A DNA stretch of 64,000 nucleotides from an uncultured Burkholderiales bacterium. Lineage in GTDB: Bacteria > Pseudomonadota > Gammaproteobacteria > Burkholderiales > Burkholderiaceae_C. This document shows, one piece after another, positions 1-64,000 of this stretch (position 1 is the first letter of the stretch; each line of letters starts with the position of its first letter). The stretch is from contig CAISMH010000008.1 of assembly GCA_903886485.1 (NCBI GenBank), positions 9,448 to 73,447 on the forward strand, given 5' to 3'. Both the position numbers and the translations under genes were made by a program. The notes under the pieces are model-generated. The model saw nothing but the letters and a program-made list of their open reading frames with translations. It searched no databases and was not told where the DNA came from.

Positions 1-1
1 G

Positions 2-124
2 CTGCTCCTCCCCTTGGGCTTTGCTTGGGTTTTCCTGCAAGGCGTGAGCGAAATCATCAAGCGCGTGGCTTACTTGCAAGGCAAGTTTGAAATGGACACG
101 CACTACGAAAAGCCCGTGCAATAA
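2..124 (+). CDS. TRAP transporter small permease (DctQ-like), 3' end only
   Basis: Open frame LLLPLGFAWVFLQGVSEIIKRVAYLQG...HYEKPVQ* ending at TAA 122-124, directly before the DctM gene; typical DctQ C-terminus. Confidence 0.8.
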   Translation: MLLPLGFAWVFLQGVSEIIKRVAYLQGKFEMDTHYEKPVQ

Positions 125-136
125 GGACCCACCACC

Positions 137-1657
137 ATGGAAATGCAAAACTTCGCACCCATCATGTTCGGCGGCCTTGTGCTGACGATGCTCATTGGCT
201 TCCCCGTCGCGTTCTCGCTGGCGTTTTTAGGCTTGGCTTGTGGCCTCTTTGCCATCAGCATGGACTGGTTCCCCGTGAGCTTCATGTCCAACTTGCCCCT
301 GAACATCTTTGGCATTCTCAGCAACGACTTGTTGCTGGCCATTCCCTTCTTCACCTTTATGGGGGCCATTCTTGAAAAGTGCGGCCTCGCCGAAGACATG
401 CTCGACTCGATGGGTCAGTTGTTCGGCACCGTCAAAGGTGGTTTGGGTTATTCGGTCATCATCGTGGGCTTCATCTTGGGCGCCATCACCGGAACGGTGG
501 CGGGTCAAGTGATTGCCATGGCCTTGATCTCATTGCCAGTGATGATCCGCTACGGCTACAACATGCGCTACGCCACAGGCGTGCTGGCGGCCTCGGGCAC
601 CATCACCCAGTTGGTGCCACCGTCCCTCGTGCTGGTGGTGATGGCAGACCAACTCGGCCGCTCCGTGGGTGACATGTACAAAGGCGCTTGGGGCCCTTCG
701 CTCTTGCAAGTCGGCATCTTTGCGCTCTACACCTTTGGCCTCGGTCTGGTCAAGCCAGACCACGTGCCGGGCATTCCCAAAGAAGCACGCACCGCCGACG
801 GTTTGCACCTGTGGATGAAATGCTTGCGCGGCATCATCCCTTCTGCCTTCTTGATCTTTGCTGTGCTGGGCTCGATGGGCGGCTTGCCCGGCATCAACAC
901 CGCGATTGCCACCCCGACGGAGGCCGGTGCGATGGGCTGCGTGGGTGCGTTGATTTTGGCCGCCATGCACAAGCGTTTGGACAAAGCCCTGATTTGGGAA
1001 GCCATGCACGGCACGATGCGCCTCACGGCCATGGTGGTGTTCATCTTGATTGGTTCACGCGTGTTCTCGATGGTGTTCCAAGGCGTGGATGGTGCCAAGT
1101 GGGTGGAGCATTTGCTGACGAGCTTGCCAGGAGGCCAAGTGGGCTTCCTCGTGGTGGTCAACATCTTCATATTCTTCTTGGCGTTCTTCCTCGACTTCTT
1201 TGAAATCGCCTTCATCATCTTGCCCATGCTCGGCCCCGTGGCAGACAAGATGGGCATCGACATGGTGTGGTTTGGTGTGCTCTTGTGCGTGAACATGCAA
1301 ACCAGCTTCATGCATCCGCCTTTCGGCTTTGCGCTGTTTTACTTGCGCGGCATTGCAGACACGCTGTTCAAAGAGGGCCGCATTGAAAAACCAGTGAAGT
1401 CCAACGACATCTACATGGGCGCGATTCCTTGGGTCATCATGCAATTGATCTTGGTGGTGATCGTGATCTTCGTGCCTCAGACCGTGACCATGTTCTTGGA
1501 CAAGGAAGAAAAGGTGGACCTCGACAAAGTGGTCATCGAAATGCCCACCGAGCAAGAAGCGCCAGAGGCTGAACTCAAACTCGATGGCGCCAAACCTTCT
1601 GCCGGTGAAAACGCGGCCGAAGAGCAAAAACGCATGGAAGACTTGTTCAAAAAATAA
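137..1657 (+). CDS. dctM: TRAP transporter large permease DctM (mannitol/chloroaromatic-type subfamily)
   Basis: 506 aa polytopic membrane protein with GFPVAFSL, ASGTITQLVPPS, ATPTEAG and SFMHPPFG motifs. Confidence 0.93.
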   Translation: MEMQNFAPIMFGGLVLTMLIGFPVAFSLAFLGLACGLFAISMDWFPVSFMSNLPLNIFGILSNDLLLAIPFFTFMGAILEKCGLAEDMLDSMGQLFGTVKGGLGYSVIIVGFILGAITGTVAGQVIAMALISLPVMIRYGYNMRYATGVLAASGTITQLVPPSLVLVVMADQLGRSVGDMYKGAWGPSLLQVGIFALYTFGLGLVKPDHVPGIPKEARTADGLHLWMKCLRGIIPSAFLIFAVLGSMGGLPGINTAIATPTEAGAMGCVGALILAAMHKRLDKALIWEAMHGTMRLTAMVVFILIGSRVFSMVFQGVDGAKWVEHLLTSLPGGQVGFLVVVNIFIFFLAFFLDFFEIAFIILPMLGPVADKMGIDMVWFGVLLCVNMQTSFMHPPFGFALFYLRGIADTLFKEGRIEKPVKSNDIYMGAIPWVIMQLILVVIVIFVPQTVTMFLDKEEKVDLDKVVIEMPTEQEAPEAELKLDGAKPSAGENAAEEQKRMEDLFKK

Positions 1658-1674
1658 GCTTCGCTCTGACGATC

Positions 1675-1709
1675 AGCCCCTCCGGTTCAACTGTGAGGGG
1701 CTTTTTCTT
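1675..1709 (+). terminator. Intrinsic terminator after dctM
   Basis: AGCCCCTC/GAGGGGCT stem followed by TTTTCTT. Confidence 0.8.
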
Positions 1710-1732
1710 GCCAGTCCTCACACGCCCCTCCC

Positions 1733-2248
1733 ATGACCACACCCGAACAAACCATCCCCACTGCGTTAGGCCCAACTCCCTTTGTGTTTCATCCGTCGGG
1801 CCAGACGTGTATCGAAGGCCCCGCCTTCTCGCGCGCATTCCAAGCCATCACATGGACCACGCTGCTGGGTTCAGGCTATTGGCTTCTCACCCTGTGGCAG
1901 CAAGGCAAGTTTGGTGGCGACACCGGCTTCAATGGCTTGCGTGCAGCAGGTTGGTTTGTGTTGGGCTGGGCCTTGCTGGCATGGACCACATGGCACGTCA
2001 TGCACAGCCGTGCAAGATTGGATGAAACAGGGATTCACCAAACATGGATGTGGGACAAGCACATGGCGTATGAGGAGTTGGCCTACGCCAAGCTGATCCG
2101 CATTCGTGGGCTGGAGTGGTTCATGGCGCCACGCTTTTATGTGCGCACCCTGATGGGTAAATTTGCCGTGTTCTATGTGAGCAGTGACCATGTGCAACGC
2201 GAGTGCGAACGCTTAAGCGCTGAGTTGGCAGCATTTCGCGAGTTTTAA
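1733..2248 (+). CDS. Hypothetical membrane protein (two N-terminal TM segments plus soluble C-terminal domain)
   Basis: 171 aa ORF filling the gap between two terminators; hydrophobic segments ITWTTLLGSGYWLLTLW and AAGWFVLGWALLAWTTW. Confidence 0.75.
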   Translation: MTTPEQTIPTALGPTPFVFHPSGQTCIEGPAFSRAFQAITWTTLLGSGYWLLTLWQQGKFGGDTGFNGLRAAGWFVLGWALLAWTTWHVMHSRARLDETGIHQTWMWDKHMAYEELAYAKLIRIRGLEWFMAPRFYVRTLMGKFAVFYVSSDHVQRECERLSAELAAFREF

Positions 2249-2269
2249 AAGCTCGCGCACATCGCCATC

Positions 2270-2296
2270 AAAAAACCGCACCGAAGCGCGGTTTTT
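2270..2296. terminator. Bidirectional intrinsic terminator between convergent genes
   Basis: AAAAAACCGC-accgaagc-GCGGTTTTT. Confidence 0.85.
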
Positions 2297-2318
2297 GCTG
2301 TCTCAACAAAGTCTCAGA

Positions 2319-3398
2319 TCAGAGTTTTTGTTTCTGCATGAACGAGTCGAACTTGGCTTCCGTGAACTGAAACCACAGGTTTTGTTCTGCACGGAACTTG
2401 GCGAAGTCGGCGTAGACTTTTTTCCAGCTGGGGTTCTTGGCACTCACCTCTTCGTAGAAAGCCATGGACTCTTTGAAAGCCGCTGCCATCACGTCTTTGG
2501 GGAACTCACGCAATTTGGTGCCAGAACCCACCAACTGCTTCAGTGCGGCGGGGTTACGCGCATCGTATTTGGCTTGCATATCAATGTGCGCCTGAGCAGA
2601 AGCGGCTTCGATGATGGCTTTGTTTTCAGACGACAGCGCTGCATAGGCTTTGTCGTTGACGTAGAAATCCAATTGCGGACCGCCTTCCCAAAAACCAGGG
2701 TAGTAGTAGAAGGGTGCAACTTTGCTGAAACCTAATTTCAGGTCGTCATAGGGTCCGATCCACTCGGCAGAATCAATCGTTCCCTTTTCCAGTGCAGGAT
2801 AAATGTCGCCTCCTGGAATGTTTTGCGGCACAACACCCAGACGTTCCATCACCTTGCCGCCAAAACCACCCATGCGGAACTTGAGGCCTTTGAGGTCTGC
2901 CACCGACTTGATCTCTTTTCGGAACCATCCGCCCATTTGGGCACCTGTGTTGCCACCTAAGAAATTCACAATGTTGTACTTGGCGTAAAACTCGCGCATG
3001 AGCTTCATGCCATTGCCTTCGTACATCCATGCGGTCATTTGGCGACTATTCAAACCAAAGGGAATGGCACAACCCAAGGCAAAAGTCTCATCTTTACCAA
3101 AAAAGTAATAAGGGGCCGTGTGGGCTATTTCAATGGATCCCTGTTGCACGCCATCGACCACGCCAAAGGCCGGCATGATTTCACCAGCCGCGTGAACGGA
3201 GATTTCAAATTTGCCACCCGACATGGTTTTCACAGCTTTGGCGAACACTTCAGACGCGCCATGGATGGTGTCGAGGGATTTCGGAAAACTAGAGGCCAAG
3301 CGCCAGCGAATCGCAGCTTGCGCATGCACGGCAGGGGCTGCACCAGCAGCCAAAATGCCAGCAATACCTGCGTTTTTAATAACGGAACGACGATCCAT
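2319..3398 (-). CDS. dctP: TRAP substrate-binding protein DctP (TakP-like, 2-oxo/monocarboxylate type), Tat signal
   Basis: Start moved to MDRRSVIK (twin-Arg), GGGAG RBS upstream; WRLASSFPKSLD, GGNTGAQMGGWF and AEWIGPYDD motifs. Confidence 0.9.
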   Translation of the reverse strand: MDRRSVIKNAGIAGILAAGAAPAVHAQAAIRWRLASSFPKSLDTIHGASEVFAKAVKTMSGGKFEISVHAAGEIMPAFGVVDGVQQGSIEIAHTAPYYFFGKDETFALGCAIPFGLNSRQMTAWMYEGNGMKLMREFYAKYNIVNFLGGNTGAQMGGWFRKEIKSVADLKGLKFRMGGFGGKVMERLGVVPQNIPGGDIYPALEKGTIDSAEWIGPYDDLKLGFSKVAPFYYYPGFWEGGPQLDFYVNDKAYAALSSENKAIIEAASAQAHIDMQAKYDARNPAALKQLVGSGTKLREFPKDVMAAAFKESMAFYEEVSAKNPSWKKVYADFAKFRAEQNLWFQFTEAKFDSFMQKQKL

Positions 3399-3545
3399 GA
3401 ATGACTCCCTTGAGTGGTTGAAACAATCTGACCGCTGGGTATTACAGGTCACCCAAGGTGTCAGAGTTGAGGCATTGTATGTATTTGTGAAAGCGTCACT
3501 GTGCGCGGGTTTTCCCCCGTCAACAGCACGCGTCCCAGCGCAGGT

Positions 3546-5402
3546 TCACTTGGCAAACAGGGGAAATCTTTTTTCGATGGCGCGTTGAATACCGTCGGCA
3601 TCCAATCCCAACTCAGCCAGTAATTTGACGGGATCCCCATGCTCTGTGAATTCATCAGGGATGCCAAGCACCAACACGGGTTTGGTTTGCTGTAGCGTTT
3701 GCAAGGCCTCCAACACGGCAGAGCCAGCACCACCCATGATGGCCCCCTCCTCCACAGTCACCAAGGCCTCGTGGGTGACGGCAATTTCGGCCAGCAGCTC
3801 GGTATCGAGCGGTTTGGCCCAACGCATGTTCACCACGGTTGCGTTGAGGGCCTCGCCCACTTGCATGGCAGGATAAAGCAACGTGCCAAATGCCAAGATG
3901 GCCAACCCTTGACCTTTGCGCCGCACTTCTGCCTTTCCAAAGGGCAGTTCGTGCAAGCCAGCTTGAACAGGCACGCCCACACCCGCGCCACGGGGATAGC
4001 GCACGGCCACGCAGTGGTCTTGGTGATAGGCGGTGGTCAAGAGTTGGCGGCACTCGTTCTCGTCCGCAGGACAGGCCACGCTGACATTGGGAATGCAGCG
4101 CAGGAAGGGAATGTCGTACAAGCCTGCATGCGTGGCACCATCGGCCCCGACGATGCCCGCACGGTCCAACGCCAGCACCATAGGTAGCTTTTGCAAAGCC
4201 ACGTCATGGATCACTTGGTCATAGGCACGTTGCAAGAAAGTGGAGTAAATCGCCACCACAGGTTTGACGCCCTCACAGGCCAAGCCTGCAGCAAAGGTGA
4301 TGGCGTGTTGCTCGGCAATGCCCACGTCGTGATAACGCTCAGGAAAACGTTGGTGAAACGCCACCATGCCGGAGCCCTCGCGCATGGCGGGTGTGATGCC
4401 CACCAGCAAAGGGTCGGCTTCGGCCATGTCACACAACCACTGACCAAACACTTGGGTAAAGGTGGTTTTGCTCGGCGTGGTGGCAGGCACCAAACCCACG
4501 GCGGGGTCGAACTTGCCGGGGCCGTGATAAGCCACAGGATCGGCCTCGGCCAGTTTGTAGCCCTGACCTTTTTTGGTCACCACATGCAGGAACTGCGGGC
4601 CTTCCAGATGCTTGATATTTTCAAGCGTGGGAATGAGCGACTCGAGGTCATGCCCATCGATGGGCCCGATGTAGTTGAAGCCAAATTTTTCAAACAAGGT
4701 CGCAGGCACCACCATGCCCTTGGCGTGTTCCTCAAACCGCTTGGCCAACTCAAACAAAGGCGGTGCGCCTTTGAGCACTTGCTTGCCCACCTCTTTGGCG
4801 GTGGCGTAAAACTTGCCACTCATCAGCTGTGCCAAGTAGCGGTTGAGCGCGCCCACGGGGGGGCTGATGGACATGTCGTTGTCGTTCAAGATGACGAGCA
4901 ACTTGGCGGTGGCCACCCCGCCATTGTTCAAGGCTTCAAAGGCCATGCCTGCCGTCATGGCCCCGTCACCGATCACGGCGATGGCATGGCGCTGTTCGCC
5001 CTTTTGCTGGGCCGCAATGGCCATGCCCAACGCAGCTGAGATGCTGGTGGAAGAATGGGCAGTGCCGAAGGCGTCGTACTCGCTCTCATCACGGCGCGGA
5101 AAGCCGCTCAACCCTTGGCGCTGGCGCAGCGTGCTCATGGCCTCACGGCGGCCCGTCAAAATTTTGTGTGGGTAGGTTTGGTGACCCACATCCCAGACGA
5201 TGCGGTCATGCGGGGTGTTGAACACGTAGTGCAAAGCCACGGTCAATTCAACGGTGCCAAGGTTGGAGCTGAGGTGCCCGCCCGTTTTGGCCACACTTTG
5301 AATCAGGTACGAACGCAACTCATCGGCCAACGCAGGCAATTGGTGGCGCGGCAGCTGCCGCAAATCGGCGGGTGAGTCGAGGGTCTGCAACAAATTAGGC
5401 AT
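3546..5402 (-). CDS. dxs: 1-deoxy-D-xylulose-5-phosphate synthase
   Basis: [34 protein letters not shown] motif, [22 protein letters not shown]. Confidence 0.98.
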
Positions 5403-5419
5403 GGCTGATGTGACTCGGT

Positions 5420-6340
5420 TTAGGTAGTTCGGTTCACCACGCGCTGGGCCAAAGCGGCCAGCATGTGGGTGTGCGTCAAGCCGGTGCTGTGCAAAGCGTC
5501 CAACGCCTCACCCAACAGGGACTGCGCGTAAGTCGTCGCTTCGGCTAACCCCAGCAGGGACACATACGTGGGTTTGTCGTTCGCCGCATCCTTGCCAGCG
5601 GTTTTGCCCAGCGTGATGGAATCGGCCGTCACGTCCAAGATGTCGTCCACCACTTGGAAAGCCAAGCCAAGGGCTTGGCCGTAGCGTTGCAAGCCCGTCC
5701 ATGCTTGCGGGCTAGCATCGCCACACGCGGCGCCCATCATGACGCTGGCCTCCAACAAGGCCCCGGTTTTCAGGCGATGCATCTGACGCAACTGGTCTTC
5801 GGTCAGCGCCACGCCCACGCTGGCGAGGTCAATGGCTTGCCCCCCCGCCATGCCCGCATGACCCGCTGAAGTGGCCAACAAACGGCACAAACGTGCTTGC
5901 ACGCGATCGGGAATATTGGAAGGCGCAGGCGTGAGGAACTCAAACGCCAAGGCCTGCAACGCATCGCCAGCGAGCAAGGCTTGGGCTTCGCCAAACTGCA
6001 CGTGAACGGTGGGCTTGCCACGGCGCAACACATCGTTGTCCATGCAAGGCATGTCGTCATGGACCAGCGAGTAGGCGTGGATCAGCTCCACCGCGCAGGC
6101 TGCGCGCAAAGCGGCTTCGTCGAGTGCGGCATCGGCCATGCCATGGGCCATCGCCTCGCGCGCCGCCAACACCAGCAGAGGACGCAAGCGTTTGCCGCCG
6201 TCGAGCACGGCATAGCGCATGGCCACCCCCAAACCCGCAGGGGCTTGGGGGCTGATCCAGCGTGACAAGGCATCTTCCACAATCGCCAGCCAATGGTCGC
6301 TCCAGCGGTCGAGTTCGGCAGAGGTGTGTGAGGCGTTCAC
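5420..6340 (-). CDS. ispA: Farnesyl-diphosphate synthase / polyprenyl synthetase
   Basis: [47 protein letters not shown]; GTG start overlapping the xseB stop (GTGA). Confidence 0.95.
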
Positions 6341-6582
6341 GTCGGTGTCCACGATTTCATCGCGCCGTTGTCTAACACTTTGATTTGTTGCTCCACCGCA
6401 TCCAATTGCGCGCGGCAGTAGCCCAAAAGTGCTGCGCCACGTTGATAGCCCGACAACAAGTCAGCCAAGGGCAATTGACCGGACTCCATTTGCTGCACCA
6501 AGCCTTCAAGCTCTTTCAAAGCAGCCTCATAGCTGGTAGGCGCAGTGTCTGCGTCGCTTGGGGTGTGTTTAGCCTGAGCCAT
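6337..6582 (-). CDS. xseB: Exodeoxyribonuclease VII small subunit
   Basis: [23 protein letters not shown]...YQRG...[12 protein letters not shown]; xseB-ispA-dxs gene order. Confidence 0.93.
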
Positions 6583-6663
6583 GTTTGTGCGCAATCCAGT
6601 GTTGAGGTGGGTCAAATAGCCTGTCATTTTAGGCCGCACACGGGTCAAAGTTGCCCCCTTGGG

Positions 6664-6709
6664 TACAATGGGCATCCTTCAATCGACCTTCGGGCCGATT
6701 TATTTTTTT
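6664..6709 (+). promoter_or_regulatory. -10 box followed by a terminator-like leader hairpin upstream of the Rieske gene
   Basis: TACAAT 6664-6669; AATCG-a-CC-TTCG-GG-c-CGATT hairpin 6681-6700, then TATTTTTTT. Confidence 0.55.
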
Positions 6710-6749
6710 CACTTATCTCCCTGTGGGGGGTCTTTAGGTCAGGTCACCC

Positions 6750-7880
6750 ATGTCTGATTTAAGTCTTCAACTGCAGCAGGCGCAAGCCCAACTACCAGTT
6801 ACCAGTTACTTTGACGAGGCGCTCTTTCAGCGCGAACTGGAGACCATCTTTCAGCGTGGCCCACGTTATGTGGGTCATCAGCTTGCCGTGCCCCATGTGG
6901 GCGACTACTACGCTTTGCCGCATGAAGGCGAAGGGCGTGCGCTTGTGCGTTCGGCCAAGGGTGTCGAGTTGATCTCCAACGTGTGCCGCCACCGCCAGGC
7001 GGTGATGCTCAAAGGCCGCGGCTCACTCCAGACGCAAGCGCCGGGCTCGGCTGGCGGCAACATCGTGTGCCCCCTGCACCGTTGGACTTACGCCCCTTCG
7101 GGAGAATTACTGGGTGCGCCGCACTTTTCGCACGACCCGTGCTTGAACCTCAACAACTACAAACTCCGTGAATGGAATGGCTTGCTGTTTGAGGACAACG
7201 GCGTAGACATTGAAGCCGACTTGGCCAACATGGGGCCTCGCGCGGCCTTGGACTTCAACGGCTTTGCCCTTGATCGCGTCGAACTGCACGAATGCAACTA
7301 CAACTGGAAGACCTTCATCGAGGTCTACCTAGAGGACTACCACGTGGGCCCGTTCCACCCGGGCCTGGGCCAGTTCGTCACCTGTGATGACTTGAGCTGG
7401 GAGTTCAAAGCCAACTACTCGGTGCAAACCGTGGGTGTGTCGCAAGGCTTTGGCAAACCCGGCTCGCCCACCTACCAAACATGGCACGACATGCTGCTGA
7501 AGTACCGCAATGGCGAGTTGCCAGAGCGCGGCGCCATTTGGCTCACCTACTACCCACACATCATGGTGGAGTGGTATCCGCATGTGCTGACCGTCTCCAC
7601 CCTACACCCCATCAGCCCCACCAAGACGCTGAACATGGTGGAGTTCTATTACCCCGAAGAAATCGTGGCGTTCGAGCGCGAATTTGTCGAGGCCCAGCAA
7701 GCCGCCTACATGGAGACCTGCATCGAGGACGACGAAATTGCCGAGCGCATGGACGCTGGCCGCAAAGCCCTGATGCAGCGTGGTGACAACGAAGTCGGCC
7801 CCTACCAAAGCCCTATGGAAGACGGCATGCAGCACTTTCACGAGTGGTATCGCGGCAAACTCAACTTCACACAACGCTGA
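6750..7880 (+). CDS. Rieske non-heme iron oxygenase alpha subunit; probable putrescine 2-hydroxylase
   Basis: CRH...CPLH Rieske ligands and EDYHVGPFH mononuclear Fe motif. Position divergent from xseB matches my recollection of the betaproteobacterial putrescine 2-hydroxylase locus (needs BLAST). Confidence 0.8.
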   Translation: MSDLSLQLQQAQAQLPVTSYFDEALFQRELETIFQRGPRYVGHQLAVPHVGDYYALPHEGEGRALVRSAKGVELISNVCRHRQAVMLKGRGSLQTQAPGSAGGNIVCPLHRWTYAPSGELLGAPHFSHDPCLNLNNYKLREWNGLLFEDNGVDIEADLANMGPRAALDFNGFALDRVELHECNYNWKTFIEVYLEDYHVGPFHPGLGQFVTCDDLSWEFKANYSVQTVGVSQGFGKPGSPTYQTWHDMLLKYRNGELPERGAIWLTYYPHIMVEWYPHVLTVSTLHPISPTKTLNMVEFYYPEEIVAFEREFVEAQQAAYMETCIEDDEIAERMDAGRKALMQRGDNEVGPYQSPMEDGMQHFHEWYRGKLNFTQR

Positions 7881-7891
7881 CGCGGCCGCAC

Positions 7892-8788
7892 ATGCAAGCT
7901 CTGTGGATGCTGCTTGGCGCCGCCTTCTTTGCAACCATGGGGGTCTGCGTCAAATTCGGCTCTGCGCATTTCAACTCGGCGGAGTTGGTGTTCTACCGTG
8001 GCATCGTCGGCTTGGTGTTTTTGGGTGTCATCGCCAAGCAGCAAAACGTCTCCTTGCGTACACAGTACATCGGCATGCATGTGTGGCGCTCGGCCATTGG
8101 CGTGTTATCGCTGAGTGCTTGGTTTTACGCGATTGCCCATTTGCCACTCGCCACCGCCATGACGCTCAATTACATGAGCAGCGTTTGGGTCGCTGCATTT
8201 TTGGTGGGCGGTGCCCTCATCAACTGGAACCCACAAGACGGACGCAGCCCTTGGTCGCAGGGGCCACTCGCCTTGAGCGTCATGGCAGGCTTCGCGGGGG
8301 TGGTGATGATGTTGCGCCCCACGCTTGAACAGAACCAAATCTTTGCCGGTCTCATTGGGTTGATGTCGGGCTTTGTGGCCGCCTTTGCCTACATGCAGGT
8401 CATGGCACTGGGGCGCATCGGCGAACCCGAAACCCGCACCGTCTTTTACTTTGCGATAGGCACCACGATTGCGGGGCTCATGGGCATGGGCTTTGCCGGC
8501 GTGTCTGAATGGAACTGGCAGCACGCCGTATGGCTGCTGCCCGTGGGCATCTTTGCGTCGTTGGGCCAACTGTGCATGACCCGCGCCTACAGCCAAGGAG
8601 CCACCTTGGTGGTAGCCAACTTGCAATACTCAGGCATTGTGTTTGCGGCGCTCTACAGCCTGCTGCTGTTTGGCGACGACATCCCCCTGATTGGTTGGGC
8701 TGGCATGGCCCTCATTGTGGGCAGCGGCATGAGCGCCACCTTGCTTCGTGCCCGTGCAGCACCCAACGCCCCTGCGGAAGAACACTGA
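7892..8788 (+). CDS. EamA/DMT family transporter
   Basis: About 10 TM segments, ELVFYRG, LPLATAMTLNY, QLCMTRAY; start moved to MQALW. Confidence 0.9.
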   Translation: MQALWMLLGAAFFATMGVCVKFGSAHFNSAELVFYRGIVGLVFLGVIAKQQNVSLRTQYIGMHVWRSAIGVLSLSAWFYAIAHLPLATAMTLNYMSSVWVAAFLVGGALINWNPQDGRSPWSQGPLALSVMAGFAGVVMMLRPTLEQNQIFAGLIGLMSGFVAAFAYMQVMALGRIGEPETRTVFYFAIGTTIAGLMGMGFAGVSEWNWQHAVWLLPVGIFASLGQLCMTRAYSQGATLVVANLQYSGIVFAALYSLLLFGDDIPLIGWAGMALIVGSGMSATLLRARAAPNAPAEEH

Positions 8789-8797
8789 AAGAACCCC

Positions 8798-9655
8798 ATG
8801 TACACCACCCTCATCAGCGTCACCCAACTCCAAGCCTTACAAGCCAACGGCACACCGTTGCAAGTGTTTGATTGCACTTTTGATTTGATGAACCCACCAG
8901 CCGGTCGCGCCCTGTATGTGGAGCAACACATCGCAGGCGCGTTGCATGCGGATCTCGACCAACACTTGGCCACACATGATGCGACCCAACGCGTCAACGC
9001 AGGCCGTCACCCTCTGCCGCAACGCGAGGTGTTCGCGGCTTGGCTGCGAAGCATGGGCGTCCACCAAGACACCCAAGTGGTGGTGTACGACCGCAATGGC
9101 ATGAACTACTGTGGCCGTTTGTGGTGGATGCTCAAGTGGTGCGGCCATGAAGCCGTGGCCGTGCTCGATGGTGGTTTGCAAGCTTGGGCATTGGCCAGCG
9201 GCGCCATGGCATCGGGTGACGCAACGGTGCCCGCCACTGGCAACTTTGTGTTGCGTGAGCCTTGCGTGCAACTGGTGGACACGGCCAGCGTGGCAGCACA
9301 TTTGAACGATGGCACACAAACCCTCATCGATGCACGGGGCGCACCGCGCTATCGCGGCGAGGTGGAGCCACTGGACCCCGTCGCGGGTCATATCCCCGGC
9401 GCGTTAAACCGCCCCTTCAACACCAACCTCAATGCGCAAGGCTTCTTCAAAAGTGCGGATGAATTGCGTGCTGAATTTACAGCCCTGCTGGGTCACGCCA
9501 AGCCCGCCACGGTGGTGCACCACTGCGGCAGTGGTGTGAGTGCTGTGCCGAATGTGTTGGCGATGGAAGTGGCGGGCCTCGGTCGCACCGCGCTCTACGC
9601 TGGCAGTTGGAGCGAGTGGTGCAACACGCCCGGCTTGCCCTGCGAAAAATCCTAA
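8798..9655 (+). CDS. sseA: Two-domain rhodanese / 3-mercaptopyruvate sulfurtransferase
   Basis: HIAGA, GRHPLP, RLWWML, LDGG, GHIPGA, CGSGVSA active site, LYAGSWSEW. Confidence 0.92.
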   Translation: MYTTLISVTQLQALQANGTPLQVFDCTFDLMNPPAGRALYVEQHIAGALHADLDQHLATHDATQRVNAGRHPLPQREVFAAWLRSMGVHQDTQVVVYDRNGMNYCGRLWWMLKWCGHEAVAVLDGGLQAWALASGAMASGDATVPATGNFVLREPCVQLVDTASVAAHLNDGTQTLIDARGAPRYRGEVEPLDPVAGHIPGALNRPFNTNLNAQGFFKSADELRAEFTALLGHAKPATVVHHCGSGVSAVPNVLAMEVAGLGRTALYAGSWSEWCNTPGLPCEKS

Positions 9656-9656
9656 A

Positions 9657-10514
9657 TCAATGCTGGGCCCACTCGCCCAGAGCCGCGACCAACGCAATGC
9701 CTGCGAGCAGCCACGCCACTTGGGCGGCTGTCTCTCGGGGCAAGAGGCGTTTTTGCAGTTGTGGGATCAAGTCAGCCAGCGCCACATAAATAAAGCTGCT
9801 GGCAGCCACCACCAAGAAGAAGGGCAAGTACTCGTGCAGTGCGCCCACCAGCAAGTAGCCCACGAGGCCGCCAATCACAGTGACGCCTCCGGCCAACGAG
9901 AGCTTGACCAAAGCAGCGCGGGGGTCGTTCAGGGTTTGGCGCAGCACCACCAGATCCCCGACATGATGGGGCACCTCATGGGCCATCACCGCCAAGGCAG
10001 CGGCAACACCTAAACGTGGATCGGCCACAAAGGCCGCGGCAATCATGATGCCGTCACCAAACGCATGCACGCTGTCGCCCAGCAACACGGCCCACCCACC
10101 GCTGAGGTGATCGTGTGCGTGGTGCTGATGCGTGTCATGCGCATGTGAATGGCCGTGCTCATGTGAATGGCCGTGCTCATGCGTGTGGTGCGCCTGCGCT
10201 TGAGCCGCATCGGCGTGGTCATGACCATGCTCATGGCCGTGGTGCCACAACTCGGCCTTATCCAGCAAAAAGAAAAATACCAAGCCCACCAACAGCGCCG
10301 CAAACAAGGCGTGCGCGGAGACGCCAGTTGCAGCAGACAGCTCAAACGCCTCGGGCAGCAAACGCGTGAACGCTGTCGCCAATAAGGCGCCCGCCGCCAG
10401 ACTGAGCAAATGTTGGGTGAAGCGCGACAGCAGCGCATAAGCCAGCAAGGCTGCCAGCCAAACGCTGCCCATGCCCGCCACCAAGGTACCGACAAGAATT
10501 GAAATCAAGGTCAT
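9657..10514 (-). CDS. ZIP family divalent metal transporter with His-rich loop
   Basis: LSLAAGALLATAF, DSVHAFGDG, AHEVPH, YVALADLIP; long His-rich cytoplasmic loop. Confidence 0.92.
   Translation of the reverse strand: MTLISILVGTLVAGMGSVWLAALLAYALLSRFTQHLLSLAAGALLATAFTRLLPEAFELSAATGVSAHALFAALLVGLVFFFLLDKAELWHHGHEHGHDHADAAQAQAHHTHEHGHSHEHGHSHAHDTHQHHAHDHLSGGWAVLLGDSVHAFGDGIMIAAAFVADPRLGVAAALAVMAHEVPHHVGDLVVLRQTLNDPRAALVKLSLAGGVTVIGGLVGYLLVGALHEYLPFFLVVAASSFIYVALADLIPQLQKRLLPRETAAQVAWLLAGIALVAALGEWAQH
10142..10180. repeat. 18-bp tandem repeat (about 2.2 copies) encoding HEHGHS units in the ZIP loop
   Basis: CATGTGAATGGCCGTGCT x2 + CAT. Confidence 0.9.
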
Positions 10515-10548
10515 GGGCTGATTATCCCGTGCCCAAGAGCGGCTTCTT

Positions 10549-11751
10549 TCAGACGCGCTCAACAATCAGCGCGATGCCTTGCCCCACGCCAATGCACATG
10601 GTGCACAGCGCGTAGCGCCCGCCTGTGGTGTGCAAGCGGTTCAGGGCCGTGGTCACCAAGCGTGCGCCCGAAGCCCCCAGCGGATGACCCAACGCAATCG
10701 CGCCACCCCAAGCGTTCACACGAGCGTCATCGTCTTTGAGGCCCAACAGGCGCAGCACAGCCAGCCCTTGGGCCGCAAAGGCTTCGTTCAACTCGATCAC
10801 GTCCATTTGGTCCAGACGCAAGCCTGTTTGCGCCAATACTTTTTGGGTGGCCGGTGCAGGGCCAATGCCCATCACACGCGGGGCCACGCCGGCGGTCGCC
10901 ATGCCGACCACGCGCGCTTTGGGGGTCAGGCTGTATTGTTTGACGCTCGCCTCGTTGGCCAGCAGCAAGGCACAGGCCCCATCGTTGACACCACTGGCGT
11001 TGCCCGCCGTCACGCTGCCCTCGGGGCGCACCACACCTTTGAGTTTGGCCAAGGCTTCTAGGCTGGTGTCACGCGGGTGTTCGTCTTGGCTCACCACCAA
11101 GGGCTCGCCTTTTTTCTGGGGGATGGTCACCGCGCAAATTTCGCGGGCGAAGTGACCGGCTTGCATGGCAGCCAAGGCATTGCGTTGGCTGCGCAATGCC
11201 ATGTGGTCTTGGGCCTCGCGTTCAATCTTGTAATCCACCGCCACGTTCTCTGCCGTTTCGGGCATGCTGTCGACGCCGTATTGCGCTTTCATGAGCTTGT
11301 TCACAAAGCGCCAGCCAATGGTGGTGTCGTACACCGCGTTGTGGCGGCTGAAAGCACTCTCGGCTTTGGGCATGACAAACGGTGCGCGGCTCATGCTCTC
11401 CACCCCACCGGCAATCATCAAACTGGCTTCACCCGCTTTGATCGCGCGTGCGGCCGTCCCCACGGCGTCCAAGCCCGAACCGCACAAGCGGTTGATGGTG
11501 CCCCCTGGCACCTCCTGCGGCAAGCCCGCTAACAAAGCGGCCATGCGGGCCACGTTGCGGTTGTCTTCACCAGCTTGGTTGGCGCAGCCGTACAGCACAT
11601 CCGCCACGTGTGACCAATCGACTTGGGGGTTGCGCGCCATCAGCGCCTTGATGGGCAGAGCCGCCAAATCATCGGCGCGCACGCTGCTGAGTGCGCCGCC
11701 ATAACGGCCAAAGGGGGTACGGATGGCATCGCAAATAAAGGCTTGGGTCAT
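10549..11751 (-). CDS. pcaF: 3-oxoadipyl-CoA thiolase (PcaF/PaaJ type)
   Basis: True start MTQAFICDAIRTPFGRYGG; CANQAGEDNRNVARM, NRLCGSG, GHPLGASG, CIGVGQG. The ORF-track N-terminal ~100 aa is spurious. Confidence 0.93.
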   Translation of the reverse strand: MTQAFICDAIRTPFGRYGGALSSVRADDLAALPIKALMARNPQVDWSHVADVLYGCANQAGEDNRNVARMAALLAGLPQEVPGGTINRLCGSGLDAVGTAARAIKAGEASLMIAGGVESMSRAPFVMPKAESAFSRHNAVYDTTIGWRFVNKLMKAQYGVDSMPETAENVAVDYKIEREAQDHMALRSQRNALAAMQAGHFAREICAVTIPQKKGEPLVVSQDEHPRDTSLEALAKLKGVVRPEGSVTAGNASGVNDGACALLLANEASVKQYSLTPKARVVGMATAGVAPRVMGIGPAPATQKVLAQTGLRLDQMDVIELNEAFAAQGLAVLRLLGLKDDDARVNAWGGAIALGHPLGASGARLVTTALNRLHTTGGRYALCTMCIGVGQGIALIVERV

Positions 11752-11773
11752 GGGGTTGAAATCAATGAACGGT

Positions 11774-12208
11774 TTAGAAAAGTTTGAACAAACTGGTGGC
11801 TTCAAGGTCGAGCACTTCGGTGTCTGCCGCGTTGTGCAGTTGCCAGCGCCAACGCAAGAGACCAAGGCTCGGGTTGCTTTGCGATACGCGCGTCTCCAGC
11901 ACCGTGACACGCAAGTGCAACACATCATTCGGACGCACGGGGTGCGGCCAGCGGATGTAGGCCAAGCCCGGCGAAGCATACGATTCAGAGCCTGCCAAAA
12001 ACGCATCGGCAGCCAAACGCATCGCGATGCCACAGGTGTGCCATCCACTTGCAATCAAGCCGTCAAACGGGCCATGCGCGGCGGCTTCAGGGTCGGTGTG
12101 AAACCATTGCGGGTCCCACTGCTTGGCAAAGTCCAACACCTCGGCTTCGCTCACGCGGTAAGGCCCTGCATGCAGCACTTGGCCTGCTTGGAACTCAACA
12201 AATTTCAC
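11774..12208 (-). CDS. MaoC-family (hot-dog) dehydratase/hydratase
   Basis: GTG start with AGGAG RBS; FAKQWDPQWFHTD...GLIASGWHT, PVRPNDVL. Confidence 0.88.
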   Translation of the reverse strand: MKFVEFQAGQVLHAGPYRVSEAEVLDFAKQWDPQWFHTDPEAAAHGPFDGLIASGWHTCGIAMRLAADAFLAGSESYASPGLAYIRWPHPVRPNDVLHLRVTVLETRVSQSNPSLGLLRWRWQLHNAADTEVLDLEATSLFKLF

Positions 12209-12268
12209 CGAACATCTCCTCGTTACAACAGCGGCCTGACACGCCCACATGCACCGCCGTAGCGCGTA

Positions 12269-13543
12269 TCAATACGTCTCTAGATGCAAGCGACCTTCTT
12301 GTTTGAGCGACTGGCCCACACTGTCCCAGTTCATCCCAGCCTGTGTGACGACATCGCGCAGAGCCAGCACCACGCCTTCTTCCATGCTCTTGAGGCCGCA
12401 CACATAAATGAAGGTATTGGCGTCTTTGAGCAGAGCGGCCAAATCGGCGCTGCGCTCACGCACCAAGTCTTGCACGTAACGTTTGGGCTGGCCTTGCTCA
12501 CGTGAAAACGCAAAGTTGATGTCAATGAAATCTTTGGGCAATTTTTGCAATGGCCCGAAGTAAGGCAGTTCTTGGGGCGTACGCGCACCAAAGAACAACA
12601 TGAGTTTGCCCCCTTCGAACTTGCCACTTTGACGCAAGCGTCGACGCCACTCGGTCATCGCTCGCATGGGTGCACTGCCGGTACCTGTACAAATCATCAC
12701 GATGTTCGACTTGGGATGGTTGGGCATCAAAAAGCTGCTGCCAAACGGCCCAATGACTTGCACGGTGTCGCCTGTTTTCAGGTCACACAAATAGTTGGAA
12801 GCGATGCCTTTGACGGGCTGACCTTGGTGGTCTTCCACCACACGCTTCACCGTGATGGATAAATTGTTGTAGCCGGGGCGCTCGCCGTTACGAGGGCTGG
12901 CGATCGAATATTGACGTGCGTGGTGCGGCTTGCCGGATGCATCAAAGCCGGGCGGGACGATGCCAATCGACTGGCCTTCCAGCACCGGAAAAGGCATGTT
13001 GCCAAAGTCAAGCACGATGTGGTGTGTTTCATTGGCGGTGCCTGCGTCATTGACTTGCGCATTGCCCACCACGGTTGCCGTGATCGGCGCCTTAGGCCCG
13101 TGCAAATTGGTGTAAGGATGCGCAGCAGACCAAGGCGGCAAGGTAGCGCCGAAGGCTGCCGAATTGAACACATCGCTGTGACTAGTCGAAGCCACCGCCG
13201 ATGCAGTTGAAGCCTCGGCCACAGCCGTCGCCACAGAGGCCGCGTCAGCGCCCAACGCCATCAACTCGCTGTCAGACAAGACAGCAGGCAAATCGTCCCA
13301 TGAGAGCTGCTCTTCCACGGTGTAGGCCGCAGACTTGGGGCGCATGTGCCAGTTGTCAATCGAACCCGTGGGGCACGGTGGCACGCAAGCCATGCAGAAA
13401 TTGCATTTATCAGCCAGCACCACATAGTTGCGGCTGTCATGCGTGATGGCACCCACCGGACAGGTGGCCTCGCAGGTGTTGCACCGGATACAAATTTCCG
13501 GGTCAATCAAATGCTGGTTAAAGAGTTCGGCAGGTGCATTCAT
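12269..13543 (-). CDS. boxA: Benzoyl-CoA 2,3-epoxidase reductase component
   Basis: Two 4Fe-4S motifs ([24 protein letters not shown]) fused to an FNR domain ([26 protein letters not shown]). Confidence 0.96.
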
Positions 13544-13565
13544 GGCGTTGACGACTTATGGATGA

Positions 13566-14993
13566 TCAGTTGAAACGAACGTAGTCAAAGTTCACTGGCT
13601 GGCGGTTGATGCCCATGACAGGAGGTGCAATCCAGTTGGCGAATTTACCTGGTTCGACCACACGGCCCATCAGACTCGCCACATAAGCACGGTCTTCGTT
13701 GGTCGGCAACCACTCGCCCACTTTGGCCATCCACTGTTCATCTGTCACGACTTGGCCGTCTGGCGTGATCTTGGCGCCCGACAAAGAACCAATGTTGCGG
13801 TGGAAAGCTTTGTGAGGAGCGGTGAGCTTGAAGGGTATGCCCGCCTTTTCGATCACGCGATTCCAGCGATCAATGCCGCCTTTGGAGTCGGTGATGTAGT
13901 CGTCGCGCAGCACTTCGTTCAAGGCATTGAGCATGGGCACTTCTTTTTCCACCAGCTTGCCGTCTTCGACCGACAGAATTTTGTAGCTGTTGCCCTTGAG
14001 CACATGGTCATCCGCGCGTTTGCCTTCTTCGTAACGCCCTTTGAGGCCCGAGCTGTAGAAAGTAGCCGCATTAGACGATTGGTCGGCGCCGAACAAGTCA
14101 ATGGTCACAGAAAAATGGAAATTGATGTAGCGCTGGATGGTGGGCAAATCAATGACACCAGCGGCACGCAGTTTGGCCACATCATCGGTTTTGAGTTCAT
14201 TCATCACATCCACCGTGCGTTGGATGGTGCGACTCACACCCGACTCGCCCACAAACATGTGGTGCGCTTCTTCGGTCAGCATGAACTTGGTGGTGCGGGC
14301 CAGTGGATCAAACGCAGACTCGGCCAAGGCGCACAACTGGAACTTGCCATCACGGTCGGTGAAGTAAGTGAACATGAAGAACGACAGCCAGTCAGGGGTC
14401 TTCTCGTTGAAGGCCTGCAAGATACGTGGGTTGTCTTCGTTGCCGCTGTTGCGCTGGAGCAAAGCATCGGCTTCTTCACGGCCATCTTTGCCGAAGTATT
14501 TGTGCAGCAGGTAAACCATGGCCCACAAGTGGCGGCCTTCTTCGACGTTGATTTGGAACAAGTTGCGCAAGTCGTACATGCTAGGCGCAGTCAGCCCCAA
14601 GTGGCGCTGCTGCTCGACCGACGCTGGCTCGGTGTCACCTTGCGTCACGATGATGCGACGCAAGTTGGCGCGGTGTTCGCCAGGCACGTCTTGCCAAGCT
14701 TTTTCACCGATGTGATCCCCAAAATGAATCTTGCGGTCTTGTTCGCCTGGGTTCAAGAAAACACCCCAGCGGTAGTCGCGCATTTTCACGTGGCCGAATT
14801 GCGCCCAGCCTTGTGGGTCCACGCTCACGGCGGTACGCAAATACACATCCATGTCGGTGGAGCCTTCGGGGCCCATGTCGTCCCACCAGTTGATGAAGTT
14901 GGGTTGCCATTGCTCCAGCGCACGTTGCAAGGTGCGGTCTTCGCTCAAGTTCACGTTGTTAGGAATTTTTTCGCTGTAGTTGATACCGGACAT
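13566..14993 (-). CDS. boxB: Benzoyl-CoA 2,3-epoxidase diiron component
   Basis: MSGINYSEKIPNNV N-terminus; QGDTEPAS, EEGRH and EEAHH diiron ligands. Confidence 0.97.
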   Translation of the reverse strand: MSGINYSEKIPNNVNLSEDRTLQRALEQWQPNFINWWDDMGPEGSTDMDVYLRTAVSVDPQGWAQFGHVKMRDYRWGVFLNPGEQDRKIHFGDHIGEKAWQDVPGEHRANLRRIIVTQGDTEPASVEQQRHLGLTAPSMYDLRNLFQINVEEGRHLWAMVYLLHKYFGKDGREEADALLQRNSGNEDNPRILQAFNEKTPDWLSFFMFTYFTDRDGKFQLCALAESAFDPLARTTKFMLTEEAHHMFVGESGVSRTIQRTVDVMNELKTDDVAKLRAAGVIDLPTIQRYINFHFSVTIDLFGADQSSNAATFYSSGLKGRYEEGKRADDHVLKGNSYKILSVEDGKLVEKEVPMLNALNEVLRDDYITDSKGGIDRWNRVIEKAGIPFKLTAPHKAFHRNIGSLSGAKITPDGQVVTDEQWMAKVGEWLPTNEDRAYVASLMGRVVEPGKFANWIAPPVMGINRQPVNFDYVRFN

Positions 14994-15037
14994 GAGAGTC
15001 TCCAGAAATTAAAGCAACGGTGGGGTCAAATTTCGGT

Positions 15038-15068
15038 TGCAGCAGGCACCACCGGGAAGCCTGCTGCA
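15038..15068. other. Intercistronic hairpin between boxC and boxB
   Basis: TGCAGCAGGC/GCCTGCTGCA 10-bp perfect stem with no U-tract; possible mRNA stability element. Confidence 0.55.
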
Positions 15069-15080
15069 CAACGCAGAACA

Positions 15081-16748
15081 TCAAACGCGGTTCAAATCAA
15101 AAGCCGCTTTTTCGCCTTTGCCATACACCTTCAACGCGCCCTTTTCGCCCACGGCATTGGGGCGGTTGAAGATCCAGTTTTGCCAAGCAGACAAGCGACC
15201 AAAAATGCGTGTTTCCATGCTTTCCTTTTGGCAAAAACGCAGGTTAGCTTCCAACCCCGTCAAGCTGTCAGGCGACATGGCGACACGCTCTTCCACTGCC
15301 AAACGAATTTCGTCGGCCCAATCAATGTCGTCAGGTGCCGCCGTCACCAAACCCAATGCCAATGCTTTTTGTGCGTCGAGCCATTGACCGACCACCGCAC
15401 GCGCACCTTCGAGAGGACCCACTTCTTCGTAGAAGCGACGTTGCAAACGGGACTGGTGGTTGACCATGGGAAAGTAGCCAAAGTTCATTTCGCTCAAAGC
15501 GATATGCGGTGCTTTTTCTGGGCTGTCGGGCAGGTCCAGCATGTAAGCGCGATCGGCTGCAAATGCCAACTCTGCCAAGGTGCCGACAAAGCAAGAGCCT
15601 TCGTCAATCAAGGCAAACAAAGAGCGCGAGGTCACATCCACACGGGCCAAGGTGCGGCGCAACAAACCAATGGTTTCGTTGACCAACCAGTGGTCTTGGT
15701 TCTGGGCCAAGATGGCATCGCTTTGCAAAGCCAACTTGGCGTCACCGGCGGTCTTGAGCAACCAAGTGCCGATGTCGAGTTCGTTGGTACGCAAGTTCAA
15801 AATGGCATCGTCCAACTCACGGGCCATTTGCAGCGGGTACCAATGGGCACCTGCGGCTTGGATGGCCGCAACTGTGGTGGGCAACGCAGCCTTCGGCGCA
15901 TGCACGGTCAGGGTGGCTGTGCGCTTGGCGCGGTCGATGTCCACCTGAACGTATTCATAAGCCATGCGGTCGGTGCTCATCACACGCTGGAGCGGCGTCA
16001 GCACCACGCCTTGGCCCGCTGCGGCAGCACCGGGACGCTTGCAGTTGGCTGCTGGTTGACTGGCACGTTTGTGCACGGCGGCTGCAAATTGCGCAGGCTT
16101 GGCAATTTCGTCCACCAAGCGCCAATCCACGGCTTTTTGACCACGCACACCTTCGACACTCGTGCAAAAGAGGTCGGCATGGTCGTGGCGCACTTTGCGC
16201 TTGTCGGTCACACGTGTCAGGCCACCCGTTCCGGGCAAAACACCCAGCAAAGGCACCTCGGGCAATGACACAGAGGATGAGCGGTCATCAACCAACACAA
16301 TTTCGTCACAAGCCAGCGCCATCTCATAGCCGCCGCCGGCACATGCGCCGTTGACAGCGGCCACAAACTTCAAACCACTGTGGCGGCTGCTGTCTTCAAT
16401 GCCGTTGCGTGTTTCGTTGGTGAATTTACAGAAATTCACCTTCCATGCGTGGGTAGAGACACCGAGCATGAAAATGTTGGCGCCCGAACAGAAGATGCGA
16501 TCCTTCAAGCTGGTCACCACCACGCTTTTGACTTCTGGATGCTCAAAACGAATGCGGTTGAGCGCGTCATAAAACTCAATGTCCACACCCAAGTCGTAAC
16601 TGTTGAGCTTGAGTTTGTAGCCAGGGCGAATGCCACCGTCTTCGTTGATGTTGAGTTGCAAGGTGGCGATCTCACCTTCATATTTCACGGACCAGTGTTT
16701 GTAATGGCTCGGGTCGATCTGATAGTTGACCGTGGTGGGTTGGCTCAT
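15081..16748 (-). CDS. boxC: 2,3-epoxybenzoyl-CoA dihydrolase
   Basis: Double crotonase fold; LKLNSYDLGVDIE, FCSGANIFML, HAWKVNFCKFTNETR, GRLSAWQNWIF. Confidence 0.96.
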   Translation of the reverse strand: MSQPTTVNYQIDPSHYKHWSVKYEGEIATLQLNINEDGGIRPGYKLKLNSYDLGVDIEFYDALNRIRFEHPEVKSVVVTSLKDRIFCSGANIFMLGVSTHAWKVNFCKFTNETRNGIEDSSRHSGLKFVAAVNGACAGGGYEMALACDEIVLVDDRSSSVSLPEVPLLGVLPGTGGLTRVTDKRKVRHDHADLFCTSVEGVRGQKAVDWRLVDEIAKPAQFAAAVHKRASQPAANCKRPGAAAAGQGVVLTPLQRVMSTDRMAYEYVQVDIDRAKRTATLTVHAPKAALPTTVAAIQAAGAHWYPLQMARELDDAILNLRTNELDIGTWLLKTAGDAKLALQSDAILAQNQDHWLVNETIGLLRRTLARVDVTSRSLFALIDEGSCFVGTLAELAFAADRAYMLDLPDSPEKAPHIALSEMNFGYFPMVNHQSRLQRRFYEEVGPLEGARAVVGQWLDAQKALALGLVTAAPDDIDWADEIRLAVEERVAMSPDSLTGLEANLRFCQKESMETRIFGRLSAWQNWIFNRPNAVGEKGALKVYGKGEKAAFDLNRV

Positions 16749-16814
16749 GTCTGGGTCTCCAAGTTAAATCTGGCTGATTGGCGGCGCATGCGCAGAGTTT
16801 GCTCACCGCTTTGA

Positions 16815-16859
16815 TGCAGTATATTGCACCAACCAGAATAAAACATGCATTTTTATTCA
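16815..16859. promoter_or_regulatory. BoxR/BzdR-type operators over the boxC promoter
   Basis: TGCA-gtatat-TGCA 16815-16828 (contains minus-strand TATACT -10) and TGCA-ttttta-TTCA 16846-16859. Confidence 0.75.
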
Positions 16860-16922
16860 TTCAAGGGAAAACACCTAAGCGAGCTGAGGGCCTCCGCCCA
16901 CTTAGAGCGCGGCAACGAATGA

Positions 16923-17804
16923 CTAAAGCGGCAGATTGATCACTGCGCGAAGCCGCGCGCGCAGCAATTGAAAGCTCTCTTCCAGCGGTTGGGCGCTGGT
17001 GTCAAAGGTCATATCCGCCTTGGCATAGAAAGCGGAGCGGCCTTCCAAAATCAACTTCAAATCCTCGATGGCCTCTGCACTGCCCGCCATGGGGCGCATA
17101 TCGCCTTGCGCTGCCACGCGCGACAAATGCTCCTCCGGCTTGGCTTGCAGCCACACGGTGTAGCAATGCGAGAGCATTTCGTTCAAGGTGGCCGAGTCCG
17201 ACACCAAACCACCGGGTGTGGCAATGATCACTTCGGGATAAATCTGTATCGCCTCTTCCAAAGCACGACGTTCGTAGCGGCGATAGGCATTGGTGCCATA
17301 CAGGTTGTGAATCTCGGAGATGCTGCAGCCTGCGAACTTTTCGATCTCGCGGCTCAACTCAATGAAGGCATAACCCAAGTCTTTGGCTAAACGCTGACCC
17401 AGCGTGGTCTTGCCCGCCCCGCGCAAGCCAATGAGCGCAATGCGATTGGTTCGCGCCGCTTCTTGGGTGGTGCCAAACAAGACCGAGACTTGCTCGCGCA
17501 CACGGCGCAAATCGGCATCGCTGCGCGTACTCAGCATTTCGCGCAGCAGCAACCATTCGGGCGAACTGGTGGTCACATCACCGATCAACTCGGTCAAACT
17601 GCATTGGAGCGCGCCTGCGACTTGCAACAAAACCAAGATGGAGGCATTGCCCTCGCCATATTCCAAGCTCGCCAAATGACGCTCTGACACATTGGCAGCC
17701 ACGGCAACCGCCTTGCGCGTGAGGCCGCGGCGCGCGCGCAGTCCGCGCACGCGCTCACCCAGCGCAATCAAGAACGGGTTTTTTGCCTCCACCACCTCAG
17801 TCAT
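16923..17804 (-). CDS. boxR: BoxR/BzdR-family regulator (XRE HTH plus shikimate-kinase-like benzoyl-CoA sensor)
   Basis: LGERVRGLRARRGLTRKAVA...SERHLASLE HTH; IGLRGAGKTTLG P-loop; located in the box cluster. Confidence 0.92.
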   Translation of the reverse strand: MTEVVEAKNPFLIALGERVRGLRARRGLTRKAVAVAANVSERHLASLEYGEGNASILVLLQVAGALQCSLTELIGDVTTSSPEWLLLREMLSTRSDADLRRVREQVSVLFGTTQEAARTNRIALIGLRGAGKTTLGQRLAKDLGYAFIELSREIEKFAGCSISEIHNLYGTNAYRRYERRALEEAIQIYPEVIIATPGGLVSDSATLNEMLSHCYTVWLQAKPEEHLSRVAAQGDMRPMAGSAEAIEDLKLILEGRSAFYAKADMTFDTSAQPLEESFQLLRARLRAVINLPL

Positions 17805-17827
17805 CGATTGTTTCCTGTCTATCAACG

Positions 17828-17843
17828 CTAGGACTAACCCTAG
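17828..17843. promoter_or_regulatory. 16-bp palindromic site CTAGG-N6-CCTAG (copy 1)
   Basis: CTAGGACTAACCCTAG; 14/16 identical to the reverse complement of 28071-28086. Confidence 0.5.
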
Positions 17844-17847
17844 AACA

Positions 17848-17910
17848 TGCAATATAGTGCTAGACGTGCGGTTTATCGCATGTTAGTCTTCGTGCAAGCA
17901 TAATAATTCA
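17848..17910. promoter_or_regulatory. Divergent boxR / DUF4863-boxD promoter with degenerate TGCA-N6-TGCA boxes
   Basis: TGCA-N6-TGCT 17848-61, TGCG-N6-CGCA 17867-80, AGCA-N6-TTCA 17897-910; plus-strand TAGACG-N17-TAGTCT with extended TG. Confidence 0.6.
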
Positions 17911-17921
17911 TGTTGGAGCGT

Positions 17922-18422
17922 ATGACAAGCACCCCAGTCTCAGCCGATGCGATGGCACAGGCTCAATCCCATTTCAAAACTCGTCTTGCGGCGGTGACTG
18001 CACAGATTCACACACGTGCGCTCGACAGCGCCCTGGACGTTTGGCTCAACACCCACTTAGGCGTGGACACACCGACTTACCGCGAACTCCAGCAATCGTG
18101 CGAAGAAGGTGTGGCCCAAGGTTGGCTGTGCAAATACGAAGGTGGTGGGCTGCGCTATGGGTGCATCTTCAAACCCTCGGACGACTTACACGGTTTCTCC
18201 GTCGACGTGGTGGACATGGAAAACGTGGCCGGTCCCCACCACGTGCATCCGCAAGGCGAAATCGACCTCATCATGCCCATTGAAGGCCAAGCCACATTCG
18301 ATGGCCGCACCGCAGGCTGGCTGGTCTGCCCGCCCGGCAGCGCCCACCGCCCCACGGTCAGCCAAGGCCGCGCCTTGGTTTTGTATTTGTTGCCCAAGGG
18401 CGAAATTGAATTCACCAAATAA
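17922..18422 (+). CDS. DUF4863 / PnbB-like cupin protein
   Basis: GGAG RBS then MTSTP; EGGGLRYG, FSVDVVDM, HHVHPQGEIDLIMP, AHRPTV; typical box-cluster neighbour. Confidence 0.85.
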   Translation: MTSTPVSADAMAQAQSHFKTRLAAVTAQIHTRALDSALDVWLNTHLGVDTPTYRELQQSCEEGVAQGWLCKYEGGGLRYGCIFKPSDDLHGFSVDVVDMENVAGPHHVHPQGEIDLIMPIEGQATFDGRTAGWLVCPPGSAHRPTVSQGRALVLYLLPKGEIEFTK

Positions 18423-18433
18423 AGAAAGTCCCC

Positions 18434-19996
18434 ATGACCGAACTTCTCTCCAACTACATCAGCGGCCAGTGGCTCAACGGTCAAGGTGCAGGTACGACCT
18501 TGCACGACCCCGTGCTGGGCACAGCGCTGGTGCGCGTCGACGCATCAGGCCTCGACTTGGCTGCGGCCTTTGCCTTTGCGCGACACCACGGTGGCGCGGC
18601 GCTGCGCGCGCTGACTTACGCGCAACGTGCGGCCATGCTGGGTGCTGCGGCCAAAGTGTTGCAAGCCAACCGCGATACCTATTACGACATCTCTACCGCC
18701 AACAGCGGCACGGTGAAAAACGACACGGCGGTGGACGTGGACGGCGGCATCTACACCTTGAGCACTTACGCCAAGCTCGGTGAGAGCTTGGGTGATGCCC
18801 ACTTCATGCGCGACGGCGATCCTGCTCGTTTGGCCAAAGACCCGCTGTTTCAATCACAGCACGTGCTCACCCCCACGCGTGGCTTGGCCTTGTTCATCAA
18901 CGCCTTCAATTTCCCATCATGGGGCTTGTGGGAAAAAGCTGCGCCGGCGTTACTTTCAGGCGTGCCAGTCATCATCAAGCCAGCCACGACCACTGCATGG
19001 TTGACCCAACGGATGGTCAAGGACGTGGTGGATGCAGGCATCCTCCCTGCGGGTGCACTGTCGGTGATCTGCGGCAGTTCAGCCGGATTGATGGACCAAC
19101 TCGAACCGTTCGACGTGGTGTCCTTCACGGGCTCTGCCGATACCGCCGCCATCATCCGCTCGCACCCTGCGGTGACCCAAAAATCTGTGCGTGTGAACAT
19201 CGAAGCCGACAGCGTGAACTCTGCCCTGCTCTTGCCAGGTGAAGCCGTGGGCAGCGAAGCCATTGACCTGCTGGTCAAAGAAGTGGCCCGCGAAATGACG
19301 GTCAAGTCTGGCCAAAAATGCACCGCCATTCGACGTGTGCTCATTCCAGAGAGCCTGTACGACAGTGTGGCGCAAGCCCTGTCTGCACGCTTGGCAAAGA
19401 CCACAGTGGGTAACCCACGCAATGAAAGCGTGCGCATGGGCGCTGTGGTCAACCGCGAACAGTTCAAGGCCGTGCATGATGGCTTGGCTTATTTGAAAGC
19501 ACAAACCACGGTGCTGCACGATGGCAGCAGCCACGCCTTGGTCGATGCGGAGACGTCCATCGCCTGCTGCGTTGGCCCCACGCTCTTGGGCACAGGGAAC
19601 GCCGCTGGCAGCGATGCCGCCGATCGCGTGCATGACACCGAAGTGTTTGGCCCCGTCGCCACACTGGTGCCTTACCGCAACCACGATCTCGACCATGCGC
19701 TGCAACTCATCCGTCGCGGCCAAGGCTCACTGGTGGCCTCCGTGTACGGCAGCGACCCTGAAGCACTGGGCAAAGCCATCCCCGAACTCACCGACAGCCA
19801 CGGTCGCATCCACGTCATCTCCCCCGATGTCGCCGCGCTGCACACAGGCCATGGCAACGTGATGCCGCAATCGCTGCACGGTGGCCCCGGTCGCGCCGGA
19901 GGTGGCGAAGAACTCGGTGGTCTGCGGGCTCTGAACTTCTACCACCGACGAGCCGCCATACAAGCCAGTACCGCTGTGTTGACACAACTCAAATAA
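18434..19996 (+). CDS. boxD: 3,4-dehydroadipyl-CoA semialdehyde dehydrogenase
   Basis: ALDH related to the PaaZ N-domain; INAFNFP, FTGSA, EADSVN, KSGQKCTAIRR, HGGPGRAGGGEELGG. Confidence 0.92.
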   Translation: MTELLSNYISGQWLNGQGAGTTLHDPVLGTALVRVDASGLDLAAAFAFARHHGGAALRALTYAQRAAMLGAAAKVLQANRDTYYDISTANSGTVKNDTAVDVDGGIYTLSTYAKLGESLGDAHFMRDGDPARLAKDPLFQSQHVLTPTRGLALFINAFNFPSWGLWEKAAPALLSGVPVIIKPATTTAWLTQRMVKDVVDAGILPAGALSVICGSSAGLMDQLEPFDVVSFTGSADTAAIIRSHPAVTQKSVRVNIEADSVNSALLLPGEAVGSEAIDLLVKEVAREMTVKSGQKCTAIRRVLIPESLYDSVAQALSARLAKTTVGNPRNESVRMGAVVNREQFKAVHDGLAYLKAQTTVLHDGSSHALVDAETSIACCVGPTLLGTGNAAGSDAADRVHDTEVFGPVATLVPYRNHDLDHALQLIRRGQGSLVASVYGSDPEALGKAIPELTDSHGRIHVISPDVAALHTGHGNVMPQSLHGGPGRAGGGEELGGLRALNFYHRRAAIQASTAVLTQLK

Positions 19997-20027
19997 CACC
20001 ACACAGCATCGACTTGGAGGAGACAAC

Positions 20028-21623
20028 ATGACAACACACCAAGAACCCACCCAAGAAGTCGCAGCCCCACCCGAGCATTTCAACTTCGCGCACTACCTGC
20101 TCGAATGCAATGCCGAACGCGGCGAGCGTCCCGCCTTTATCGACGACAACAGCACCCTCACCTATGGTGATTTGTCACAACGCGTGCGCAGTTTGGCTGC
20201 CGGCTTGCGCGGCATGGGACTGCGCCGCGAAGAGCGTGTGCTGCTGCTGATGCACGACTGCAACGATTGGCCTGTGAGCTTCTTAGGTGCCATGTATGCA
20301 GGTCTGGTACCCGTGGCGGTGAACACCTTGCTCACCGCCGATGACTACGCCTACATGCTGGAAAACTCACGGGCGCAAGCCGTGTTGGTCTCTGGGGCCT
20401 TGCTGCCCATACTCACAGCGGCCATGACCAAGTCGGACCACGAAGTCACCAAGGTCATCGTGTCTAAACCAGCGGCTCCCTTGCATCCTGCGGAAGTGGC
20501 GTTTGAAACGTTCCTCCAAGCACACCCACCCATGGTCAAAGCGGCCGCCACCAAAGCGGATGACCCCGGCTTTTGGTTGTACTCATCAGGCTCCACAGGG
20601 CGCCCGAAGGGCACGGTGCATTCGCATGCCAACCCCTATTGGACGTCCATGTTGTATGGCAAGAACGTGCTCGAGATCACCGAGCAGGATGTCTGCTTCT
20701 CTGCAGCCAAGCTGTTTTTTGCCTACGGCTTGGGCAACGGCCTGACCTTTCCGATGGCCGTTGGCGCGTGTGCGATTTTGATGGCCGAACGCCCCACACC
20801 TGACGCCACATTCAAACGCATGACGGGGGGTGTGGGCGGTGTCAAACCCACGTTATTCTTTGGCACACCCACAGGCTTTGCTGGCATGTTGGCACACCCC
20901 AACTTGCCGCCAAAAGACCAGGTCGCGATGCGCTTGGTGTCCTCTGCAGGCGAAGCCTTGCCGGCGGAATTAGGCGAGCGCTTCACACAACACTTTGGCG
21001 TCAACATCGTCGATGGCATTGGCTCCACCGAGATGCTGCACATCTTCTTGTCAAACAAACCCAACGACGTGCGCTACGGCACCACAGGTTGGCCCGTCCC
21101 CGGCTACGACATTGAGTTGCGTGGTGACGATGGCAACGCCGTCGCCGACGGTGAGCCTGGTGACCTCTATATCAAAGGCCCCTCTGCAGCACTCATGTAC
21201 TGGGGCAACCGTGAGAAAAGTCGCGAGACCTTCCAAGGCGGCTGGACCAAGAGTGGTGACAAATATGTGCGCAACACCGACGGCACCTACACCTACGGTG
21301 GACGCAGCGATGACATGCTCAAAGTCAGCGGCATTTATGTCAGCCCGTTCGAAGTCGAAGCCACCCTCATTCAGCACCCAGCCGTTCTTGAAGCGGCTGT
21401 GATTGGCGTCAACGACTGCGAAGGTTTGACCAAAACCAAAGCCTTTGTAGTGCTCAAAGAAGGGGCGGCCGTGAGCGATGAAGAACTCAAAGCCTTCGTC
21501 AAAGACAAGCTCGCGCCCTATAAATACCCACGCATGATTGAGTTCTTGAACGAACTGCCCAAAACAGCGACGGGCAAAATTCAGCGTTTCAAACTGCGCG
21601 CCCAAGAAGCCCAAGGTTCATGA
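20028..21623 (+). CDS. bclA: Benzoate-CoA ligase
   Basis: YSSGSTGRPKG, FSAAKLFFAYGLGN, DGIGSTEMLHIF, GRSDDMLKVSG, PKTATGKIQR. Confidence 0.95.
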   Translation: MTTHQEPTQEVAAPPEHFNFAHYLLECNAERGERPAFIDDNSTLTYGDLSQRVRSLAAGLRGMGLRREERVLLLMHDCNDWPVSFLGAMYAGLVPVAVNTLLTADDYAYMLENSRAQAVLVSGALLPILTAAMTKSDHEVTKVIVSKPAAPLHPAEVAFETFLQAHPPMVKAAATKADDPGFWLYSSGSTGRPKGTVHSHANPYWTSMLYGKNVLEITEQDVCFSAAKLFFAYGLGNGLTFPMAVGACAILMAERPTPDATFKRMTGGVGGVKPTLFFGTPTGFAGMLAHPNLPPKDQVAMRLVSSAGEALPAELGERFTQHFGVNIVDGIGSTEMLHIFLSNKPNDVRYGTTGWPVPGYDIELRGDDGNAVADGEPGDLYIKGPSAALMYWGNREKSRETFQGGWTKSGDKYVRNTDGTYTYGGRSDDMLKVSGIYVSPFEVEATLIQHPAVLEAAVIGVNDCEGLTKTKAFVVLKEGAAVSDEELKAFVKDKLAPYKYPRMIEFLNELPKTATGKIQRFKLRAQEAQGS

Positions 21624-22420
21624 ACACCGCTTGGGTCAGCCTAGACTGGCACGGTCGCGCCCTTCGCATTGAGCATCAATGGCTCAATGCGCACCTGACC
21701 GATGCACCACTGCTTGTGTTCTTGCACGAAGGCTTGGGCTCGGTCGCCATGTGGCGTGACTACCCCCAAAAGCTCTGCGATGCACTGGGGGTGAGGGGCT
21801 TGGTGTACTCGCGTCCTGGCTACGGTCAGTCCACCCCACGTGATGCCAACGAGCGCTGGACACCTGACTTCATGCACCGCCAAGCCCACGACGTGCTGCC
21901 CGCCTTGCTCAAAGCACTCGATGTCACGCAAGCGCCTTGGCTCTTTGGTCATAGCGATGGTGGCTCCATCGCGCTGCTCTTCGCCGCACGCTATCCCACA
22001 GCAGGTGTGATAGTCGTCGCGCCACATATCATGGTGGAAGAGATCTCGGTGAGCAGCATTGCATCAGCCAAAGAGGCTTATGAAAACACTGATTTACGTC
22101 AACGCCTCGCTCGCTACCATGCCGATGTGGACTCTGCATTTGGAGGCTGGAATCAAATTTGGCTCGCACCCGAGTTTCGCGACTGGTCTATCGAAAAAGA
22201 CATGGTCACCATCACCTGCCCTGTGTTGGCCATTCAGGGCGTCAACGACGAGTACGGCACTTTGGCGCAGATCCGAGACATTCAACGCCATGTACCGCAC
22301 ACCCAATTGCTGGAACTCGACAACTGCGGCCACTCGCCCCACCGCGATCAACCGCAAGCACTCACACAAGCCTGTGTGCGCTTTTTTCAGACCCAAGTTT
22401 CACCGACCGCGCAACCTTAA
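21620..22420 (+). CDS. Alpha/beta hydrolase (box-cluster associated)
   Basis: FLHEGLGS oxyanion motif, GHSDGG nucleophile elbow, CGHSPH; 4-nt overlap with bclA. Confidence 0.9.
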   Translation: MNTAWVSLDWHGRALRIEHQWLNAHLTDAPLLVFLHEGLGSVAMWRDYPQKLCDALGVRGLVYSRPGYGQSTPRDANERWTPDFMHRQAHDVLPALLKALDVTQAPWLFGHSDGGSIALLFAARYPTAGVIVVAPHIMVEEISVSSIASAKEAYENTDLRQRLARYHADVDSAFGGWNQIWLAPEFRDWSIEKDMVTITCPVLAIQGVNDEYGTLAQIRDIQRHVPHTQLLELDNCGHSPHRDQPQALTQACVRFFQTQVSPTAQP

Positions 22421-22439
22421 ATAAAACCAGGAGACAACC

Positions 22440-23609
22440 ATGCAAAAAAGAACCGTTCTACTTTCCGCCGCTGCATTTGCTGTGCTTGCCGCAACCACCC
22501 ACACGTGGGCGCAAGCGCAACCCAAACTCAAAGTGGGTTTCATGCTGCCTGCCACGGGCACCTTTGCCTCGTTGGGGACGGCCATCGACAACGGCTTTCG
22601 TTTGTACGTGGCTGAACAAGGCGGAAAAATTGCAGGCCGTGAAGTCGAATACGTGCGCGTGGACGATGAGAGCGATCCATCCAAAGCCACGGACAACGTG
22701 AACAAACTCATCAAGCGCGACAACGTGGATGTGATCGTGGGCACCGTCCACAGCGGCGTAGCCATGGCCATGGCCAAAGCGGCCAAGGAGTCAGGGACGT
22801 TGTTGATCGTGCCCAACGCCGGCGCTGCCGCCATCACTGGCCCCATGTGTGCCCCCAACATCTTTCGCTCCAGCTTCACCATGTGGCAGTCTGGATATGC
22901 GATGGGCGAAGTCGCCGCCAAGAAGGGACACAAGAAAGTCGTGACCATCACCTGGAAATATGCAGCCGGTGACGAAAACATCAAAGGCTTCAAAGAGAGC
23001 TTTGAGAAAAACGGTGGCACGGTGGTGAAAGAACTCAGCCTGCCTTTTCCCAACGTCGAGTTTCAAGCTTTGCTGACAGAAATTGCGGCGACCAAGCCGG
23101 ATGCGGTGTTCACTTTCTTTGCTGGCGGGGGCGCCGTGAAGTTTGTCAAAGACTACGCGGCAGCTGGTTTGAAAAAAACGATTCCACTCTACGGCTCCGG
23201 CTTCTTGACCGATGGCACCTTGGACGCACAAGGCAATGATGCGGCGGATTTATTCACAACGCTTCACTACGCCGACAACCTCAATAGCAAGCGCGACCAA
23301 AACTTCCGCTTGGCTTATGCCAAGACCTACAAACTGCAACCCGACGTGTACGCCGTTCAAGGCTATGACGCCGGTCAAATTTTGGGAATCGGTTTGAACG
23401 CCACAAAGGGTGACGCGAAAAATATCCAAGGTTTTGCACAAGCCGTGCGCATGGCCAAAATCGACAGCCCACGGGGAACCTTCACGATGTCCAAGAGCCA
23501 CAACCCCGTGCAGGACATTTACTTGCGCAAAGTGGTGGGCAAAGAAAACGTGATGGACAGCATCGCCTCTAAAGCACTCGCCGATCCAGGTCTTGGCTGC
23601 AAGATGTAA
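22440..23609 (+). CDS. ABC substrate-binding protein, HAAT family (benzoate-binding HbaE-like)
   Basis: Signal peptide; KVGFMLPATGTFASLG, DDESDP, GTVHSGVAMAM, IFRSSF. Confidence 0.88.
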   Translation: MQKRTVLLSAAAFAVLAATTHTWAQAQPKLKVGFMLPATGTFASLGTAIDNGFRLYVAEQGGKIAGREVEYVRVDDESDPSKATDNVNKLIKRDNVDVIVGTVHSGVAMAMAKAAKESGTLLIVPNAGAAAITGPMCAPNIFRSSFTMWQSGYAMGEVAAKKGHKKVVTITWKYAAGDENIKGFKESFEKNGGTVVKELSLPFPNVEFQALLTEIAATKPDAVFTFFAGGGAVKFVKDYAAAGLKKTIPLYGSGFLTDGTLDAQGNDAADLFTTLHYADNLNSKRDQNFRLAYAKTYKLQPDVYAVQGYDAGQILGIGLNATKGDAKNIQGFAQAVRMAKIDSPRGTFTMSKSHNPVQDIYLRKVVGKENVMDSIASKALADPGLGCKM

Positions 23610-23621
23610 CTGAGTACCTTG

Positions 23622-24500
23622 ATGGACTTGGCGACTTTTTTAATCCAGTGCCTCAACGCAGTCCAATACGGACTGCTGTTGTTTTTGGTGGCATCGGGCC
23701 TGACCTTGATCTTCGGCATCATGGGTGTCATCAACTTGGCTCACGGCAGCTTCTACATGATCGGGGCCTACATGGCCTACGGTTTAGCGCCTGCGGTGTC
23801 AGCTATTTTTGGTGGAGGGTTTTTCAGCGCTTTGGCGGTGGGGGTGGTCTTGTCAATCATCCTTGGCTATGTGCTGGAGTGGGTTTTTTTCAGCTACCTC
23901 TACGAGCGCGAACATTTGCAACAAGTGCTCATGACCTATGGCTTGATTTTGGTGTTTGAAGAAGTGCGCAGCATGCTCGTCGGTGACGACGTTCATGGGG
24001 TGACAGTGCCCGAGTGGTTAAACGGTGCCCTCTCGCTCAACGAGGTGATGACCTACCCCGTCTACCGCCTTTTCATGAGTGGCGTGTGTTTGCTGTTGGC
24101 TGGGGCGATGTGGTTTGTGTTCACTCGCACACGGCTGGGCATGATGATTCGTGCAGGCACATCGAACCGTGAAATGGTGCAAAGCCTTGGCATCGACATC
24201 ACACTGCTGTACCGCATTGTGTTTGCCATCGGCGTCGCGCTGGCCGTGTTTGCAGGGATGATCGCGGCGCCCGTCTCTAGCGTCTACCCGGGCATGGGCA
24301 ACTCAGTGCTCATCATTTGCTTTGTGGTCGTGGTCATTGGTGGCATTGGCTCCATCAAGGGTGCGTTGATGGCAGCGTTGCTGATTGGCTTGGTCGATAC
24401 GTTTGGCAAAGTGCTGCTACCGCAAGCTGCGGGTGTGTTGGTGTATGTGTTGATGGCGCTGATTTTGTTGTGGCGTCCCCATGGTTTATTCAAGGACTGA
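23622..24500 (+). CDS. HAAT ABC permease (LivH-like)
   Basis: GLTLIFGIMGVINLAHG, TRLGMMIRA, GGIGSIKG. Confidence 0.92.
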   Translation: MDLATFLIQCLNAVQYGLLLFLVASGLTLIFGIMGVINLAHGSFYMIGAYMAYGLAPAVSAIFGGGFFSALAVGVVLSIILGYVLEWVFFSYLYEREHLQQVLMTYGLILVFEEVRSMLVGDDVHGVTVPEWLNGALSLNEVMTYPVYRLFMSGVCLLLAGAMWFVFTRTRLGMMIRAGTSNREMVQSLGIDITLLYRIVFAIGVALAVFAGMIAAPVSSVYPGMGNSVLIICFVVVVIGGIGSIKGALMAALLIGLVDTFGKVLLPQAAGVLVYVLMALILLWRPHGLFKD

Positions 24501-24510
24501 GGACAAGCCC

Positions 24511-25509
24511 ATGCGTCATCCAACTTCTTTTGTCCTTGCTTTTTTTGGCCTGCTCGCACTCTGGCCTGTCATGTCAGGCTCTTACGGTGCCGACTTGGTC
24601 GCCAAGATCATGATTTACGCCTTGTTGGCTTTAAGCCTTGAGCTATTAGTGGGCAGCACCGGCTTGGTGTGTTTTGGTCAAGCCGCGTTTTTTGGCATTG
24701 GGGCGTATGCAGCCATCTTGTTGTCACCGACCGACGGCAGCGCGCCATCGCTTTGGCTGTCTTTGCTCTGTGCTGTCGTGCTGGCGGCGGTGTATGCCTT
24801 AGCGGTCGGTGCCTTGTCGCTGCGCACCCAAGGTGTGTACTTCATCATGGTCACGCTGGCGTTTTCGCAAATGGCTTATTACGTGGTGCACGACACGCCC
24901 TTAGGGGGCGGCACCGACGGCATTTACATGTACGTCAAACCCACCTGGGGCTGGATTGATTTAGACAAACCGACACACATGTATGGGCTGATTTGGCTCA
25001 GTTTGCTGTTGGGATTTTTGTTTTTATCGCAACTGCTGCGCTCGCCGTTTGGCCGCGCTCTGGCAGGCATCCGTGTGAATGAGCAACGCATGAAAGCCAC
25101 TGGCTTTTCGGTCTACCCCTACAAGCTCGCCGCCTTCACGCTGTCCGGTGCGATGGCCGGTTGGGCGGGCTATTTGTTTGCCATCAAAGATGGGTTTGTG
25201 AACCCTGAGTTGTTGAGCTGGCACCTCAGTGGTTCGGTCTTGGTGATGATTATTTTGGGTGGCTTGGGCCATATGCGTGGCGCACTGTTGGGAGCCTTTG
25301 CATTTGCACTGCTTCAAGAGCTGTTTCAAGCCGAAGCGATATTTGGCAGTTACGCCAAACACTGGCACTTGAGTTTGGGCTTGACCATCATGGCGTGCGT
25401 GGCGTTCATGCCGCACGGATTGGTGGCGCTGCCAGCGCAATTGCGCGAGCGGCTATCAGGGCGCAACACGCCCAAAGCCGCAACCACGGCGCTGGAGGAA
25501 CACGCATGA
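24511..25509 (+). CDS. HAAT ABC permease (LivM-like)
   Basis: GLVCFGQAAFFGIGAY, LRTQGVYFIMVTLAF, SPFGRAL, ILGGLG. Confidence 0.92.
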   Translation: MRHPTSFVLAFFGLLALWPVMSGSYGADLVAKIMIYALLALSLELLVGSTGLVCFGQAAFFGIGAYAAILLSPTDGSAPSLWLSLLCAVVLAAVYALAVGALSLRTQGVYFIMVTLAFSQMAYYVVHDTPLGGGTDGIYMYVKPTWGWIDLDKPTHMYGLIWLSLLLGFLFLSQLLRSPFGRALAGIRVNEQRMKATGFSVYPYKLAAFTLSGAMAGWAGYLFAIKDGFVNPELLSWHLSGSVLVMIILGGLGHMRGALLGAFAFALLQELFQAEAIFGSYAKHWHLSLGLTIMACVAFMPHGLVALPAQLRERLSGRNTPKAATTALEEHA

Positions 25510-26255
25510 CACGCGAGGTCCTGTTGCAAGGCATCAATCTCACACGTCGCTGGGGTGGTCTGGTGGCTGTGAACAATGTGTCTATCTCGCTCACGCGCGG
25601 CAGTGTGCATGCAGTCATTGGCACCAATGGCGCCGGCAAGTCCACGCTCATCAACTTGCTCTCAGGTGAGTTTCCACCTTCATCGGGTCAGGTGGAATGG
25701 CGAGGGCAAGATGTCTCGCACTGGACGCAGTCGCGCCGTGCACGTGCAGGTTTGGGTCGCAGCTACCAGCGCAACACCATCTTCCCCAGCTTCAGCGTCC
25801 TAGAGAACTGTCGGCTCTGTGCGCAAGCACAGCAACAACACGCATGGGCCATTTGGCGTAACGCGCAGATCGATGCCGCCACACTTCGCGTGGCACACGA
25901 TGTCGCGACCCGCGTTGGCTTGGGTGATGCCCTCGATCGCCATGCAGGCTTTTTAAGCCATGGCCAAAAAAGGCAACTAGAAATTGCCATGTGCTTGGCC
26001 ACTGCACCGCAAGTGCTGCTGCTAGATGAACCCTTGGCAGGCATGGGGGCAGAAGAAACTGAACGCATGCTCACGCTCTTGCAAGAACTCAAACAAGACC
26101 ATGCCATCTTGCTGGTCGAGCACGACATGGATGCGGTGTTTCGCATCGCAGATCTCATCACGGTCATGGTCAATGGTGTTGTGATTGCCACAGGCACACC
26201 CGATGACGTGCGCAACAACCCCGACGTTCGCAGCGCTTATTTGGGAGACCATTGA
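25506..26255 (+). CDS. HAAT ABC ATPase (LivG-like)
   Basis: GTNGAGKST, LSHGQKR, LLLDEP; ATGA overlap with the upstream permease. Confidence 0.92.
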   Translation: MTREVLLQGINLTRRWGGLVAVNNVSISLTRGSVHAVIGTNGAGKSTLINLLSGEFPPSSGQVEWRGQDVSHWTQSRRARAGLGRSYQRNTIFPSFSVLENCRLCAQAQQQHAWAIWRNAQIDAATLRVAHDVATRVGLGDALDRHAGFLSHGQKRQLEIAMCLATAPQVLLLDEPLAGMGAEETERMLTLLQELKQDHAILLVEHDMDAVFRIADLITVMVNGVVIATGTPDDVRNNPDVRSAYLGDH

Positions 26256-26974
26256 TGTCTGTCAGCTCTGAAATTATTTTGCAGGCCCAAGACATTCATG
26301 CTTGGTACGACAGCAGCCATGTGTTGCACGGTGTGAGTCTAGACATTCGCAAAGGGGAAACCGTCGGCTTGTTGGGGCGCAATGGCATGGGAAAAAGCAC
26401 CCTCATTCGCAGCTTGCTCGGCCATGTGCGTCAACGCGATGGACACATCAGTTGGTTGGGTCACGACATCTCCAAAGCACGCCCCCATGAGGTGGCACGT
26501 CAGGGGGTGGCTTATGTGCCAGAAGGTCGTGGTGTGTTTGGCAACTTGACTGTGCGCGAAAACTTGGTCATGGCCTCGCGCCCCGGCCGTGATGATCGCA
26601 ACGACTGGACACTGGCGCGCGTGCTGCACACCTTTCCGCGCTTGGCCGAACGCCTGGGCAATTTAGGCGTCCAGTTGTCTGGTGGCGAACAGCAAATGTT
26701 GTCGATTGGTCGTGCCTTGATGACGCATCCCGACCTCATCATCTTGGACGAAGCCACCGAGGGGTTGGCCCCGCTCATCGTCACTGAAATTTGGCGAGTG
26801 GTTGACGAAATCAAAGCCAGCGGCATGGCTGTGCTCATCGTCGACCGCGACTGGCACAAAGTGCTGTCTCGCAGCAACCGCGCCTTGGTCCTTCAAAAAG
26901 GCTTGGTGGTGTTGCACGGCGATGCCCATGATTTGCTGCAAGACCCCGAGCTGCCCAACTACCTAGGGGTGTGA
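26255..26974 (+). CDS. HAAT ABC ATPase (LivF-like)
   Basis: GRNGMGKST, YVPEGR, LSGGEQQ, ILDEATEG; TGATG overlap. Confidence 0.92.
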   Translation: MSVSSEIILQAQDIHAWYDSSHVLHGVSLDIRKGETVGLLGRNGMGKSTLIRSLLGHVRQRDGHISWLGHDISKARPHEVARQGVAYVPEGRGVFGNLTVRENLVMASRPGRDDRNDWTLARVLHTFPRLAERLGNLGVQLSGGEQQMLSIGRALMTHPDLIILDEATEGLAPLIVTEIWRVVDEIKASGMAVLIVDRDWHKVLSRSNRALVLQKGLVVLHGDAHDLLQDPELPNYLGV

Positions 26975-28005
26975 TGAAAGCGATTTACATGGATGGCCAC
27001 GGCGGCAACGACGTCGTGCACGTGGGGGAGCGACCCATGCCCCGCAGACACAAGGGCGAGGTGCTGATTCGCATGCAAGCCAGCACACTCAACCAAGTCG
27101 ACCTCTACATGCGTAACAGTGGTGCAGGAATCACCCACCAACTCCCGCAAAACATGGGCATCGAAGGCTTTGGACAGGTGACCGAGTGTGATGCTGACAG
27201 CGGCCTTCATGTGGGCGATGCGGTGGTGGTTCATCCAGGCATCAGCTGCGGCCAATGCGAGTTTTGTCAGCGTGGTGATGATGTTTTATGCACCAGCATT
27301 GCGCTGATCGGAGAACACCGTGATGGCGCTTGGTCCGAATACTTGGTGATGCCTGCACGCAACGTCCTCCCCGCCCCAATCTACCTCAGCGCCTTCGAAG
27401 CTGCGGCCTTGGCGGTGACACACCTCACGGCTTGGCGCATGGTCGTCACACAAGGTCAACTCAAGGCTGGGCAAACGGTGTTGGTGTTTGGCATTGGTGG
27501 GGGCGTGTCGGTCGCTGCACTGCAGATTGCACATGCCATGGGCGCACGCGTCATCGTCACATCGCGTCAAGCACACAAATTAAAACGTGCCAAGGAAATG
27601 GGCGCTGTCCTCGGTATTCACACACCCAACGAAGAAGTGACAAAAAGCGTCATGGCCTTCACAGCCAAACGCGGGGTGGACTTGGTGATTGAAAACGTGG
27701 GCGAAGCCGTCTGGGGCGACGCCATGAAGTCCCTCGTGCGTGGTGGGCGTTTGGTCACCTGTGGTGCGACCAGCGGCGATCAACCGCCAGCCGACCTGCG
27801 CCGCATATTTATTCGTCAATTGCAAATCTTCGGCTCTACTTTGGGCAATCTGCAAGAGTTCAAAGACTTGTTGATATTTTGTGAGCGACACCAAATTCGG
27901 CCTGTGATTGACCACGTGTATTCGATGGATCAAGTCCACCAAGCTTTGGATGTCATGTCGCGCGCCGACCAGTTTGGCAAGCTGGCGTTGGACTTGCAGA
28001 GCTAA
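26974..28005 (+). CDS. Medium-chain dehydrogenase/reductase with structural Zn only (QOR-like active site)
   Basis: CGQCEFC...C structural Zn; LNQVD and GIE in place of the catalytic Cys and GHE; FGIGGGVS nucleotide loop; TGATG overlap with the livF-like gene. Confidence 0.88.
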   Translation: MKAIYMDGHGGNDVVHVGERPMPRRHKGEVLIRMQASTLNQVDLYMRNSGAGITHQLPQNMGIEGFGQVTECDADSGLHVGDAVVVHPGISCGQCEFCQRGDDVLCTSIALIGEHRDGAWSEYLVMPARNVLPAPIYLSAFEAAALAVTHLTAWRMVVTQGQLKAGQTVLVFGIGGGVSVAALQIAHAMGARVIVTSRQAHKLKRAKEMGAVLGIHTPNEEVTKSVMAFTAKRGVDLVIENVGEAVWGDAMKSLVRGGRLVTCGATSGDQPPADLRRIFIRQLQIFGSTLGNLQEFKDLLIFCERHQIRPVIDHVYSMDQVHQALDVMSRADQFGKLALDLQS

Positions 28006-28070
28006 ACCCCAAAAAATCGCCGCACGAGGTCAGCTCAACAGCTTTGGCTCCGTCAACAGCCAAGCCCACT

Positions 28071-28086
28071 CTAGGGAAAGTCCTAG
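28071..28086. promoter_or_regulatory. 16-bp palindromic site CTAGG-N6-CCTAG (copy 2)
   Basis: CTAGGGAAAGTCCTAG upstream of the couA-like gene. Confidence 0.5.
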
Positions 28087-28113
28087 GCGTCGATTTCGGT
28101 TCACGCTCTCACA

Positions 28114-28138
28114 ATAACGTTATAAAAAATAACCTTAT
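28114..28138. promoter_or_regulatory. Probable CouR-type MarR operator in the AT-rich couA promoter
   Basis: GTTATA-aaa-AATAAC 28119-28133 (one mismatch from GTTATA-N3-TATAAC), embedded in ATAACGTTAT / ATAACCTTAT repeats. Confidence 0.65.
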
Positions 28139-28160
28139 AAACAGATTGAACGGAACCGAT

Positions 28161-28967
28161 ATGACCACGACTCACCATCCTTCGATTGAACGTGCGCGCA
28201 CGACTGGCGTCTCGCTGGAGATGCAAGGCGCTGTCGCGGTTGTTCGGCTGTGTCGTCCAAGTAAGCGCAACGCGCTGAGTGATGCCTTGATTGAAGCGCT
28301 GCGCGATGTGTTTCAAAACTTACCGCCTGAAGCTCGCGCTGCTGTCATCCATGGTGAGGGTGAGCACTTCTGTGCTGGCTTGGATTTGTCGGAACTCAAA
28401 GAGCGCGATGCAGGCGAAGGCGTCCACCACTCTCGCAGTTGGCATGTGGCCTTGGAAGCCTTGCAATATGGCCGCGTGCCTGTGATCGCCGCCTTGCATG
28501 GCGCTGTCGTAGGTGGGGGTTTAGAACTGGCTTCAGCCACCCACATTCGTGTCGCGGACGACAGCACTTTCTATGCATTGCCTGAGGGAACGCGTGGCAT
28601 CTTTGTGGGGGGCGGTGGCTCAGTCCGCGTCCCCAAACTGATTGGTGTGGCACGCATGACAGACATGATGCTCACTGGTCGTGTTTACAACGCGCAAGAC
28701 GGTGAGCGTTTGGGATTTGCCCAATACCTCGTTCCGGCAGGTGAATCGTTGGCCAAGGCCATCGCGTTGGCCGAGCGCATTGCCACCAATGCCCCACTGA
28801 CCAACTACGCACTCATCCACGCGCTGCCGCGCATTGCCGAGCAGCCCGCAGACCACGGCTTCTTGACCGAGGCCTTGATGTCATCCATCGCGCAATCAGC
28901 GCCCGAAGCCAAAGCGCGAGTCCGCGCCTTCTTGGAGGGCAAGGCCCCCAAGGTCAGCAAAGACTGA
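28161..28967 (+). CDS. couA: CouA-like enoyl-CoA hydratase/lyase (hydroxycinnamoyl-CoA)
   Basis: KRNALSD, HFCAGLDLSEL.ERDAGEGVHHSRSWH, ALPEGTRGIFVGGGGSVR, MMLTGRVY; closely resembles R. palustris CouA as recalled. Confidence 0.8.
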   Translation: MTTTHHPSIERARTTGVSLEMQGAVAVVRLCRPSKRNALSDALIEALRDVFQNLPPEARAAVIHGEGEHFCAGLDLSELKERDAGEGVHHSRSWHVALEALQYGRVPVIAALHGAVVGGGLELASATHIRVADDSTFYALPEGTRGIFVGGGGSVRVPKLIGVARMTDMMLTGRVYNAQDGERLGFAQYLVPAGESLAKAIALAERIATNAPLTNYALIHALPRIAEQPADHGFLTEALMSSIAQSAPEAKARVRAFLEGKAPKVSKD

Positions 28968-29024
28968 CGCTGAACCCTACACCTCTAAAAAAAATTGCCA
29001 CTGAGCAAACGAGGAGACAAACAC

Positions 29025-30878
29025 ATGCACTCAGCCAAATTTCGTCCGTTGAAGTTTGGTGTCACACGCGTCAGCTTGCGTGATGGCCCCCAAGGCACTC
29101 ATTACCTCAAGGCAGATCAAGCCTTGCAAGATTTCCCAGATCGGTTGAGCGACCGCTTGCGTCACTGGGCGCAAGCAGCGCCCGAACGCACCTTGTTTGC
29201 ACGTCGTGTCAAACAAACCGATGGCAGCCTTGGGGATTGGCGTCACATCAGCTATCAAGAAGCTTGGTTGAACGCGCGCAACATAGCCCAAGGCTTGTTG
29301 GACCGCGGCTTGAACGCCGAGCGTCCAGTCGCCATCCTGAGCGAAAACAGCTTAGAGCATGCCTTGTTGGCATTGGGCTGCATGCTGGCGGGCGTACCCT
29401 TTGTTCCAACGTCGCCTCCTTACTCATTGGTGAGCGTGGACTACGACAAGCTCAAGCATGTGCTGAAGACGGTCACGCCAGGCCTGATATTTGCGCAAGA
29501 CGCGCGCTATGCCAAAGCCATTCAAGCCACTGTGGGACATGACACCGAAGTGGTCTTGCATGAGGGGCACATCGCAGACCGAGCGACCACCCGTTTTTCC
29601 CAACTCTGTGCCACCGCTGCAAGCGATGCGGTCGACAAAGCCATGGCTGCGACAGGCCCCGACACCATCGTTAAATTTCTGTTCACCAGCGGCTCGACCA
29701 AACTGCCCAAAGCAGTGATCAACACCAACCGTCTGTGGTGTGCCAATCAGCAGCAAATGAGCCAATCCATGCCCGTGCTTTCAGAACCCCCGTTGGTGCT
29801 GGTGGACTGGCTGCCATGGAACCACACATTTGGTGGCAATCACAACTTCGGCATGGTGCTATTTCACGGCGGCACGCTCTACATCGACGACGGCAAACCC
29901 ACCCCAGCCCTCATTCATGAAACCTTGCGCAATTTGCGCGACGTCGCGCCCACCGTTTACTTCAATGTGCCCACCGGCTACGAGGCGATTGCCAACGCCA
30001 TGAAGACCGATGACGCATTGCGTCAAAACTTTTTGTCACGCGTGAAGATGTTTTTTTACGCAGGTGCGGCATTGGCTCAACCTGTGTGGGACAGCTTATA
30101 TGAAAGCGAAGAACGCGAAATCGGCGAACGCATTGTGATGACCTCGGGTCTTGGCATGACCGAATCTGGCCCCTTTGGTTTGTTCGTCACCAGCCCCCAT
30201 GTGCGCGCTGGCGACTTGGGCGTGCCAACACCCGGCATGGAGCTCAAACTGGTGGACAGCGACGGCAAAACCGAGGTGCGCTACCGCGGCCCCAACATCA
30301 CACCCGGCTACTGGCGCGCCCCCAAAGAAACCGCAGAGGCCTTTGATGAAGAAGGCTTCTTCAAAACAGGCGATGCGGTGAAATGGATCGACGAAACCGA
30401 TGTGCATTTGGGTCTGAAGTTCGATGGGCGGATTGCCGAAGACTTCAAACTCGCCACCGGCACATTTGTCAGCGTAGGGCCCCTGCGCAGCAAGATCATT
30501 GCGGCAGGCGCGCCCTACATACAAGACGTGGTGCTCACAGGCATCAACCTCAAAGAGGTGGGCGCCATGGTCTTCACCACCCCCAAGGTACGCGAGCTCT
30601 CAGGGTTGCCTGAGCAAGCGCCTTTGGCTGATGTATTGGCCACGCCCGTTGTACTGGCTAAGTTTCAACAAGTGATCAACGCGCTATCAGCCAGCAGCAC
30701 CGGCAGCGCCAACCGCATTGCCCGCATGTGCTTGTTGAGCGAACCGCCCACCATTGACAAGGGTGAGATCACGGACAAAGGCTCCATCAACCAACGCTCT
30801 GTGTTGCATCACCGTGCCGACACTGTCGCTGCCTTGCATGAAGATCGCTTGCACTACATCCTCAAACCACAGGCTTAA
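29025..30878 (+). CDS. couB: Feruloyl/p-coumaroyl-CoA synthetase (Fcs/CouB family)
   Basis: GAGGAG RBS; FTSGSTKLPKAV, DWLPWNHTFGGNH, YIDDGKP, FDGRIAEDFKL.TGTFV, EITDKGSINQ. Confidence 0.9.
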   Translation: MHSAKFRPLKFGVTRVSLRDGPQGTHYLKADQALQDFPDRLSDRLRHWAQAAPERTLFARRVKQTDGSLGDWRHISYQEAWLNARNIAQGLLDRGLNAERPVAILSENSLEHALLALGCMLAGVPFVPTSPPYSLVSVDYDKLKHVLKTVTPGLIFAQDARYAKAIQATVGHDTEVVLHEGHIADRATTRFSQLCATAASDAVDKAMAATGPDTIVKFLFTSGSTKLPKAVINTNRLWCANQQQMSQSMPVLSEPPLVLVDWLPWNHTFGGNHNFGMVLFHGGTLYIDDGKPTPALIHETLRNLRDVAPTVYFNVPTGYEAIANAMKTDDALRQNFLSRVKMFFYAGAALAQPVWDSLYESEEREIGERIVMTSGLGMTESGPFGLFVTSPHVRAGDLGVPTPGMELKLVDSDGKTEVRYRGPNITPGYWRAPKETAEAFDEEGFFKTGDAVKWIDETDVHLGLKFDGRIAEDFKLATGTFVSVGPLRSKIIAAGAPYIQDVVLTGINLKEVGAMVFTTPKVRELSGLPEQAPLADVLATPVVLAKFQQVINALSASSTGSANRIARMCLLSEPPTIDKGEITDKGSINQRSVLHHRADTVAALHEDRLHYILKPQA

Positions 30879-30890
30879 AGAAAGAAGAAC

Positions 30891-32153
30891 ATGGCTTCCA
30901 AAGGATTTTTCAACGCATTTGCCGATGTCTGGATGCACGAAGGTGTGCGCACCCCCATGGTGGACTATTGCGGTGCACTCGGCCACATTTCGCCCACAGA
31001 TCTCGGCATCAAAGCCGCACGTGAAGCCTTGAAGCGCGCGGGCATTGCCCCCACGGAGATCGACTCAGTCATCACGGGCAACATGGCGCCCGGTGACTTT
31101 GACCAGTTCTTCTTGCCACGTCACATCGGTCTGTATGCCGGTGTCCCGCAAGAAGTGCCGGCCATCATGGCGCAGCGCATTTGCGGCACGGGCTTTGAGT
31201 TGTTTCGCCAAGCGGGTGAGCAAATTGAAGCAGGGGTCTGTGATGCGGCGTTGGTGGTAGGCACCGAAAGCATGACGCGTAACCCCATCGCCTCCTTTGA
31301 GCACCGCAGCGGCTTCAAACTCGGCGCACCTGTGGGTTTCAAAGACTACATGTGGGAAGCCCTCAAAGACCCAGCCGCTGGCATCAACATGATTCAGACG
31401 GCCGAGAATTTGGCGAAGAAATACAACATCACCCGTGAAGAAGTTGACCAATTTGCCTCGGACTCATTTGCCAAAGCAGTGGCGGCTCAGGAGGCTGGTT
31501 TTCATGCGGGTGAGATCGTGCCCGTGGTCACAGAAAAATTTGAGCTCGAGGGCTACAAATCCCGTGGCATCAAACTGCAAGGCAAGGTCACAGAAGTGCA
31601 TGCAGATACACATGCCCGCATCTCACCACCAGAAGTGCTGGCCAAACTCAAGCCGGTGTATGAAGGCGGCGTGCAAACGGGCGGCAACAGCGCAGCCTTG
31701 GTGGATGCGGCAGCGGCCTGTGTGGTGACGTCTGGCGCCTATGCCAAAGCTCACGGCAAGAAGCCCATGGCACGGGTGGTGGCTGCTGCGTCGGTGGGTG
31801 TCCCCCCTGAGGTCATGGGCATTGGCCCAGCTCCTGCCATACGCTTGCTTTTAGAACGTACAGGGTTGCAACTGTCGGACATTGATCGCTTTGAAATCAA
31901 CGAGGCTCAAGGTGCACAGACCTTGGCGGTCGCGCGTGAGCTGGGTCTTAACTTGTCCAAACTCAACGTCAACGGCGGTGCCATCGCGTTGGGTCACCCA
32001 CTGGCCTGCACAGGCGTGCGGTTGACCATCACACTGGCGCGCGAACTCCAACGCAGCGGTCTGCGCTACGGCATCTCCAGCGCCTGCGTGGGGGGTGGAC
32101 AAGGCATTGCGCTGCTGATCGAAAACCCACAAGGGTCTCGTGGCAACGCGTAG
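30891..32153 (+). CDS. Acyl-CoA thiolase (degradative type)
   Basis: QRICGTG, GTESMT, NEAQ, GGAIALGHP, CVGGGQG. Confidence 0.92.
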   Translation: MASKGFFNAFADVWMHEGVRTPMVDYCGALGHISPTDLGIKAAREALKRAGIAPTEIDSVITGNMAPGDFDQFFLPRHIGLYAGVPQEVPAIMAQRICGTGFELFRQAGEQIEAGVCDAALVVGTESMTRNPIASFEHRSGFKLGAPVGFKDYMWEALKDPAAGINMIQTAENLAKKYNITREEVDQFASDSFAKAVAAQEAGFHAGEIVPVVTEKFELEGYKSRGIKLQGKVTEVHADTHARISPPEVLAKLKPVYEGGVQTGGNSAALVDAAAACVVTSGAYAKAHGKKPMARVVAAASVGVPPEVMGIGPAPAIRLLLERTGLQLSDIDRFEINEAQGAQTLAVARELGLNLSKLNVNGGAIALGHPLACTGVRLTITLARELQRSGLRYGISSACVGGGQGIALLIENPQGSRGNA

Positions 32154-32219
32154 GGGTTTCGTAAAAACCCCGAGCTTGGCTAAGCAGGTAGACATCCACA
32201 ATCATTCAAAGAAATCTTT

Positions 32220-33005
32220 ATGAACATTCAAGGACAAGCAGCATTGGTGACGGGCGCAGGCTCCGGCCTCGGTGAAGCCACCGCACGCGAACTGGCCCGC
32301 TTGGGCGCGAAGGTCGGCGTACTCGACCTCCACCTAGACAACGCACAGCGCGTGGCCAACGACTTGTGCGCGCTTTATGGCAAAGGCGCTGCGGTGGCTG
32401 TGTCGTGCAATGTGTCTGATCCAGACAGCATGGCCCAGGCCATCGACACAGCGGCAGCGGCACACGGCCCTGCGCGAATCTTGATGCAAATCGCCGGCAT
32501 CGGCACCTCCAAACGCGTGGTGGGCAAAGACGGCAACGCTGCCCCCTTAGAAGACTTCATTCAAGTGATCAACGTCAACTTGGTGGGCACCTACAACGCA
32601 GCACGTTTGTTTGCAGCGGCAGCAGCCAAGCTCGACCCCCTCGAAGACGGCGAGCGTGGTGTGATGGTGTGGACGGCATCCGTGGCTGCCTTTGACGGGC
32701 AAGTGGGTCAACAAGCCTACAGCGCCTCCAAAGCTGGCGTGGTTGGCATGACGCTGCCCATGGCGCGTGATTTGGCAAAACACGGCATCCGCGTCTGCAC
32801 CATCGCACCAGGTTTGTTTGCCACGCCCCTCATGAAAACGCTACCCGAGCCTGTGCAAGCGTCGCTGGCTGCGAGCATTCCATTTCCGACACGGTTGGGT
32901 AAGCCCGAGGAATTTGCGCAACTCGCAGCACACATCGTGAGCAACACACACCTCAATGGCGAAGTGATCCGCTTAGACGGCGCACTGCGCATGGCGCCTC
33001 GCTGA
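32220..33005 (+). CDS. SDR, 3-hydroxyacyl-CoA dehydrogenase type-2 (HSD17B10-like)
   Basis: TGAGSGLG, NVNLVGT, ASVAAFDGQVGQQAYSASK, LNGEVIRLDGALRM. Confidence 0.9.
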   Translation: MNIQGQAALVTGAGSGLGEATARELARLGAKVGVLDLHLDNAQRVANDLCALYGKGAAVAVSCNVSDPDSMAQAIDTAAAAHGPARILMQIAGIGTSKRVVGKDGNAAPLEDFIQVINVNLVGTYNAARLFAAAAAKLDPLEDGERGVMVWTASVAAFDGQVGQQAYSASKAGVVGMTLPMARDLAKHGIRVCTIAPGLFATPLMKTLPEPVQASLAASIPFPTRLGKPEEFAQLAAHIVSNTHLNGEVIRLDGALRMAPR

Positions 33006-33098
33006 AAAAATCATGAACACCCATCTTCATCACCTGATGCACGCCCTGTCTAACGATGGGGCGCGGCCTTCTTCAGATCAGTTCTACGGAGCACAGCC

Positions 33099-33518
33099 AT
33101 GACCAAAACAGTGGTTTACGAAGTTGAAATCATGTTCGGTGACTGCGATCCAGCAGGCATCGTCTTCTTCCCCAATTACTCCAAATGGATGGACGCTTCA
33201 TCGCTGAACTTCTTTGTGAAGTGCGGTGTACCGACTTGGCGCGAGTTGGTCAAAACCACCGGCATCATCGGCACACCCCTGCTGGAGATCAACACCAAAT
33301 TCATGCGCCCTGCCACCTACGGTGAACGCATTCAAATTCACACCAGCATTCATGAGTGGCGTGAAAAAGTTGTGATCCAAAAGCATGTGGTCATGCGTGG
33401 CGACACCGTGCTGTGCGAAGGGTTTGAAACCCGCGCGTTCTGTATCAAGCACCCGGACGACCCTGACCGTATCAAAGCCATTCCTGTGCCTGCGGACATC
33501 CAAGCTTTGTGTTCTTAA
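33099..33518 (+). CDS. Acyl-CoA thioesterase (4-hydroxybenzoyl-CoA thioesterase family)
   Basis: FGDCDPAGIVFFPNY hot-dog motif. Confidence 0.9.
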   Translation: MTKTVVYEVEIMFGDCDPAGIVFFPNYSKWMDASSLNFFVKCGVPTWRELVKTTGIIGTPLLEINTKFMRPATYGERIQIHTSIHEWREKVVIQKHVVMRGDTVLCEGFETRAFCIKHPDDPDRIKAIPVPADIQALCS

Positions 33519-33558
33519 TTTTCCCTGCAACCTTTCCAACGATAACTAGGAGACAACC

Positions 33559-34692
33559 ATGAACTTCAAGAAGACTCTCGTGACCCTCGCCGCCACCGTG
33601 GCGTGCTCTGCCGCATTGGCTGACATCAACATCGGTGTCATCTTGCCGCTGACAGGCCCAGCCTCTGGTTTGGGCATTCCAGCAAAAAACCAAATTGCGC
33701 TGTGGCCCACCAGCATTGCCGGTGAAAAACTCAACGTCACCGTGTTGGACGATGCGACTGACCCCACCAACGGTGTGAAGAATGCACGTCGTTTCGTGAC
33801 CGAAGACAAGGTGGATTTGCTCGTTGGCTCAGTGGCGACCCCCGTGGGTGTGGCCATTGCAGATGTGGCCTTGGAGACCAAAACACCACAACTGGCGCTC
33901 ACACCCATTGGCTTGCCTGCGGGCAAAGACGCCTACACCTTTCGCATGCCTCAATCCAACGGCGTGATGGCCACGGCCATCGTCAACCACATGCAAAAGC
34001 TGGGTGTGAAAACCGTGGGTTTCTTGGGCTACACAGACGCTTATGGTGAGCAATGGTTGCAAGCCTTCACCCCCTTGGCCGAAAAAGCAGGCATCAAAAT
34101 CGTGGGTGTAGAGCGCTTTGCACGCACCGACACCAGCGTGACGGGCCAAGCCCTCAAACTCGTCTCGGCGAATCCCGATGCGGTGCTCATCGTGGCCTCT
34201 GGTAGCGGGGCTGCCATGCCACACAAAGGCATTGTGGAACGTAACTTCAAAGGGAAGATTTACCAAACCCATGGTGCAGCCTCTAAAGACTTGATGCGCG
34301 TGGGTGGCAAAGACGTGGAAGGCGCCTTTGTTGTGGGCGGTCCCGTGATTGTTCCTTACCAATTGCCTGACAGCAATCCATCTAAAAAAATTGCCATTGC
34401 CTTTGCTGACAAATACGACAAGGCCTATGGCGTTGGCACGCATAACCAATTCGCGGGTCACGCACACGATGTGATCGTGGTGCTGGAAAAAGCCATTCCT
34501 CTGGCTTTGAAAAAGGCCAAACCAGGGACTCCCGAATTTCGCACTGCGCTGCGTGATGCTTTAGAAACCATGGGTCGCACCGTGGTGGCGCACGGCACAC
34601 TGAATTGGACCAAAGAAGACCACTGGGGTTACACGCCAGACACCGGCGTGATGCTCAAAGTGGTGGATGGTCAATTCACCGTCGCACCTTAA
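33559..34692 (+). CDS. ABC substrate-binding protein (CouP-like phenylpropanoid binder)
   Basis: Signal peptide; TGPASGLGIP, DDATDPT, AFVVGGPV. Confidence 0.85.
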   Translation: MNFKKTLVTLAATVACSAALADINIGVILPLTGPASGLGIPAKNQIALWPTSIAGEKLNVTVLDDATDPTNGVKNARRFVTEDKVDLLVGSVATPVGVAIADVALETKTPQLALTPIGLPAGKDAYTFRMPQSNGVMATAIVNHMQKLGVKTVGFLGYTDAYGEQWLQAFTPLAEKAGIKIVGVERFARTDTSVTGQALKLVSANPDAVLIVASGSGAAMPHKGIVERNFKGKIYQTHGAASKDLMRVGGKDVEGAFVVGGPVIVPYQLPDSNPSKKIAIAFADKYDKAYGVGTHNQFAGHAHDVIVVLEKAIPLALKKAKPGTPEFRTALRDALETMGRTVVAHGTLNWTKEDHWGYTPDTGVMLKVVDGQFTVAP

Positions 34693-34709
34693 TCACGTTT
34701 GCGAGCCCC

Positions 34710-34744
34710 AACGCTCAACAGGGTTGACCTGTTGAGCGTTTTGT
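34710..34744 (+). terminator. Hairpin after the SBP gene (partial terminator or stabiliser)
   Basis: AACGCTCAACAGG/CCTGTTGAGCGTT 13-bp perfect stem followed by TTGT. Confidence 0.65.
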
Positions 34745-34759
34745 AAAAAGAGAGACGAC

Positions 34760-35800
34760 ATGGACTTTTCAATCGCCAGCATTTTGATGTTGGACGGAAT
34801 GACAAACGGTGCGATTTATGCCCTCTTGGGTTTAGCCACTGTTTTGGTGTTTACCGTCACACGCGTCATCTTTATTCCACAGGGCGAGTTTGTAGCTTTT
34901 GGTGCGTTGACCATGGCCATGCTGCAAGCAGGGCTGGTGCCGGGCACGGTGTGGTTGCTCATGCTGCTGTCTGTCCTTGCTGCCTTGATGGAATGCTGGA
35001 GTCGTTGGAGCCATGATCGCAATTTGATACACGGCATGAAGTCCGCGCTCATCATGGCGACACCGTCTTTGTTGATTGCCTGTGTCACGGTATGGGCTGC
35101 GCCGCAAAATTTTCCCATGCCCGTGCAAGCACTCCTGAGCATCGCGGTGGTCGCCGCGTTTGGGCCGTTGGTCTATCGCATCGCCTATCAGTCGTTAGAG
35201 TCAGCCACGCCACTGGTGTTGCTCATCGTGTCAGTGGGCGTGCATTTCGCGATGACAGGCTTGGGTTTGTTGTTCTTTGGTGCGGAAGGTTTTCGCAACC
35301 CCAGTTTCTTGAATGAGAGTTGGGCCATGGGCCCCATCCACATCACAGGCCAAGTGGTCATCATCTTCACCACGGCACTGTTGCTCATCGCAGCGTTGTG
35401 GATGTTTTTTGAACGCACCTTGTTTGGCAAGGCCTTGCGGGCCACGGCGGTCAACCGCACTGGCGCGCGCTTGATGGGCATTTCTACCCACACAGCAGGT
35501 CAGTTCACCTTCTTATTGGCCGCAGGCATTGGTGCGGTGTCGGGCTTGTTGATTGGCCCCACCACCACCGTCTTTTACGACTCTGGTTTTTTGATTGGTC
35601 TCAAAGGCTTTGTAGCTGCCGTGGTGGCAGGTTTGTCTAGCTACCCAGGCGCTTTGATCGGCGCTTTGTTCGTCGGTGTTGTGGAATCGTTTGGCTCATT
35701 CTGGGCCAGCGCTTTCAAAGAGGTGATTGTGTTCACCTTGATCTTGCCTGTGTTGCTGTGGCGTTCGCTCACGAGTGGCCATTCTGATGAGGAGCATTGA
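34760..35800 (+). CDS. HAAT ABC permease
   Basis: [44 protein letters not shown]. Confidence 0.9.
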
Positions 35801-35801
35801 A

Positions 35802-37556
35802 ATGCGCCGCTGGTTATTGATCTTCGCCTTGGTCCCTTTGGTGGCTGCGTTGCCTCTGCCTGACTTTTGGATTTTTCAACTCAACTACATCGGCCTTTAC
35901 GCCATGACATGTATGGGCTTGGTCTTGCTCACAGGCGTGTCGGGTTTGACGTCGTTTGGCCAAGCTGCTTTTGTTGGCATTGGCGCCTACACCAGCGCAT
36001 GGCTCACGCTCAACATGGGTTGGTCGCCTTGGCTGACCCTGTGGGTGGGCTTAGGCCTGACCTTTGTGAGCGCTTTGCTGGTGGGCCTGATCACGCTGCG
36101 CATGTCGGGGCACTATCTGCCGTTGGCCACCATTGCTTGGGGTTTGTCGCTGTATTACCTCATGGGCAATATGGACGCTTTGGGCAAATATGACGGTCTG
36201 CTGGGCGTTCAAACCCTCTCACTCTTTGGCTTCGACTTGGGCCAAGGTCGTCCCTTCTTCATGCTGACTTGGTTCATCTTGTTTGCCTCAGCGTTGTGCA
36301 TGACCCAGTTGCTTGACTCGCGCGCTGGCCGTGCGATTCGCTCACTCAAAAATGGCACGCAAATGGCTGAAGCGATGGGCATCAACACTTTTCGCTACAA
36401 AGTCACCGCATTTGTCATGGCTGCCTTGTTCGCGTCCGTGGCGGGTTGGTTGTTGGCTCACTTCCAACGCACGGTGAACCCATCGGCTTTCGGTTTGAAG
36501 ATGGGCATTGAGTACTTGTTCATGGCCGTGGTCGGCGGTGTGGGGCACGTCTGGGGTGCTGTTGTCGGTGCAGGGTTGATCAAATTGATGGATGACTATT
36601 TGCAAGTCATGTTGCCCAAACTCATTGGCACCAGCGGCAGCTACGAAATGATTGTGTTTGGCATTTTGTTGGTACTCGTGCTGAAGTACTTGCCAGATGG
36701 TCTTTGGTCTCTGGTCGCGCGCTACATGCCTCGACGTGACCGTGAAGTCAACTGGGCCAACGCTGGTCAACTGCCAGAAACGCACAAGCCTCAGCACGGC
36801 GAACTCTTGCTCGACGTACAAGACATTCGTAAACAGTTTGGCGGCTTGGTGGCGGTCAACGACATTCGCTTTCAAATCAAGGCGGGCGAAATCGTAGGTT
36901 TGATCGGCCCCAATGGCGCAGGCAAATCGACCACCTTCAATCTCATCACTGGCGTATTGCCTCTGACATCAGGGGTGGTGAAGTTCCGTCAAGACACCAT
37001 CAGCGGCTTGCCCTCACGGGAAATTTTGCGCAAGGGCATGGCACGCACCTTCCAACACGTGAAGATGATTCCCGACATGACCGTGCTGGAAAACGTGGCC
37101 ATCGGCGGCTACAGCCGCGGTCACACCGGTGTGTGGTCCGGCATGCTGGGCACCAACCAAGAAGAAGAGAAACGACTCTTCAAACTGGCCCAACAGCAGC
37201 TAGAACGTGTGGGCATGGGGCATACCCTGCACGAAGCCGCTGGCAACTTGGCCATGGGCCAACAACGCCTGATGGAAATTGCCCGCGCCTTGTGTGCCGA
37301 CCCCACCTTGCTGCTGCTCGATGAACCTGCGGCTGGTTTACGCCACAAAGAAAAACAAGGTCTCGCCGATGTGCTGCGTCAGCTGCAAGGCGAAGGCGTG
37401 AGCATCTTGCTGGTGGAACACGACATGGATTTGGTCATGCAAGTTTGCGACAAATTGGTGGTGATGGAGTTCGGCACCTTGCTGCTCGAAGGCACGCCCC
37501 AAGAAATTCAAGAAAGCCCCGTAGTGCGCGCCGCCTACTTGGGTACCGAACACTAA
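35802..37556 (+). CDS. Fused HAAT ABC permease-ATPase
   Basis: N-terminal LivM-like TM region; C-terminal [22 protein letters not shown]. Confidence 0.92.
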
Positions 37557-37566
37557 GGACAAGGCC

Positions 37567-38298
37567 ATGACCACGCCCCTTCTCGACATACGAGACCTCC
37601 ACGCCGGATACGGCAAAGCCGAAGTGCTGCACGGCATCCATCTGCACGCGAATGCCAGCCAAGTGATCACCGTGATTGGCCCCAATGGCGCAGGCAAGAC
37701 GACCCTGCTCAACACCTTGATGGGTCTGCTGCCAACCAAAGGGCACATGTTTTACCGTGGCGAAGACATCAGTGGCTGCACACTGGAAGAGCGCGTGATG
37801 CTTGGCATTGCCTTGGTCCCCGAAAAACGGGAGCTGTTTGGCACCATGACCGTGGAGGACAACCTTGAGCTTGGCGGCTTTCGCCAAATGCGCAAGGGCA
37901 ATTTGCAATGGCGCCAACGCATGGATGATGTGTATGACATCTTCCCTCGCCTCAAAGAACGTCGCTTGCAACAAGCGGGCACGCTTTCGGGCGGTGAACG
38001 CCAAATGTTGGCCGTTGGCCGTGCCATGATGTCGCGCCCCGATGTGTTGATGTTGGACGAGCCGAGCCTCGGCTTGGCGCCACTCATCGTGAAAGAAATT
38101 TTCTCCATCATCGAAACCCTGCGCAAAACTGGCGTGACCATCGTGCTGGTCGAGCAAAACGCACGCGCAGCTCTGGCTGTGGCCGACTTCGGCTATGTGC
38201 TCGAAATGGGAGAAGTCAGCTTGTATGGTCCCGCTACCGAGTTGGCACAAGACAACCGTGTGATCGACACCTACTTGGGCGCCACGCGCAAGGATTGA
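37567..38298 (+). CDS. HAAT ABC ATPase (LivF-like)
   Basis: GPNGAGKTT, LSGGERQ, LDEPSLGLAP. Confidence 0.93.
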   Translation: MTTPLLDIRDLHAGYGKAEVLHGIHLHANASQVITVIGPNGAGKTTLLNTLMGLLPTKGHMFYRGEDISGCTLEERVMLGIALVPEKRELFGTMTVEDNLELGGFRQMRKGNLQWRQRMDDVYDIFPRLKERRLQQAGTLSGGERQMLAVGRAMMSRPDVLMLDEPSLGLAPLIVKEIFSIIETLRKTGVTIVLVEQNARAALAVADFGYVLEMGEVSLYGPATELAQDNRVIDTYLGATRKD

Positions 38299-38303
38299 AA
38301 ACT

Positions 38304-40037
38304 ATGCACAACTACCAACCGCAATTGGACGATGTTCAATTTGTTCTGCACAACGTGTTGCACGCGCCAAAGCGTATTGCAGCACTCAGCCCCTACCGCG
38401 AAGTCGACGCCGACTTGATGCATCAAATTCTGGAAGAAAGCGGCAAGTTCATCGCTGAACAAATTGCCCCACTCAACCCGGTGGGCGATCATGTCGGTGC
38501 GCACTTCAAGGACGGTGCTGTCACCATGCCACCCGGTTTCAAGGATGCGTACCAAGCGTTTTGGCAAGCTGGTTGGGCATCGCTGTGCACCGCCACTGAC
38601 GATGGCGGACAAGGTTTGCCCGCGGTGCTGGAGAGTGTGCTCTACGAATGGCTGTCGGCTGCCAACCATGGCTGGACCATGGCCCCCGGTTTGTTGCATG
38701 GTGCGTATGAGTGCATCAAGCATCACGCCAGTGACGCCCTCAAAGCGCAATACCTCCACAAAGTAGGCACCGGCGAGTGGCTGGCCACCATGTGCTTGAC
38801 CGAACCTCATGCGGGCAGCGATTTGGGGCTCGCTTCCACCAAAGCGGTGCCGCAAACCGATGGTGCGTATTTGATTTCAGGCACCAAGATTTTCATCAGC
38901 GGTGGTGAACACGACTTGACCGACAACATCGTTCACCTCGTCCTGGCCCGATTGCCGGATGCACCGGCTGGCCCCAAAGGTTTGTCACTCTTTTTAGTGC
39001 CCAAGTTTTACGCCGACGGCTCGCGCAGTGCGGTGTACTGCGACCGCATTGAAGAAAAAATGGGCATCCACGCCAGCCCCACCTGTGTGATGCGGTTCGA
39101 CGAGGCACGCGCATGGTTGGTGGGTGACCTAGGTCGCGGATTGAATGCCATGTTTGTGATGATGAATGCCGCCCGCTTGCATGTGGCCTTGCAGGGCGTG
39201 GGCTTGCTTGACGCGGCTTGGCAAAAAGCCAACGCCTACGCACATGAACGTCGTCAAATGCGAGCGCCGCGCTCAAAAGTCGCTTCTCCCAATGAGAACC
39301 AAGGAAAAGGATCTGCCCCCGCAGACCTCATCATTGAACACCCTGCCGTGCGCCGCATCTTGGACACGCAACGCGCGTGGATCGATGGTGCACGCGTTCT
39401 AGCCTACGAAACAGGCTTGGCTCTCGACGAAGCCAAGCACCACCCAGACGAGTCGCAACGCGAAGCGGCGCAACGATGGTGCGCACTCATCACGCCCATC
39501 CTCAAAGCCTCTTGCACGGACCAAGGCTTTCATGGCGCGAGCGAATGCTTGCAGGTGTTTGGAGGCCACGGCTATGTGAGCGAATGGGGTGTTGAACAAA
39601 ACGTGCGCGATGCGCGCATTGCCATGATTTATGAAGGCACCAACGAAATCCAAGCCGTTGACTTATTGATGCGAAAAGTAGTGAGCGATGGCGGTATGGC
39701 CTTGAATGCCATGCTGGACTCACTCGCGCAGCACTTGTCGGAGACCAAACCCCATGAAGCGCAAGTGTTGCATCTGTTCAAACGACTCAAAGCCACGACG
39801 CAAATGTGCGTGACTTGCGCACCACAAGCAGATGGTCATGTGCGATTGAGTTGGATTGCAGGCGACTTTCTGCGATTGGCTACTTTGGCTTTGCTCGCTT
39901 GGAGTTGGACGCGCATTGAATCCGCCAATGGCAGCGACACACTGCGTTGGCAAGCCCCTGCAAACGCTTTGCGTGCTTGGGTCTTGCCAGAGTTCGACAT
40001 GCGCTCTGGCATGATTGAGACTCAGCTCGGACAGTGA
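38304..40037 (+). CDS. Acyl-CoA dehydrogenase (long, DmdC-like architecture)
   Basis: MCLTEPHAGSDLG, GTKIFISGGEHD, EEKMGIHASPT, QVFGGHGY, IYEGTNEIQA. Confidence 0.92.
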   Translation: MHNYQPQLDDVQFVLHNVLHAPKRIAALSPYREVDADLMHQILEESGKFIAEQIAPLNPVGDHVGAHFKDGAVTMPPGFKDAYQAFWQAGWASLCTATDDGGQGLPAVLESVLYEWLSAANHGWTMAPGLLHGAYECIKHHASDALKAQYLHKVGTGEWLATMCLTEPHAGSDLGLASTKAVPQTDGAYLISGTKIFISGGEHDLTDNIVHLVLARLPDAPAGPKGLSLFLVPKFYADGSRSAVYCDRIEEKMGIHASPTCVMRFDEARAWLVGDLGRGLNAMFVMMNAARLHVALQGVGLLDAAWQKANAYAHERRQMRAPRSKVASPNENQGKGSAPADLIIEHPAVRRILDTQRAWIDGARVLAYETGLALDEAKHHPDESQREAAQRWCALITPILKASCTDQGFHGASECLQVFGGHGYVSEWGVEQNVRDARIAMIYEGTNEIQAVDLLMRKVVSDGGMALNAMLDSLAQHLSETKPHEAQVLHLFKRLKATTQMCVTCAPQADGHVRLSWIAGDFLRLATLALLAWSWTRIESANGSDTLRWQAPANALRAWVLPEFDMRSGMIETQLGQ

Positions 40038-40071
40038 TTCGAGATCCGTTTCAAAATTTTTCATCACCTCC

Positions 40072-40578
40072 ATGAGTACCCCAGCCGTTCGTCGAGTTTG
40101 CGCCTCGCGTCAAACCACTGAATCACCCCCAGATGCTTCAAATGAAGCAAGTGGAACCGCCTATCTAGAGACTTTGCTCGGCTACAACGCCAGTCGTGCG
40201 TCGCACACCTTGATCTCGCATTTCATTCGAGGCGTGGGCTCGTTTGATTTGCGTACCGTGGACTTCTCAGTGCTGTCTGTGATTGGGCATCGCCCCGGTG
40301 TGACTTCTCGCCAACTGTGTCAACAGCTCAATGTGCTGCCGCCCAACATGGTGGTGTTGCTGCGTGAGCTCGACAAACGCGGCCTGATTGAACGCCAGCC
40401 CCACCCGACAGACAAACGCGCAGTGGGCTTGCTGCTCAGCACGCGTGGCAAGGCCTTGATGAAAAAAGCAGAGAAAGCGGCCAGTGCAGCCGATTTAGAA
40501 GGTTCGGCGAACCTCAGCCCTGCGGAGCGCAAAACTCTGACGCGCTTGCTGCAAAAAATCTACGTTGTCGCGGCTTGA
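40072..40578 (+). CDS. MarR regulator, CouR/FerR-like
   Basis: LETLLGYNASRA, FSVLSVIGHRPG, LDKRGLIERQPHPTDKRA; last gene of the cou-like operon; start uncertain. Confidence 0.82.
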   Translation: MSTPAVRRVCASRQTTESPPDASNEASGTAYLETLLGYNASRASHTLISHFIRGVGSFDLRTVDFSVLSVIGHRPGVTSRQLCQQLNVLPPNMVVLLRELDKRGLIERQPHPTDKRAVGLLLSTRGKALMKKAEKAASAADLEGSANLSPAERKTLTRLLQKIYVVAA

Positions 40579-40604
40579 ATTGGCCGCGACAACCCAAGGC
40601 GCAA

Positions 40605-42515
40605 TTACCGCAGAACGCCTGCAAAGAAAGCAGACAACGCATTGAAGCCATCCAATGGCAAAACATGCGCCACATACTGATCAGGGCGCACCACCACCAT
40701 GCAACCCGTCTCACGGTTGATGCCACGCATGTCAAAAATATCGCCCACGCCTTTGTGGTCCACGCAGAAAGTCTTTCCGTGATCTTGTAGACCCAGCTTG
40801 CCGGTTTTTGGCTTCAGCAGCGATGGCATGTGTTCGTAAGCGAGTTGATCAAAGGTTTGCTGAAAGACAGCACGCAAGTCGATCACTGCATCCACGTCTT
40901 CGCCCTTGCGCGTGTGCTTGACGATGGGCGAATTGGGGTTGGTTTCGAGCCAGTCGGCCAGTTTGTGAATCGCCGAACCGGGGGTCGAGCTGTCGGCCTT
41001 GCCGGCAAATGCGTAAATGCGCCAGCGTGCGTCGGCCTGCGCCACATGGCCCAGTTGCATTTGTTTGGCGTCTGACACGCGCACCACGGGTGCGGAGTGG
41101 AAGCGTCGGCCAATCTCTTCGCCTTTGGCCAGTGCTTGGTGAGCACTGGAGGCAAACAAATACGAGGTGTCGTATTTCACGGCGGTACCACCTGTGAACT
41201 CGAGGTTTTCTTTGAACTGACGAATGATGCGCGGCTCTTCTGTGCCATCGCGCTCCGCTTGTGTGGTGGGCGCCGACATGACGCGTGACCACTTGTGGTC
41301 GGTCTCGACCAAACGCTTGGCTTCAGTCAACCGCTCTTTGGTGTAGCTGCGCAACAGGCTGGCATCGGCGCGGCCTTGGAGCACATGCACCAGTTTCCAG
41401 CCGAGGTTGAAGGTGTCTTGCATCGACACGTTCATGCCCTGTCCGGCTTTGGGCGAATGTGTGTGGCACGCATCGCCTGCAATGAACACACGTGGGTTGC
41501 GGTCCACGCCTTCGGGCACATCGTCAAACCGGTCGGTGATGCTGTGGCCAATGTCATAGATGGACCACCACACCACTTCTTTCACATCAATCGAATAAGG
41601 TTGGATGATGCGGTTCGCAGCCGCAATCATGTCGACTTGGGTGAGCTTGCGCTGTGAGGCTTTTTCGTCTGGACGCAGTTTGTCGAGCTCGACATACATT
41701 CGGAATACATAGCCACCTTCGCGGGGCAAAATTAACAAGTTGCCTTCGCTGGCTGAAGAGATCAAGCACTTCTGTCGCACATCTGGGAAATCGGTGTTGG
41801 CCAAAATATCCATGACACCCCAAGCTTGGTTCGCAGCATCCCCATGCAACTCCCCGCCAATCGCTTTACGCACAGCTGAGTGGGCGCCATCACAGCCCAC
41901 CACGTAGTTGGCACGCACGGTGCGCGTCGCACCCCAGTTCACGCCGCTGGCGTCGCGCAAGGTGACCGTCACAGGATGATCGTCGGTGGTGGGGTCGATG
42001 GTGAGCCCCTGCACTTCCCAGCTGTAGTCGGGCTCTAAGCGAGAGGGTGAGTTTTTCATCACTTCCAAAAACAACTCATGCAGCCGCGCTTGGTTGATCA
42101 AGATGTGCGGCATTTCTGAACTGTCGTCAGCCACGTCTTGCACGCGGCCTACGCGTTTGATGTACTTGGGGTTCTTGGGGTCGGGCATCCAAAAAGCGGT
42201 TTGGTTGACCCAATAGGTTTCGCGCTTCACCTTGTCTGCAAACCCAAACGCTTGGAACATTTCCATGGTGCGCGTGTTGATGCCGTCAGCCTTGCCTTTG
42301 ATGATGTTGCTGGACATGCGTTCGATGATCATCGTCTCGATCTCTGGGAACTGCGACAGTTGAGCGGCCAAACACAAGCCGGCAGGCCCAGTTCCAGAAA
42401 TCAGGACATCCACTTTTTCGGGCAAGGGTTCGTTGATGCCGCGATTTCGGCGGTTCGGTGCAGCCTCCTTGATGTCAGGGCTACCACCACGAAAACCATT
42501 TTTGTAGAACTGCAT
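40605..42515 (-). CDS. mobA: FAD monooxygenase, 3-hydroxybenzoate 4-hydroxylase (MobA)/phenol hydroxylase family
   Basis: True start MQFYKNG; GTGPAG, KADG, VGCDG, GDACHTHSPKAGQGMNVSMQD, C-terminal thioredoxin-like VVRPDQYV. Confidence 0.8.
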   Translation of the reverse strand: MQFYKNGFRGGSPDIKEAAPNRRNRGINEPLPEKVDVLISGTGPAGLCLAAQLSQFPEIETMIIERMSSNIIKGKADGINTRTMEMFQAFGFADKVKRETYWVNQTAFWMPDPKNPKYIKRVGRVQDVADDSSEMPHILINQARLHELFLEVMKNSPSRLEPDYSWEVQGLTIDPTTDDHPVTVTLRDASGVNWGATRTVRANYVVGCDGAHSAVRKAIGGELHGDAANQAWGVMDILANTDFPDVRQKCLISSASEGNLLILPREGGYVFRMYVELDKLRPDEKASQRKLTQVDMIAAANRIIQPYSIDVKEVVWWSIYDIGHSITDRFDDVPEGVDRNPRVFIAGDACHTHSPKAGQGMNVSMQDTFNLGWKLVHVLQGRADASLLRSYTKERLTEAKRLVETDHKWSRVMSAPTTQAERDGTEEPRIIRQFKENLEFTGGTAVKYDTSYLFASSAHQALAKGEEIGRRFHSAPVVRVSDAKQMQLGHVAQADARWRIYAFAGKADSSTPGSAIHKLADWLETNPNSPIVKHTRKGEDVDAVIDLRAVFQQTFDQLAYEHMPSLLKPKTGKLGLQDHGKTFCVDHKGVGDIFDMRGINRETGCMVVVRPDQYVAHVLPLDGFNALSAFFAGVLR

Positions 42516-42564
42516 GTTTTGTCTCCAGCCATTGAAAAAACGCCGAAAGTTCGGCACTGGACAA

Positions 42565-42619
42565 ATGATAACTATGCTTATTATTTTTTGTCAAGACAGT
42601 ATGTATGATTACTAAATCA
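42565..42619. promoter_or_regulatory. mobA promoter and candidate MobR operator
   Basis: Minus-strand TTGACA-N18-TATCAT (42594 to 42565); TGATT-acta-AATCA inverted repeat 42606-42619. Confidence 0.55.
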
Positions 42620-42640
42620 GATTATCTTGGAGCAATAGGC

Positions 42641-43081
42641 ATGGTCATCCACGACATGGCGGGGCACTTGATACGTCGCCTGCAACAACAGTCCACCCAA
42701 ATCTTTGCGCAGCGCACCCAAGCTGCTGGCTATGACCTGACCTCGGTGCAATACGCGGCGCTAGACGCAATCGCCAACAACCCGCATGTTGACCAAGCGA
42801 CCGTGGCCGAAATCATTGGCTACGACCGCGCCACCATTGGCGGTGTGATTGAACGCTTAGACACCAAGGGTTGGGTGCACCGTGTGGTGAGCGAACAAGA
42901 CCGTCGTTCGCGTGAGCTGTCGCTCACAGCCAAGGGCAACAAAATTTACTTGGCCCTTCAGCCCATCGTGCATGAACTGCAAGCAGACATTCTTCACCCC
43001 TTGAGTGCGACCGAACAAGAACGCTTCATCAAGCTGGCCCGCCAAGTGGTGTGGCACGACAAATCGGCTGACGAGGCCTAA
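42641..43081 (+). CDS. mobR: MarR regulator, MobR-like
   Basis: GGAG RBS; DMAGHLIRRLQQ, LTSVQYAAL, YDRATIGGVIERL; divergent from mobA. Confidence 0.8.
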   Translation: MVIHDMAGHLIRRLQQQSTQIFAQRTQAAGYDLTSVQYAALDAIANNPHVDQATVAEIIGYDRATIGGVIERLDTKGWVHRVVSEQDRRSRELSLTAKGNKIYLALQPIVHELQADILHPLSATEQERFIKLARQVVWHDKSADEA

Positions 43082-43710
43082 GAGATAAAAATCAAACGTG
43101 CGCCAAGGCCGCAAAAAATAACGCCGGCCAAGCGGTCAAACCACAGCGCCACCAGCGGCCAGCGTGCAAACCACTGCCCCACCGTTCCCGCAAAGTAACC
43201 CAGCACGCCAAACAGCAATGCCGCTTGCACCGTAAACGCCACGCCCAGCTGTGCCAACTGCCAAGGCACATCGCCACGCGCCGCCTGCACAAACTGGGGC
43301 AAGAAAGCCAAGAAAAACAACATCACTTTGGGGTTGATGGCATTGGCAAACACGCCGCGCCACAACAATTGCATGGCTGACTGATTGGGCACCTCGGAGG
43401 CATGAGCGGGGACGCTGGCCCCACCTCGGCTACGCAAAGCCTGCACACCCAACCAAAACAAATACGCCCCTCCGCCTATGCGCAAGGCCGCAAACGCCAC
43501 AGGCGACGCCACCAACAACGAACTCACCCCCACCACGGCCAACAAGGTGTGACTTAGACAGCCCAGCGCGCAACCCAAACCAAACGCCATGCCCTGCTTG
43601 CGCCCACGCGACATGCCAAGGCTGAGCACCATCAGGTTGTCGGGGCCAGGGGACAGGGTGATGAGGCTGGCGGCTAGCAAAAAGCCTAGTAACTGGTCGA
43701 GGGTGAGCAT
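43078..43710 (-). CDS. LysE/RhtB family translocator
   Basis: LSPGPDNLMVL, GGAYLFWLG, NAINPKVMLFFLAFLPQF. Confidence 0.92.
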   Translation of the reverse strand: MLTLDQLLGFLLAASLITLSPGPDNLMVLSLGMSRGRKQGMAFGLGCALGCLSHTLLAVVGVSSLLVASPVAFAALRIGGGAYLFWLGVQALRSRGGASVPAHASEVPNQSAMQLLWRGVFANAINPKVMLFFLAFLPQFVQAARGDVPWQLAQLGVAFTVQAALLFGVLGYFAGTVGQWFARWPLVALWFDRLAGVIFCGLGARLIFIS

Positions 43711-43731
43711 TGCGCTATTTTCTCTTGCGCT

Positions 43732-46521
43732 TTAATGCGCCTTGTCCCAGTTCGGTCCAACGCCAACTTCTGCGAGCAAAGGCACTTTGAGCTGCGCCAC
43801 GTCCGCCATCAGGCGTGGCACTTCGGTGCGCACCCACGCCACCTCTGACTCGGGCACTTCAAACACCAGTTCATCGTGCACTTGCATGATGACTTTGGTT
43901 TGGCGTTGTTGATCGTCAATGGCTTTTTGCACAGCCACCATGCTCATCTTGATGAGGTCAGCCGCTGTGCCTTGCATGGGCGCGTTGATGGCGGCGCGCT
44001 CTGCGCCTGCGCGACGTGGGCCGTTGGGGCTGTTGATTTCGGGTAAATACAAACGACGACCAAACACGGTTTGCACATAGCCTTGTGCTTTGGCTTGTTC
44101 GCGTGTGTCGTCCATGTAGCGCTTGACGCCTGCGAAGCGTTCGAAATAACGGGTGATGTAATTTTTCGCCGCAGTGTTGTCGATACCCAAGGCCTTGGCC
44201 AAACCAAACGCACTCATGCCATAGATGAGGCCGAAGTTAATCACCTTGGCATAGCGGCGCTGCTCGTTGCTCACCTCACTCACGCCCACACCAAACACTT
44301 CAGAGGCGGTGGCGCGGTGAACATCGAGGCCTTCGTGAAAAGCTTTGACCAAGGCCTCGTCACCACTGATGTGCGCCATGATGCGCAGCTCAATTTGGCT
44401 GTAGTCGGCACTGGCAATCACGCAACCCGCAGGGGCCACGAAGGCCTCGCGCACTTTGCGGCCTTCGGCAGTGCGGATGGGGATGTTCTGCAAGTTGGGG
44501 TCGTTGCTGGACAAGCGGCCCGTCACGGCCACGGCTTGCGCATAGTGCGTGTGGACGCGGCCCGTGCGTGGCACAGCCATGTGTGCGAGCTTGTCGGTGT
44601 AAGTGCCTTTGAGTTTGCTGAGACTGCGGTGTTCCAAAATTTTGGCGGGCAGTGGGTAGTCCTCAGCCAACTTCTCCAACACTTCTTCGTCGGTGCTGCG
44701 CGCGCCAGTGGCAGTTTTTTTGATGACGGGCAAGCCCAGTTTGTCAAAAAAGATTTCGCCCAGTTGCTTGGGGCTGGCCAAGTTAAACGGTTGGCCTGCA
44801 ATTTCATACGCCTCGGTTTCGAGCTGCACGATGCGTTGGCCCAGAGCGTGGCTTTGTGCGGCGAGTGTGGGTGCGTCAATCAACACGCCATTGCGCTCGA
44901 TGCGGTACAAGGCTTCGCTACTGTCGATCTCTAACTGATAGATGAAGCGCAGCTTGTCGTCGGCTTGCAAACGCGGCCACAACACGTGGTGCACATCCAA
45001 GGTCATATCCGAGTCTTCGCACGAATACTCGGTGGCACGCGCCACGTCGACTTGTGAGAACGGAATTTGGTGCGCGCCTTTGCCGCACAGGTCTTCGTAG
45101 TTCAAACCTTTGCGGCCCACATGACGCTCGGCCAAGCTGGCAAGGCCGTGGGGTTTGTGCACTTCCAGCACATAGCTTTGCAGTAGGGTGTCGTGCGCGT
45201 AGCCCTTCACCTCAATGCCGTGGTTGGCCATGACGTGGCGGTCGTACTTGATGTGTTGGCCCAGCTTCTGGATGGCTGGGTTTTCAAACCACGGCTTGAG
45301 TTTGGCCAACACCTCGTTGATGGGCAGTTGCGTGGGCGCGTCGCCATAGCTGTGCGCGAGCGGGATGTAACAGGCCTCGCCGGGGGTGACTGAAAAACTC
45401 AGGCCCACTATCTCGGCGCGCATGGCGTCGAGTGAGGTGGTTTCCGTGTCAAACGCCACCAGCTCAGCCGCATGGAGTTTGGCCAGCCATGTGTCAAACA
45501 TGGCCCAGTCCAGCACGCAGTCGTAATGTTTGGCGGTGACGGCAGACACCGTGGGTTCGGGTTCGTCAAACAGGCTGGGGTTGGGTTCAAACTTCGATCT
45601 CGCTTCTTTGTGGCCCGCCGAGCTGTCTGAGTCCGTGCCTTCGCTGATGGCGCGGGCCAAACCTTTGAAGCCATAGGTTTCATAAAAGGTTTTCAAGCCC
45701 GCTTTGTCAGGCTCAGCCAAGTGCAGCGCGTCAAGTGCAGGCAGGTTGGGAACGTAGGCCGACAAATCACAATCGGTTTTCATCGTCACGAGCTGGCGGC
45801 CCATGGGCAGCCAATCCACAGCTTGGCGCAAGTTCTCGCCCGCCACGCCTTTGATGGCGCTGGCGTTTTGCAGCAAGTTGTCGAGCGAGCCGAATTCCAT
45901 CAGCCACTTGGCCGCGGTCTTGGGACCCACCTTGGCGACGCCGGGCACGTTGTCTACGGTGTCGCCCACCAAGGTTTGGTAGTCGATCATCAGCGCGGGC
46001 GGAACGCCAAACTCAGCAGTCACGCCAGCCACATCGCGTTTTTTGCCGTTCATGGTGTCCATGATGGTGATGTGCTCGTTGACCAATTGGCTCAAGTCTT
46101 TGTCACCACTTGACACCACCACCGTCACGCCTTGTTTGGCCGCGGTGACGGCCAAGGTGGCAATCACGTCGTCGGCCTCGACGCCCGGCACATCGAGCAC
46201 AGTCCAGCCCAGCATGCGCACCATGGCATGGATGGGTTCGATTTGCGCGCGCAAATCATCAGGCATGGGCGAGCGATTGGCTTTGTACGCGGGGTACATC
46301 TCGTCGCGAAAGGTGGGGCCTTTGGCGTCAAACACGCAAGCGGCCAACTGGGTGGGCACTTCTTTGCGCAGGGCTTGCATCATGTTGATCATGCAGCGAA
46401 TGGCCCCGGTGGCGGGGCTGGTCGGGTCACCCGGCACGGCGCGCAGATCGGGCATGGCATGGAAGGCGCGGTAGAGGTAGCTGGAGCCGTCAACCAGCAG
46501 CAATGTTTTGGATTCACTCAT
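43732..46521 (-). CDS. polA: DNA polymerase I
   Basis: LVDGSSYLYRAFHA 5'-exo, FDTETT 3'-exo, DYSQIELR, RRYAKVINFGLIYG, QVHDEL. Confidence 0.99.
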   Translation of the reverse strand: MSESKTLLLVDGSSYLYRAFHAMPDLRAVPGDPTSPATGAIRCMINMMQALRKEVPTQLAACVFDAKGPTFRDEMYPAYKANRSPMPDDLRAQIEPIHAMVRMLGWTVLDVPGVEADDVIATLAVTAAKQGVTVVVSSGDKDLSQLVNEHITIMDTMNGKKRDVAGVTAEFGVPPALMIDYQTLVGDTVDNVPGVAKVGPKTAAKWLMEFGSLDNLLQNASAIKGVAGENLRQAVDWLPMGRQLVTMKTDCDLSAYVPNLPALDALHLAEPDKAGLKTFYETYGFKGLARAISEGTDSDSSAGHKEARSKFEPNPSLFDEPEPTVSAVTAKHYDCVLDWAMFDTWLAKLHAAELVAFDTETTSLDAMRAEIVGLSFSVTPGEACYIPLAHSYGDAPTQLPINEVLAKLKPWFENPAIQKLGQHIKYDRHVMANHGIEVKGYAHDTLLQSYVLEVHKPHGLASLAERHVGRKGLNYEDLCGKGAHQIPFSQVDVARATEYSCEDSDMTLDVHHVLWPRLQADDKLRFIYQLEIDSSEALYRIERNGVLIDAPTLAAQSHALGQRIVQLETEAYEIAGQPFNLASPKQLGEIFFDKLGLPVIKKTATGARSTDEEVLEKLAEDYPLPAKILEHRSLSKLKGTYTDKLAHMAVPRTGRVHTHYAQAVAVTGRLSSNDPNLQNIPIRTAEGRKVREAFVAPAGCVIASADYSQIELRIMAHISGDEALVKAFHEGLDVHRATASEVFGVGVSEVSNEQRRYAKVINFGLIYGMSAFGLAKALGIDNTAAKNYITRYFERFAGVKRYMDDTREQAKAQGYVQTVFGRRLYLPEINSPNGPRRAGAERAAINAPMQGTAADLIKMSMVAVQKAIDDQQRQTKVIMQVHDELVFEVPESEVAWVRTEVPRLMADVAQLKVPLLAEVGVGPNWDKAH

Positions 46522-46534
46522 AACGGTGGATTGT

Positions 46535-46697
46535 GCCTTGTGTGTTTTTTGTTGCTGGGCTCGCTGGACGCGGCGGGCAGGCGTCGCTGCTTCATGCTGG
46601 CGTACCAGAAATCATGGCGACGCCCACCCGCCACGCCCAGTCTGCGGCCTAGGTCTTGGCACAAGAACAACCCCCAAGCGAGCCCAGCACACAAAGC
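46535..46697 (-). ncRNA. Candidate structured ncRNA or palindromic element between polA and thrB
   Basis: 12-bp perfect outer stem (46554-65/46677-88), a 20-bp inner helix (46568-87/46617-36) whose 4 mismatches are all G-U on the minus strand, and an apical CUGG-UACG-CCAG hairpin. Confidence 0.45.
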
Positions 46698-46752
46698 CAA
46701 AGAAGCAAAAGCGCCAACTACAATGTGCGAACTTTCTAACCCCTTGGCAGTC

Positions 46753-47730
46753 ATGGCAGTTTTTACAGAAGTTTCAGAGTCCTCCGCGCAAGAACTGCTG
46801 ACCCAACTCAAACTCGGCGAGTTGGTCGAACTCAAAGGCATCCAAGGTGGCATTGAGAACACCAATTACTTTCTCACCAGCAGCGAGGGCCCCTACGTCC
46901 TCACCCTGTTTGAACGCCTCACCCACGCGCAGCTGCCGTTTTATCTGTACCTGATGAAGCACTTGGCGCAAGGCGGCATTCCTGTGCCAGACCCCGTGTC
47001 CAACCCAGACGGTGACATCTTGCTCACCGTTGAGGGCAAGCCCGCTGCCGTGGTCAACCGCTTGCGAGGTAAAAGCGAACTCAACCCCACCCCCGCCCAT
47101 TGCGCCGCTGTGGGCGACATGCTGGCCCGCATGCACTTGGCGGGTCGCGACTACAAACGCCAACAACCCAACCTGCGTGGCCTTGCATGGTGGAACGAAA
47201 CCGTGCCCGTGGTGCTACCGTATTTGGACGCGGCACAAGCCACGCTCATTCAAACCGAGCTGGCTTACCAAAACCACATCGCCGCGTCATCGGCCTACAC
47301 CGCCCTGCCCCGTGGCCCGATTCATGCCGACTTGTTCCGCGACAACGTGATGTTTGATGGCAGCGCGCAAGCGCCCGAGTTGAGTGGCTTCTTCGACTTT
47401 TACTTTGCGGGCGTGGACACGTGGCTGTTTGATGTGGCCGTGTGTTTGAACGACTGGTGCACCCAACACACCGACGACCTCCATGCCGATGGCACGCACG
47501 ATGCGGCCAAAGCCAAGGCCTTCATCAAGGCCTACCAAGCCGTGCGCCCCTTCACCCCCGCTGAACGCCAGTTGCTCAATCCCATGTTGCGCGCAGGTGC
47601 CTTGCGTTTTTGGACCTCGCGCTTGTGGGACTTCTACCTGCCGCGCGAAGCCAGCATGTTGCAACCCCACGACCCCACGCACTTTGAACGTGTGCTGCGC
47701 CAACGTGTGGCTCATCCTGTCACACTCTGA
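46753..47730 (+). CDS. thrB: Homoserine kinase type II
   Basis: True start MAVFTEVS; GIQGGIENTNY, IHADLFRDN, FFDFYFA, ALRFWTSRL; TACAAT at 46719. Confidence 0.95.
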   Translation: MAVFTEVSESSAQELLTQLKLGELVELKGIQGGIENTNYFLTSSEGPYVLTLFERLTHAQLPFYLYLMKHLAQGGIPVPDPVSNPDGDILLTVEGKPAAVVNRLRGKSELNPTPAHCAAVGDMLARMHLAGRDYKRQQPNLRGLAWWNETVPVVLPYLDAAQATLIQTELAYQNHIAASSAYTALPRGPIHADLFRDNVMFDGSAQAPELSGFFDFYFAGVDTWLFDVAVCLNDWCTQHTDDLHADGTHDAAKAKAFIKAYQAVRPFTPAERQLLNPMLRAGALRFWTSRLWDFYLPREASMLQPHDPTHFERVLRQRVAHPVTL

Positions 47731-47733
47731 GCC

Positions 47734-48510
47734 ATGAAACTCATCGTCGTCCCTGCTAAAACTGGCTCCCTCTGGGTGCGCCAAGGTATCCGCGCTTTCT
47801 GGAGACAGCCGCTGGCACTGACGGGCTTGTTCTTCATGTTCATGGCCAGCATGTCCATCGTCTCCATCGTGCCTGTGCTGGGTGGCTTTTTGGCGCTGAT
47901 GCTGTTGCCCGCTGCGTCACTGGGCTTGATGGCCGCCACGCGTGAGGTGGATTTGGGCAAGTTCCCCATGCCTGTGATCTTGGCAGTTGGGTTTCGCAAC
48001 GGCGCAGATGGCAAGCGCAACATGTTGGTACTGGGCGTGCTCTACGCCTGCGGCTTCGTCGGTGTGATGGCGTTGTCAGCGCTGGTAGACGGTGGTGACT
48101 TTGCCAAGCTTTATTTGGTGGGGGGTTCGCTCGACATGGACACGCTCGTCAAACCTGAGTTTCAAAATGCCATGTGGCTGTCGCTGCTGTTGTACATGCC
48201 TTTGTCGATGGTGTTTTGGCATGCCCCTGCCCTGACCCATTGGCATGGCGTGCCTGTGATGAAAAGCTTGTTCTTCAGCACCGTGGCGTGCCTCAGCAAC
48301 TGGCGCGCATTCTTGGTGTTTGGGCTGATGTGGTCGTTGATTTTCTTAGGCACGACCTTGGGCATCACCCTGGTCGCCAGTTTGTTGGACGACGCGGACT
48401 TTGCCGCCATGGCCTTGCTGCCCGCCATGCTGATGCTAGCGGCCATGTTTTTTTGCTCCACGTATTACAGCTTCAAAGACTGCTTCACGTCCGACGTGAT
48501 TTACGCTTGA
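47734..48510 (+). CDS. BPSS1780-family membrane protein
   Basis: WVRQGIRAFWRQP, FWHAPAL.HWHG, SLFFS..ACL.NW.AF; conserved neighbour of thrB. Confidence 0.85.
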   Translation: MKLIVVPAKTGSLWVRQGIRAFWRQPLALTGLFFMFMASMSIVSIVPVLGGFLALMLLPAASLGLMAATREVDLGKFPMPVILAVGFRNGADGKRNMLVLGVLYACGFVGVMALSALVDGGDFAKLYLVGGSLDMDTLVKPEFQNAMWLSLLLYMPLSMVFWHAPALTHWHGVPVMKSLFFSTVACLSNWRAFLVFGLMWSLIFLGTTLGITLVASLLDDADFAAMALLPAMLMLAAMFFCSTYYSFKDCFTSDVIYA

Positions 48511-48516
48511 AGCGCA

Positions 48517-50934
48517 TCACACCTGCGTGAGCTTGGCCACACTCAGCGCCAACCACTTGGTGCCGTGACGCGGGAAGTTCACTTGCGCACGGGCATCGTC
48601 GCCCACGCCCTCAATACTCACCACCGTGCCCTCACCAAACTTGGTGTGAAACACCTGCACACCGCTGCGCACCCATGCATTGGGGCCGCTGGTCACAGGC
48701 GCAGCGCGTTGCGGCACGGGCTTAGGTGCAACGGCCGTAGCCGCACCGCCACCCCAAGCGTTGTTTTGCCAGCCGTTGTTGTTTTGCCAAGCATCACGGC
48801 ACGTGGGCATCGCATCTGCAAACGCTGAACGTGCAGGTGTGATCCACTTCATCGTGTGCTCTGGCAACTCCTCAAAGAAACGGCTTTTCAGGTTGTAGCG
48901 CGTTTGGCCATGCAGCATGCGGGTTTGCGAATGGCTGAGGTACAAACGCTTGCGCGCCCGCGTGATGGCCACATACATGAGGCGGCGTTCTTCTTCAAGA
49001 CCATCAAAGTCGTTCATCGAGTTCTCGTGGGGGAACAAGCCCTCTTCCATGCCCGTGATGAACACACAATCAAACTCCAAACCTTTGGAGGCATGCACCG
49101 TCATCAGCTGAATCGCGTCTTGTCCCGCTTGCGCTTGGTTGTCACCCGACTCGAGCGCAGCGTGCGTAAGAAAAGCGGCCAAGGGCGACAAGGTTTCGCC
49201 AGTGTCGGCGTTGATCAGGGTTTGTGGTGTGGCAGGTGTGTTGCCGTTCGTGGCCACAGGCTCGCCGTGCTCGTCGATCGGCAAAGCCACGGCATCGCGG
49301 CCAAAGCCTTCTTGCGTGACAAAGCTCTCGGCAGCGTTGACCAATTCCTGCAAGTTTTCAATGCGGTCTTGGCCTTCGCGCTCACCTTGGTAATGCGTGA
49401 TCAAGCCTGAGTGATCGAGCAACAACTCAATGATTTGGCGCAAGTTTTGGCCTTGGGTTTGCTCGCGCAGCACATCAATCTTGGCCACAAAGGCGCTGAG
49501 GTTGGCCCCTGCTTTGCCTGCCACAGCGGTGACGGCATCGCTCATGGCGCAACCCATCGCACGCGAGGCATCTTGCAACTGCTCGATGCTGCGCGCGCCA
49601 ATGCCACGCGGCGGGAAATTGACCACGCGCATGAAGCTGGTGTCGTCGCGTGGGTTTTCGAGCAAACGCAAATAGGCCAAGGCGTGTTTGATTTCGGCGC
49701 GTTCAAAAAAGCGCAAACCGCCGTACACGCGGTAGGGCATGGCGGCGTTGAACAGCGCGGTTTCAATCACGCGGCTTTGGGCGTTGCTGCGGTAGAGCAC
49801 CGCAATTTCGCTGCGGTGTTGCACGCCATTGGCCCCATCACCATTTTGGCCATCGCGCAACAACTGCTTCATCTCTTCCACCATCCATAGCGCTTCGGCA
49901 AAGTCGGTGGGGGATTCATACACACGCACCGGCTCGCCCGCGCCCTGCGTGGTGTGCAGGTTTTTACCCAAGCGGCCTTTGTTGTGACTGATGAGGTGGT
50001 TGGCACTGTCCAAAATATTGCTGAAGCTGCGGTAGTTTTGCTCGAGCTTGATCTGGTGCGTCACGCTGTACTCGCGCACAAAGTCGGCCATGTTGCCCAC
50101 GCGGGCGCCACGAAACGCGTAAATGCTTTGGTCATCGTCGCCCACCGCCAAGATGGCACCGCCGCCTTGCCCCACAGGGCCTGCGAGTTGCTTCAGCCAT
50201 GCGTATTGCAGCTTGTTGGTGTCTTGAAACTCATCCACCAAGATGTGCTGAAAGCGACGGCGGTAGTGCTCGCGCAACGGGTCGTTGTCGCGCAGCAGCT
50301 CGTAGGAGCGCAGCATGAGTTCACCAAAGTCCACCACACCCTCGCGTTGGCATTGGGCTTCGTACAACTCGTACAGCTCGACGCGTTTGCGGTCGTCGGG
50401 GTCGCGGGCCACCACGTCTTTGGGACGCAAGCCGTCTTCTTTGCAACCCGCGATGAAGCGCATGGTTTCTTTGGGCGGAAAACGCTCGTCATCCACGTTG
50501 AACTGTTTGCTCAAACGCTTGATGGCACTGAGCTGGTCTTGGGTGTCCAAAATTTGAAACGACTGGGGCAAGTTGGCCAGTTTCCAGTGCGCGCGCAAAA
50601 AGCGGTTGCAGAGCCCGTGGAAGGTGCCGACCCACATGCCACGCACACTCACAGGCAGCATGGCCGACAAACGCGTCAGCATTTCTTTGGCCGCCTTGTT
50701 GGTAAACGTCACCGCCAAGATGCCACCCGGCGACACCTGCCCCGTTTGCATGAGCCACGCAATGCGCGTGGTCAGCACGCGAGTCTTGCCCGAGCCCGCG
50801 CCCGCCAAGATGAGTGCATGCGTTTGCGGCAAGGTCACTGCCGCCGCTTGCTCATTGTTGAGGCCTTGGAGCAAGGGGGATGTGTGGGGTGTGACCGAAG
50901 CCGGTTGGGTGTCAAACCCGTCAAAAGAATGCAT
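48517..50934 (-). CDS. uvrD: DNA helicase II UvrD
   Basis: AGAGSGKTRVLT, TFTNKAAKEM, VDEFQDTN, VGDDDQSIY, EQNYRS, MTVHASKGLEF, EEERRLMYVAITRA. Confidence 0.97.
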   Translation of the reverse strand: MHSFDGFDTQPASVTPHTSPLLQGLNNEQAAAVTLPQTHALILAGAGSGKTRVLTTRIAWLMQTGQVSPGGILAVTFTNKAAKEMLTRLSAMLPVSVRGMWVGTFHGLCNRFLRAHWKLANLPQSFQILDTQDQLSAIKRLSKQFNVDDERFPPKETMRFIAGCKEDGLRPKDVVARDPDDRKRVELYELYEAQCQREGVVDFGELMLRSYELLRDNDPLREHYRRRFQHILVDEFQDTNKLQYAWLKQLAGPVGQGGGAILAVGDDDQSIYAFRGARVGNMADFVREYSVTHQIKLEQNYRSFSNILDSANHLISHNKGRLGKNLHTTQGAGEPVRVYESPTDFAEALWMVEEMKQLLRDGQNGDGANGVQHRSEIAVLYRSNAQSRVIETALFNAAMPYRVYGGLRFFERAEIKHALAYLRLLENPRDDTSFMRVVNFPPRGIGARSIEQLQDASRAMGCAMSDAVTAVAGKAGANLSAFVAKIDVLREQTQGQNLRQIIELLLDHSGLITHYQGEREGQDRIENLQELVNAAESFVTQEGFGRDAVALPIDEHGEPVATNGNTPATPQTLINADTGETLSPLAAFLTHAALESGDNQAQAGQDAIQLMTVHASKGLEFDCVFITGMEEGLFPHENSMNDFDGLEEERRLMYVAITRARKRLYLSHSQTRMLHGQTRYNLKSRFFEELPEHTMKWITPARSAFADAMPTCRDAWQNNNGWQNNAWGGGAATAVAPKPVPQRAAPVTSGPNAWVRSGVQVFHTKFGEGTVVSIEGVGDDARAQVNFPRHGTKWLALSVAKLTQV

Positions 50935-50951
50935 GGGGCAATTTTAGGGTT

Positions 50952-51062
50952 TAGAATCAGCCACCGGGCCCAAGATTCTTGCGCTCGGTTTTAGTTCCGG
51001 CATCACAAACCCTTCGGGTAATTGTTAGCCTTCACTGAAACCTCTCTTCGAGAGGTTTTTTT
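50952..51062 (+). promoter_or_regulatory. guaC promoter and structured leader ending in an intrinsic terminator
   Basis: TAGAAT 50952-57; hairpin 50963-89; cUUCGg hairpin 51005-25; AAACCTCTC-ttc-GAGAGGTTT plus T-run 51038-62. Confidence 0.65.
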
Positions 51063-51125
51063 ACGAACTAATTCCGGCCAAGCCAAGCGCTCAATCTTCG
51101 AACGTTTTATTCTGGAGCTTGGGAA

Positions 51126-52103
51126 ATGGAAATATTTGATTACGACAACATCTTGTTGCTGCCACGCAAGTGCCGCGTGGAAAGTCGCTCAGAGTGCGAT
51201 GCAGGTGTTGAACTCGGTGGCCGCAAGTTTCGCTTGCCTGTTGTGCCTGCCAATATGAAAACCGTGGTGGATGAAAGCATCTGCTTGTGGATGGCGCAAA
51301 ACAATTACTTCTATGTCATGCACCGCTTCGATTTGGACAATGTCCAATTCGTGAAAGACATGCATGCCAAAGGTGTGTATGCGTCTATCTCTTTGGGCGT
51401 GAAAGCCCCAGACCGTGCCACAGTGGACACCCTCGCCGCAGCAGGCATGACGCCCGAATACATCACCATCGACATTGCACACGGCCACGCCGACAGCGTG
51501 CGCGACATGATTGGCTACATCAAGGCGAAGTTGCCTAAGAGCTTCATCATCGCAGGCAATGTGGCCACGCCTGAAGCCGTGATTGACTTGGAAAACTGGG
51601 GCGCGGACGCCACCAAAGTGGGTGTGGGTCCGGGCAAGGTTTGCATTACCAAACTCAAGACTGGTTTTGGCACTGGCGGTTGGCAGTTGTCGGCGGTGAA
51701 GTGGTGCGCGCGCGTGGCGACCAAGCCCATCATTGCCGACGGCGGCATTCGCAGCCACGGTGACATTGCCAAGAGCATCCGCTTTGGCGCGAGCATGGTG
51801 ATGATTGGCTCGCTGTTTGCAGGCCATGAAGAGTCGCCCGGCAAGACAGTGGAAGTGGACGGCGAGTTGTTCAAAGAGTATTACGGTTCGGCCTCTGACT
51901 TCAACAAAGGCGAATACAAGCACGTGGAAGGCAAACGCATTCTCGAGCCTGTCAAAGGCAAGCTCGCGGACACCTTGATTGAAATGGAACAAGATGTGCA
52001 AAGCTCCATCAGTTATGCCGGCGGCACCAAGCTGATGGATGTGCGCAAAGTGAACTACGTGACCTTGGGTGGCGACAACGCGGGCGAACATCTGTTGATG
52101 TAA
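51126..52103 (+). CDS. guaC: GMP reductase
   Basis: [58 protein letters not shown]. Confidence 0.96.
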
Positions 52104-52119
52104 GCCGAGCGCTTTCATA

Positions 52120-52157
52120 AAAAAAGCCTGTCGTGCGGTAAACAAACAGGCTTTTTT
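52120..52157. terminator. Bidirectional intrinsic terminator
   Basis: AAAAAAGCCTGT ... ACAGGCTTTTTT. Confidence 0.85.
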
Positions 52158-52170
52158 GTGGCACCTTGTT

Positions 52171-53028
52171 TTATTGGCGCAGCAGCTCCAGCGCCAGCGT
52201 GTGAAGGCGACTGCCTGAGTGGGTCATCGACTCTACAATGCTGAAGTGCTGCAAGCCCTCCAACGATTCCGCCACAGGCACACGGTCTTTGCCCCACGAC
52301 TGCTGAATGAGGAAGTTGTGACGCAAAAACTCTTCGCTCTCAATGCCACCGGCCACGCTATAGAGCGTGCCCCGCTTGGGTGCTGGCATCCAGGCGGGGC
52401 TGTTGCGCAGCACCACGTCATCGCTCAAGCGCAAGCTGTCCTTGAGATACGGCGTGGCCTGCACAGACGCCAGCTCATACAAACCTGAAATCGACAAGGC
52501 TTTGGTCACCAAATTCGCGGGCAAATCGGGGGCATACGCGGCCCAGTCACAAGCGAGGAGCATGGTGACCAAATGCCCCCCAGCCGAGTGACCCACCAAG
52601 GTGATGCGACTAGGGTCACCGCCAAAACGATGGATGTTGCGCCACACCCAAGCGACGCACTTGACCATTTGCATCGTGATGTCAGACACCGTCACAGCTG
52701 GGCACAGCGCGTAGTTGGGCACCACCACATGCGCGCCTTGCGCCGTGAACGTGGGTGCGATGAAAGAATGGTCCGCCTTGTCGAGCGAGCGCCAATAACC
52801 CCCGTGGATGAAGACCACCACAGGCGCTTGATCTGAGGCAGTGTCGCTTGGAAAAATATCCAAGGTTTCATTCAAGCCACGGCCATAGGACACATCTTGA
52901 AAACAACGCTGTGTGGCACGTGCGTGGCTTGACGCCTGACGCCAGTACTCGAAGTGAGCGGCATGCTCGGGCACCAAGGCACGGTTGTTGTACATGCGGT
53001 CATACCAAGCGCCATCGCGTTGCGTCAT
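52171..53028 (-). CDS. Alpha/beta hydrolase (arylformamidase / HSL-like)
   Basis: YDRMYNNRALVP, FIHGGYWRSLDK, GHSAGGH, SISGLY, HFSIV. Confidence 0.88.
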   Translation of the reverse strand: MTQRDGAWYDRMYNNRALVPEHAAHFEYWRQASSHARATQRCFQDVSYGRGLNETLDIFPSDTASDQAPVVVFIHGGYWRSLDKADHSFIAPTFTAQGAHVVVPNYALCPAVTVSDITMQMVKCVAWVWRNIHRFGGDPSRITLVGHSAGGHLVTMLLACDWAAYAPDLPANLVTKALSISGLYELASVQATPYLKDSLRLSDDVVLRNSPAWMPAPKRGTLYSVAGGIESEEFLRHNFLIQQSWGKDRVPVAESLEGLQHFSIVESMTHSGSRLHTLALELLRQ

Positions 53029-55190
53029 AGTTTTTTCTCCAGAAGGATTTGTACATTGGTCCAGCTGCGGTTTTGGGTGTTGCTGGTTTCAAGCAAGCCT
53101 GCGCCAGTGTAGGTGCTGCCGGTGTTGTAGCTGCGTGGATCAAGGTTGCTCAAGGTCAAGCGCCAAGCGGTGCTGCCATCGACGCGCCACAAACCATACA
53201 CATCCATCACGCGTTTTTGCGACACCGTGAGCAACTGCTCCGTACTCATGCGGGTGCTGTAGCCGGGGTTGTAGTTGACATTGCCCCCCACAGTGAGCGG
53301 CACCACACGCAAGCGATAGTCCGCACCTAGGTTGGCGGTCATGTCCGGCTGTTGGTCTAGTCGGTTGTTCGGGCCATCAATGCTGAGAACACGTGAGCGG
53401 TAAAAGCTCACGTTGCTGCGCAAGTCCACACGGGGCGCGGTATCAATCCACTGATCCATGCGGAACTTGGCTTCTAGCTCGATGCCTTGGGTGATGGCTT
53501 CGCTGATGTTCTCAGGACGAGACAGCCAACGACCTTGCACGTCTTGCGCTGGGGCGACCAGCGTGTTTCGCACCAAATTTTGAACACGTCGGTGAAACAC
53601 AGCGGCGCTCAAGACGCCGCCTTGGGGTAAGTAGCGCTCAAGGGCCACATCCAAGCCTGTGGCAATTTCAGGTTTGAGGTTGGGGTTGCCAGACACGTCA
53701 GGGTTCGTGGCGCTGTTTTCAGCATCGCGGGTATAGGTACGGCGAGCCAAAAGAGTTGGCATGGAGGGTGTTTTAAAACTGCGTGTGAGGCTCGTGCGGA
53801 CTTGGTCACGGCTGTCTGGGTCGGGCCGCCACAGAGCGTGCAACAAGGGGGTGAAGACACTGTTGTGATTGGTGACATCGCCTTGTGCGTTGTTACCTGC
53901 CGTCGTCAGTGCCTCGTAACGTGCGCCCAAGTGTGTGGCCCAGTGAGGCGTGAGCTGCCACTCATCTTGCGAGTAGACGGCATAGCGCAGGGTGCTGGCT
54001 TTGTAGTCGGCATCACCTTGGGTGGTTTGATACGCCCCTGCGATGGCTTGTGTACGTTGCACGGATTCGACCTCTGTCCCACTGACCCACTGGTGGCCTC
54101 CGCCCATGATGTTGGTGTACTTGCCCCCCATGTTGGCGGATCGGTCTTGGACGTGAGAGTTGTCTGTGATGGAAGGCAGGTAGCTGCTCACGCTCGTGGC
54201 TGTTTGCTGGTACTGGTTGTGGCTGTTCCAACCGCCAGCGCTGAATTTCCACTCGACATTGCTGTCGGTCGACAGCTTGCGCTTCCATTGCCCGTTCAAT
54301 CGTGCGATGGCAAATGAATTTTTGTTCTCTGTGGCCGCCGCTGCAGGCGACATGTTTGGCAACGTTTGATCAATCTCAATCGCACCCGGTGATCTGCCTT
54401 GAGAGAGCGCCATAAAAGGCATCAGCGTGAGCGTCTCACCCGCGCCAGCTTTGAGTTGCATCCGTGACGTGACGTTCATGCCTTCACGGACATAGTGGCT
54501 GTCGGTGACACGATGGCGCTGCGTGGTGGCGCCATTCAGTGTTTGGGCGTAGTCGTTCTCACTGTGATCGGGGGCTGCATAACGGTTGACCGACAAGGTG
54601 TAGTTGGCAGTCCATTTCTCTGCGTCGTGGTACTTGACCAACGAGGCGGTGGGTGAGACGTAACCACCCTGAAATGAGGAGCCGACTTTGAGCTCCGTCG
54701 GCATGCCACGTCGCCCCTCACGCGTGATGATGTTGATGGTGCCTGCAATCGCTTGCGCCCCAGTTTCTGCGGTGGGCGCACGGTAAATTTCCACACGTTC
54801 AATCATCTCTGGGGTGAGTGATTCCACCGAAAAACCGGGCGGCACGCGCTCACCATCCAGCAAAATTTGTGTGTAGCCTTGACTCAGACCGCGCATACGA
54901 ATGCCGCTACCCCGCCCTGGCACGCCGCCCAACGTGATGCCAGGCATGCGCTTCAAAATTTCACCTAAGTTGGAGTCGCCTTGGCGTTCAATTTCTTCTC
55001 GACCGATCACAATTTTGCTGGCGGTTGATTCGCGTCGTTGCTGCGTGTCATTGTCACGACTGCTGGTGACTTCAATCCGACCCATATCCGACGTTTGAGC
55101 AGCAGGTGCGGTAGCTTGCTGTGCAAAAGCAGTCACGGCGCTCAAAGCAAAAGGGGTTAAAACCGAAAGCGCAATAAATTTAAGATGCAT
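53025..55190 (-). CDS. TonB-dependent outer membrane receptor
   Basis: Signal peptide; plug with LKRMPG, RMRGL, QILLDG, IERVEIYR, AIAGTINIITR; barrel with NPNLKPE. Confidence 0.92.
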   Translation of the reverse strand: MHLKFIALSVLTPFALSAVTAFAQQATAPAAQTSDMGRIEVTSSRDNDTQQRRESTASKIVIGREEIERQGDSNLGEILKRMPGITLGGVPGRGSGIRMRGLSQGYTQILLDGERVPPGFSVESLTPEMIERVEIYRAPTAETGAQAIAGTINIITREGRRGMPTELKVGSSFQGGYVSPTASLVKYHDAEKWTANYTLSVNRYAAPDHSENDYAQTLNGATTQRHRVTDSHYVREGMNVTSRMQLKAGAGETLTLMPFMALSQGRSPGAIEIDQTLPNMSPAAAATENKNSFAIARLNGQWKRKLSTDSNVEWKFSAGGWNSHNQYQQTATSVSSYLPSITDNSHVQDRSANMGGKYTNIMGGGHQWVSGTEVESVQRTQAIAGAYQTTQGDADYKASTLRYAVYSQDEWQLTPHWATHLGARYEALTTAGNNAQGDVTNHNSVFTPLLHALWRPDPDSRDQVRTSLTRSFKTPSMPTLLARRTYTRDAENSATNPDVSGNPNLKPEIATGLDVALERYLPQGGVLSAAVFHRRVQNLVRNTLVAPAQDVQGRWLSRPENISEAITQGIELEAKFRMDQWIDTAPRVDLRSNVSFYRSRVLSIDGPNNRLDQQPDMTANLGADYRLRVVPLTVGGNVNYNPGYSTRMSTEQLLTVSQKRVMDVYGLWRVDGSTAWRLTLSNLDPRSYNTGSTYTGAGLLETSNTQNRSWTNVQILLEKKL

Positions 55191-55261
55191 TAGGAAAAGT
55201 TTACCGAGGTATCCATACCCTTGCCGTGTAAAGTGCGGGTTTTATTTTTGACGCAGACGCC

Positions 55262-56005
55262 ATGAGCCAAACCAGCACGCCACACGCCTATGAAATCAAA
55301 AGTGCCTCCTTGCCCTTGGTGTCTTTTTTAATTAAAAATTCTGACACCTCAGCTTTGCAGGCCGATATGACACGCCGCTTGGGCGCAACCCCCGGTTTCT
55401 TTGACAACGACCCTGTCGTGATTGACCTCAGCAGCCTAGAAGACCCGCACAACTTGCTGGACCTCCCGTCGATTTGCCTCTTGTTGCGCACCCACCAAAT
55501 GCTGCCTGTGGCTGTGCGCGGTGCCAATGAACAGCAATTGGTCCAGGCACGCAAAGCAGGACTGTTTGAAGCTCGCGACCTGAGCATCCAAGCCCCAAGC
55601 GCACCCCGCGTTGAAACCGTGGTGCAAGAAGTGATCCGTGAGGTGGAAGTCGTGCGCGAAGTGCAAAGCGGCAGTGGCGCAGCAATGGTCATTGATAAGC
55701 CCCTGCGTTCAGGCCAACACGTGTATGCCAAAGGGCGGGACTTGATCGTGCTCGCCATGGTCAACCCCGGTGCAGAAATCATGGCCGATGGTCATATTCA
55801 TGTCTACGCCCCATTGCGTGGCAAGGCCATTGCCGGCGCTCGCGGTGATGAGCAAGCGCGGATCTTCACCTCATGCCTCGAAGCCGAGTTACTCTCGATT
55901 GCCGGAACCTACCGCACCAGCGACTCCCCATTACCTGCCGAGGTGGCCGGAAAACGGGCGCAAATTAGCCTTCAAGGTGATAAGTTGGTCATGCAGGCGC
56001 TGTAA
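55262..56005 (+). CDS. minC: Septum site-determining protein MinC
   Basis: PLRSGQHVYA, VNPGAEIMADGHIHVYAPLRGKAIAG. Confidence 0.96.
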   Translation: MSQTSTPHAYEIKSASLPLVSFLIKNSDTSALQADMTRRLGATPGFFDNDPVVIDLSSLEDPHNLLDLPSICLLLRTHQMLPVAVRGANEQQLVQARKAGLFEARDLSIQAPSAPRVETVVQEVIREVEVVREVQSGSGAAMVIDKPLRSGQHVYAKGRDLIVLAMVNPGAEIMADGHIHVYAPLRGKAIAGARGDEQARIFTSCLEAELLSIAGTYRTSDSPLPAEVAGKRAQISLQGDKLVMQAL

Positions 56006-56044
56006 AATTGCCAATTACTTTTAGAACTACTTAAGGCTTTCTAC

Positions 56045-56860
56045 ATGACAAAAATCGTGGTGGTGACTTCTGGCAAAGGCGGCGTAGGCAAGACCACGAC
56101 CAGCGCCAGTTTTTCCTCTGGCTTGGCTTTGCGCGGCTTTAAAACAGTGGTCATTGACTTTGATGTGGGTCTGCGTAACCTGGACCTCATCATGGGCTGC
56201 GAGCGTCGTGTGGTGTACGACTTCATCAACGTCATCAATGGCGAGGCCTCGCTGAACCAAGCACTGATCAAAGACAAGCAATGCGACAACTTGTTCGTGC
56301 TGGCGGCCTCACAAACACGCGACAAAGACGCCCTCACCAAAGAAGGTGTGGAACGTGTATTGAACGAACTCAAGGGAATGAAGTTCGATTACATCGTGTG
56401 CGACTCGCCTGCAGGTATTGAAGTCGGCGCCATGATGGCCATGCACTTTGCCGACGAAGCCTTGGTCGTCACGAACCCTGAAGTGTCCTCGGTGCGTGAC
56501 TCGGACCGTATCTTGGGCATGCTCAGCAGCAAGACACAACGTGCGATTGACGGCGACACACCGATCAAAGAGCACTTGCTGATCACGCGCTACAACCCAA
56601 GCCGCGTAGAAGAAGGCCACATGCTGTCTTTGGAAGATATTCAAGACATCTTGCGCATCCCATTGATCGGCGTGATTCCTGAATCAGAAACGGTACTCAC
56701 CGCTTCCAACCAAGGCTTGCCCGCTGTGCATTTGGAGAACACCGATGTGTCCGAAGCCTACAAAGACGTGATCAGTCGCTTCTTGGGTGAGGATGTTCCG
56801 ATGCGCTTCACAGAGCACGTCAAGCCAGGTTTGCTCCAACGCATTTTTGGTGGGAAGTAA
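56045..56860 (+). CDS. minD: Septum site-determining ATPase MinD
   Basis: [39 protein letters not shown]. Confidence 0.98.
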
Positions 56861-56864
56861 GGAC

Positions 56865-57116
56865 ATGTCGTTGCTCTCTCTTTTACTTGGCGAGAAGAAA
56901 AAAACGGCCAATGTTGCGAAGGAACGTTTGCAGTTCATCCTGACGCATGAGCGCTCTGGTCGCAACGCGCAACCCGATTACTTACCCGCGCTTCAACGCG
57001 ACTTGGTGGCTGTGCTGTCCAAATACGTCAAGATCAATCCTGATGACATCAAAGTCAATCTGGAACGTCACGACAACCTCGAGGTGCTCGAAGTCAAAAT
57101 CGAACTCCCTGAGTAA
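56865..57116 (+). CDS. minE: Cell division topological specificity factor MinE
   Basis: True start MSLLS; [29 protein letters not shown]. Confidence 0.96.
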
Positions 57117-57132
57117 CGCCTTTAAAAAGCAC

Positions 57133-57170
57133 CCAAATAAAAAGCGACCCGAAGGTCGCTTTTTATTTGG
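57133..57170. terminator. Bidirectional intrinsic terminator
   Basis: Perfect 17-bp IR CCAAATAAAAAGCGACC-cgaa-GGTCGCTTTTTATTTGG. Confidence 0.9.
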
Positions 57171-57192
57171 CTTTCACAAGCAAGAGGTGGGG

Positions 57193-57363
57193 TTAACCGC
57201 CTTTGTTTGAACGCTTGCCAGGGTTCTTTTTGCTACGTGTCGCAACACCGCGCTCCAGACTCACACGTTGACCACGACCGCCTGTGCGAAGCACAGTGCC
57301 TGGCAGTGGGATTGGTTTTGGTGCGCGTTTGCGGTCGGCTTCAGTGACGATTTTGTTTCCCAT
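57193..57363 (-). CDS. Small basic protein of unknown function (about 56 aa)
   Basis: MGNKIVTEADRKR...RSKKNPGKRSNKGG; lies between a terminator and a divergent promoter. Confidence 0.6.
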   Translation of the reverse strand: MGNKIVTEADRKRAPKPIPLPGTVLRTGGRGQRVSLERGVATRSKKNPGKRSNKGG

Positions 57364-57461
57364 GAAATTTTCCAAGTAAAAAGTTACAGCCCCTAATTAG
57401 GCCACAGGTTCGGGGTATTTTCGCACGTAACCACCCATAATCTAGCGAAACAAGGTCATTT

Positions 57462-58061
57462 ATGAATCCAAAAATCAGTGAACTGCTCGCTCGTATCCAA
57501 CGCATGGAGTTGGAAATAGAGCAAGAGATGAAGCACCGACGCGCTGAATTACAAGCCGATTTTGAGCAAACACGCGTTCGTTTTGAGCACGAGGTGCTGG
57601 AGCAGCAACGCCGCTTTAAAACAGGCGTTGTGCAATACATGTTGTCGGCGAACCTGCTCAGTGTGGTGACTGCGCCCGTGATTTACGCCGTCTTGCTGCC
57701 GATGCTGGTGCTCGATTTGTTCATCACGGTGTACCAACACATTTGCTTCAGAGCCTATGGGATTGCGCGGGTCAAACGCAGTGATTATTTTGTGTATGAC
57801 CGTGCTCATCTGGCTTACTTGAACTTGATTGAAAAAATCAACTGTGCCTACTGCTCTTATGGCAACGGTCTGATGGCTTATGGCCGTGAAGTGGTCGCTC
57901 GAACCGAGCAATATTGGTGCCCGATCAAACACGCACGCAAAATCATGGCCGCACACCCCTACTACACAGGCTTCGTAGATTTTGGTGATGCTGAAAGCTA
58001 CCAACGCGAACTAGAACATCTGCGCAGCCAACTGACCGAATTGAATCAACCCGGCGAATAA
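57462..58061 (+). CDS. Conserved hypothetical membrane protein (coiled coil, TM segment, CxYC and YWCPIKH motifs)
   Basis: 199 aa; CATAAT -10 upstream; KINCAYCSYGNG and EQYWCPIKH. Confidence 0.8.
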   Translation: MNPKISELLARIQRMELEIEQEMKHRRAELQADFEQTRVRFEHEVLEQQRRFKTGVVQYMLSANLLSVVTAPVIYAVLLPMLVLDLFITVYQHICFRAYGIARVKRSDYFVYDRAHLAYLNLIEKINCAYCSYGNGLMAYGREVVARTEQYWCPIKHARKIMAAHPYYTGFVDFGDAESYQRELEHLRSQLTELNQPGE

Positions 58062-58074
58062 CCCACAAGCACAC

Positions 58075-58290
58075 ATGCCACTTACAAATATTGATGAACG
58101 CTTGATGAACTTGGAAATCAAAGCCAGCTTCACCGAAGACTTGGTCGAGCAACTCAACCAAATCATTTTTCGACAACAGCAACAAATTGATGCGCTACTG
58201 CGCGAAGTCAGCCAACTTCGCCAGCAAACACCAGATGGTGGCTCTGGTGGGTTTCAGAGTCTGCGTGACGAATTACCACCGCACTACTGA
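58075..58290 (+). CDS. slyX: SlyX family protein
   Basis: RLMNLEIKASFTEDLVEQLN...QQQQID and ELPPHY C-terminus. Confidence 0.93.
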   Translation: MPLTNIDERLMNLEIKASFTEDLVEQLNQIIFRQQQQIDALLREVSQLRQQTPDGGSGGFQSLRDELPPHY

Positions 58291-58435
58291 CCTATGCAAG
58301 AACTTTCGACAAACGATCTCGGCGAGCTGGCCCTGTGTCTGTTGTATCGGTTTAGCGCTTACGCCGTTATTAACTTGATTGATGATGCCGCCATGCTATC
58401 CATCGTGTTCATTTGAAATTTCAACAGGAGTATTC

Positions 58436-59035
58436 ATGCCCAAAACAATTCAGTATTACTTTGCTCCGCAGAGCCCTTGGTCGTATTTAGGACACCAACG
58501 ATTGCTCGACATTGCTCAAACAACAGGGGCTGACGTGCAGGTGATGCCGATAGATTTGGGTCAGGTATTCCCCATCTCTGGGGGTTTGCCACTGGGCAAG
58601 CGTGCGTCACAACGCCAGGCTTATCGCTTGGTGGAGCTGGCACGCTTTAGCAAGGCCTTGAACTTACCCCTGAACCTACACCCCCAGTTTTTTCCTGTCG
58701 CAGGTGACCCCGCTGCGCGGCTCATCATCGCTGTGGATATGCATCACGGCAAGGATGCGGCACTGCGCATGACAGGTGCTGTGCTGTCCGGTGTGTGGCA
58801 CGAAGAACGCGACATTGCAGACGCAAGCACTTTGGCCGCCATGCTCAATGAACTCCAGCTGGATGCAGCTTGTCTGGCCCTCTCCAACACACCTGAGGTG
58901 CAAGCGCGCTACGACCGTTACACGCAAAGTGCGATCGACGCGCAGGTATTTGGTGCACCCAGCTATGTGGTGGATGGCGAGCTGTTCTGGGGCCAAGACC
59001 GTTTGGACTTTGTGGCGCAAAAGCTCAAGGCCTGA
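58436..59035 (+). CDS. 2-hydroxychromene-2-carboxylate isomerase / GST-kappa DsbA-like protein
   Basis: AGGAG RBS; YYFAPQSPWSYLG, VFGAPSYVVDGELFWGQDRL. Confidence 0.9.
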   Translation: MPKTIQYYFAPQSPWSYLGHQRLLDIAQTTGADVQVMPIDLGQVFPISGGLPLGKRASQRQAYRLVELARFSKALNLPLNLHPQFFPVAGDPAARLIIAVDMHHGKDAALRMTGAVLSGVWHEERDIADASTLAAMLNELQLDAACLALSNTPEVQARYDRYTQSAIDAQVFGAPSYVVDGELFWGQDRLDFVAQKLKA

Positions 59036-59051
59036 TCAAGACCCACAAACA

Positions 59052-59097
59052 ATTCAGCCACCGCAACTGCACACAGGGTGCAGCGCGGTGGCTGAAT
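59052..59097 (-). terminator. Long hairpin between convergent genes (terminator for the DEAD-box gene)
   Basis: ATTCAGCCACCGC/GCGGTGGCTGAAT with inner CTGCAC/GTGCAG; U-rich tail on the minus strand. Confidence 0.65.
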
Positions 59098-59117
59098 GTC
59101 GTCTAGCGAGGGGCTAA

Positions 59118-61004
59118 TTAACGGGGGGTGCGTGGCTTGGGCGCACGTTTCTTCGCATCAAAGCCGCCACCAAACGATTTGCCACCAGCCGCTGAACGGG
59201 CAGGCTTGTCAAACGGTGTGCGACCAGCCTCAAACGGGGCACGTGGGCCTCGTGCTGGGGCACGGTCATCAAAGCTGCGTGGTGCACGATCTTCGAAGCT
59301 ACGTGGTGCCCCAAAGTTGCCGCGTGGTGCGCCGTGGCCTTCGCCAAAGTTACCGCGCGGTGCGCCTTGACGTGGCTCGAAGCTGTTGCTACGAGGCGCC
59401 TCAAAACGGTTGTTGTCTGGACGACCTTCAAAACGGCCTTCCGAACGTGGTTCGAAGCGGCCTTGGCCGTTGCCTTCAAAGCGTCCACCGCCGCCGCCAA
59501 ACTTGTTGCCACCGCCGAAGCCGCCACGGCCACCACCGCCACCAAACTTGCCGCCGCCTTTGCGGTCGTAGTCACGGCCGCCACCGCCACGTTGTTCAAG
59601 GCGCTGTGTGGGCTCCATGCCTGGAATCACTTCCGCAGTGAACTGCTGGCGTGTGTAGGCTTCGATGTCGAAAATTTTGCGCTTGTCGCGGAATTCGGCC
59701 AAAGTCACAGCCAAACCATCACGGCCCGCACGACCGGTACGGCCAATGCGGTGGGTGTAGTCCTCAGACTTCATGGGCAAGCCGAAGTTGAACACGTGGG
59801 TGATGGTGGGCACGTCAATGCCGCGCGCGGCGACGTCTGTGGCCACCAAGAACTGCACTTGGCCTTGACGCAAAGCCATCAAGCGGCGGTTGCGCAAACC
59901 TTGGCTCAACGCGCCGTGCAATGCCACGGCAGAGAAGCCTTCTTGTTGCAAGTCATTAGCCAAGCCGTCGCACTCGATTTGGGTGCTGGCGAAGATGATG
60001 GCTTGGTTGATGGTGGTGTCGCGCAAGAGGTGGTCTAACAAACGACGCTTGTGTTGCGCGTTGTCCGCCCAATGCAGCACTTGGCGAATGTTGTTGTGCT
60101 TTTCTTGAGGTGAGTCAATCTGCACGCGTTGGGGTTGACGCATCACGCGTGTGGCCAACTGTTGAATGCGCGGCGCAAACGTGGCGCTGAACATCATGGT
60201 TTGTTTGCGGTCAATGGTGAGTTGGTTAATTTCAGCCAAGTCATCGGCAAAGCCCAAGTCGAGCATACGATCGGCTTCGTCCACCACCAAGAATTGAACC
60301 TTGTCCAACTTGATTTGCATGGAGCGTTGCAAGTCGAGCAAGCGGCCAGGTGTGGCCACCACCAAGTCAGCGTTTTGCAGTTTGGCGATTTGCAACTGGT
60401 AAGGCATGCCGCCCACCACGTTGGCCACGCGCAAACCACGGCAGTGCTTGACCAAGTCGATGGCGTCGTGCGCCACTTGTTGTGCCAATTCGCGGGTTGG
60501 GCACACGATCAAGGCACCAGGGGTTGGGGCTTTGAAGTTGCGTTGGCTGGTGGGGTCTTTGCGCTTGGCGCGCTTGGGTGGCTCTTCGCCATTGGCCGCA
60601 GCGTCAGCCACGAGTTTGTCCCAAGCCGCTTTGTCAGCGGCTTCGGCTTGGGCTTGTTGTTGAATCAAGGTGTGCAACACAGGCAACAAGAAGGCCGCGG
60701 TTTTACCGCTACCCGTTTGGCTCGACACCATCAAGTCGATGAAGCCTGCTTTCGCGTCTGCGTTGGCCGATGGCAAAGCCAAAGGAATAGTTTTGAGCTG
60801 AACTGTGGTGGGTTGTGTGTAGCCAAGGTCGGCCACCGCTTGCACCAGCTCACGGGCCAAGCCCAGTTCGACGAAGCCGTTGGGCACGTCCGCTTGCGCT
60901 ACTTCGGCGGTGTGAGCGCTTTCGGTAGAGACAGCGTCTTGCGCGGCAATAGAAATAGTTTCGGCAGGCGCAAATTCGCCTGTCACATTCAAAGTGTCAG
61001 TCAT
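59118..61004 (-). CDS. DEAD-box RNA helicase with RGG/RFE-rich disordered C-tail
   Basis: Q motif, QTGSGKT, PTRELA, TPGRLLD, DEAD, SAT, ARGID, HRIGRTGR; start moved to MTDTL. Confidence 0.96.
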   Translation of the reverse strand: MTDTLNVTGEFAPAETISIAAQDAVSTESAHTAEVAQADVPNGFVELGLARELVQAVADLGYTQPTTVQLKTIPLALPSANADAKAGFIDLMVSSQTGSGKTAAFLLPVLHTLIQQQAQAEAADKAAWDKLVADAAANGEEPPKRAKRKDPTSQRNFKAPTPGALIVCPTRELAQQVAHDAIDLVKHCRGLRVANVVGGMPYQLQIAKLQNADLVVATPGRLLDLQRSMQIKLDKVQFLVVDEADRMLDLGFADDLAEINQLTIDRKQTMMFSATFAPRIQQLATRVMRQPQRVQIDSPQEKHNNIRQVLHWADNAQHKRRLLDHLLRDTTINQAIIFASTQIECDGLANDLQQEGFSAVALHGALSQGLRNRRLMALRQGQVQFLVATDVAARGIDVPTITHVFNFGLPMKSEDYTHRIGRTGRAGRDGLAVTLAEFRDKRKIFDIEAYTRQQFTAEVIPGMEPTQRLEQRGGGGRDYDRKGGGKFGGGGGRGGFGGGNKFGGGGGRFEGNGQGRFEPRSEGRFEGRPDNNRFEAPRSNSFEPRQGAPRGNFGEGHGAPRGNFGAPRSFEDRAPRSFDDRAPARGPRAPFEAGRTPFDKPARSAAGGKSFGGGFDAKKRAPKPRTPR

Positions 61005-61198
61005 GATTTTTTCTCGCACGTGAGCGCCGCAAGTTGTGCGACTGCTCCGTTCTAGGTTAAAAAACATCAACCATCAAACGGAACCTGCTCTGACCCGCTG
61101 AGGGGTTTATTCAGTGCTTGGGGCTCATTTCGCGAGCCCGGTGAATGAAGGGAGATGTACAAATTCGCTACGGCTTTGTAGCGAAGACCGCAATTATG
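61005..61198 (-). promoter_or_regulatory. Long structured 5' leader of the DEAD-box gene
   Basis: CATAAT -10 (61198 to 61193); hairpins 61164-85, 61109-46 and 61046-82. Confidence 0.55.
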
Positions 61199-61222
61199 GC
61201 ACGGATTCGGGTTTTTACCTAA

Positions 61223-61813
61223 TCACAGTTTCAAAAAGTGTTCGCGGTAGTGAATCATCTCGTCAATGGATTCATGCACATCGGCCAGCGCCGTGTGTTT
61301 CTGGGCTTTTTTGAAGGCATTCAACACCTCGGGCTTCCAGCGGCGCGACAGCTCTTTGAGTGTGCTCACATCCACATTGCGGTAATGGAACCACGCTTCG
61401 AGCTTGGGCATGTACTTGTTCAAGAAGCGACGGTCTTGGCCAATGGTGTTACCACACATGGGCGAGGCACCCTTAGACACGAACTGCTTCATGAAGGCAA
61501 TGAGCTGCTCTTGCGCTTGCTCTTCGGTCACGGTGGAGGCTTTGACTTTGTCAATCAAGCCACTCTTGCCGTGGGTGCCTTTGTTCCAGGCGTCCATCTT
61601 GCTCAGCAATTCGTCGCTTTGGTGGATCACAAACACAGGACCTTCAATGCGCACCGACAAATCGGGGTTGGTGACGATGACTGCTATTTCAAGCAAGCGC
61701 TCGCGCTCAGGGTCAAGGCCCGACATTTCGCAGTCGAGCCACACCAAGTTCAGGTCAGACTTAGCAAGTTTGGGGGCCGCAGAGGGGACAGGTGGAGTAG
61801 CAACTTCAGACAT
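61223..61813 (-). CDS. orn: Oligoribonuclease
   Basis: [52 protein letters not shown]. Confidence 0.97.
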
Positions 61814-61866
61814 GGGCCTGATTGTCGCCCATGGCAGATCGGCCGCTTCATCTAAACTCACCCACC

Positions 61867-63126
61867 ATGATGAATCCCTCTCTCGCGATGACGCTGACAC
61901 TGGCTGCCGTATTGGTTGGCAACCTGCTTACCAAACTGTGGCTCAACAGCCGTCAAGTGCGTCATGTGGCAAAGCACCGCGCACAAGTGCCCACCGCCTT
62001 TGCGCACACCATCAGCTTGGAGGCCCATCACAAAGCAGCGGATTACACGCTGGCCAAAGCACGCGTGGGCGTGATGGATTTGGGCTTGGATGCGCTGACC
62101 TTGATAGGCTGGACTCTGCTAGGCGGCTTGGATGCCTTGAATCAAGTGACTTTGGATTGGCTGGGTCACGGCATGACCCAGCAAGTCGCCTTGGTGGTGA
62201 GCTTCACCTTGATCGGGGCGTTGATTGGCCTGCCGCTGTCCCTGTATCAAACCTTTGGGATTGAACAACGTTTTGGCTTCAACCACACCACGCCAAAGCT
62301 CTGGGTGAGCGACATGCTCAAGGGTTTGCTCGTGGGCATGGTGTTGGGTTTGCCAATCTTGTGGTTGGTGCTCTGGTTGATGGCGGCGGGTGGGCCGATG
62401 TGGTGGCTCTACACATGGGCCGCATTGGTGGCATACCAGTTGTTTGTGATGTGGATTGCACCCAACGTCATCATGCCGTTGTTCAACAAATTCACGCCTC
62501 TTGAAGATGCCACGCTCAAAGAGCGGGTGACCGCGCTGATGAAGCGCTCAGGCTTCACGGCGAAAGGTTTTTTCGTGATGGATGGCAGTCGCCGCTCCGC
62601 GCATTCGAACGCATTTTTCACGGGTTTTGGCGCGGCCAAACGGGTGGTCTTTTTTGACACGCTACTCGCCCAACTCAATGGCGATGAAATGGAGGCCGTG
62701 CTAGCGCATGAGCTAGGTCATTTCAAGCATCGCCACATTTTGAAAATGATGCTGACCAGCTTTGCCACCAGTTTGGTTGGACTGGCTTTGCTGGGATGGG
62801 TATCGCAGCAAATTTGGTTTTATACGGGCCTAGGCGTGATGCCTAATTTGGATGGCAACAACAGTGCATTGGCTTTGCTGCTGTTCATGTTGGCGCTGCC
62901 CTTGTTCACGTTCTTTGTGTCACCTTTGTCGGCTCACCGCTCACGTCAATTTGAGTTTGAAGCGGATGCGTATGCGGTGGCGAATAGCGATGGCCAAGCC
63001 CTTGCCAACGCGCTGCTCAAGCTCTACCAAGACAACGCTTCGACGCTCACGCCAGATCCTTGGTATGTGGCGTTTTATTACTCACACCCACCCGCTTCCC
63101 AGCGCTTGGCGCGGATGGCCGCATGA
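61867..63126 (+). CDS. M48 family (Ste24-like) zinc metalloprotease
   Basis: [35 protein letters not shown]. Confidence 0.94.
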
Positions 63127-64000
63127 AGCAAACCGGCTTGGTGGTGGCCAGCCACGGACGACACTGCGTGGTGGAGACACCCGATGGTGCGCGTCGCATT
63201 TGCCATCCGCGCGGTAAGAAAAGCCAAGTCGTGGTGGGCGACCGTGTGCAATGGCTGGCCAGCACTGATGAAGGCACGATAGAAAAGGTCGAGCCGCGCC
63301 ACAATTTGTTTTACCGGCAGGATGAAATTCGTACCAAGTCATTTGCAGCGAATCTAGACCAAGTGTTGATCTTGCTCGCAGCTGAACCGGAGTTCTCTGA
63401 GATGCAGTTGACGCGTGCTTTGATTGCCGCAGAGGCCGAGCACATCAAACCCATCATTGCGCTGAACAAACGTGATTTGGCCGAGCCATTTGCACGAGCA
63501 CTCGCGCGTCTCGCGCCTTACGTGAAGATGGGCTACACCGTGCTGCAAGGCGCGTTCAAAACTGGTGATTTGGCAGATTTACCAGAACGTTTGAAGCACA
63601 AGACGACCTTGGTCCTTGGTCCATCGGGCACTGGTAAAAGCACACTCATCAATGCGCTGGTGCCCAATGCGAATGTGGCCACGGCTGAGATCTCTCAAGC
63701 CCTGAACTCTGGCAAACACACCACCACTTCGACCACGTGGCACTGGGTGGATGCAGAGCGAAAAACAGGTTTGATCGATTCGCCTGGATTTCAAGAATTC
63801 GGCGTGCATCACATTGATGCCATGCAACTGGCGGCCTACATGCCAGACTTCAAACCACATGTGGTGAACTGCAAGTTCTACAACTGCACGCATTTGCACG
63901 AGCCTTCGTGCGGCGTGCAAGATGCAGTCAGTGCTGGTGAAATCAGCCCCTCTCGGTACAAGTTGTACGGCATGTTGTTTGCCGAGTTGACACAGCCTGT
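63123..64000 (+). CDS. rsgA: Ribosome small subunit-dependent GTPase A, runs off the window
   Basis: VVGDRV, AANLDQ, NKRD, GPSGTGKST, GKHTT, IDSPGF, CKFYNCTHLHEPSC; ATGA overlap with the M48 gene. Confidence 0.95.
   Translation, partial: MKQTGLVVASHGRHCVVETPDGARRICHPRGKKSQVVVGDRVQWLASTDEGTIEKVEPRHNLFYRQDEIRTKSFAANLDQVLILLAAEPEFSEMQLTRALIAAEAEHIKPIIALNKRDLAEPFARALARLAPYVKMGYTVLQGAFKTGDLADLPERLKHKTTLVLGPSGTGKSTLINALVPNANVATAEISQALNSGKHTTTSTTWHWVDAERKTGLIDSPGFQEFGVHHIDAMQLAAYMPDFKPHVVNCKFYNCTHLHEPSCGVQDAVSAGEISPSRYKLYGMLFAELTQP

What the first reader, a model, noticed from the sequence alone, without database searches (positions are those of the whole stretch)
28071..40578. Phenylpropanoid operon that pairs CouAB with a full beta-oxidation set, next to a box pathway
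Seen: one co-oriented run of couA-like crotonase, couB-like CoA ligase, thiolase, HSD10-like SDR, thioesterase, CouP-like ABC importer, acyl-CoA dehydrogenase and CouR-like MarR. Known: R. palustris CouAB shortens p-coumarate non-oxidatively (retro-aldol to the aldehyde) and needs no thiolase or dehydrogenase. Inference: this operon could run an oxidative route: arylpropionate to CoA ester, desaturation, hydration, oxidation, then thiolysis to (hydroxy)benzoyl-CoA plus acetyl-CoA. Unsubstituted benzoyl-CoA could enter the adjacent BoxABC pathway with no further ATP cost. The result would be a self-contained lignin-monomer/humic-acid funnel, a capacity not usually attributed to planktonic freshwater Comamonadaceae.
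Basis: partly seen in the sequence, partly recalled or inferred. Interest (0 to 1): 0.72.

Follow-up and report, generated by a model that had tools for sequence, protein, structure and literature searches.

The report
Lake bacterium operon for plant phenylpropanoid breakdown
A Limnohabitans-like lake bacterium carries one regulated operon that imports plant-derived cinnamic-type acids and shortens their side chain on CoA; every part has known relatives, so it is a sound annotation and not a new kind of system.

Summary
Window 28161-40578 (+) holds eleven tightly spaced genes: CouA-type crotonase, Fcs/CouB-type CoA ligase, thiolase, HSD10-type 3-hydroxyacyl-CoA dehydrogenase, 4-hydroxybenzoyl-CoA-thioesterase homologue, CouPSTU-like ABC importer, long acyl-CoA dehydrogenase and MarR. 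A complete box/benzoate-CoA-ligase cluster lies upstream.

The core (crotonase, ligase, thioesterase, importer, MarR) is orthologous to the Rhodopseudomonas palustris cou cluster. It shares a promoter palindrome, GTTAT-N5-ATAAC, found upstream of the crotonase in 64 of 82 related loci. Thiolase, dehydrogenase and acyl-CoA dehydrogenase are additions. Together they give the same enzyme set as the published beta-oxidative ppr cluster of Aromatoleum aromaticum EbN1.

Across 59 Comamonadaceae species loci the ligase always accompanies the crotonase used to find the loci. Thiolase (37), dehydrogenase (50) and thioesterase (47) come and go. The thiolase never occurs without the thioesterase.

The beta-oxidative reading is plausible and is my best explanation (about 0.55). 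It is not shown: the crotonase is 62% identical to CouA, which acts as a hydratase/lyase in vivo.

Adjacency to box is seen in only 2 of 80 loci. The binding protein keeps the residues that bind a 4-hydroxyl, and the thioesterase points to hydroxybenzoate release, not Box entry. Interest is modest.

The parts
28119..28133 (.). Probable CouR-type operator, GTTATAAAAAATAAC (palindrome GTTAT-N5-ATAAC), 28-42 bp upstream of the crotonase start, in an AT-rich stretch with a TATAAA element
   Evidence: The only match in the window, against 0.01 expected. The same motif lies within 200 bp upstream of the crotonase in 64 of 82 loci, including R. palustris couA (GTTATAGTCTATAAC). Only 72 matches occur in all 1.42 Mb of loci.
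28161..28967 (+). CouA-type crotonase (enoyl-CoA hydratase, possibly hydratase/lyase), 268 aa
   Evidence: PRK08150 at 416 bits. 62% identical to R. palustris CouA, 49% to DmdD and about 25% to a true HCHL. Both catalytic Glu residues are invariant.
29025..30878 (+). Fcs/CouB-type (hydroxy)cinnamate-CoA ligase, 617 aa
   Evidence: PRK12582 at 713 bits. 50% identical to R. palustris CouB and 49-53% to Ralstonia feruloyl-CoA synthase.
30891..32153 (+). Thiolase, proposed 3-aryl-3-oxopropionyl-CoA thiolase, 420 aa
   Evidence: TIGR01930 at 366 bits, with Thiolase_N and Thiolase_C domains. 37% identical to the pcaF-like thiolase of the same window. Present in 37 of 59 related loci, always between the ligase and SDR/thioesterase and never without the thioesterase.
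32220..33005 (+). HSD10-type (type II) 3-hydroxyacyl-CoA dehydrogenase, SDR, 261 aa
   Evidence: PDB 4O5O, 4XGN, 1E6W and 1U7T at E 1e-65 to 1e-71. 54% identical to the SDR beside the feruloyl-CoA synthase on Rhizobium sp. TH2 plasmid pTH2a. Present in 50 of 59 loci.
33099..33518 (+). Hotdog thioesterase, homologue of 4-hydroxybenzoyl-CoA thioesterase, 139 aa
   Evidence: 1BVQ at E 3e-37, aligned end to end at 47% identity, with Asp17 conserved. 40% identical to the 139-aa thioesterase between couB and couP in R. palustris. Present in 47 of 59 loci.
33559..34692 (+). CouP-like periplasmic binding protein, 377 aa
   Evidence: 3UK0, 3TX6 and 4JB0 at E 1e-96 to 1e-100. The five CouP ligand hydrogen-bond residues are conserved as T94, R189, S214, Q297 and H301 (alignment; residues named in PMC3610893).
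34760..35800 (+). ABC permease (CouS-like), 346 aa
   Evidence: BPD_transp_2 domain. 54-55% identical to the R. palustris permease of the cou cluster.
35775..37556 (+). Fused permease-ATPase (CouT-like), 593 aa
   Evidence: BPD_transp_2 plus ABC_tran plus BCA_ABC_TP_C domains. 52% identical to the 590-aa fused protein of R. palustris.
37567..38298 (+). ABC ATPase (CouU-like), 243 aa
   Evidence: LivF-like. 56% identical to the R. palustris ATPase.
38304..40037 (+). Long acyl-CoA dehydrogenase, proposed 3-arylpropionyl-CoA dehydrogenase, 577 aa
   Evidence: PDB 8PNS, 8PU5 and 8R1E (FadE-like) at E 1e-133 to 1e-136, and 6IJC at E 2e-124. Present in about 21 of 35 related loci in which the MarR end is visible (my count from the listing).
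40072..40578 (+). MarR-family regulator, CouR-like, 168 aa
   Evidence: Best solved relative is R. palustris CouR 6C28 at E 9e-16. 34% identical to the MarR at the end of the R. palustris cluster. A MarR was recognised in 35 of 59 loci, and many ABC-containing loci end before it.
40564..40593 (.). G+C-rich hairpin between the converging MarR and hydroxylase genes, the likely end of the transcription unit
   Evidence: Stem of 11 pairs with 8 G-C pairs; the strongest terminator-like site in 27800-43200. Pattern match only.
12269..21623 (.). Context: boxA (12269-13543 -), boxB (13566-14993 -), boxC (15081-16748 -), BoxR-type regulator (16923-17852 -), PnbB-family gene (17910-18422 +), boxD (18434-19996 +), benzoate-CoA ligase (20028-21623 +)
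   Evidence: Equivalog models score far above their cut-offs. PnbB family PF16155.
21620..28005 (+). Context: alpha/beta hydrolase, a second HAAT-type ABC importer (22440-26974) and a zinc-ADH/quinone-oxidoreductase-family gene (26971-28005)
   Evidence: High-identity copies upstream of the crotonase occur only in L002 and L075.
40605..43081 (.). Context: MobA-type 3-hydroxybenzoate 4-hydroxylase (40605-42557 -) and a second MarR (42605-43081 +)
   Evidence: 2DKH at E 4e-213 over the full length. NCBIfam PRK08294 at 948 bits. Not found in any related locus.

Best explanation
This is a CouR-type repressed operon of a Limnohabitans-like Comamonadaceae. It imports phenylpropanoid acids (p-coumarate, ferulate, caffeate, more weakly cinnamate, and their dihydro forms) and removes a C2 unit from the side chain on CoA.

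Proposed steps:
1. The CouPSTU-like ABC system takes up the acid.
2. The Fcs/CouB-type ligase makes the CoA thioester. That thioester probably also releases the MarR from the GTTAT-N5-ATAAC operator.
3. The long ACAD desaturates saturated 3-arylpropionyl-CoA.
4. The CouA-type crotonase hydrates the enoyl-CoA.
5. The HSD10-type SDR oxidises the 3-hydroxy intermediate.
6. The thiolase cleaves it to acetyl-CoA plus aroyl-CoA.
7. The 4-hydroxybenzoyl-CoA-thioesterase homologue frees hydroxybenzoates for ring hydroxylation. Any unsubstituted benzoyl-CoA can go to Box.

The crotonase may also cleave 4-hydroxylated intermediates directly to the aldehyde, as CouA does, so both routes may coexist.

Shown here: gene identities, orthology to the cou core, the conserved operator, the conserved module structure and its wide spread. 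Inferred: substrates, inducer, order of reactions, and which route carries the flux.
For: Orthology of the core:
- Gene-by-gene orthology to the R. palustris cou cluster, including the thioesterase in the same position.
- The operator motif is shared with R. palustris, occurs almost only at this promoter, and is unique in the window.

Substrate class:
- All five CouP ligand-contact residues are conserved.
- Tannase/feruloyl-esterase genes sit inside the cluster in five related loci.

Beta-oxidative module:
- The five enzymes needed are present and match the EbN1 ppr set. There, transcripts, proteins and metabolites up to 4-hydroxybenzoyl-CoA were detected and 4-hydroxybenzoate was exported (PMC9765128).
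- The SDR is a bona fide 3-hydroxyacyl-CoA dehydrogenase type. It is 54% identical to the SDR partnered with Fcs and a CouA-type crotonase in Rhizobium, in the A. fabrum-like order (PMC7797058).
- The thioesterase is 47% identical to a characterised 4-hydroxybenzoyl-CoA thioesterase with its catalytic Asp.
- The thiolase co-occurs with the thioesterase in 37 of 37 loci (Fisher p 6e-7, not corrected for phylogeny).
- The ligase-thiolase-SDR-thioesterase block recurs at 48% ligase identity.
- The full thiolase+SDR+thioesterase set is the commonest architecture, in 33 of 59 loci.

Expression: a freshwater metatranscriptome holds contigs 90-95% alike over most of the cluster.
Against: - The crotonase is 62% identical to CouA. 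R. palustris overexpressing couBA, with a yeast ADH2 and three aldehyde dehydrogenase genes deleted, converts ferulate to about 100% vanillyl alcohol. That is lyase activity in vivo (PMC10612212).
- Crotonase plus ligase occur without SDR or thiolase in 4-5 of 59 loci. The presence and absence states are scattered among near-identical crotonases. The oxidative module is therefore dispensable or replaceable.
- The thioesterase also sits in the R. palustris cluster, which has no thiolase, so it is not diagnostic of thiolysis.
- In Pseudomonas fcs-ech-vdh clusters a thiolase and an ACAD lie alongside and are reported to be non-essential for ferulate use. This is from my own knowledge and was not checked here.
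- No enzyme assay, mutant or substrate-specific expression data exist for this lineage.
- Sequence orthology to the EbN1 Ppr proteins and to Atu1415-1421 could not be tested.
Confidence: 0.55

Rival explanations
1. The route is purely non-oxidative, as in R. palustris. The ligase and crotonase (hydratase/lyase) give hydroxybenzaldehyde plus acetyl-CoA, and an unlinked aldehyde dehydrogenase makes the acid. The ACAD only feeds in dihydro-cinnamates, as HcaD does in Acinetobacter. The thiolase, SDR and thioesterase are accessory or act on other CoA esters.
For: - 62% identity to CouA, a shared cluster core and a shared operator.
- CouA yields aldehydes in vivo.
- Crotonase plus ligase are the only invariant enzymes, and some sister genomes lack SDR and thiolase.
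- Aldehyde dehydrogenase is unlinked in R. palustris too (RPA1206), so its absence here is not an argument against this rival.
Against: - Three extra genes with exactly the chemistry of the next three beta-oxidative steps are inserted between the ligase and the thioesterase. They are kept in most of 59 species at 77-95% identity.
- The SDR has an orthologue partnered with Fcs and a crotonase in Rhizobiaceae.
- To my knowledge the retro-aldol route needs a 4-hydroxyl, so it could not handle cinnamate or 3-substituted substrates.
Confidence: 0.25
2. The route is beta-oxidative deacetylation of the A. fabrum/RHA1 kind. Ligase, hydratase and SDR make the beta-keto thioester, and the hotdog thioesterase or another hydrolase releases the aromatic acid. 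The thiolase is a redundant add-on.
For: - Loci with crotonase, ligase, SDR and thioesterase but no thiolase are common (9 of 59).
- A Rhizobium plasmid carries SDR-Fcs/crotonase-MarR in the A. fabrum order.
- The pathway is described in PMC7797058 and PMC4737184.
Against: - When the thiolase is present it is the most conserved gene of the block, at 83-95% identity, and is strictly tied to the thioesterase.
- The thioesterase resembles an aroyl-CoA thioesterase, not a carbon-carbon hydrolase.
- No amidohydrolase of the CouO kind is in the window.
Confidence: 0.12
3. The operon is not an aromatic pathway. It could be a DmdBCD-like methylmercaptopropionate (DMSP demethylation) route or a general fatty-acid or dicarboxylate beta-oxidation operon.
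For: - The crotonase is 49% identical to DmdD.
- The ACAD matches 6IJC at E 2e-124. I recall this entry as DmdC; the name was not checked here.
- JGI names some homologues (methylthio)acryloyl-CoA hydratase.
- A PRK08150 crotonase sits in a non-Fcs context on a Massilia plasmid.
Against: - The ligase is Fcs-type, not DmdB-type.
- The binding protein keeps every CouP aromatic-ligand contact.
- The thioesterase is a 4-hydroxybenzoyl-CoA thioesterase homologue.
- A CouR-type operator is shared with R. palustris.
- Feruloyl esterases lie in related loci.
- The crotonase is closer to CouA than to DmdD.
Confidence: 0.03

Closest known systems
Rhodopseudomonas palustris cou cluster (couA, couB, thioesterase in the RPA1788 position, couPSTU, couR)
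   Same: - Orthologous crotonase (62%), ligase (50%), 139-aa thioesterase (40%), binding protein (45%, all ligand contacts kept), permeases and ATPases (52-56%, including the fused permease-ATPase) and MarR (34%).
- The order crotonase-ligase-...-thioesterase-binding protein is the same.
- The promoter palindrome GTTAT-N5-ATAAC is the same.
   Different: - The window has a thiolase and an HSD10-type SDR inserted between the ligase and the thioesterase, and an ACAD before the MarR.
- It has no TarPQM TRAP system, DUF3237 gene or GGDEF gene.
- All its genes are co-oriented.
- R. palustris is reported to use the non-oxidative lyase route (PMC3610893, PMC10612212).
Aromatoleum aromaticum EbN1 ppr cluster (pprF, A, C, E, D, B; ebA5316-5321)
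   Same: - Same enzyme set in one cluster: binding protein, feruloyl-CoA-synthase-type ligase, enoyl-CoA hydratase, thiolase next to a 3-hydroxyacyl-CoA dehydrogenase, and an ACAD.
- It lies beside a benzoate/3-phenylpropanoate ABC transporter.
- It is a betaproteobacterium.
- The route to 4-hydroxybenzoyl-CoA is supported by transcripts, proteins and metabolites, under both oxic and anoxic conditions (PMC9765128 and its supplement).
   Different: - Its regulator is TetR-type (PprR), not MarR.
- No thioesterase is listed among pprA-F.
- The gene order differs.
- Sequence-level orthology was not tested here because no EbN1 sequences could be reached.
Agrobacterium fabrum SpG8-1b region (Atu1415-Atu1422), beta-oxidative deacetylation of ferulate
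   Same: - Feruloyl-CoA synthase, enoyl-CoA hydratase, a dehydrogenase for the 3-hydroxy thioester, and a MarR repressor (HcaR) released by hydroxycinnamoyl-CoA (PMC7797058, PMC10458429).
- A Rhizobium plasmid with the same gene order carries an SDR 54%, a crotonase 55% and a ligase 44% identical to the window's.
   Different: [quoted passage not shown]
- No ABC importer or ACAD is described for it.
- The comparison is indirect. It runs through a Rhizobium plasmid, not through Atu sequences.
fcs-ech-vdh clusters of Pseudomonas, Acinetobacter (hca) and Ralstonia (non-beta-oxidative)
   Same: Fcs-type ligase (49-53% to Ralstonia) and MarR-type control.
   Different: - Their crotonase is HCHL, only about 25% identical to the window's.
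- Vanillin/benzaldehyde dehydrogenase genes are adjacent there. None is near the operon here: the only aldehyde dehydrogenase match in the window is boxD.
Rhodococcus jostii RHA1 cou genes
   Same: CoA-dependent beta-oxidative side-chain shortening of p-hydroxycinnamates under a MarR (CouR) that binds p-coumaroyl-CoA (PMC4737184).
   Different: - The last step uses an amidohydrolase-superfamily enzyme, CouO.
- The operator is different (ATTGA-N5-TCAAT).
- RHA1 CouR (5CYV) is only a weak match to the window's MarR, at E 9e-5.

Membership tests
R. palustris-type cou cluster | CouA-type (PRK08150, non-HCHL) crotonase next to an Fcs/CouB-type ligase | tested here: met
   62% and 50% identity to the proteins of the R. 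palustris locus L082, with adjacent genes. About 25% to HCHL.
R. palustris-type cou cluster | CouP-type binding protein with the phenylpropenoate contacts (Thr102, Arg197, Ser222, Gln305, His309), plus CouSTU | tested here: met
   All five contacts are conserved (T94, R189, S214, Q297, H301). The membrane and ATPase parts are 52-56% identical, including the fused permease-ATPase.
R. palustris-type cou cluster | MarR repressor CouR acting at the couA promoter | tested here: met
   CouR is the best solved relative (E 9e-16). The 15-bp palindrome is shared with the R. palustris couA promoter and conserved in 64 of 82 loci. Binding itself was not tested.
R. palustris-type cou cluster | Release of the repressor by p-coumaroyl-CoA | not testable with these tools
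   Needs EMSA or reporter assays.
R. palustris-type cou cluster | The crotonase acts as a hydratase/lyase giving the aldehyde | not testable with these tools
   Both catalytic Glu residues are present. Nothing in the sequence separates a hydratase from a lyase. The window's enzyme is 62% identical to CouA and 55% to the SDR-partnered Rhizobium enzyme.
A. aromaticum ppr-type beta-oxidative phenylpropanoid cluster | Ligase, ACAD, enoyl-CoA hydratase, 3-hydroxyacyl-CoA dehydrogenase and thiolase encoded together with a binding protein | tested here: met
   All six functions are present by family assignment.
A. aromaticum ppr-type beta-oxidative phenylpropanoid cluster | Sequence orthology to PprA-F | not tested
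   No EbN1 sequence could be reached. The single genome scan returned only the 80 closest Comamonadaceae.
A. aromaticum ppr-type beta-oxidative phenylpropanoid cluster | TetR-type repressor PprR | tested here: not met
   The regulator here is a MarR.
A. aromaticum ppr-type beta-oxidative phenylpropanoid cluster | Substrate-specific induction and detection of the CoA intermediates | not testable with these tools
   Only a metatranscriptome with related contigs was available.
A. fabrum SpG8-1b beta-oxidative deacetylation cluster | Fcs, enoyl-CoA hydratase, SDR dehydrogenase and a MarR (HcaR) | tested here: inconclusive
   Met only against a Rhizobium plasmid with the described gene order (SDR 54%, crotonase 55%, ligase 44%). 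The Atu sequences themselves were not available.
A. fabrum SpG8-1b beta-oxidative deacetylation cluster | Linked tetrahydrofolate-dependent vanillate O-demethylase and GntR regulator | tested here: inconclusive
   No scanned ORF of the window matched such families. A few ORFs had no match at the thresholds used.
HCHL-type fcs-ech-vdh cluster | HCHL-family crotonase and an adjacent vanillin/benzaldehyde dehydrogenase | tested here: not met
   About 25% identity to Ralstonia HCHL. The only aldehyde dehydrogenase match in the window is boxD.
DmdBCD (DMSP demethylation) pathway | DmdB-type MMPA-CoA ligase together with DmdC and DmdD | tested here: not met
   The ligase is Fcs-type (PRK12582). The crotonase is nearer to CouA than to DmdD. 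The transporter, thioesterase and operator point to aromatic acids.
Aerobic box pathway (context, not the finding itself) | boxA, boxB, boxC, boxD, benzoate-CoA ligase and a BoxR-type regulator | tested here: met
   Equivalog models at 728, 898, 951 and 908 bits, TIGR02262 at 799 bits and PRK08154 at 433 bits.

The most novel reading that the evidence does not exclude
The operon may sort substrates by ring substituent.
- 4-hydroxylated thioesters could be cleaved by the CouA-type crotonase itself, or thiolysed and then hydrolysed by the 4-hydroxybenzoyl-CoA-type thioesterase.
- Thioesters without a 4-hydroxyl cannot undergo retro-aldol cleavage and would be forced through the SDR and thiolase.
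- Benzoyl-CoA would then enter the neighbouring Box pathway without a second ATP.
- 3-hydroxybenzoyl-CoA would be hydrolysed and hydroxylated by the neighbouring MobA-type enzyme.

This would also explain why the same crotonase subfamily is called a lyase in R. palustris and a plain hydratase in Agrobacterium. It would make abundant planktonic Limnohabitans a sink for terrestrial phenylpropanoids.
Probability: 0.18. Interest if true: 0.55.

Novelty: new member of a known kind. Interest (0 to 1): 0.3.

Why it matters
Limnohabitans and its relatives are among the most abundant freshwater bacterioplankton. A conserved, regulated operon for hydroxycinnamates and phenylpropionates suggests they use plant- and humic-derived aromatic acids directly.
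- The 80 best loci are almost all labelled Comamonadaceae or other Burkholderiales, and include cultured Limnohabitans strains.
- In some relatives the operon sits next to feruloyl esterases.

That is a testable piece of the terrestrial-to-aquatic carbon link.

The locus also bears on a small open point of enzymology. One crotonase subfamily (PRK08150: CouA, and probably Atu1417) is assigned lyase chemistry in one organism and plain hydratase chemistry in another. Natural variants with and without the SDR/thiolase module offer ready-made comparisons.

None of this is a new kind of system. The value is annotation, ecology and a set of clean experiments.

Tried and rejected
- **Primary papers.** I tried to read those on CouAB/CouR (PMC3318492, PMC3457485, PMC6066308), A. 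fabrum (PMC4018866) and RHA1 (PMC4248857). None is held, so what they showed is cited through later open papers.
- **Genome scan.** The single genome scan with a crotonase alignment was meant to reach R. palustris and EbN1. It returned only the 80 closest Burkholderiales loci. I reached R. palustris another way, by searching with the 3HIN sequence and looking up the hit's contig. EbN1 and A. fabrum sequences stayed out of reach.
- **Linked aldehyde dehydrogenase.** I tested whether loci lacking SDR and thiolase carry a linked aldehyde dehydrogenase, which would mark the lyase route. Almost no locus of either kind has one within 10 kb, so the test is uninformative.
- **Promoter scan.** The sigma-70 consensus scan found no promoter in 28006-28160. 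The promoter is inferred only from the operator and an AT-rich TATAAA element.
- **Metatranscriptome.** Contigs of related strains cover much of the cluster. Contig depth is not expression, and no condition is attached.
- **DMSP/MMPA reading.** Considered and rejected (see the rivals).
- **Thioesterase as proof of thiolysis.** Considered and rejected, because R. palustris has the same gene without a thiolase.
- **Box and MobA adjacency as evidence of coupling.** Considered and downgraded. The benzoate-transporter and box-side adjacency is found in only 2 of 80 related loci, and MobA in none.

Full report
**What is there**

All eleven genes are on the + strand with gaps of -26 to +93 bp.

| Gene | Window coordinates | Main evidence |
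|---|---|---|
| Crotonase | 28161-28967 | NCBIfam PRK08150, 416 bits |
| Fcs-type CoA ligase | 29025-30878 | PRK12582, 713 bits |
| Thiolase | 30891-32153 | TIGR01930, 366 bits |
| SDR | 32220-33005 | type-II 3-hydroxyacyl-CoA dehydrogenases including HSD10, E 1e-65 to 1e-71 |
| Hotdog thioesterase | 33099-33518 | Pseudomonas CBS3 4-hydroxybenzoyl-CoA thioesterase, see below |
| HAAT-type binding protein | 33559-34692 | CouP family, see below |
| Permease | 34760-35800 | BPD_transp_2 |
| Fused permease-ATPase | 35775-37556 | BPD_transp_2 plus ABC_tran |
| ATPase | 37567-38298 | LivF-like |
| Long acyl-CoA dehydrogenase | 38304-40037 | FadE-like 8PNS and 6IJC |
| MarR | 40072-40578 | best solved relative R. 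palustris CouR 6C28 |

- The thioesterase aligns end to end with the Pseudomonas CBS3 enzyme at 47% identity. It keeps the catalytic Asp17; the D17N mutant entry 1LO9 marks the position.
- The listed ORFs start too early. Homologues of the crotonase are 266-268 aa, and the first Met codons give the starts in the table.
- This frees a 155-bp intergenic region, 28006-28160, so the run is a transcription unit of its own.
- A strong hairpin at 40564-40593 lies between the MarR and the converging next gene.

**Surroundings**

- Upstream lies a complete aerobic benzoyl-CoA (box) set. It comprises a pcaF-like thiolase, boxA, boxB, boxC, a BoxR-type regulator, a PnbB-family gene, boxD, benzoate-CoA ligase, a hydrolase, a second HAAT ABC importer and a zinc-ADH-family gene.
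- Downstream, converging, is a MobA-type 3-hydroxybenzoate 4-hydroxylase (2DKH, E 4e-213) with its own MarR.
- Beyond both sides are housekeeping genes: dxs, ispA, polA, thrB, uvrD, minCD.
- The window comes from a lake metagenome. One run's own assembly holds an identical 31.8-kb contig over 24000-43000.
- The nearest genomes are Limnohabitans; the crotonase is 92% identical in L002.

**Relation to the R. palustris cou cluster**

- The crotonase's best solved relative, 3HIN, is from R. palustris (PMC3660561).
- Searching with the 3HIN sequence and looking up the R. palustris hit's contig shows the gene sits in the cou cluster. The order there is TarPQM, DUF3237, crotonase (CouA), 631-aa ligase (CouB), a 139-aa 4HBT_2 thioesterase, CouP, GGDEF, CouUTS and a MarR.
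- Identities to the window's proteins are 62, 50, 40, 45, 52-56 and 34%.
- The binding protein keeps all five residues that hydrogen-bond ferulate in CouP. These include the Gln and His that hold the 4-hydroxyl (PMC3610893; alignment).
- The window is therefore a cou cluster with two insertions: thiolase plus SDR between the ligase and the thioesterase, and an ACAD before the MarR.

**A conserved operator**

- Upstream of the crotonase the window has GTTATAAAAAATAAC (28119-28133). R. palustris has GTTATAGTCTATAAC upstream of couA.
- The pattern GTTATA-N3-TATAAC, searched with up to two substitutions, lies within 200 bp upstream of the crotonase in 64 of 82 loci.
- It gives only 72 matches in 1.42 Mb of fetched loci. 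The consensus of the sites is GTTAT-N5-ATAAC.
- The exact form GTTAT-N5-ATAAC occurs once in the window, against 0.01 expected.
- I read it as the CouR-type operator. Binding and the inducer are inferred from R. palustris, A. fabrum and RHA1, where the hydroxycinnamoyl-CoA releases the repressor (PMC3610893, PMC10458429, PMC4737184).

**Spread and modularity**

The best 80 are almost all labelled Comamonadaceae or other Burkholderiales: Limnohabitans, Rhodoferax, Hydrogenophaga, Polaromonas, Variovorax, Ramlibacter, Ottowia.
- 59 loci have at least 9 kb downstream of the crotonase. The ligase is present in 59, SDR in 50, thioesterase in 47 and thiolase in 37.

| Thiolase | SDR | Thioesterase | Loci |
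|---|---|---|---|
| yes | yes | yes | 33 |
| no | yes | yes | 9 |
| no | yes | no | 8 |
| yes | no | yes | 4 |
| no | no | no | 4 |
| no | no | yes | 1 |

- The full set, as in the window, is the commonest form.
- The thiolase never occurs without the thioesterase: 37 of 37, Fisher p 6e-7, not corrected for relatedness.
- These states are scattered over a neighbour-joining tree of the crotonases, sometimes between near-identical sequences. The module has been gained or lost repeatedly without visible change in the crotonase.
- Where the ABC genes are missing, a Bug/TctC binding protein takes their place. Five loci carry a tannase/feruloyl-esterase gene inside the cluster. This independently points to hydroxycinnamates.
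- The ligase-thiolase-SDR-thioesterase block also occurs in a lineage whose ligase is only 48% identical.
- High-identity copies of the benzoate ABC genes upstream occur only in L002 and L075. MobA occurs in no other locus.

**Which route?**

For the oxidative route:
- The five enzymes needed are present and match the EbN1 ppr cluster item by item. That cluster holds pprF binding protein, pprA ligase annotated as trans-feruloyl-CoA synthase, pprC hydratase, pprE thiolase, pprD dehydrogenase and pprB ACAD.
- For ppr, transcripts, proteins and metabolites up to 4-hydroxybenzoyl-CoA were found under oxic and anoxic conditions, and 4-hydroxybenzoate was exported (PMC9765128 and supplement).
- The window's SDR is 54% identical to the SDR that lies with a feruloyl-CoA synthase and a CouA-type crotonase on a Rhizobium plasmid. 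That order is the one described for atu1415-1417, the A. fabrum genes shown to run hydration then dehydrogenation (PMC7797058).
- The strict tie between thiolase and thioesterase fits aroyl-CoA being made and then hydrolysed.

Against it:
- CouA is a lyase in vivo. R. palustris overexpressing couBA, with a yeast ADH2 and three aldehyde dehydrogenase genes deleted, turns ferulate into vanillyl alcohol at about 100% (PMC10612212).
- The window's crotonase is 62% identical to CouA and 55% to the Rhizobium enzyme. Those two are only 47% identical to each other, so homology cannot decide.
- The thioesterase is also in the thiolase-less R. palustris cluster.
- Some genomes keep only crotonase plus ligase.
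- A linked aldehyde dehydrogenase, which would mark the lyase route, is absent everywhere, including R. palustris. That test says nothing.

My reading:
- The operon is certainly a cou-type phenylpropanoid operon (about 0.9).
- The SDR and thiolase most likely act on the hydrated thioester, giving a beta-oxidative route, possibly in parallel with direct lyase cleavage of 4-hydroxylated substrates (about 0.55).

**The Box idea**

- Benzoyl-CoA from cinnamate or 3-phenylpropionate could enter Box. In EbN1 the ppr cluster also lies beside a benzoate/3-phenylpropanoate transporter.
- But the adjacency here is lineage-specific.
- The binding protein is built for 4-hydroxylated ligands: CouP binds cinnamate about 30 times more weakly than coumarate.
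- The operon carries a thioesterase of the 4-hydroxybenzoyl-CoA type.
- The main products are thus more likely 4-hydroxybenzoate or vanillate, which need ring hydroxylases and ring-cleavage genes that are not in this window.

**Novelty**

- Beta-oxidative phenylpropanoid clusters are described in EbN1, A. fabrum and RHA1, and the cou core in R. palustris.
- This locus recombines known modules in another, ecologically important lineage.
- My searches found no paper linking Limnohabitans with hydroxycinnamates. Only its Box pathway is mentioned.
- I file it as a new member of a known kind, of modest interest. The most useful follow-ups are growth tests in cultured Limnohabitans carriers and an aldehyde-versus-aroyl-CoA assay.

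Noticed in passing
window 40605-43081: A MobA-type 3-hydroxybenzoate 4-hydroxylase (2DKH, E 4e-213) with its own divergent MarR converges on the end of the operon. It would take 3-hydroxybenzoate to protocatechuate and could serve meta-hydroxylated phenylpropanoids. It is in none of the 80 related loci.
   Followed up: partly
window 17910-18422: A 170-aa gene of the PnbB family (PF16155, named for 4-hydroxylaminobenzoate lyase) sits between the BoxR-type regulator and boxD. Its role in a box cluster is unclear.
   Followed up: no
L082 1-2114 and 12871-13290 (R. palustris): The R. palustris cou cluster contains a 139-aa 4HBT_2 thioesterase between couB and couP. This is unexplained by the non-oxidative route. 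About 8 kb upstream lie a DUF35/ChsH2-like protein, an SCP2-type thiolase and an SDR, which could be an unrecognised oxidative branch, for example for cinnamate.
   Followed up: no
L054 17465-19198, L066 13128-15029, L071 15477-17273, L079 14582-16297, L080 15177-16865: Tannase/feruloyl-esterase family genes (PF07519, confirmed for L071 and L079; the others by similar sequence) are embedded in the cluster of several Comamonadaceae. This suggests use of esterified hydroxycinnamates.
   Followed up: partly
L003 16031-17032, L008 5657-6715, L030 14025-15026, L052 7595-8596, L077 12828-13820 and others: In loci without the ABC importer a Bug/TctC-family binding protein (PF03401, confirmed for L003) takes its place. 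Transport modules are swapped while the enzymes stay.
   Followed up: partly
window 10549-12054 (-): The pcaF-like 3-oxoadipyl-CoA thiolase ORF is listed with a 100-residue N-terminal extension. Homology starts at residue 102, so the real start is probably near 11751.
   Followed up: no
window 26971-28005: A zinc-ADH/quinone-oxidoreductase-family gene, with weak matches to acryloyl-CoA reductases, ends the benzoate-transporter operon just before the cou-type promoter. It is kept in L002 (79%) and was not detected in L075.
   Followed up: no
L085 (Massilia putida plasmid) 7949-15162: A PRK08150-family crotonase (54-57% identical to the window's, depending on the alignment) lies in a different context. 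Its neighbours are a 3-hydroxyacyl-CoA dehydrogenase, a non-Fcs AMP ligase, an ACAD, ETF subunits and a thioesterase, next to fumarylacetoacetate-hydrolase-like genes. The subfamily is therefore not restricted to hydroxycinnamates.
   Followed up: no
window 24000-43000, run X20: A freshwater metatranscriptome holds contigs 90-95% alike over most of the cluster. Word depth is highest over the thioesterase and binding protein, the ATPases and the ACAD. Related strains seem to express it in situ, but the conditions are unknown.
   Followed up: partly
contig of P0127 (Logan run ERR4592245; no DNA returned, so no locus id): A ligase homologue at 47% identity lies beside a crotonase with a TetR-family gene upstream. 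This recalls the TetR (PprR) control of the EbN1 ppr cluster.
   Followed up: no

Follow-up and report, generated by a model that had tools for sequence, protein, structure and literature searches.

The segment 46538-46714 of the DNA analysed here, a stretch of 64,000 nucleotides from an uncultured Burkholderiales bacterium (in the following called the window), very probably represents a decaying member of a non-autonomous repeat family that resembles REP/BIME elements or MITEs and is confined to the Comamonadaceae. Comparison with related genomes shows the insertion of a two-module element between the nearly abutting -10-like boxes of polA and thrB in a sub-lineage of the genus, and the later, almost exact deletion of its right hairpin in the genome of the window, where the left module and both outer ends remain. 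The copy in the window is most probably inert and without a function of its own. The family to which it belongs is unusual in that an invariant loop is carried by a freely varying stem.

The element between polA and thrB

The genes polA (43732-46521, minus strand, 929 aa; Pfam DNA_pol_A, 5_3_exonuc_N and DNA_pol_A_exo1) and thrB (46753-47730, plus strand, 325 aa), the latter encoding a homoserine kinase of the APH type (Pfam APH, E = 5e-42), are divergently oriented in the window and separated by a gap of 231 nt. A preliminary description of this DNA had placed several stems in the gap, and every one of them is present at its position. An outer stem is formed by GCTGGGCTCGCT (46554-46565) and the complementary AGCGAGCCCAGC (46677-46688), and is extended by GCCTTGTGTG (46535-46544) with its complement CACACAAAGC (46688-46697). 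A long helix of 24 nt, 83% complementary on the DNA level, joins 46564-46587 with 46617-46640 and carries the cap CTGG-CGTA-CCAG at 46597-46608 (plus strand of the window). The same description had pointed to an asymmetry in favour of the minus strand, which we confirm: folding of the polA-thrB spacer (232 nt folded) yields -112.3 kcal/mol for the minus strand (z = -4.8; not reached by any of 200 shuffles) compared to -94.2 kcal/mol for the plus strand (z = -3.1). Upon direct reading, the four mismatches of the long helix are all transitions, which appear as G-U on the minus and as A-C on the plus strand. A search with the Rfam covariance models at permissive thresholds returned just miRNA matches of 17-25 bits, compared to gathering scores of 70-168; the hairpin thus matches no Rfam family.

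To follow the history of the locus we fetched the polA-thrB spacers from 30 genomes of the same genus as the window. In most of these congeners the spacer measures 55-68 nt, and ATTGTG(CC) is separated from TACAAT by 0-4 nt. Judged from these sequences, the ancestral spacer appears to have been short (~55-68 nt), with nearly abutting boxes. ATTGTG and TACAAT themselves are kept in 30 of 30 congeneric spacers; this conservation is consistent with their earlier assignment as -10 boxes of the two genes and falls short of proof. Among the close relatives compared at the locus, whose polA N-termini are 97.5% identical, the spacers range from 54 to about 400 nt. Hereby, the empty site is represented by L213, with a 54-nt spacer reading ...ATTGTGCC|CAACTACAAT..., and the full two-module element by L214 (338 nt) as well as by L212 and G119/L050 (~400 nt). 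The window carries a half element (spacer 231 nt), and a smaller remnant is found in L211 and L215 (126 nt). One locus thus provides a natural series of empty site, full element, half element and remnant. The empty site of L213 could in principle reflect a precise loss instead of the ancestral state. A target-site duplication at polA-thrB amounts at most to an ambiguous GCC, which is blurred by a C run, and none is readable at the other filled/empty pairs compared.

When aligned with the full copies, the window retains the left tail, the outer box, the hairpin, the inner flank and a little of the spacer. Everything from there up to the final 11 nt of the right 3' arm is missing, and these 11 nt are followed by the outer box and the tail of the right side. 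As first described, the 12-bp outer stem does pair; its arms are thus the terminal boxes of a composite from which the right hairpin has been almost exactly deleted.

Alignment to the full copies and the empty site of L213 define the whole inserted element as 46538-46714, an internally deleted two-module (A-A) composite of ~177 nt whose borders are uncertain by 1-2 nt because of the C run. Its left insertion border is ATTGTGCC (46530-46537), which on the minus strand reads CACAAT, a -10-like sequence located 8 nt upstream of the polA ATG. The adjoining left tail TTGTGTGTTTTTTGTT (46538-46553) is G/T-rich, or A/C-rich in the outward, minus-strand reading. It can be aligned to the longer tail found in full copies and belongs to a terminal inverted repeat with 29-nt arms that are 76% complementary. 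The left outer box of the A-type module, GCTGGGCTCGCT (46554-46565), represents one arm of the outer stem and also flanks other A-type modules, upstream of pyrC in the genome of the window and likewise in G119. The hairpin module itself (46550-46654, minus strand) is the sole match in the window to a covariance model, R1, described below (71.9 bits, E = 6e-17), and is likewise recovered when the window's own genome is searched; its functional-looking strand is the minus strand. It comprises the arm at 46564-46587, assigned by complementarity and folding, which is the 3' arm of the stem on the minus and the 5' arm on the plus strand; the apex (46588-46616; minus strand CCAUGAUUUCUGGUACGCCAGCAUGAAGCAG); the 5' arm on the minus strand (46617-46640), with its four mismatches to 46564-46587; and the conserved inner flank of A-type modules (46641-46654, minus strand; plus TCTGCGGCCTAGGT, minus ...UAGGCCGCAGA). 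This inner flank recurs as (C/T)AGGCCGCAGTCT beside A-type modules in G000 C19 and in G119.

The remaining parts were assigned by alignment with full copies. A remnant of the central spacer, CTTGGCACAAGAA, together with the deletion junction occupies 46655-46667; after TTGGCAC the window copy misses ~110-215 nt compared to the full copies, the entire right hairpin included. It resumes with CAACCCCCAAG (46668-46678, plus strand), the 11 nt that terminated the 3' arm of the right module before its loss; in L050 and L214 this module ends with the aligned sequences CTCAACGTCCAAG / CTTAAACCCCAAG. The right outer box AGCGAGCCCAGC (46677-46688), outer end of the lost module and second arm of the outer stem, is followed by the right A/C-rich tail ACACAAAGCCAAAGAAGCAAAAGCGC (46689-46714), which can be aligned to the corresponding tail of full copies and whose composition complements that of the left tail. 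CAAC and TACAAT (46719-46724), the -10-like box of thrB present in all same-genus spacers, form the right insertion border (46715-46724, plus strand). Two small side hairpins previously drawn at about 46634-46669 are not conserved, as this stretch consists of the inner flank CAGTCTGCGGCCTA and the deletion scar. By eye, sigma-54-like TGGCAC motifs were seen in the spacer.

It was originally proposed that this structure is an unannotated sRNA. A stand-alone sRNA gene, or a cis-acting polA leader, on the minus strand with the hairpin as functional structure is very unlikely. Such a role would agree with the better minus-strand fold and its exclusive G-U mismatches, with the location of A-type modules directly upstream of polA, pyrC and nrdR, and with the left hairpin of the G119 ortholog, which, compared to that of the window, has T-A in place of G-C as a compensatory change and two A-C mismatches repaired. 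Moreover, a riverine metatranscriptome contig of a relative covers the 5' end of polA together with the module and reaches into the spacer, so that the module may be transcribed in that relative; this contig is unstranded and open to DNA carry-over, and the RNA evidence as a whole is limited to metagenomic or metatranscriptomic contigs. However, only 8 nt separate the polA -10-like box from the ATG, with the hairpin on the far side of the box, and a transcript from that box would thus exclude the hairpin. A sigma-70 promoter scan of the window copy gave 0 sites, and a terminator scan offered pieces of the stem as sole candidates. The element is absent from the spacer of most congeners and matches no Rfam family, while 6 to 61 module copies are present per genome, in every gene context and in both orientations (sense 45, antisense 48). 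Many genomic copies are what the preliminary description itself had taken as the mark of an ordinary repeat. A false sRNA candidate is hereby removed, and 46538-46714 should be masked as a repeat in annotation.

Regulation of the polA and thrB promoters by a domesticated DNA element, be it a cruciform, a protein-binding site or tail-supplied promoter parts, is highly unlikely as well. The element is situated exactly between the two -10-like boxes, has replaced the upstream halves of both promoters and carries A/C-rich tails at the positions expected for -35 or UP sequences; furthermore, its left module is retained in several species. Yet relatives with 97.5% identical polA N-termini manage with spacers of 54, 126, 231, 338 and ~400 nt, and hence no particular spacer form is required. 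Both the promoter scan and direct reading failed to reveal a good -35 match in the tails, and strand-specific wobble, as detailed below, would be unexpected for a double-stranded binding site. The loss of the upstream promoter halves to the insertion was evidently tolerated. Co-option of some copies could nevertheless have occurred, since the left module is kept, with the compensatory change, in at least four species at the polA-thrB locus, and since the sites upstream of pyrC and nrdR are also common to several species. In the window, the polA-thrB control region has been split by what we consider a selfish insertion that is now eroding.

A repeat family with an invariant apex and a free stem

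A BLAST search of the element against its own genome (2.49 Mb, 21 contigs) yields a 74% identical stretch on another contig, directly upstream of a pyrC-like amidohydrolase gene, and a third copy lies inverted 120 nt off. The three copies have the 22-nt loop TCATGCTGGNGTACCAGAAATC in common; their stems differ throughout yet stay paired. As a pattern this loop occurs 3 times in the genome of the window, compared to 0 occurrences of a reversed-pattern control. To characterize the repeat unit we aligned 100 modules, pairwise less than 80% identical, on the strand reading GAUUUCUGGUAC, which was possible almost without gaps. The unit is a hairpin module of ~105 nt with a ~24-bp stem that is almost free in sequence and an invariant apex consisting of C-G, G.A, A.G, U.U, U-A and U.(C/U), followed by CUGG-UACN-CCAG. 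The apex core is invariant in all 100 diverse modules.

Despite its sequence freedom the stem stays paired, with 84-97% pairing per position over 24 consecutive positions and with GC, CG, AU and UA all used at each of the 24 pairs. In total, 93.5% of the cells are paired compared to 59% in shuffles, double-change cells number 985 compared to 282 in shuffles, and the covariation score reaches 0.83, as opposed to 0.18 for shuffles and 0.14-0.17 for slid partners. The compensatory changes that the preliminary description had asked for in related sequences are thus found, and they belong to the repeat family and not to a polA-specific RNA. These data bear equally on the suggestion that the segment derives from a decayed gene for a small secreted protein, as one minus-strand frame has the signal-peptide-like reading HIVVGAFASLALCAGLAWG. 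An open frame of 115 codons does exist on the minus strand (46518-46865). Since, however, the arms of the 100 homologous modules covary with four Watson-Crick pair types at every stem position, no peptide or reading frame is conserved; the frame also continues antisense into thrB, and the segment is absent from most congeners. We regard this origin as practically negligible.

In the window, the family-invariant core GAUUUCUGGUACNCCAGYAUGA falls at 46592-46613 inside the apex and can form G.A, A.G, U.U, U-A and U.Y together with a CUGG-UACG-CCAG mini-hairpin. The loop-closing pair, usually C-G, is U-A in this module, one of three such double changes. A covariance model built from the alignment (R1) detects 6 modules in the genome of the window. 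A congener has 20 modules, and 61 are present in a genome of Polaromonas. The earlier statement that the window contains no second copy holds, and genome-wide there are 6. In three of the six own-genome copies the apex is eroded or compensated, either to CUG/CAG after a double deletion or by loss of the mini-hairpin.

With one genome per genus of the host family examined, the loop pattern is present in 19 of 201 genomes, in 1 to 61 copies and with 0 control matches. Outside the family, the covariance model gives 1 weak match in the 148 genomes of the order that were searched. Public records containing the loop are assigned to Limnohabitans, Rhodoferax, Polaromonas, Hydrogenophaga, Ca. Aalborgicola and 'Comamonadaceae bacterium'. 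Apart from the one weak outside match, the module family is confined to a single family of the Burkholderiales, the Comamonadaceae in the naming of the public records. Its carriers are abundant freshwater and glacier bacteria, and lake samples contain the DNA of the window at 97% of sampled words. Shared sub-type boxes suggest that the genome of the window belongs to Limnohabitans.

Modules are usually arranged as head-to-head pairs. The copies lie nearly always inverted, 120-215 nt apart, with the same strand always pointing outward, and their tails are A/C-rich when read outward. In full A-A composites module and tail are wholly inverted, and A-B and X-Y composites with unlike outer ends occur too. 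Among the few Polaromonas composites typed, the central segment is found in two orientations. The Polaromonas genome with 61 modules (G092) contains ~28 composites whose loops are uniformly spaced at 154 nt, and contigs end inside them; its congeners, for the most part, have dozens of copies of a ~245-nt unit. Composites reside in convergent (9), co-directional (13) and divergent (2) spacers. The neighbours of modules are unrelated housekeeping genes, the sites including polA/thrB, pyrC, nrdR, parC/parE and the spacer upstream of a probable tmk. Insertion into housekeeping promoters and operon spacers makes the family relevant for promoter prediction, MAG assembly and genome evolution.

Gain and loss are not restricted to polA-thrB. 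Among 12 module loci of G119, several are empty or collapsed in the genome of the window; at C12 ~89180, for example, the outer boxes are retained as CTGAGCTCGCTTCGG|CCTGCG and the hairpin is gone. One Polaromonas copy is found between two co-oriented genes, the downstream one being probably tmk as judged from the reading of its N-terminus. The filled spacer measures ~426 nt at this site. Orthologous Polaromonas spacers without the element are abutting (0 nt) in some species and 27-46 nt long in most others, and another species shows a collapsed remnant within a spacer of 132 nt.

Relation to known repeats and the search for a mobiliser

The alternative reading offered earlier, a REP-like element, is supported in kind; the module is multi-copy and present or absent at orthologous sites. 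Like the REP/BIME repeats of enterobacteria and the RAYT-mobilised REPINs of Pseudomonas, modules are intergenic multi-copy palindromes without coding capacity. They share with REP/BIME the head-to-head doublets of two subtypes (Y/Z in BIMEs, A/B or X/Y in the module family), the patchy copy number among relatives and, probably, being read as single-stranded hairpins. REPs conserve their stem sequence together with a 5' GTAG-type motif; the module, in contrast, has an invariant apex on a ~24-bp stem that is almost free. The module is also larger (~105 nt compared to 20-40 nt).

In REP-RAYT systems, the RAYT (REP-associated tyrosine transposase) is flanked by its own repeats. The genome of the window does contain one RAYT-like gene (PF01797, C17:96420-96746), with no further IS200/IS605 transposase found in this genome, and such a gene is present in 10 of 11 element-bearing genomes tested. 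Together with the REPIN/BIME design of the head-to-head palindrome doublets, this could indicate an ordinary REP/REPIN moved by the RAYT of the genome. In G000, G119 and G092, however, the RAYT loci are flanked by a different repeat, TTAATTGGGGTCAGAnC...AATTA, and not by the module. Across the host family RAYT occurs in 132 of 201 genomes compared to 19 of 201 for the module, arguing against a specific link. A manual tally of the listed genomes gives RAYT in ~15 of the 19 module-bearing genomes and in ~117 of the 182 others. As modules moreover lack both a conserved stem sequence and a GTAG-type 5' motif, mobilisation by the resident RAYT is improbable, and RAYT was rejected as the mobiliser on the grounds of the differing flanking REP and the missing specific co-distribution.

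The composites also resemble MITEs such as Correia/NEMIS, ERIC and MITEAba12. Both are non-autonomous, measure 245-430 bp and possess long inverted repeats at their termini. Like MITEs, the composites are polymorphic in insertion between relatives, have multiplied to dozens of copies in bursts, are found in promoters and operon spacers, and decay by internal deletion. For the composites, a target-site duplication could not be defined, and a parent insertion sequence sharing their ends was not detected. They further differ from MITEs in that every inverted repeat forms a covarying hairpin of its own and in that the stem sequence varies far more between copies than is normal for MITEs. Beside the copies, no transposase or other mobilising gene was detected, the 198 neighbouring ORFs falling into housekeeping families only when clustered. 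A search for an autonomous parent with the same ends was equally negative: the 61 loop copies of G092, which allow a partial test, are 154-nt pairs or solos, and the genes between more distant copies in this genome are housekeeping genes. Genes flanked by two modules were also considered as autonomous elements and dismissed, the only finds being an MBL-fold gene and a methyltransferase within a 1.7-kb duplication. The composites hence fit the description of MITEs only in part and differ from REP-RAYT systems in flanking repeats, stem and co-distribution.

IS200/IS605 ends and their PATE derivatives are comparable to the modules in being strand-specific, imperfect hairpins that act as ssDNA; IS200/IS605 ends and modules alike tolerate G-T mismatches on the active strand only. 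They differ in that IS200/IS605 elements have non-inverted ends with short hairpins on one strand, whereas the hairpins of module pairs are on opposite strands.

A repeat of Polaromonas, Rhodoferax and other Comamonadaceae, the Betaproteobacterial repeat element BRE, was found during an sRNA search (Hot et al. 2011, PMC3110155). BRE could be discarded as the identity of the module, as the sequences of list S1 of that paper share nothing with it. The BRE sequence (TTTGGCCGCGGGCCGCCCAAGGCAAAAAAGCCCCC..., ~90-bp consensus) is unrelated, tandem instead of inverted and without a conserved-apex hairpin (PMC3110155). A full-text literature search for the loop sequence returned unrelated primers only, and a search for MITE, REP or REPIN in Limnohabitans, Polaromonas and Rhodoferax gave no description of such a repeat. 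The module family thus seems to be undescribed. With its apex conserved and its stem free, its design is the inverse of REP/MITE logic, and the family is of moderate interest, while the window copy itself is ordinary.

Strand asymmetry and proposed recognition of the apex

The strand asymmetry noted for the window generalises to the whole repeat family. When the arms of 221 distinct modules are compared directly, stem transitions appear as wobble on the GAUUUCUGGUAC strand 365 times compared to 77 times on the complement, and the individual modules lean toward the GAUUUCUGGUAC strand in 161 cases compared to 13 that lean the other way. The asymmetry becomes visible only by direct comparison of the arms; G-U counts taken from MFE folds of whole hairpins do not reveal it. 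To account for a possible influence of transcription, we sorted the modules by placement of the GAUUUCUGGUAC strand relative to the flanking genes. The wobble ratio is 78:20 when this strand is sense to both genes, 95:11 when it is antisense and 88:23 in mixed placements. As the ratio is the same in all orientations, its source is neither host transcription nor selection within host mRNAs. Strand specificity is hence intrinsic to the element. In addition, the apex of the GAUUUCUGGUAC strand can form tandem G.A pairs, whereas the complement would have C.T mismatches.

A family-wide asymmetry that does not depend on orientation suggests that one strand is read in single-stranded form, as DNA or as an RNA of the element itself, by a factor. 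In line with this, the invariant apex, the free stem and the transcription-independent wobble together point to the recognition of a single-stranded hairpin. We therefore propose that the module is read single-stranded on one strand, GAUUUCUGGUAC...CAUGAG, and that its invariant apex is the recognition site of a putative protein. The recognised form would most likely be a DNA hairpin at the time of mobilisation, as favoured by analogy with REP/RAYT and with the ends of IS200/IS605, an element-borne RNA being less likely. The stem would merely have to pair, and its pairing may be kept by selection or by correction within the palindrome. The loss of a hairpin, as in the window, could proceed via slipped-strand deletion.

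A more far-reaching interpretation, which we put forward tentatively and consider rather doubtful, is that the modules serve in cis as handles for a so far unrecognised system of mobilisation or maintenance in the Comamonadaceae, in which a non-RAYT protein reads the invariant, purine-rich internal loop. Hereby, the loop, with its tandem G.A and U.U, may be presented on one strand of an ssDNA or RNA hairpin whose stem may have any sequence. If true, such a system would account for three features, namely the arrangement of modules in head-to-head doublets, the exactness with which hairpins are deleted, and the occurrence of the central segment in either orientation among the typed Polaromonas composites.

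Finally, the orientation of 67 solo modules was compared to the local GC skew as a gauge of replication-strand bias. Here, a sign test gives 22 versus 45 (p = 0.007), with a non-significant mean skew of -0.0045.

Conserved core and flanking composition of the module

Degenerate or variant modules were found in the window's own genome, G000 (C20:9456-9559, C17:91453-91550 and C14:58768-58869, where C denotes the contig), and in G248, a genome from outside the family (C1:1883843-1883983). In one variant, a compensated double deletion has shortened the mini-hairpin at the apex to CUG-UACC-CAG; in two others this mini-hairpin is missing and CGAUUUC/GUAUGAG is retained; and the one from outside the family shows a 45-nt insertion at the apex. 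The most conserved part of the module is thus the internal loop rather than the tetraloop hairpin.

In all modules of the module alignment (A2), the stem possesses a G-rich 5' arm and a C-rich 3' arm irrespective of the strand that is read, and the tails, followed in the outward direction, are rich in A and C. Genes located downstream of a module thus receive a leader that is A/C-rich and lacks a Shine-Dalgarno sequence; polA in the window and a probable tmk in Polaromonas are examples.

In a Rhodoferax MAG, a 1.7-kb direct duplication around a methyltransferase gene contains a module in each copy (L085, 1514-1903 and 3250-3639), which could reflect either an error of assembly or a duplication mediated by the module.

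Composite architecture and RAYT-associated repeats

In the composites of the Polaromonas genome G092 (loci L055-L064), a segment of about 25 nt, TTGAACACAAAGACAGCCCGGCGAC, framed by its own inverted repeat GGTAGCGCGCTACCGGTA, lies at the centre of each unit. This segment occurs in both orientations against a constant order of the X and Y module sub-types, i.e. in a flip/flop pattern, with the automatic typing being noisy.

G000 contains a single RAYT-like gene (PF01797; C17:96420-96746; L078 1352-2089), bordered by a distinct short REP family, TTAATTGGGGTCAGAnC(C/T)(C/T)AATTA. The composite at the pyrC locus has one such REP at a distance of about 60 nt (L011 2637-2670), and no copy is present within the 64-kb window. 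In a third module sub-type, found at Comamonadaceae MAG loci (L160, L134, L097, L102, L142, L121, L107), the stem extends outward into flanks of the type AATTTCCAATCA.../...TGATTGGAAATT, which bear a faint resemblance to the REP next to the RAYT-like gene, with its GGTCAG core. This sub-type could represent a chimera or share a common origin with that REP.

Promoter-like motifs between polA and thrB

Across the genus, the -10-like boxes of polA and thrB stand back to back as GATTGTGCC-N0-4-TACAAT (window 46522-46537 and 46715-46752; L213, the empty site, and L217-L239). Just 8 nt separate the end of the polA box from the downstream ATG, so that a polA mRNA started from it would be leaderless or almost leaderless. 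Moreover, ATTGT...ACAAT across both boxes forms an inverted repeat, which could act as an operator.

The full composite at this site in the same-genus genome G119 (L050) contains TGGCACGCCTTCTGCA in its central spacer (about 540-560), of which the window retains TTGGCAC only. By eye, TGGCACGCCTTCTGCA is close to the sigma-54 -24/-12 motif (TGGCAC-N5-TTGC) and is directed toward thrB.
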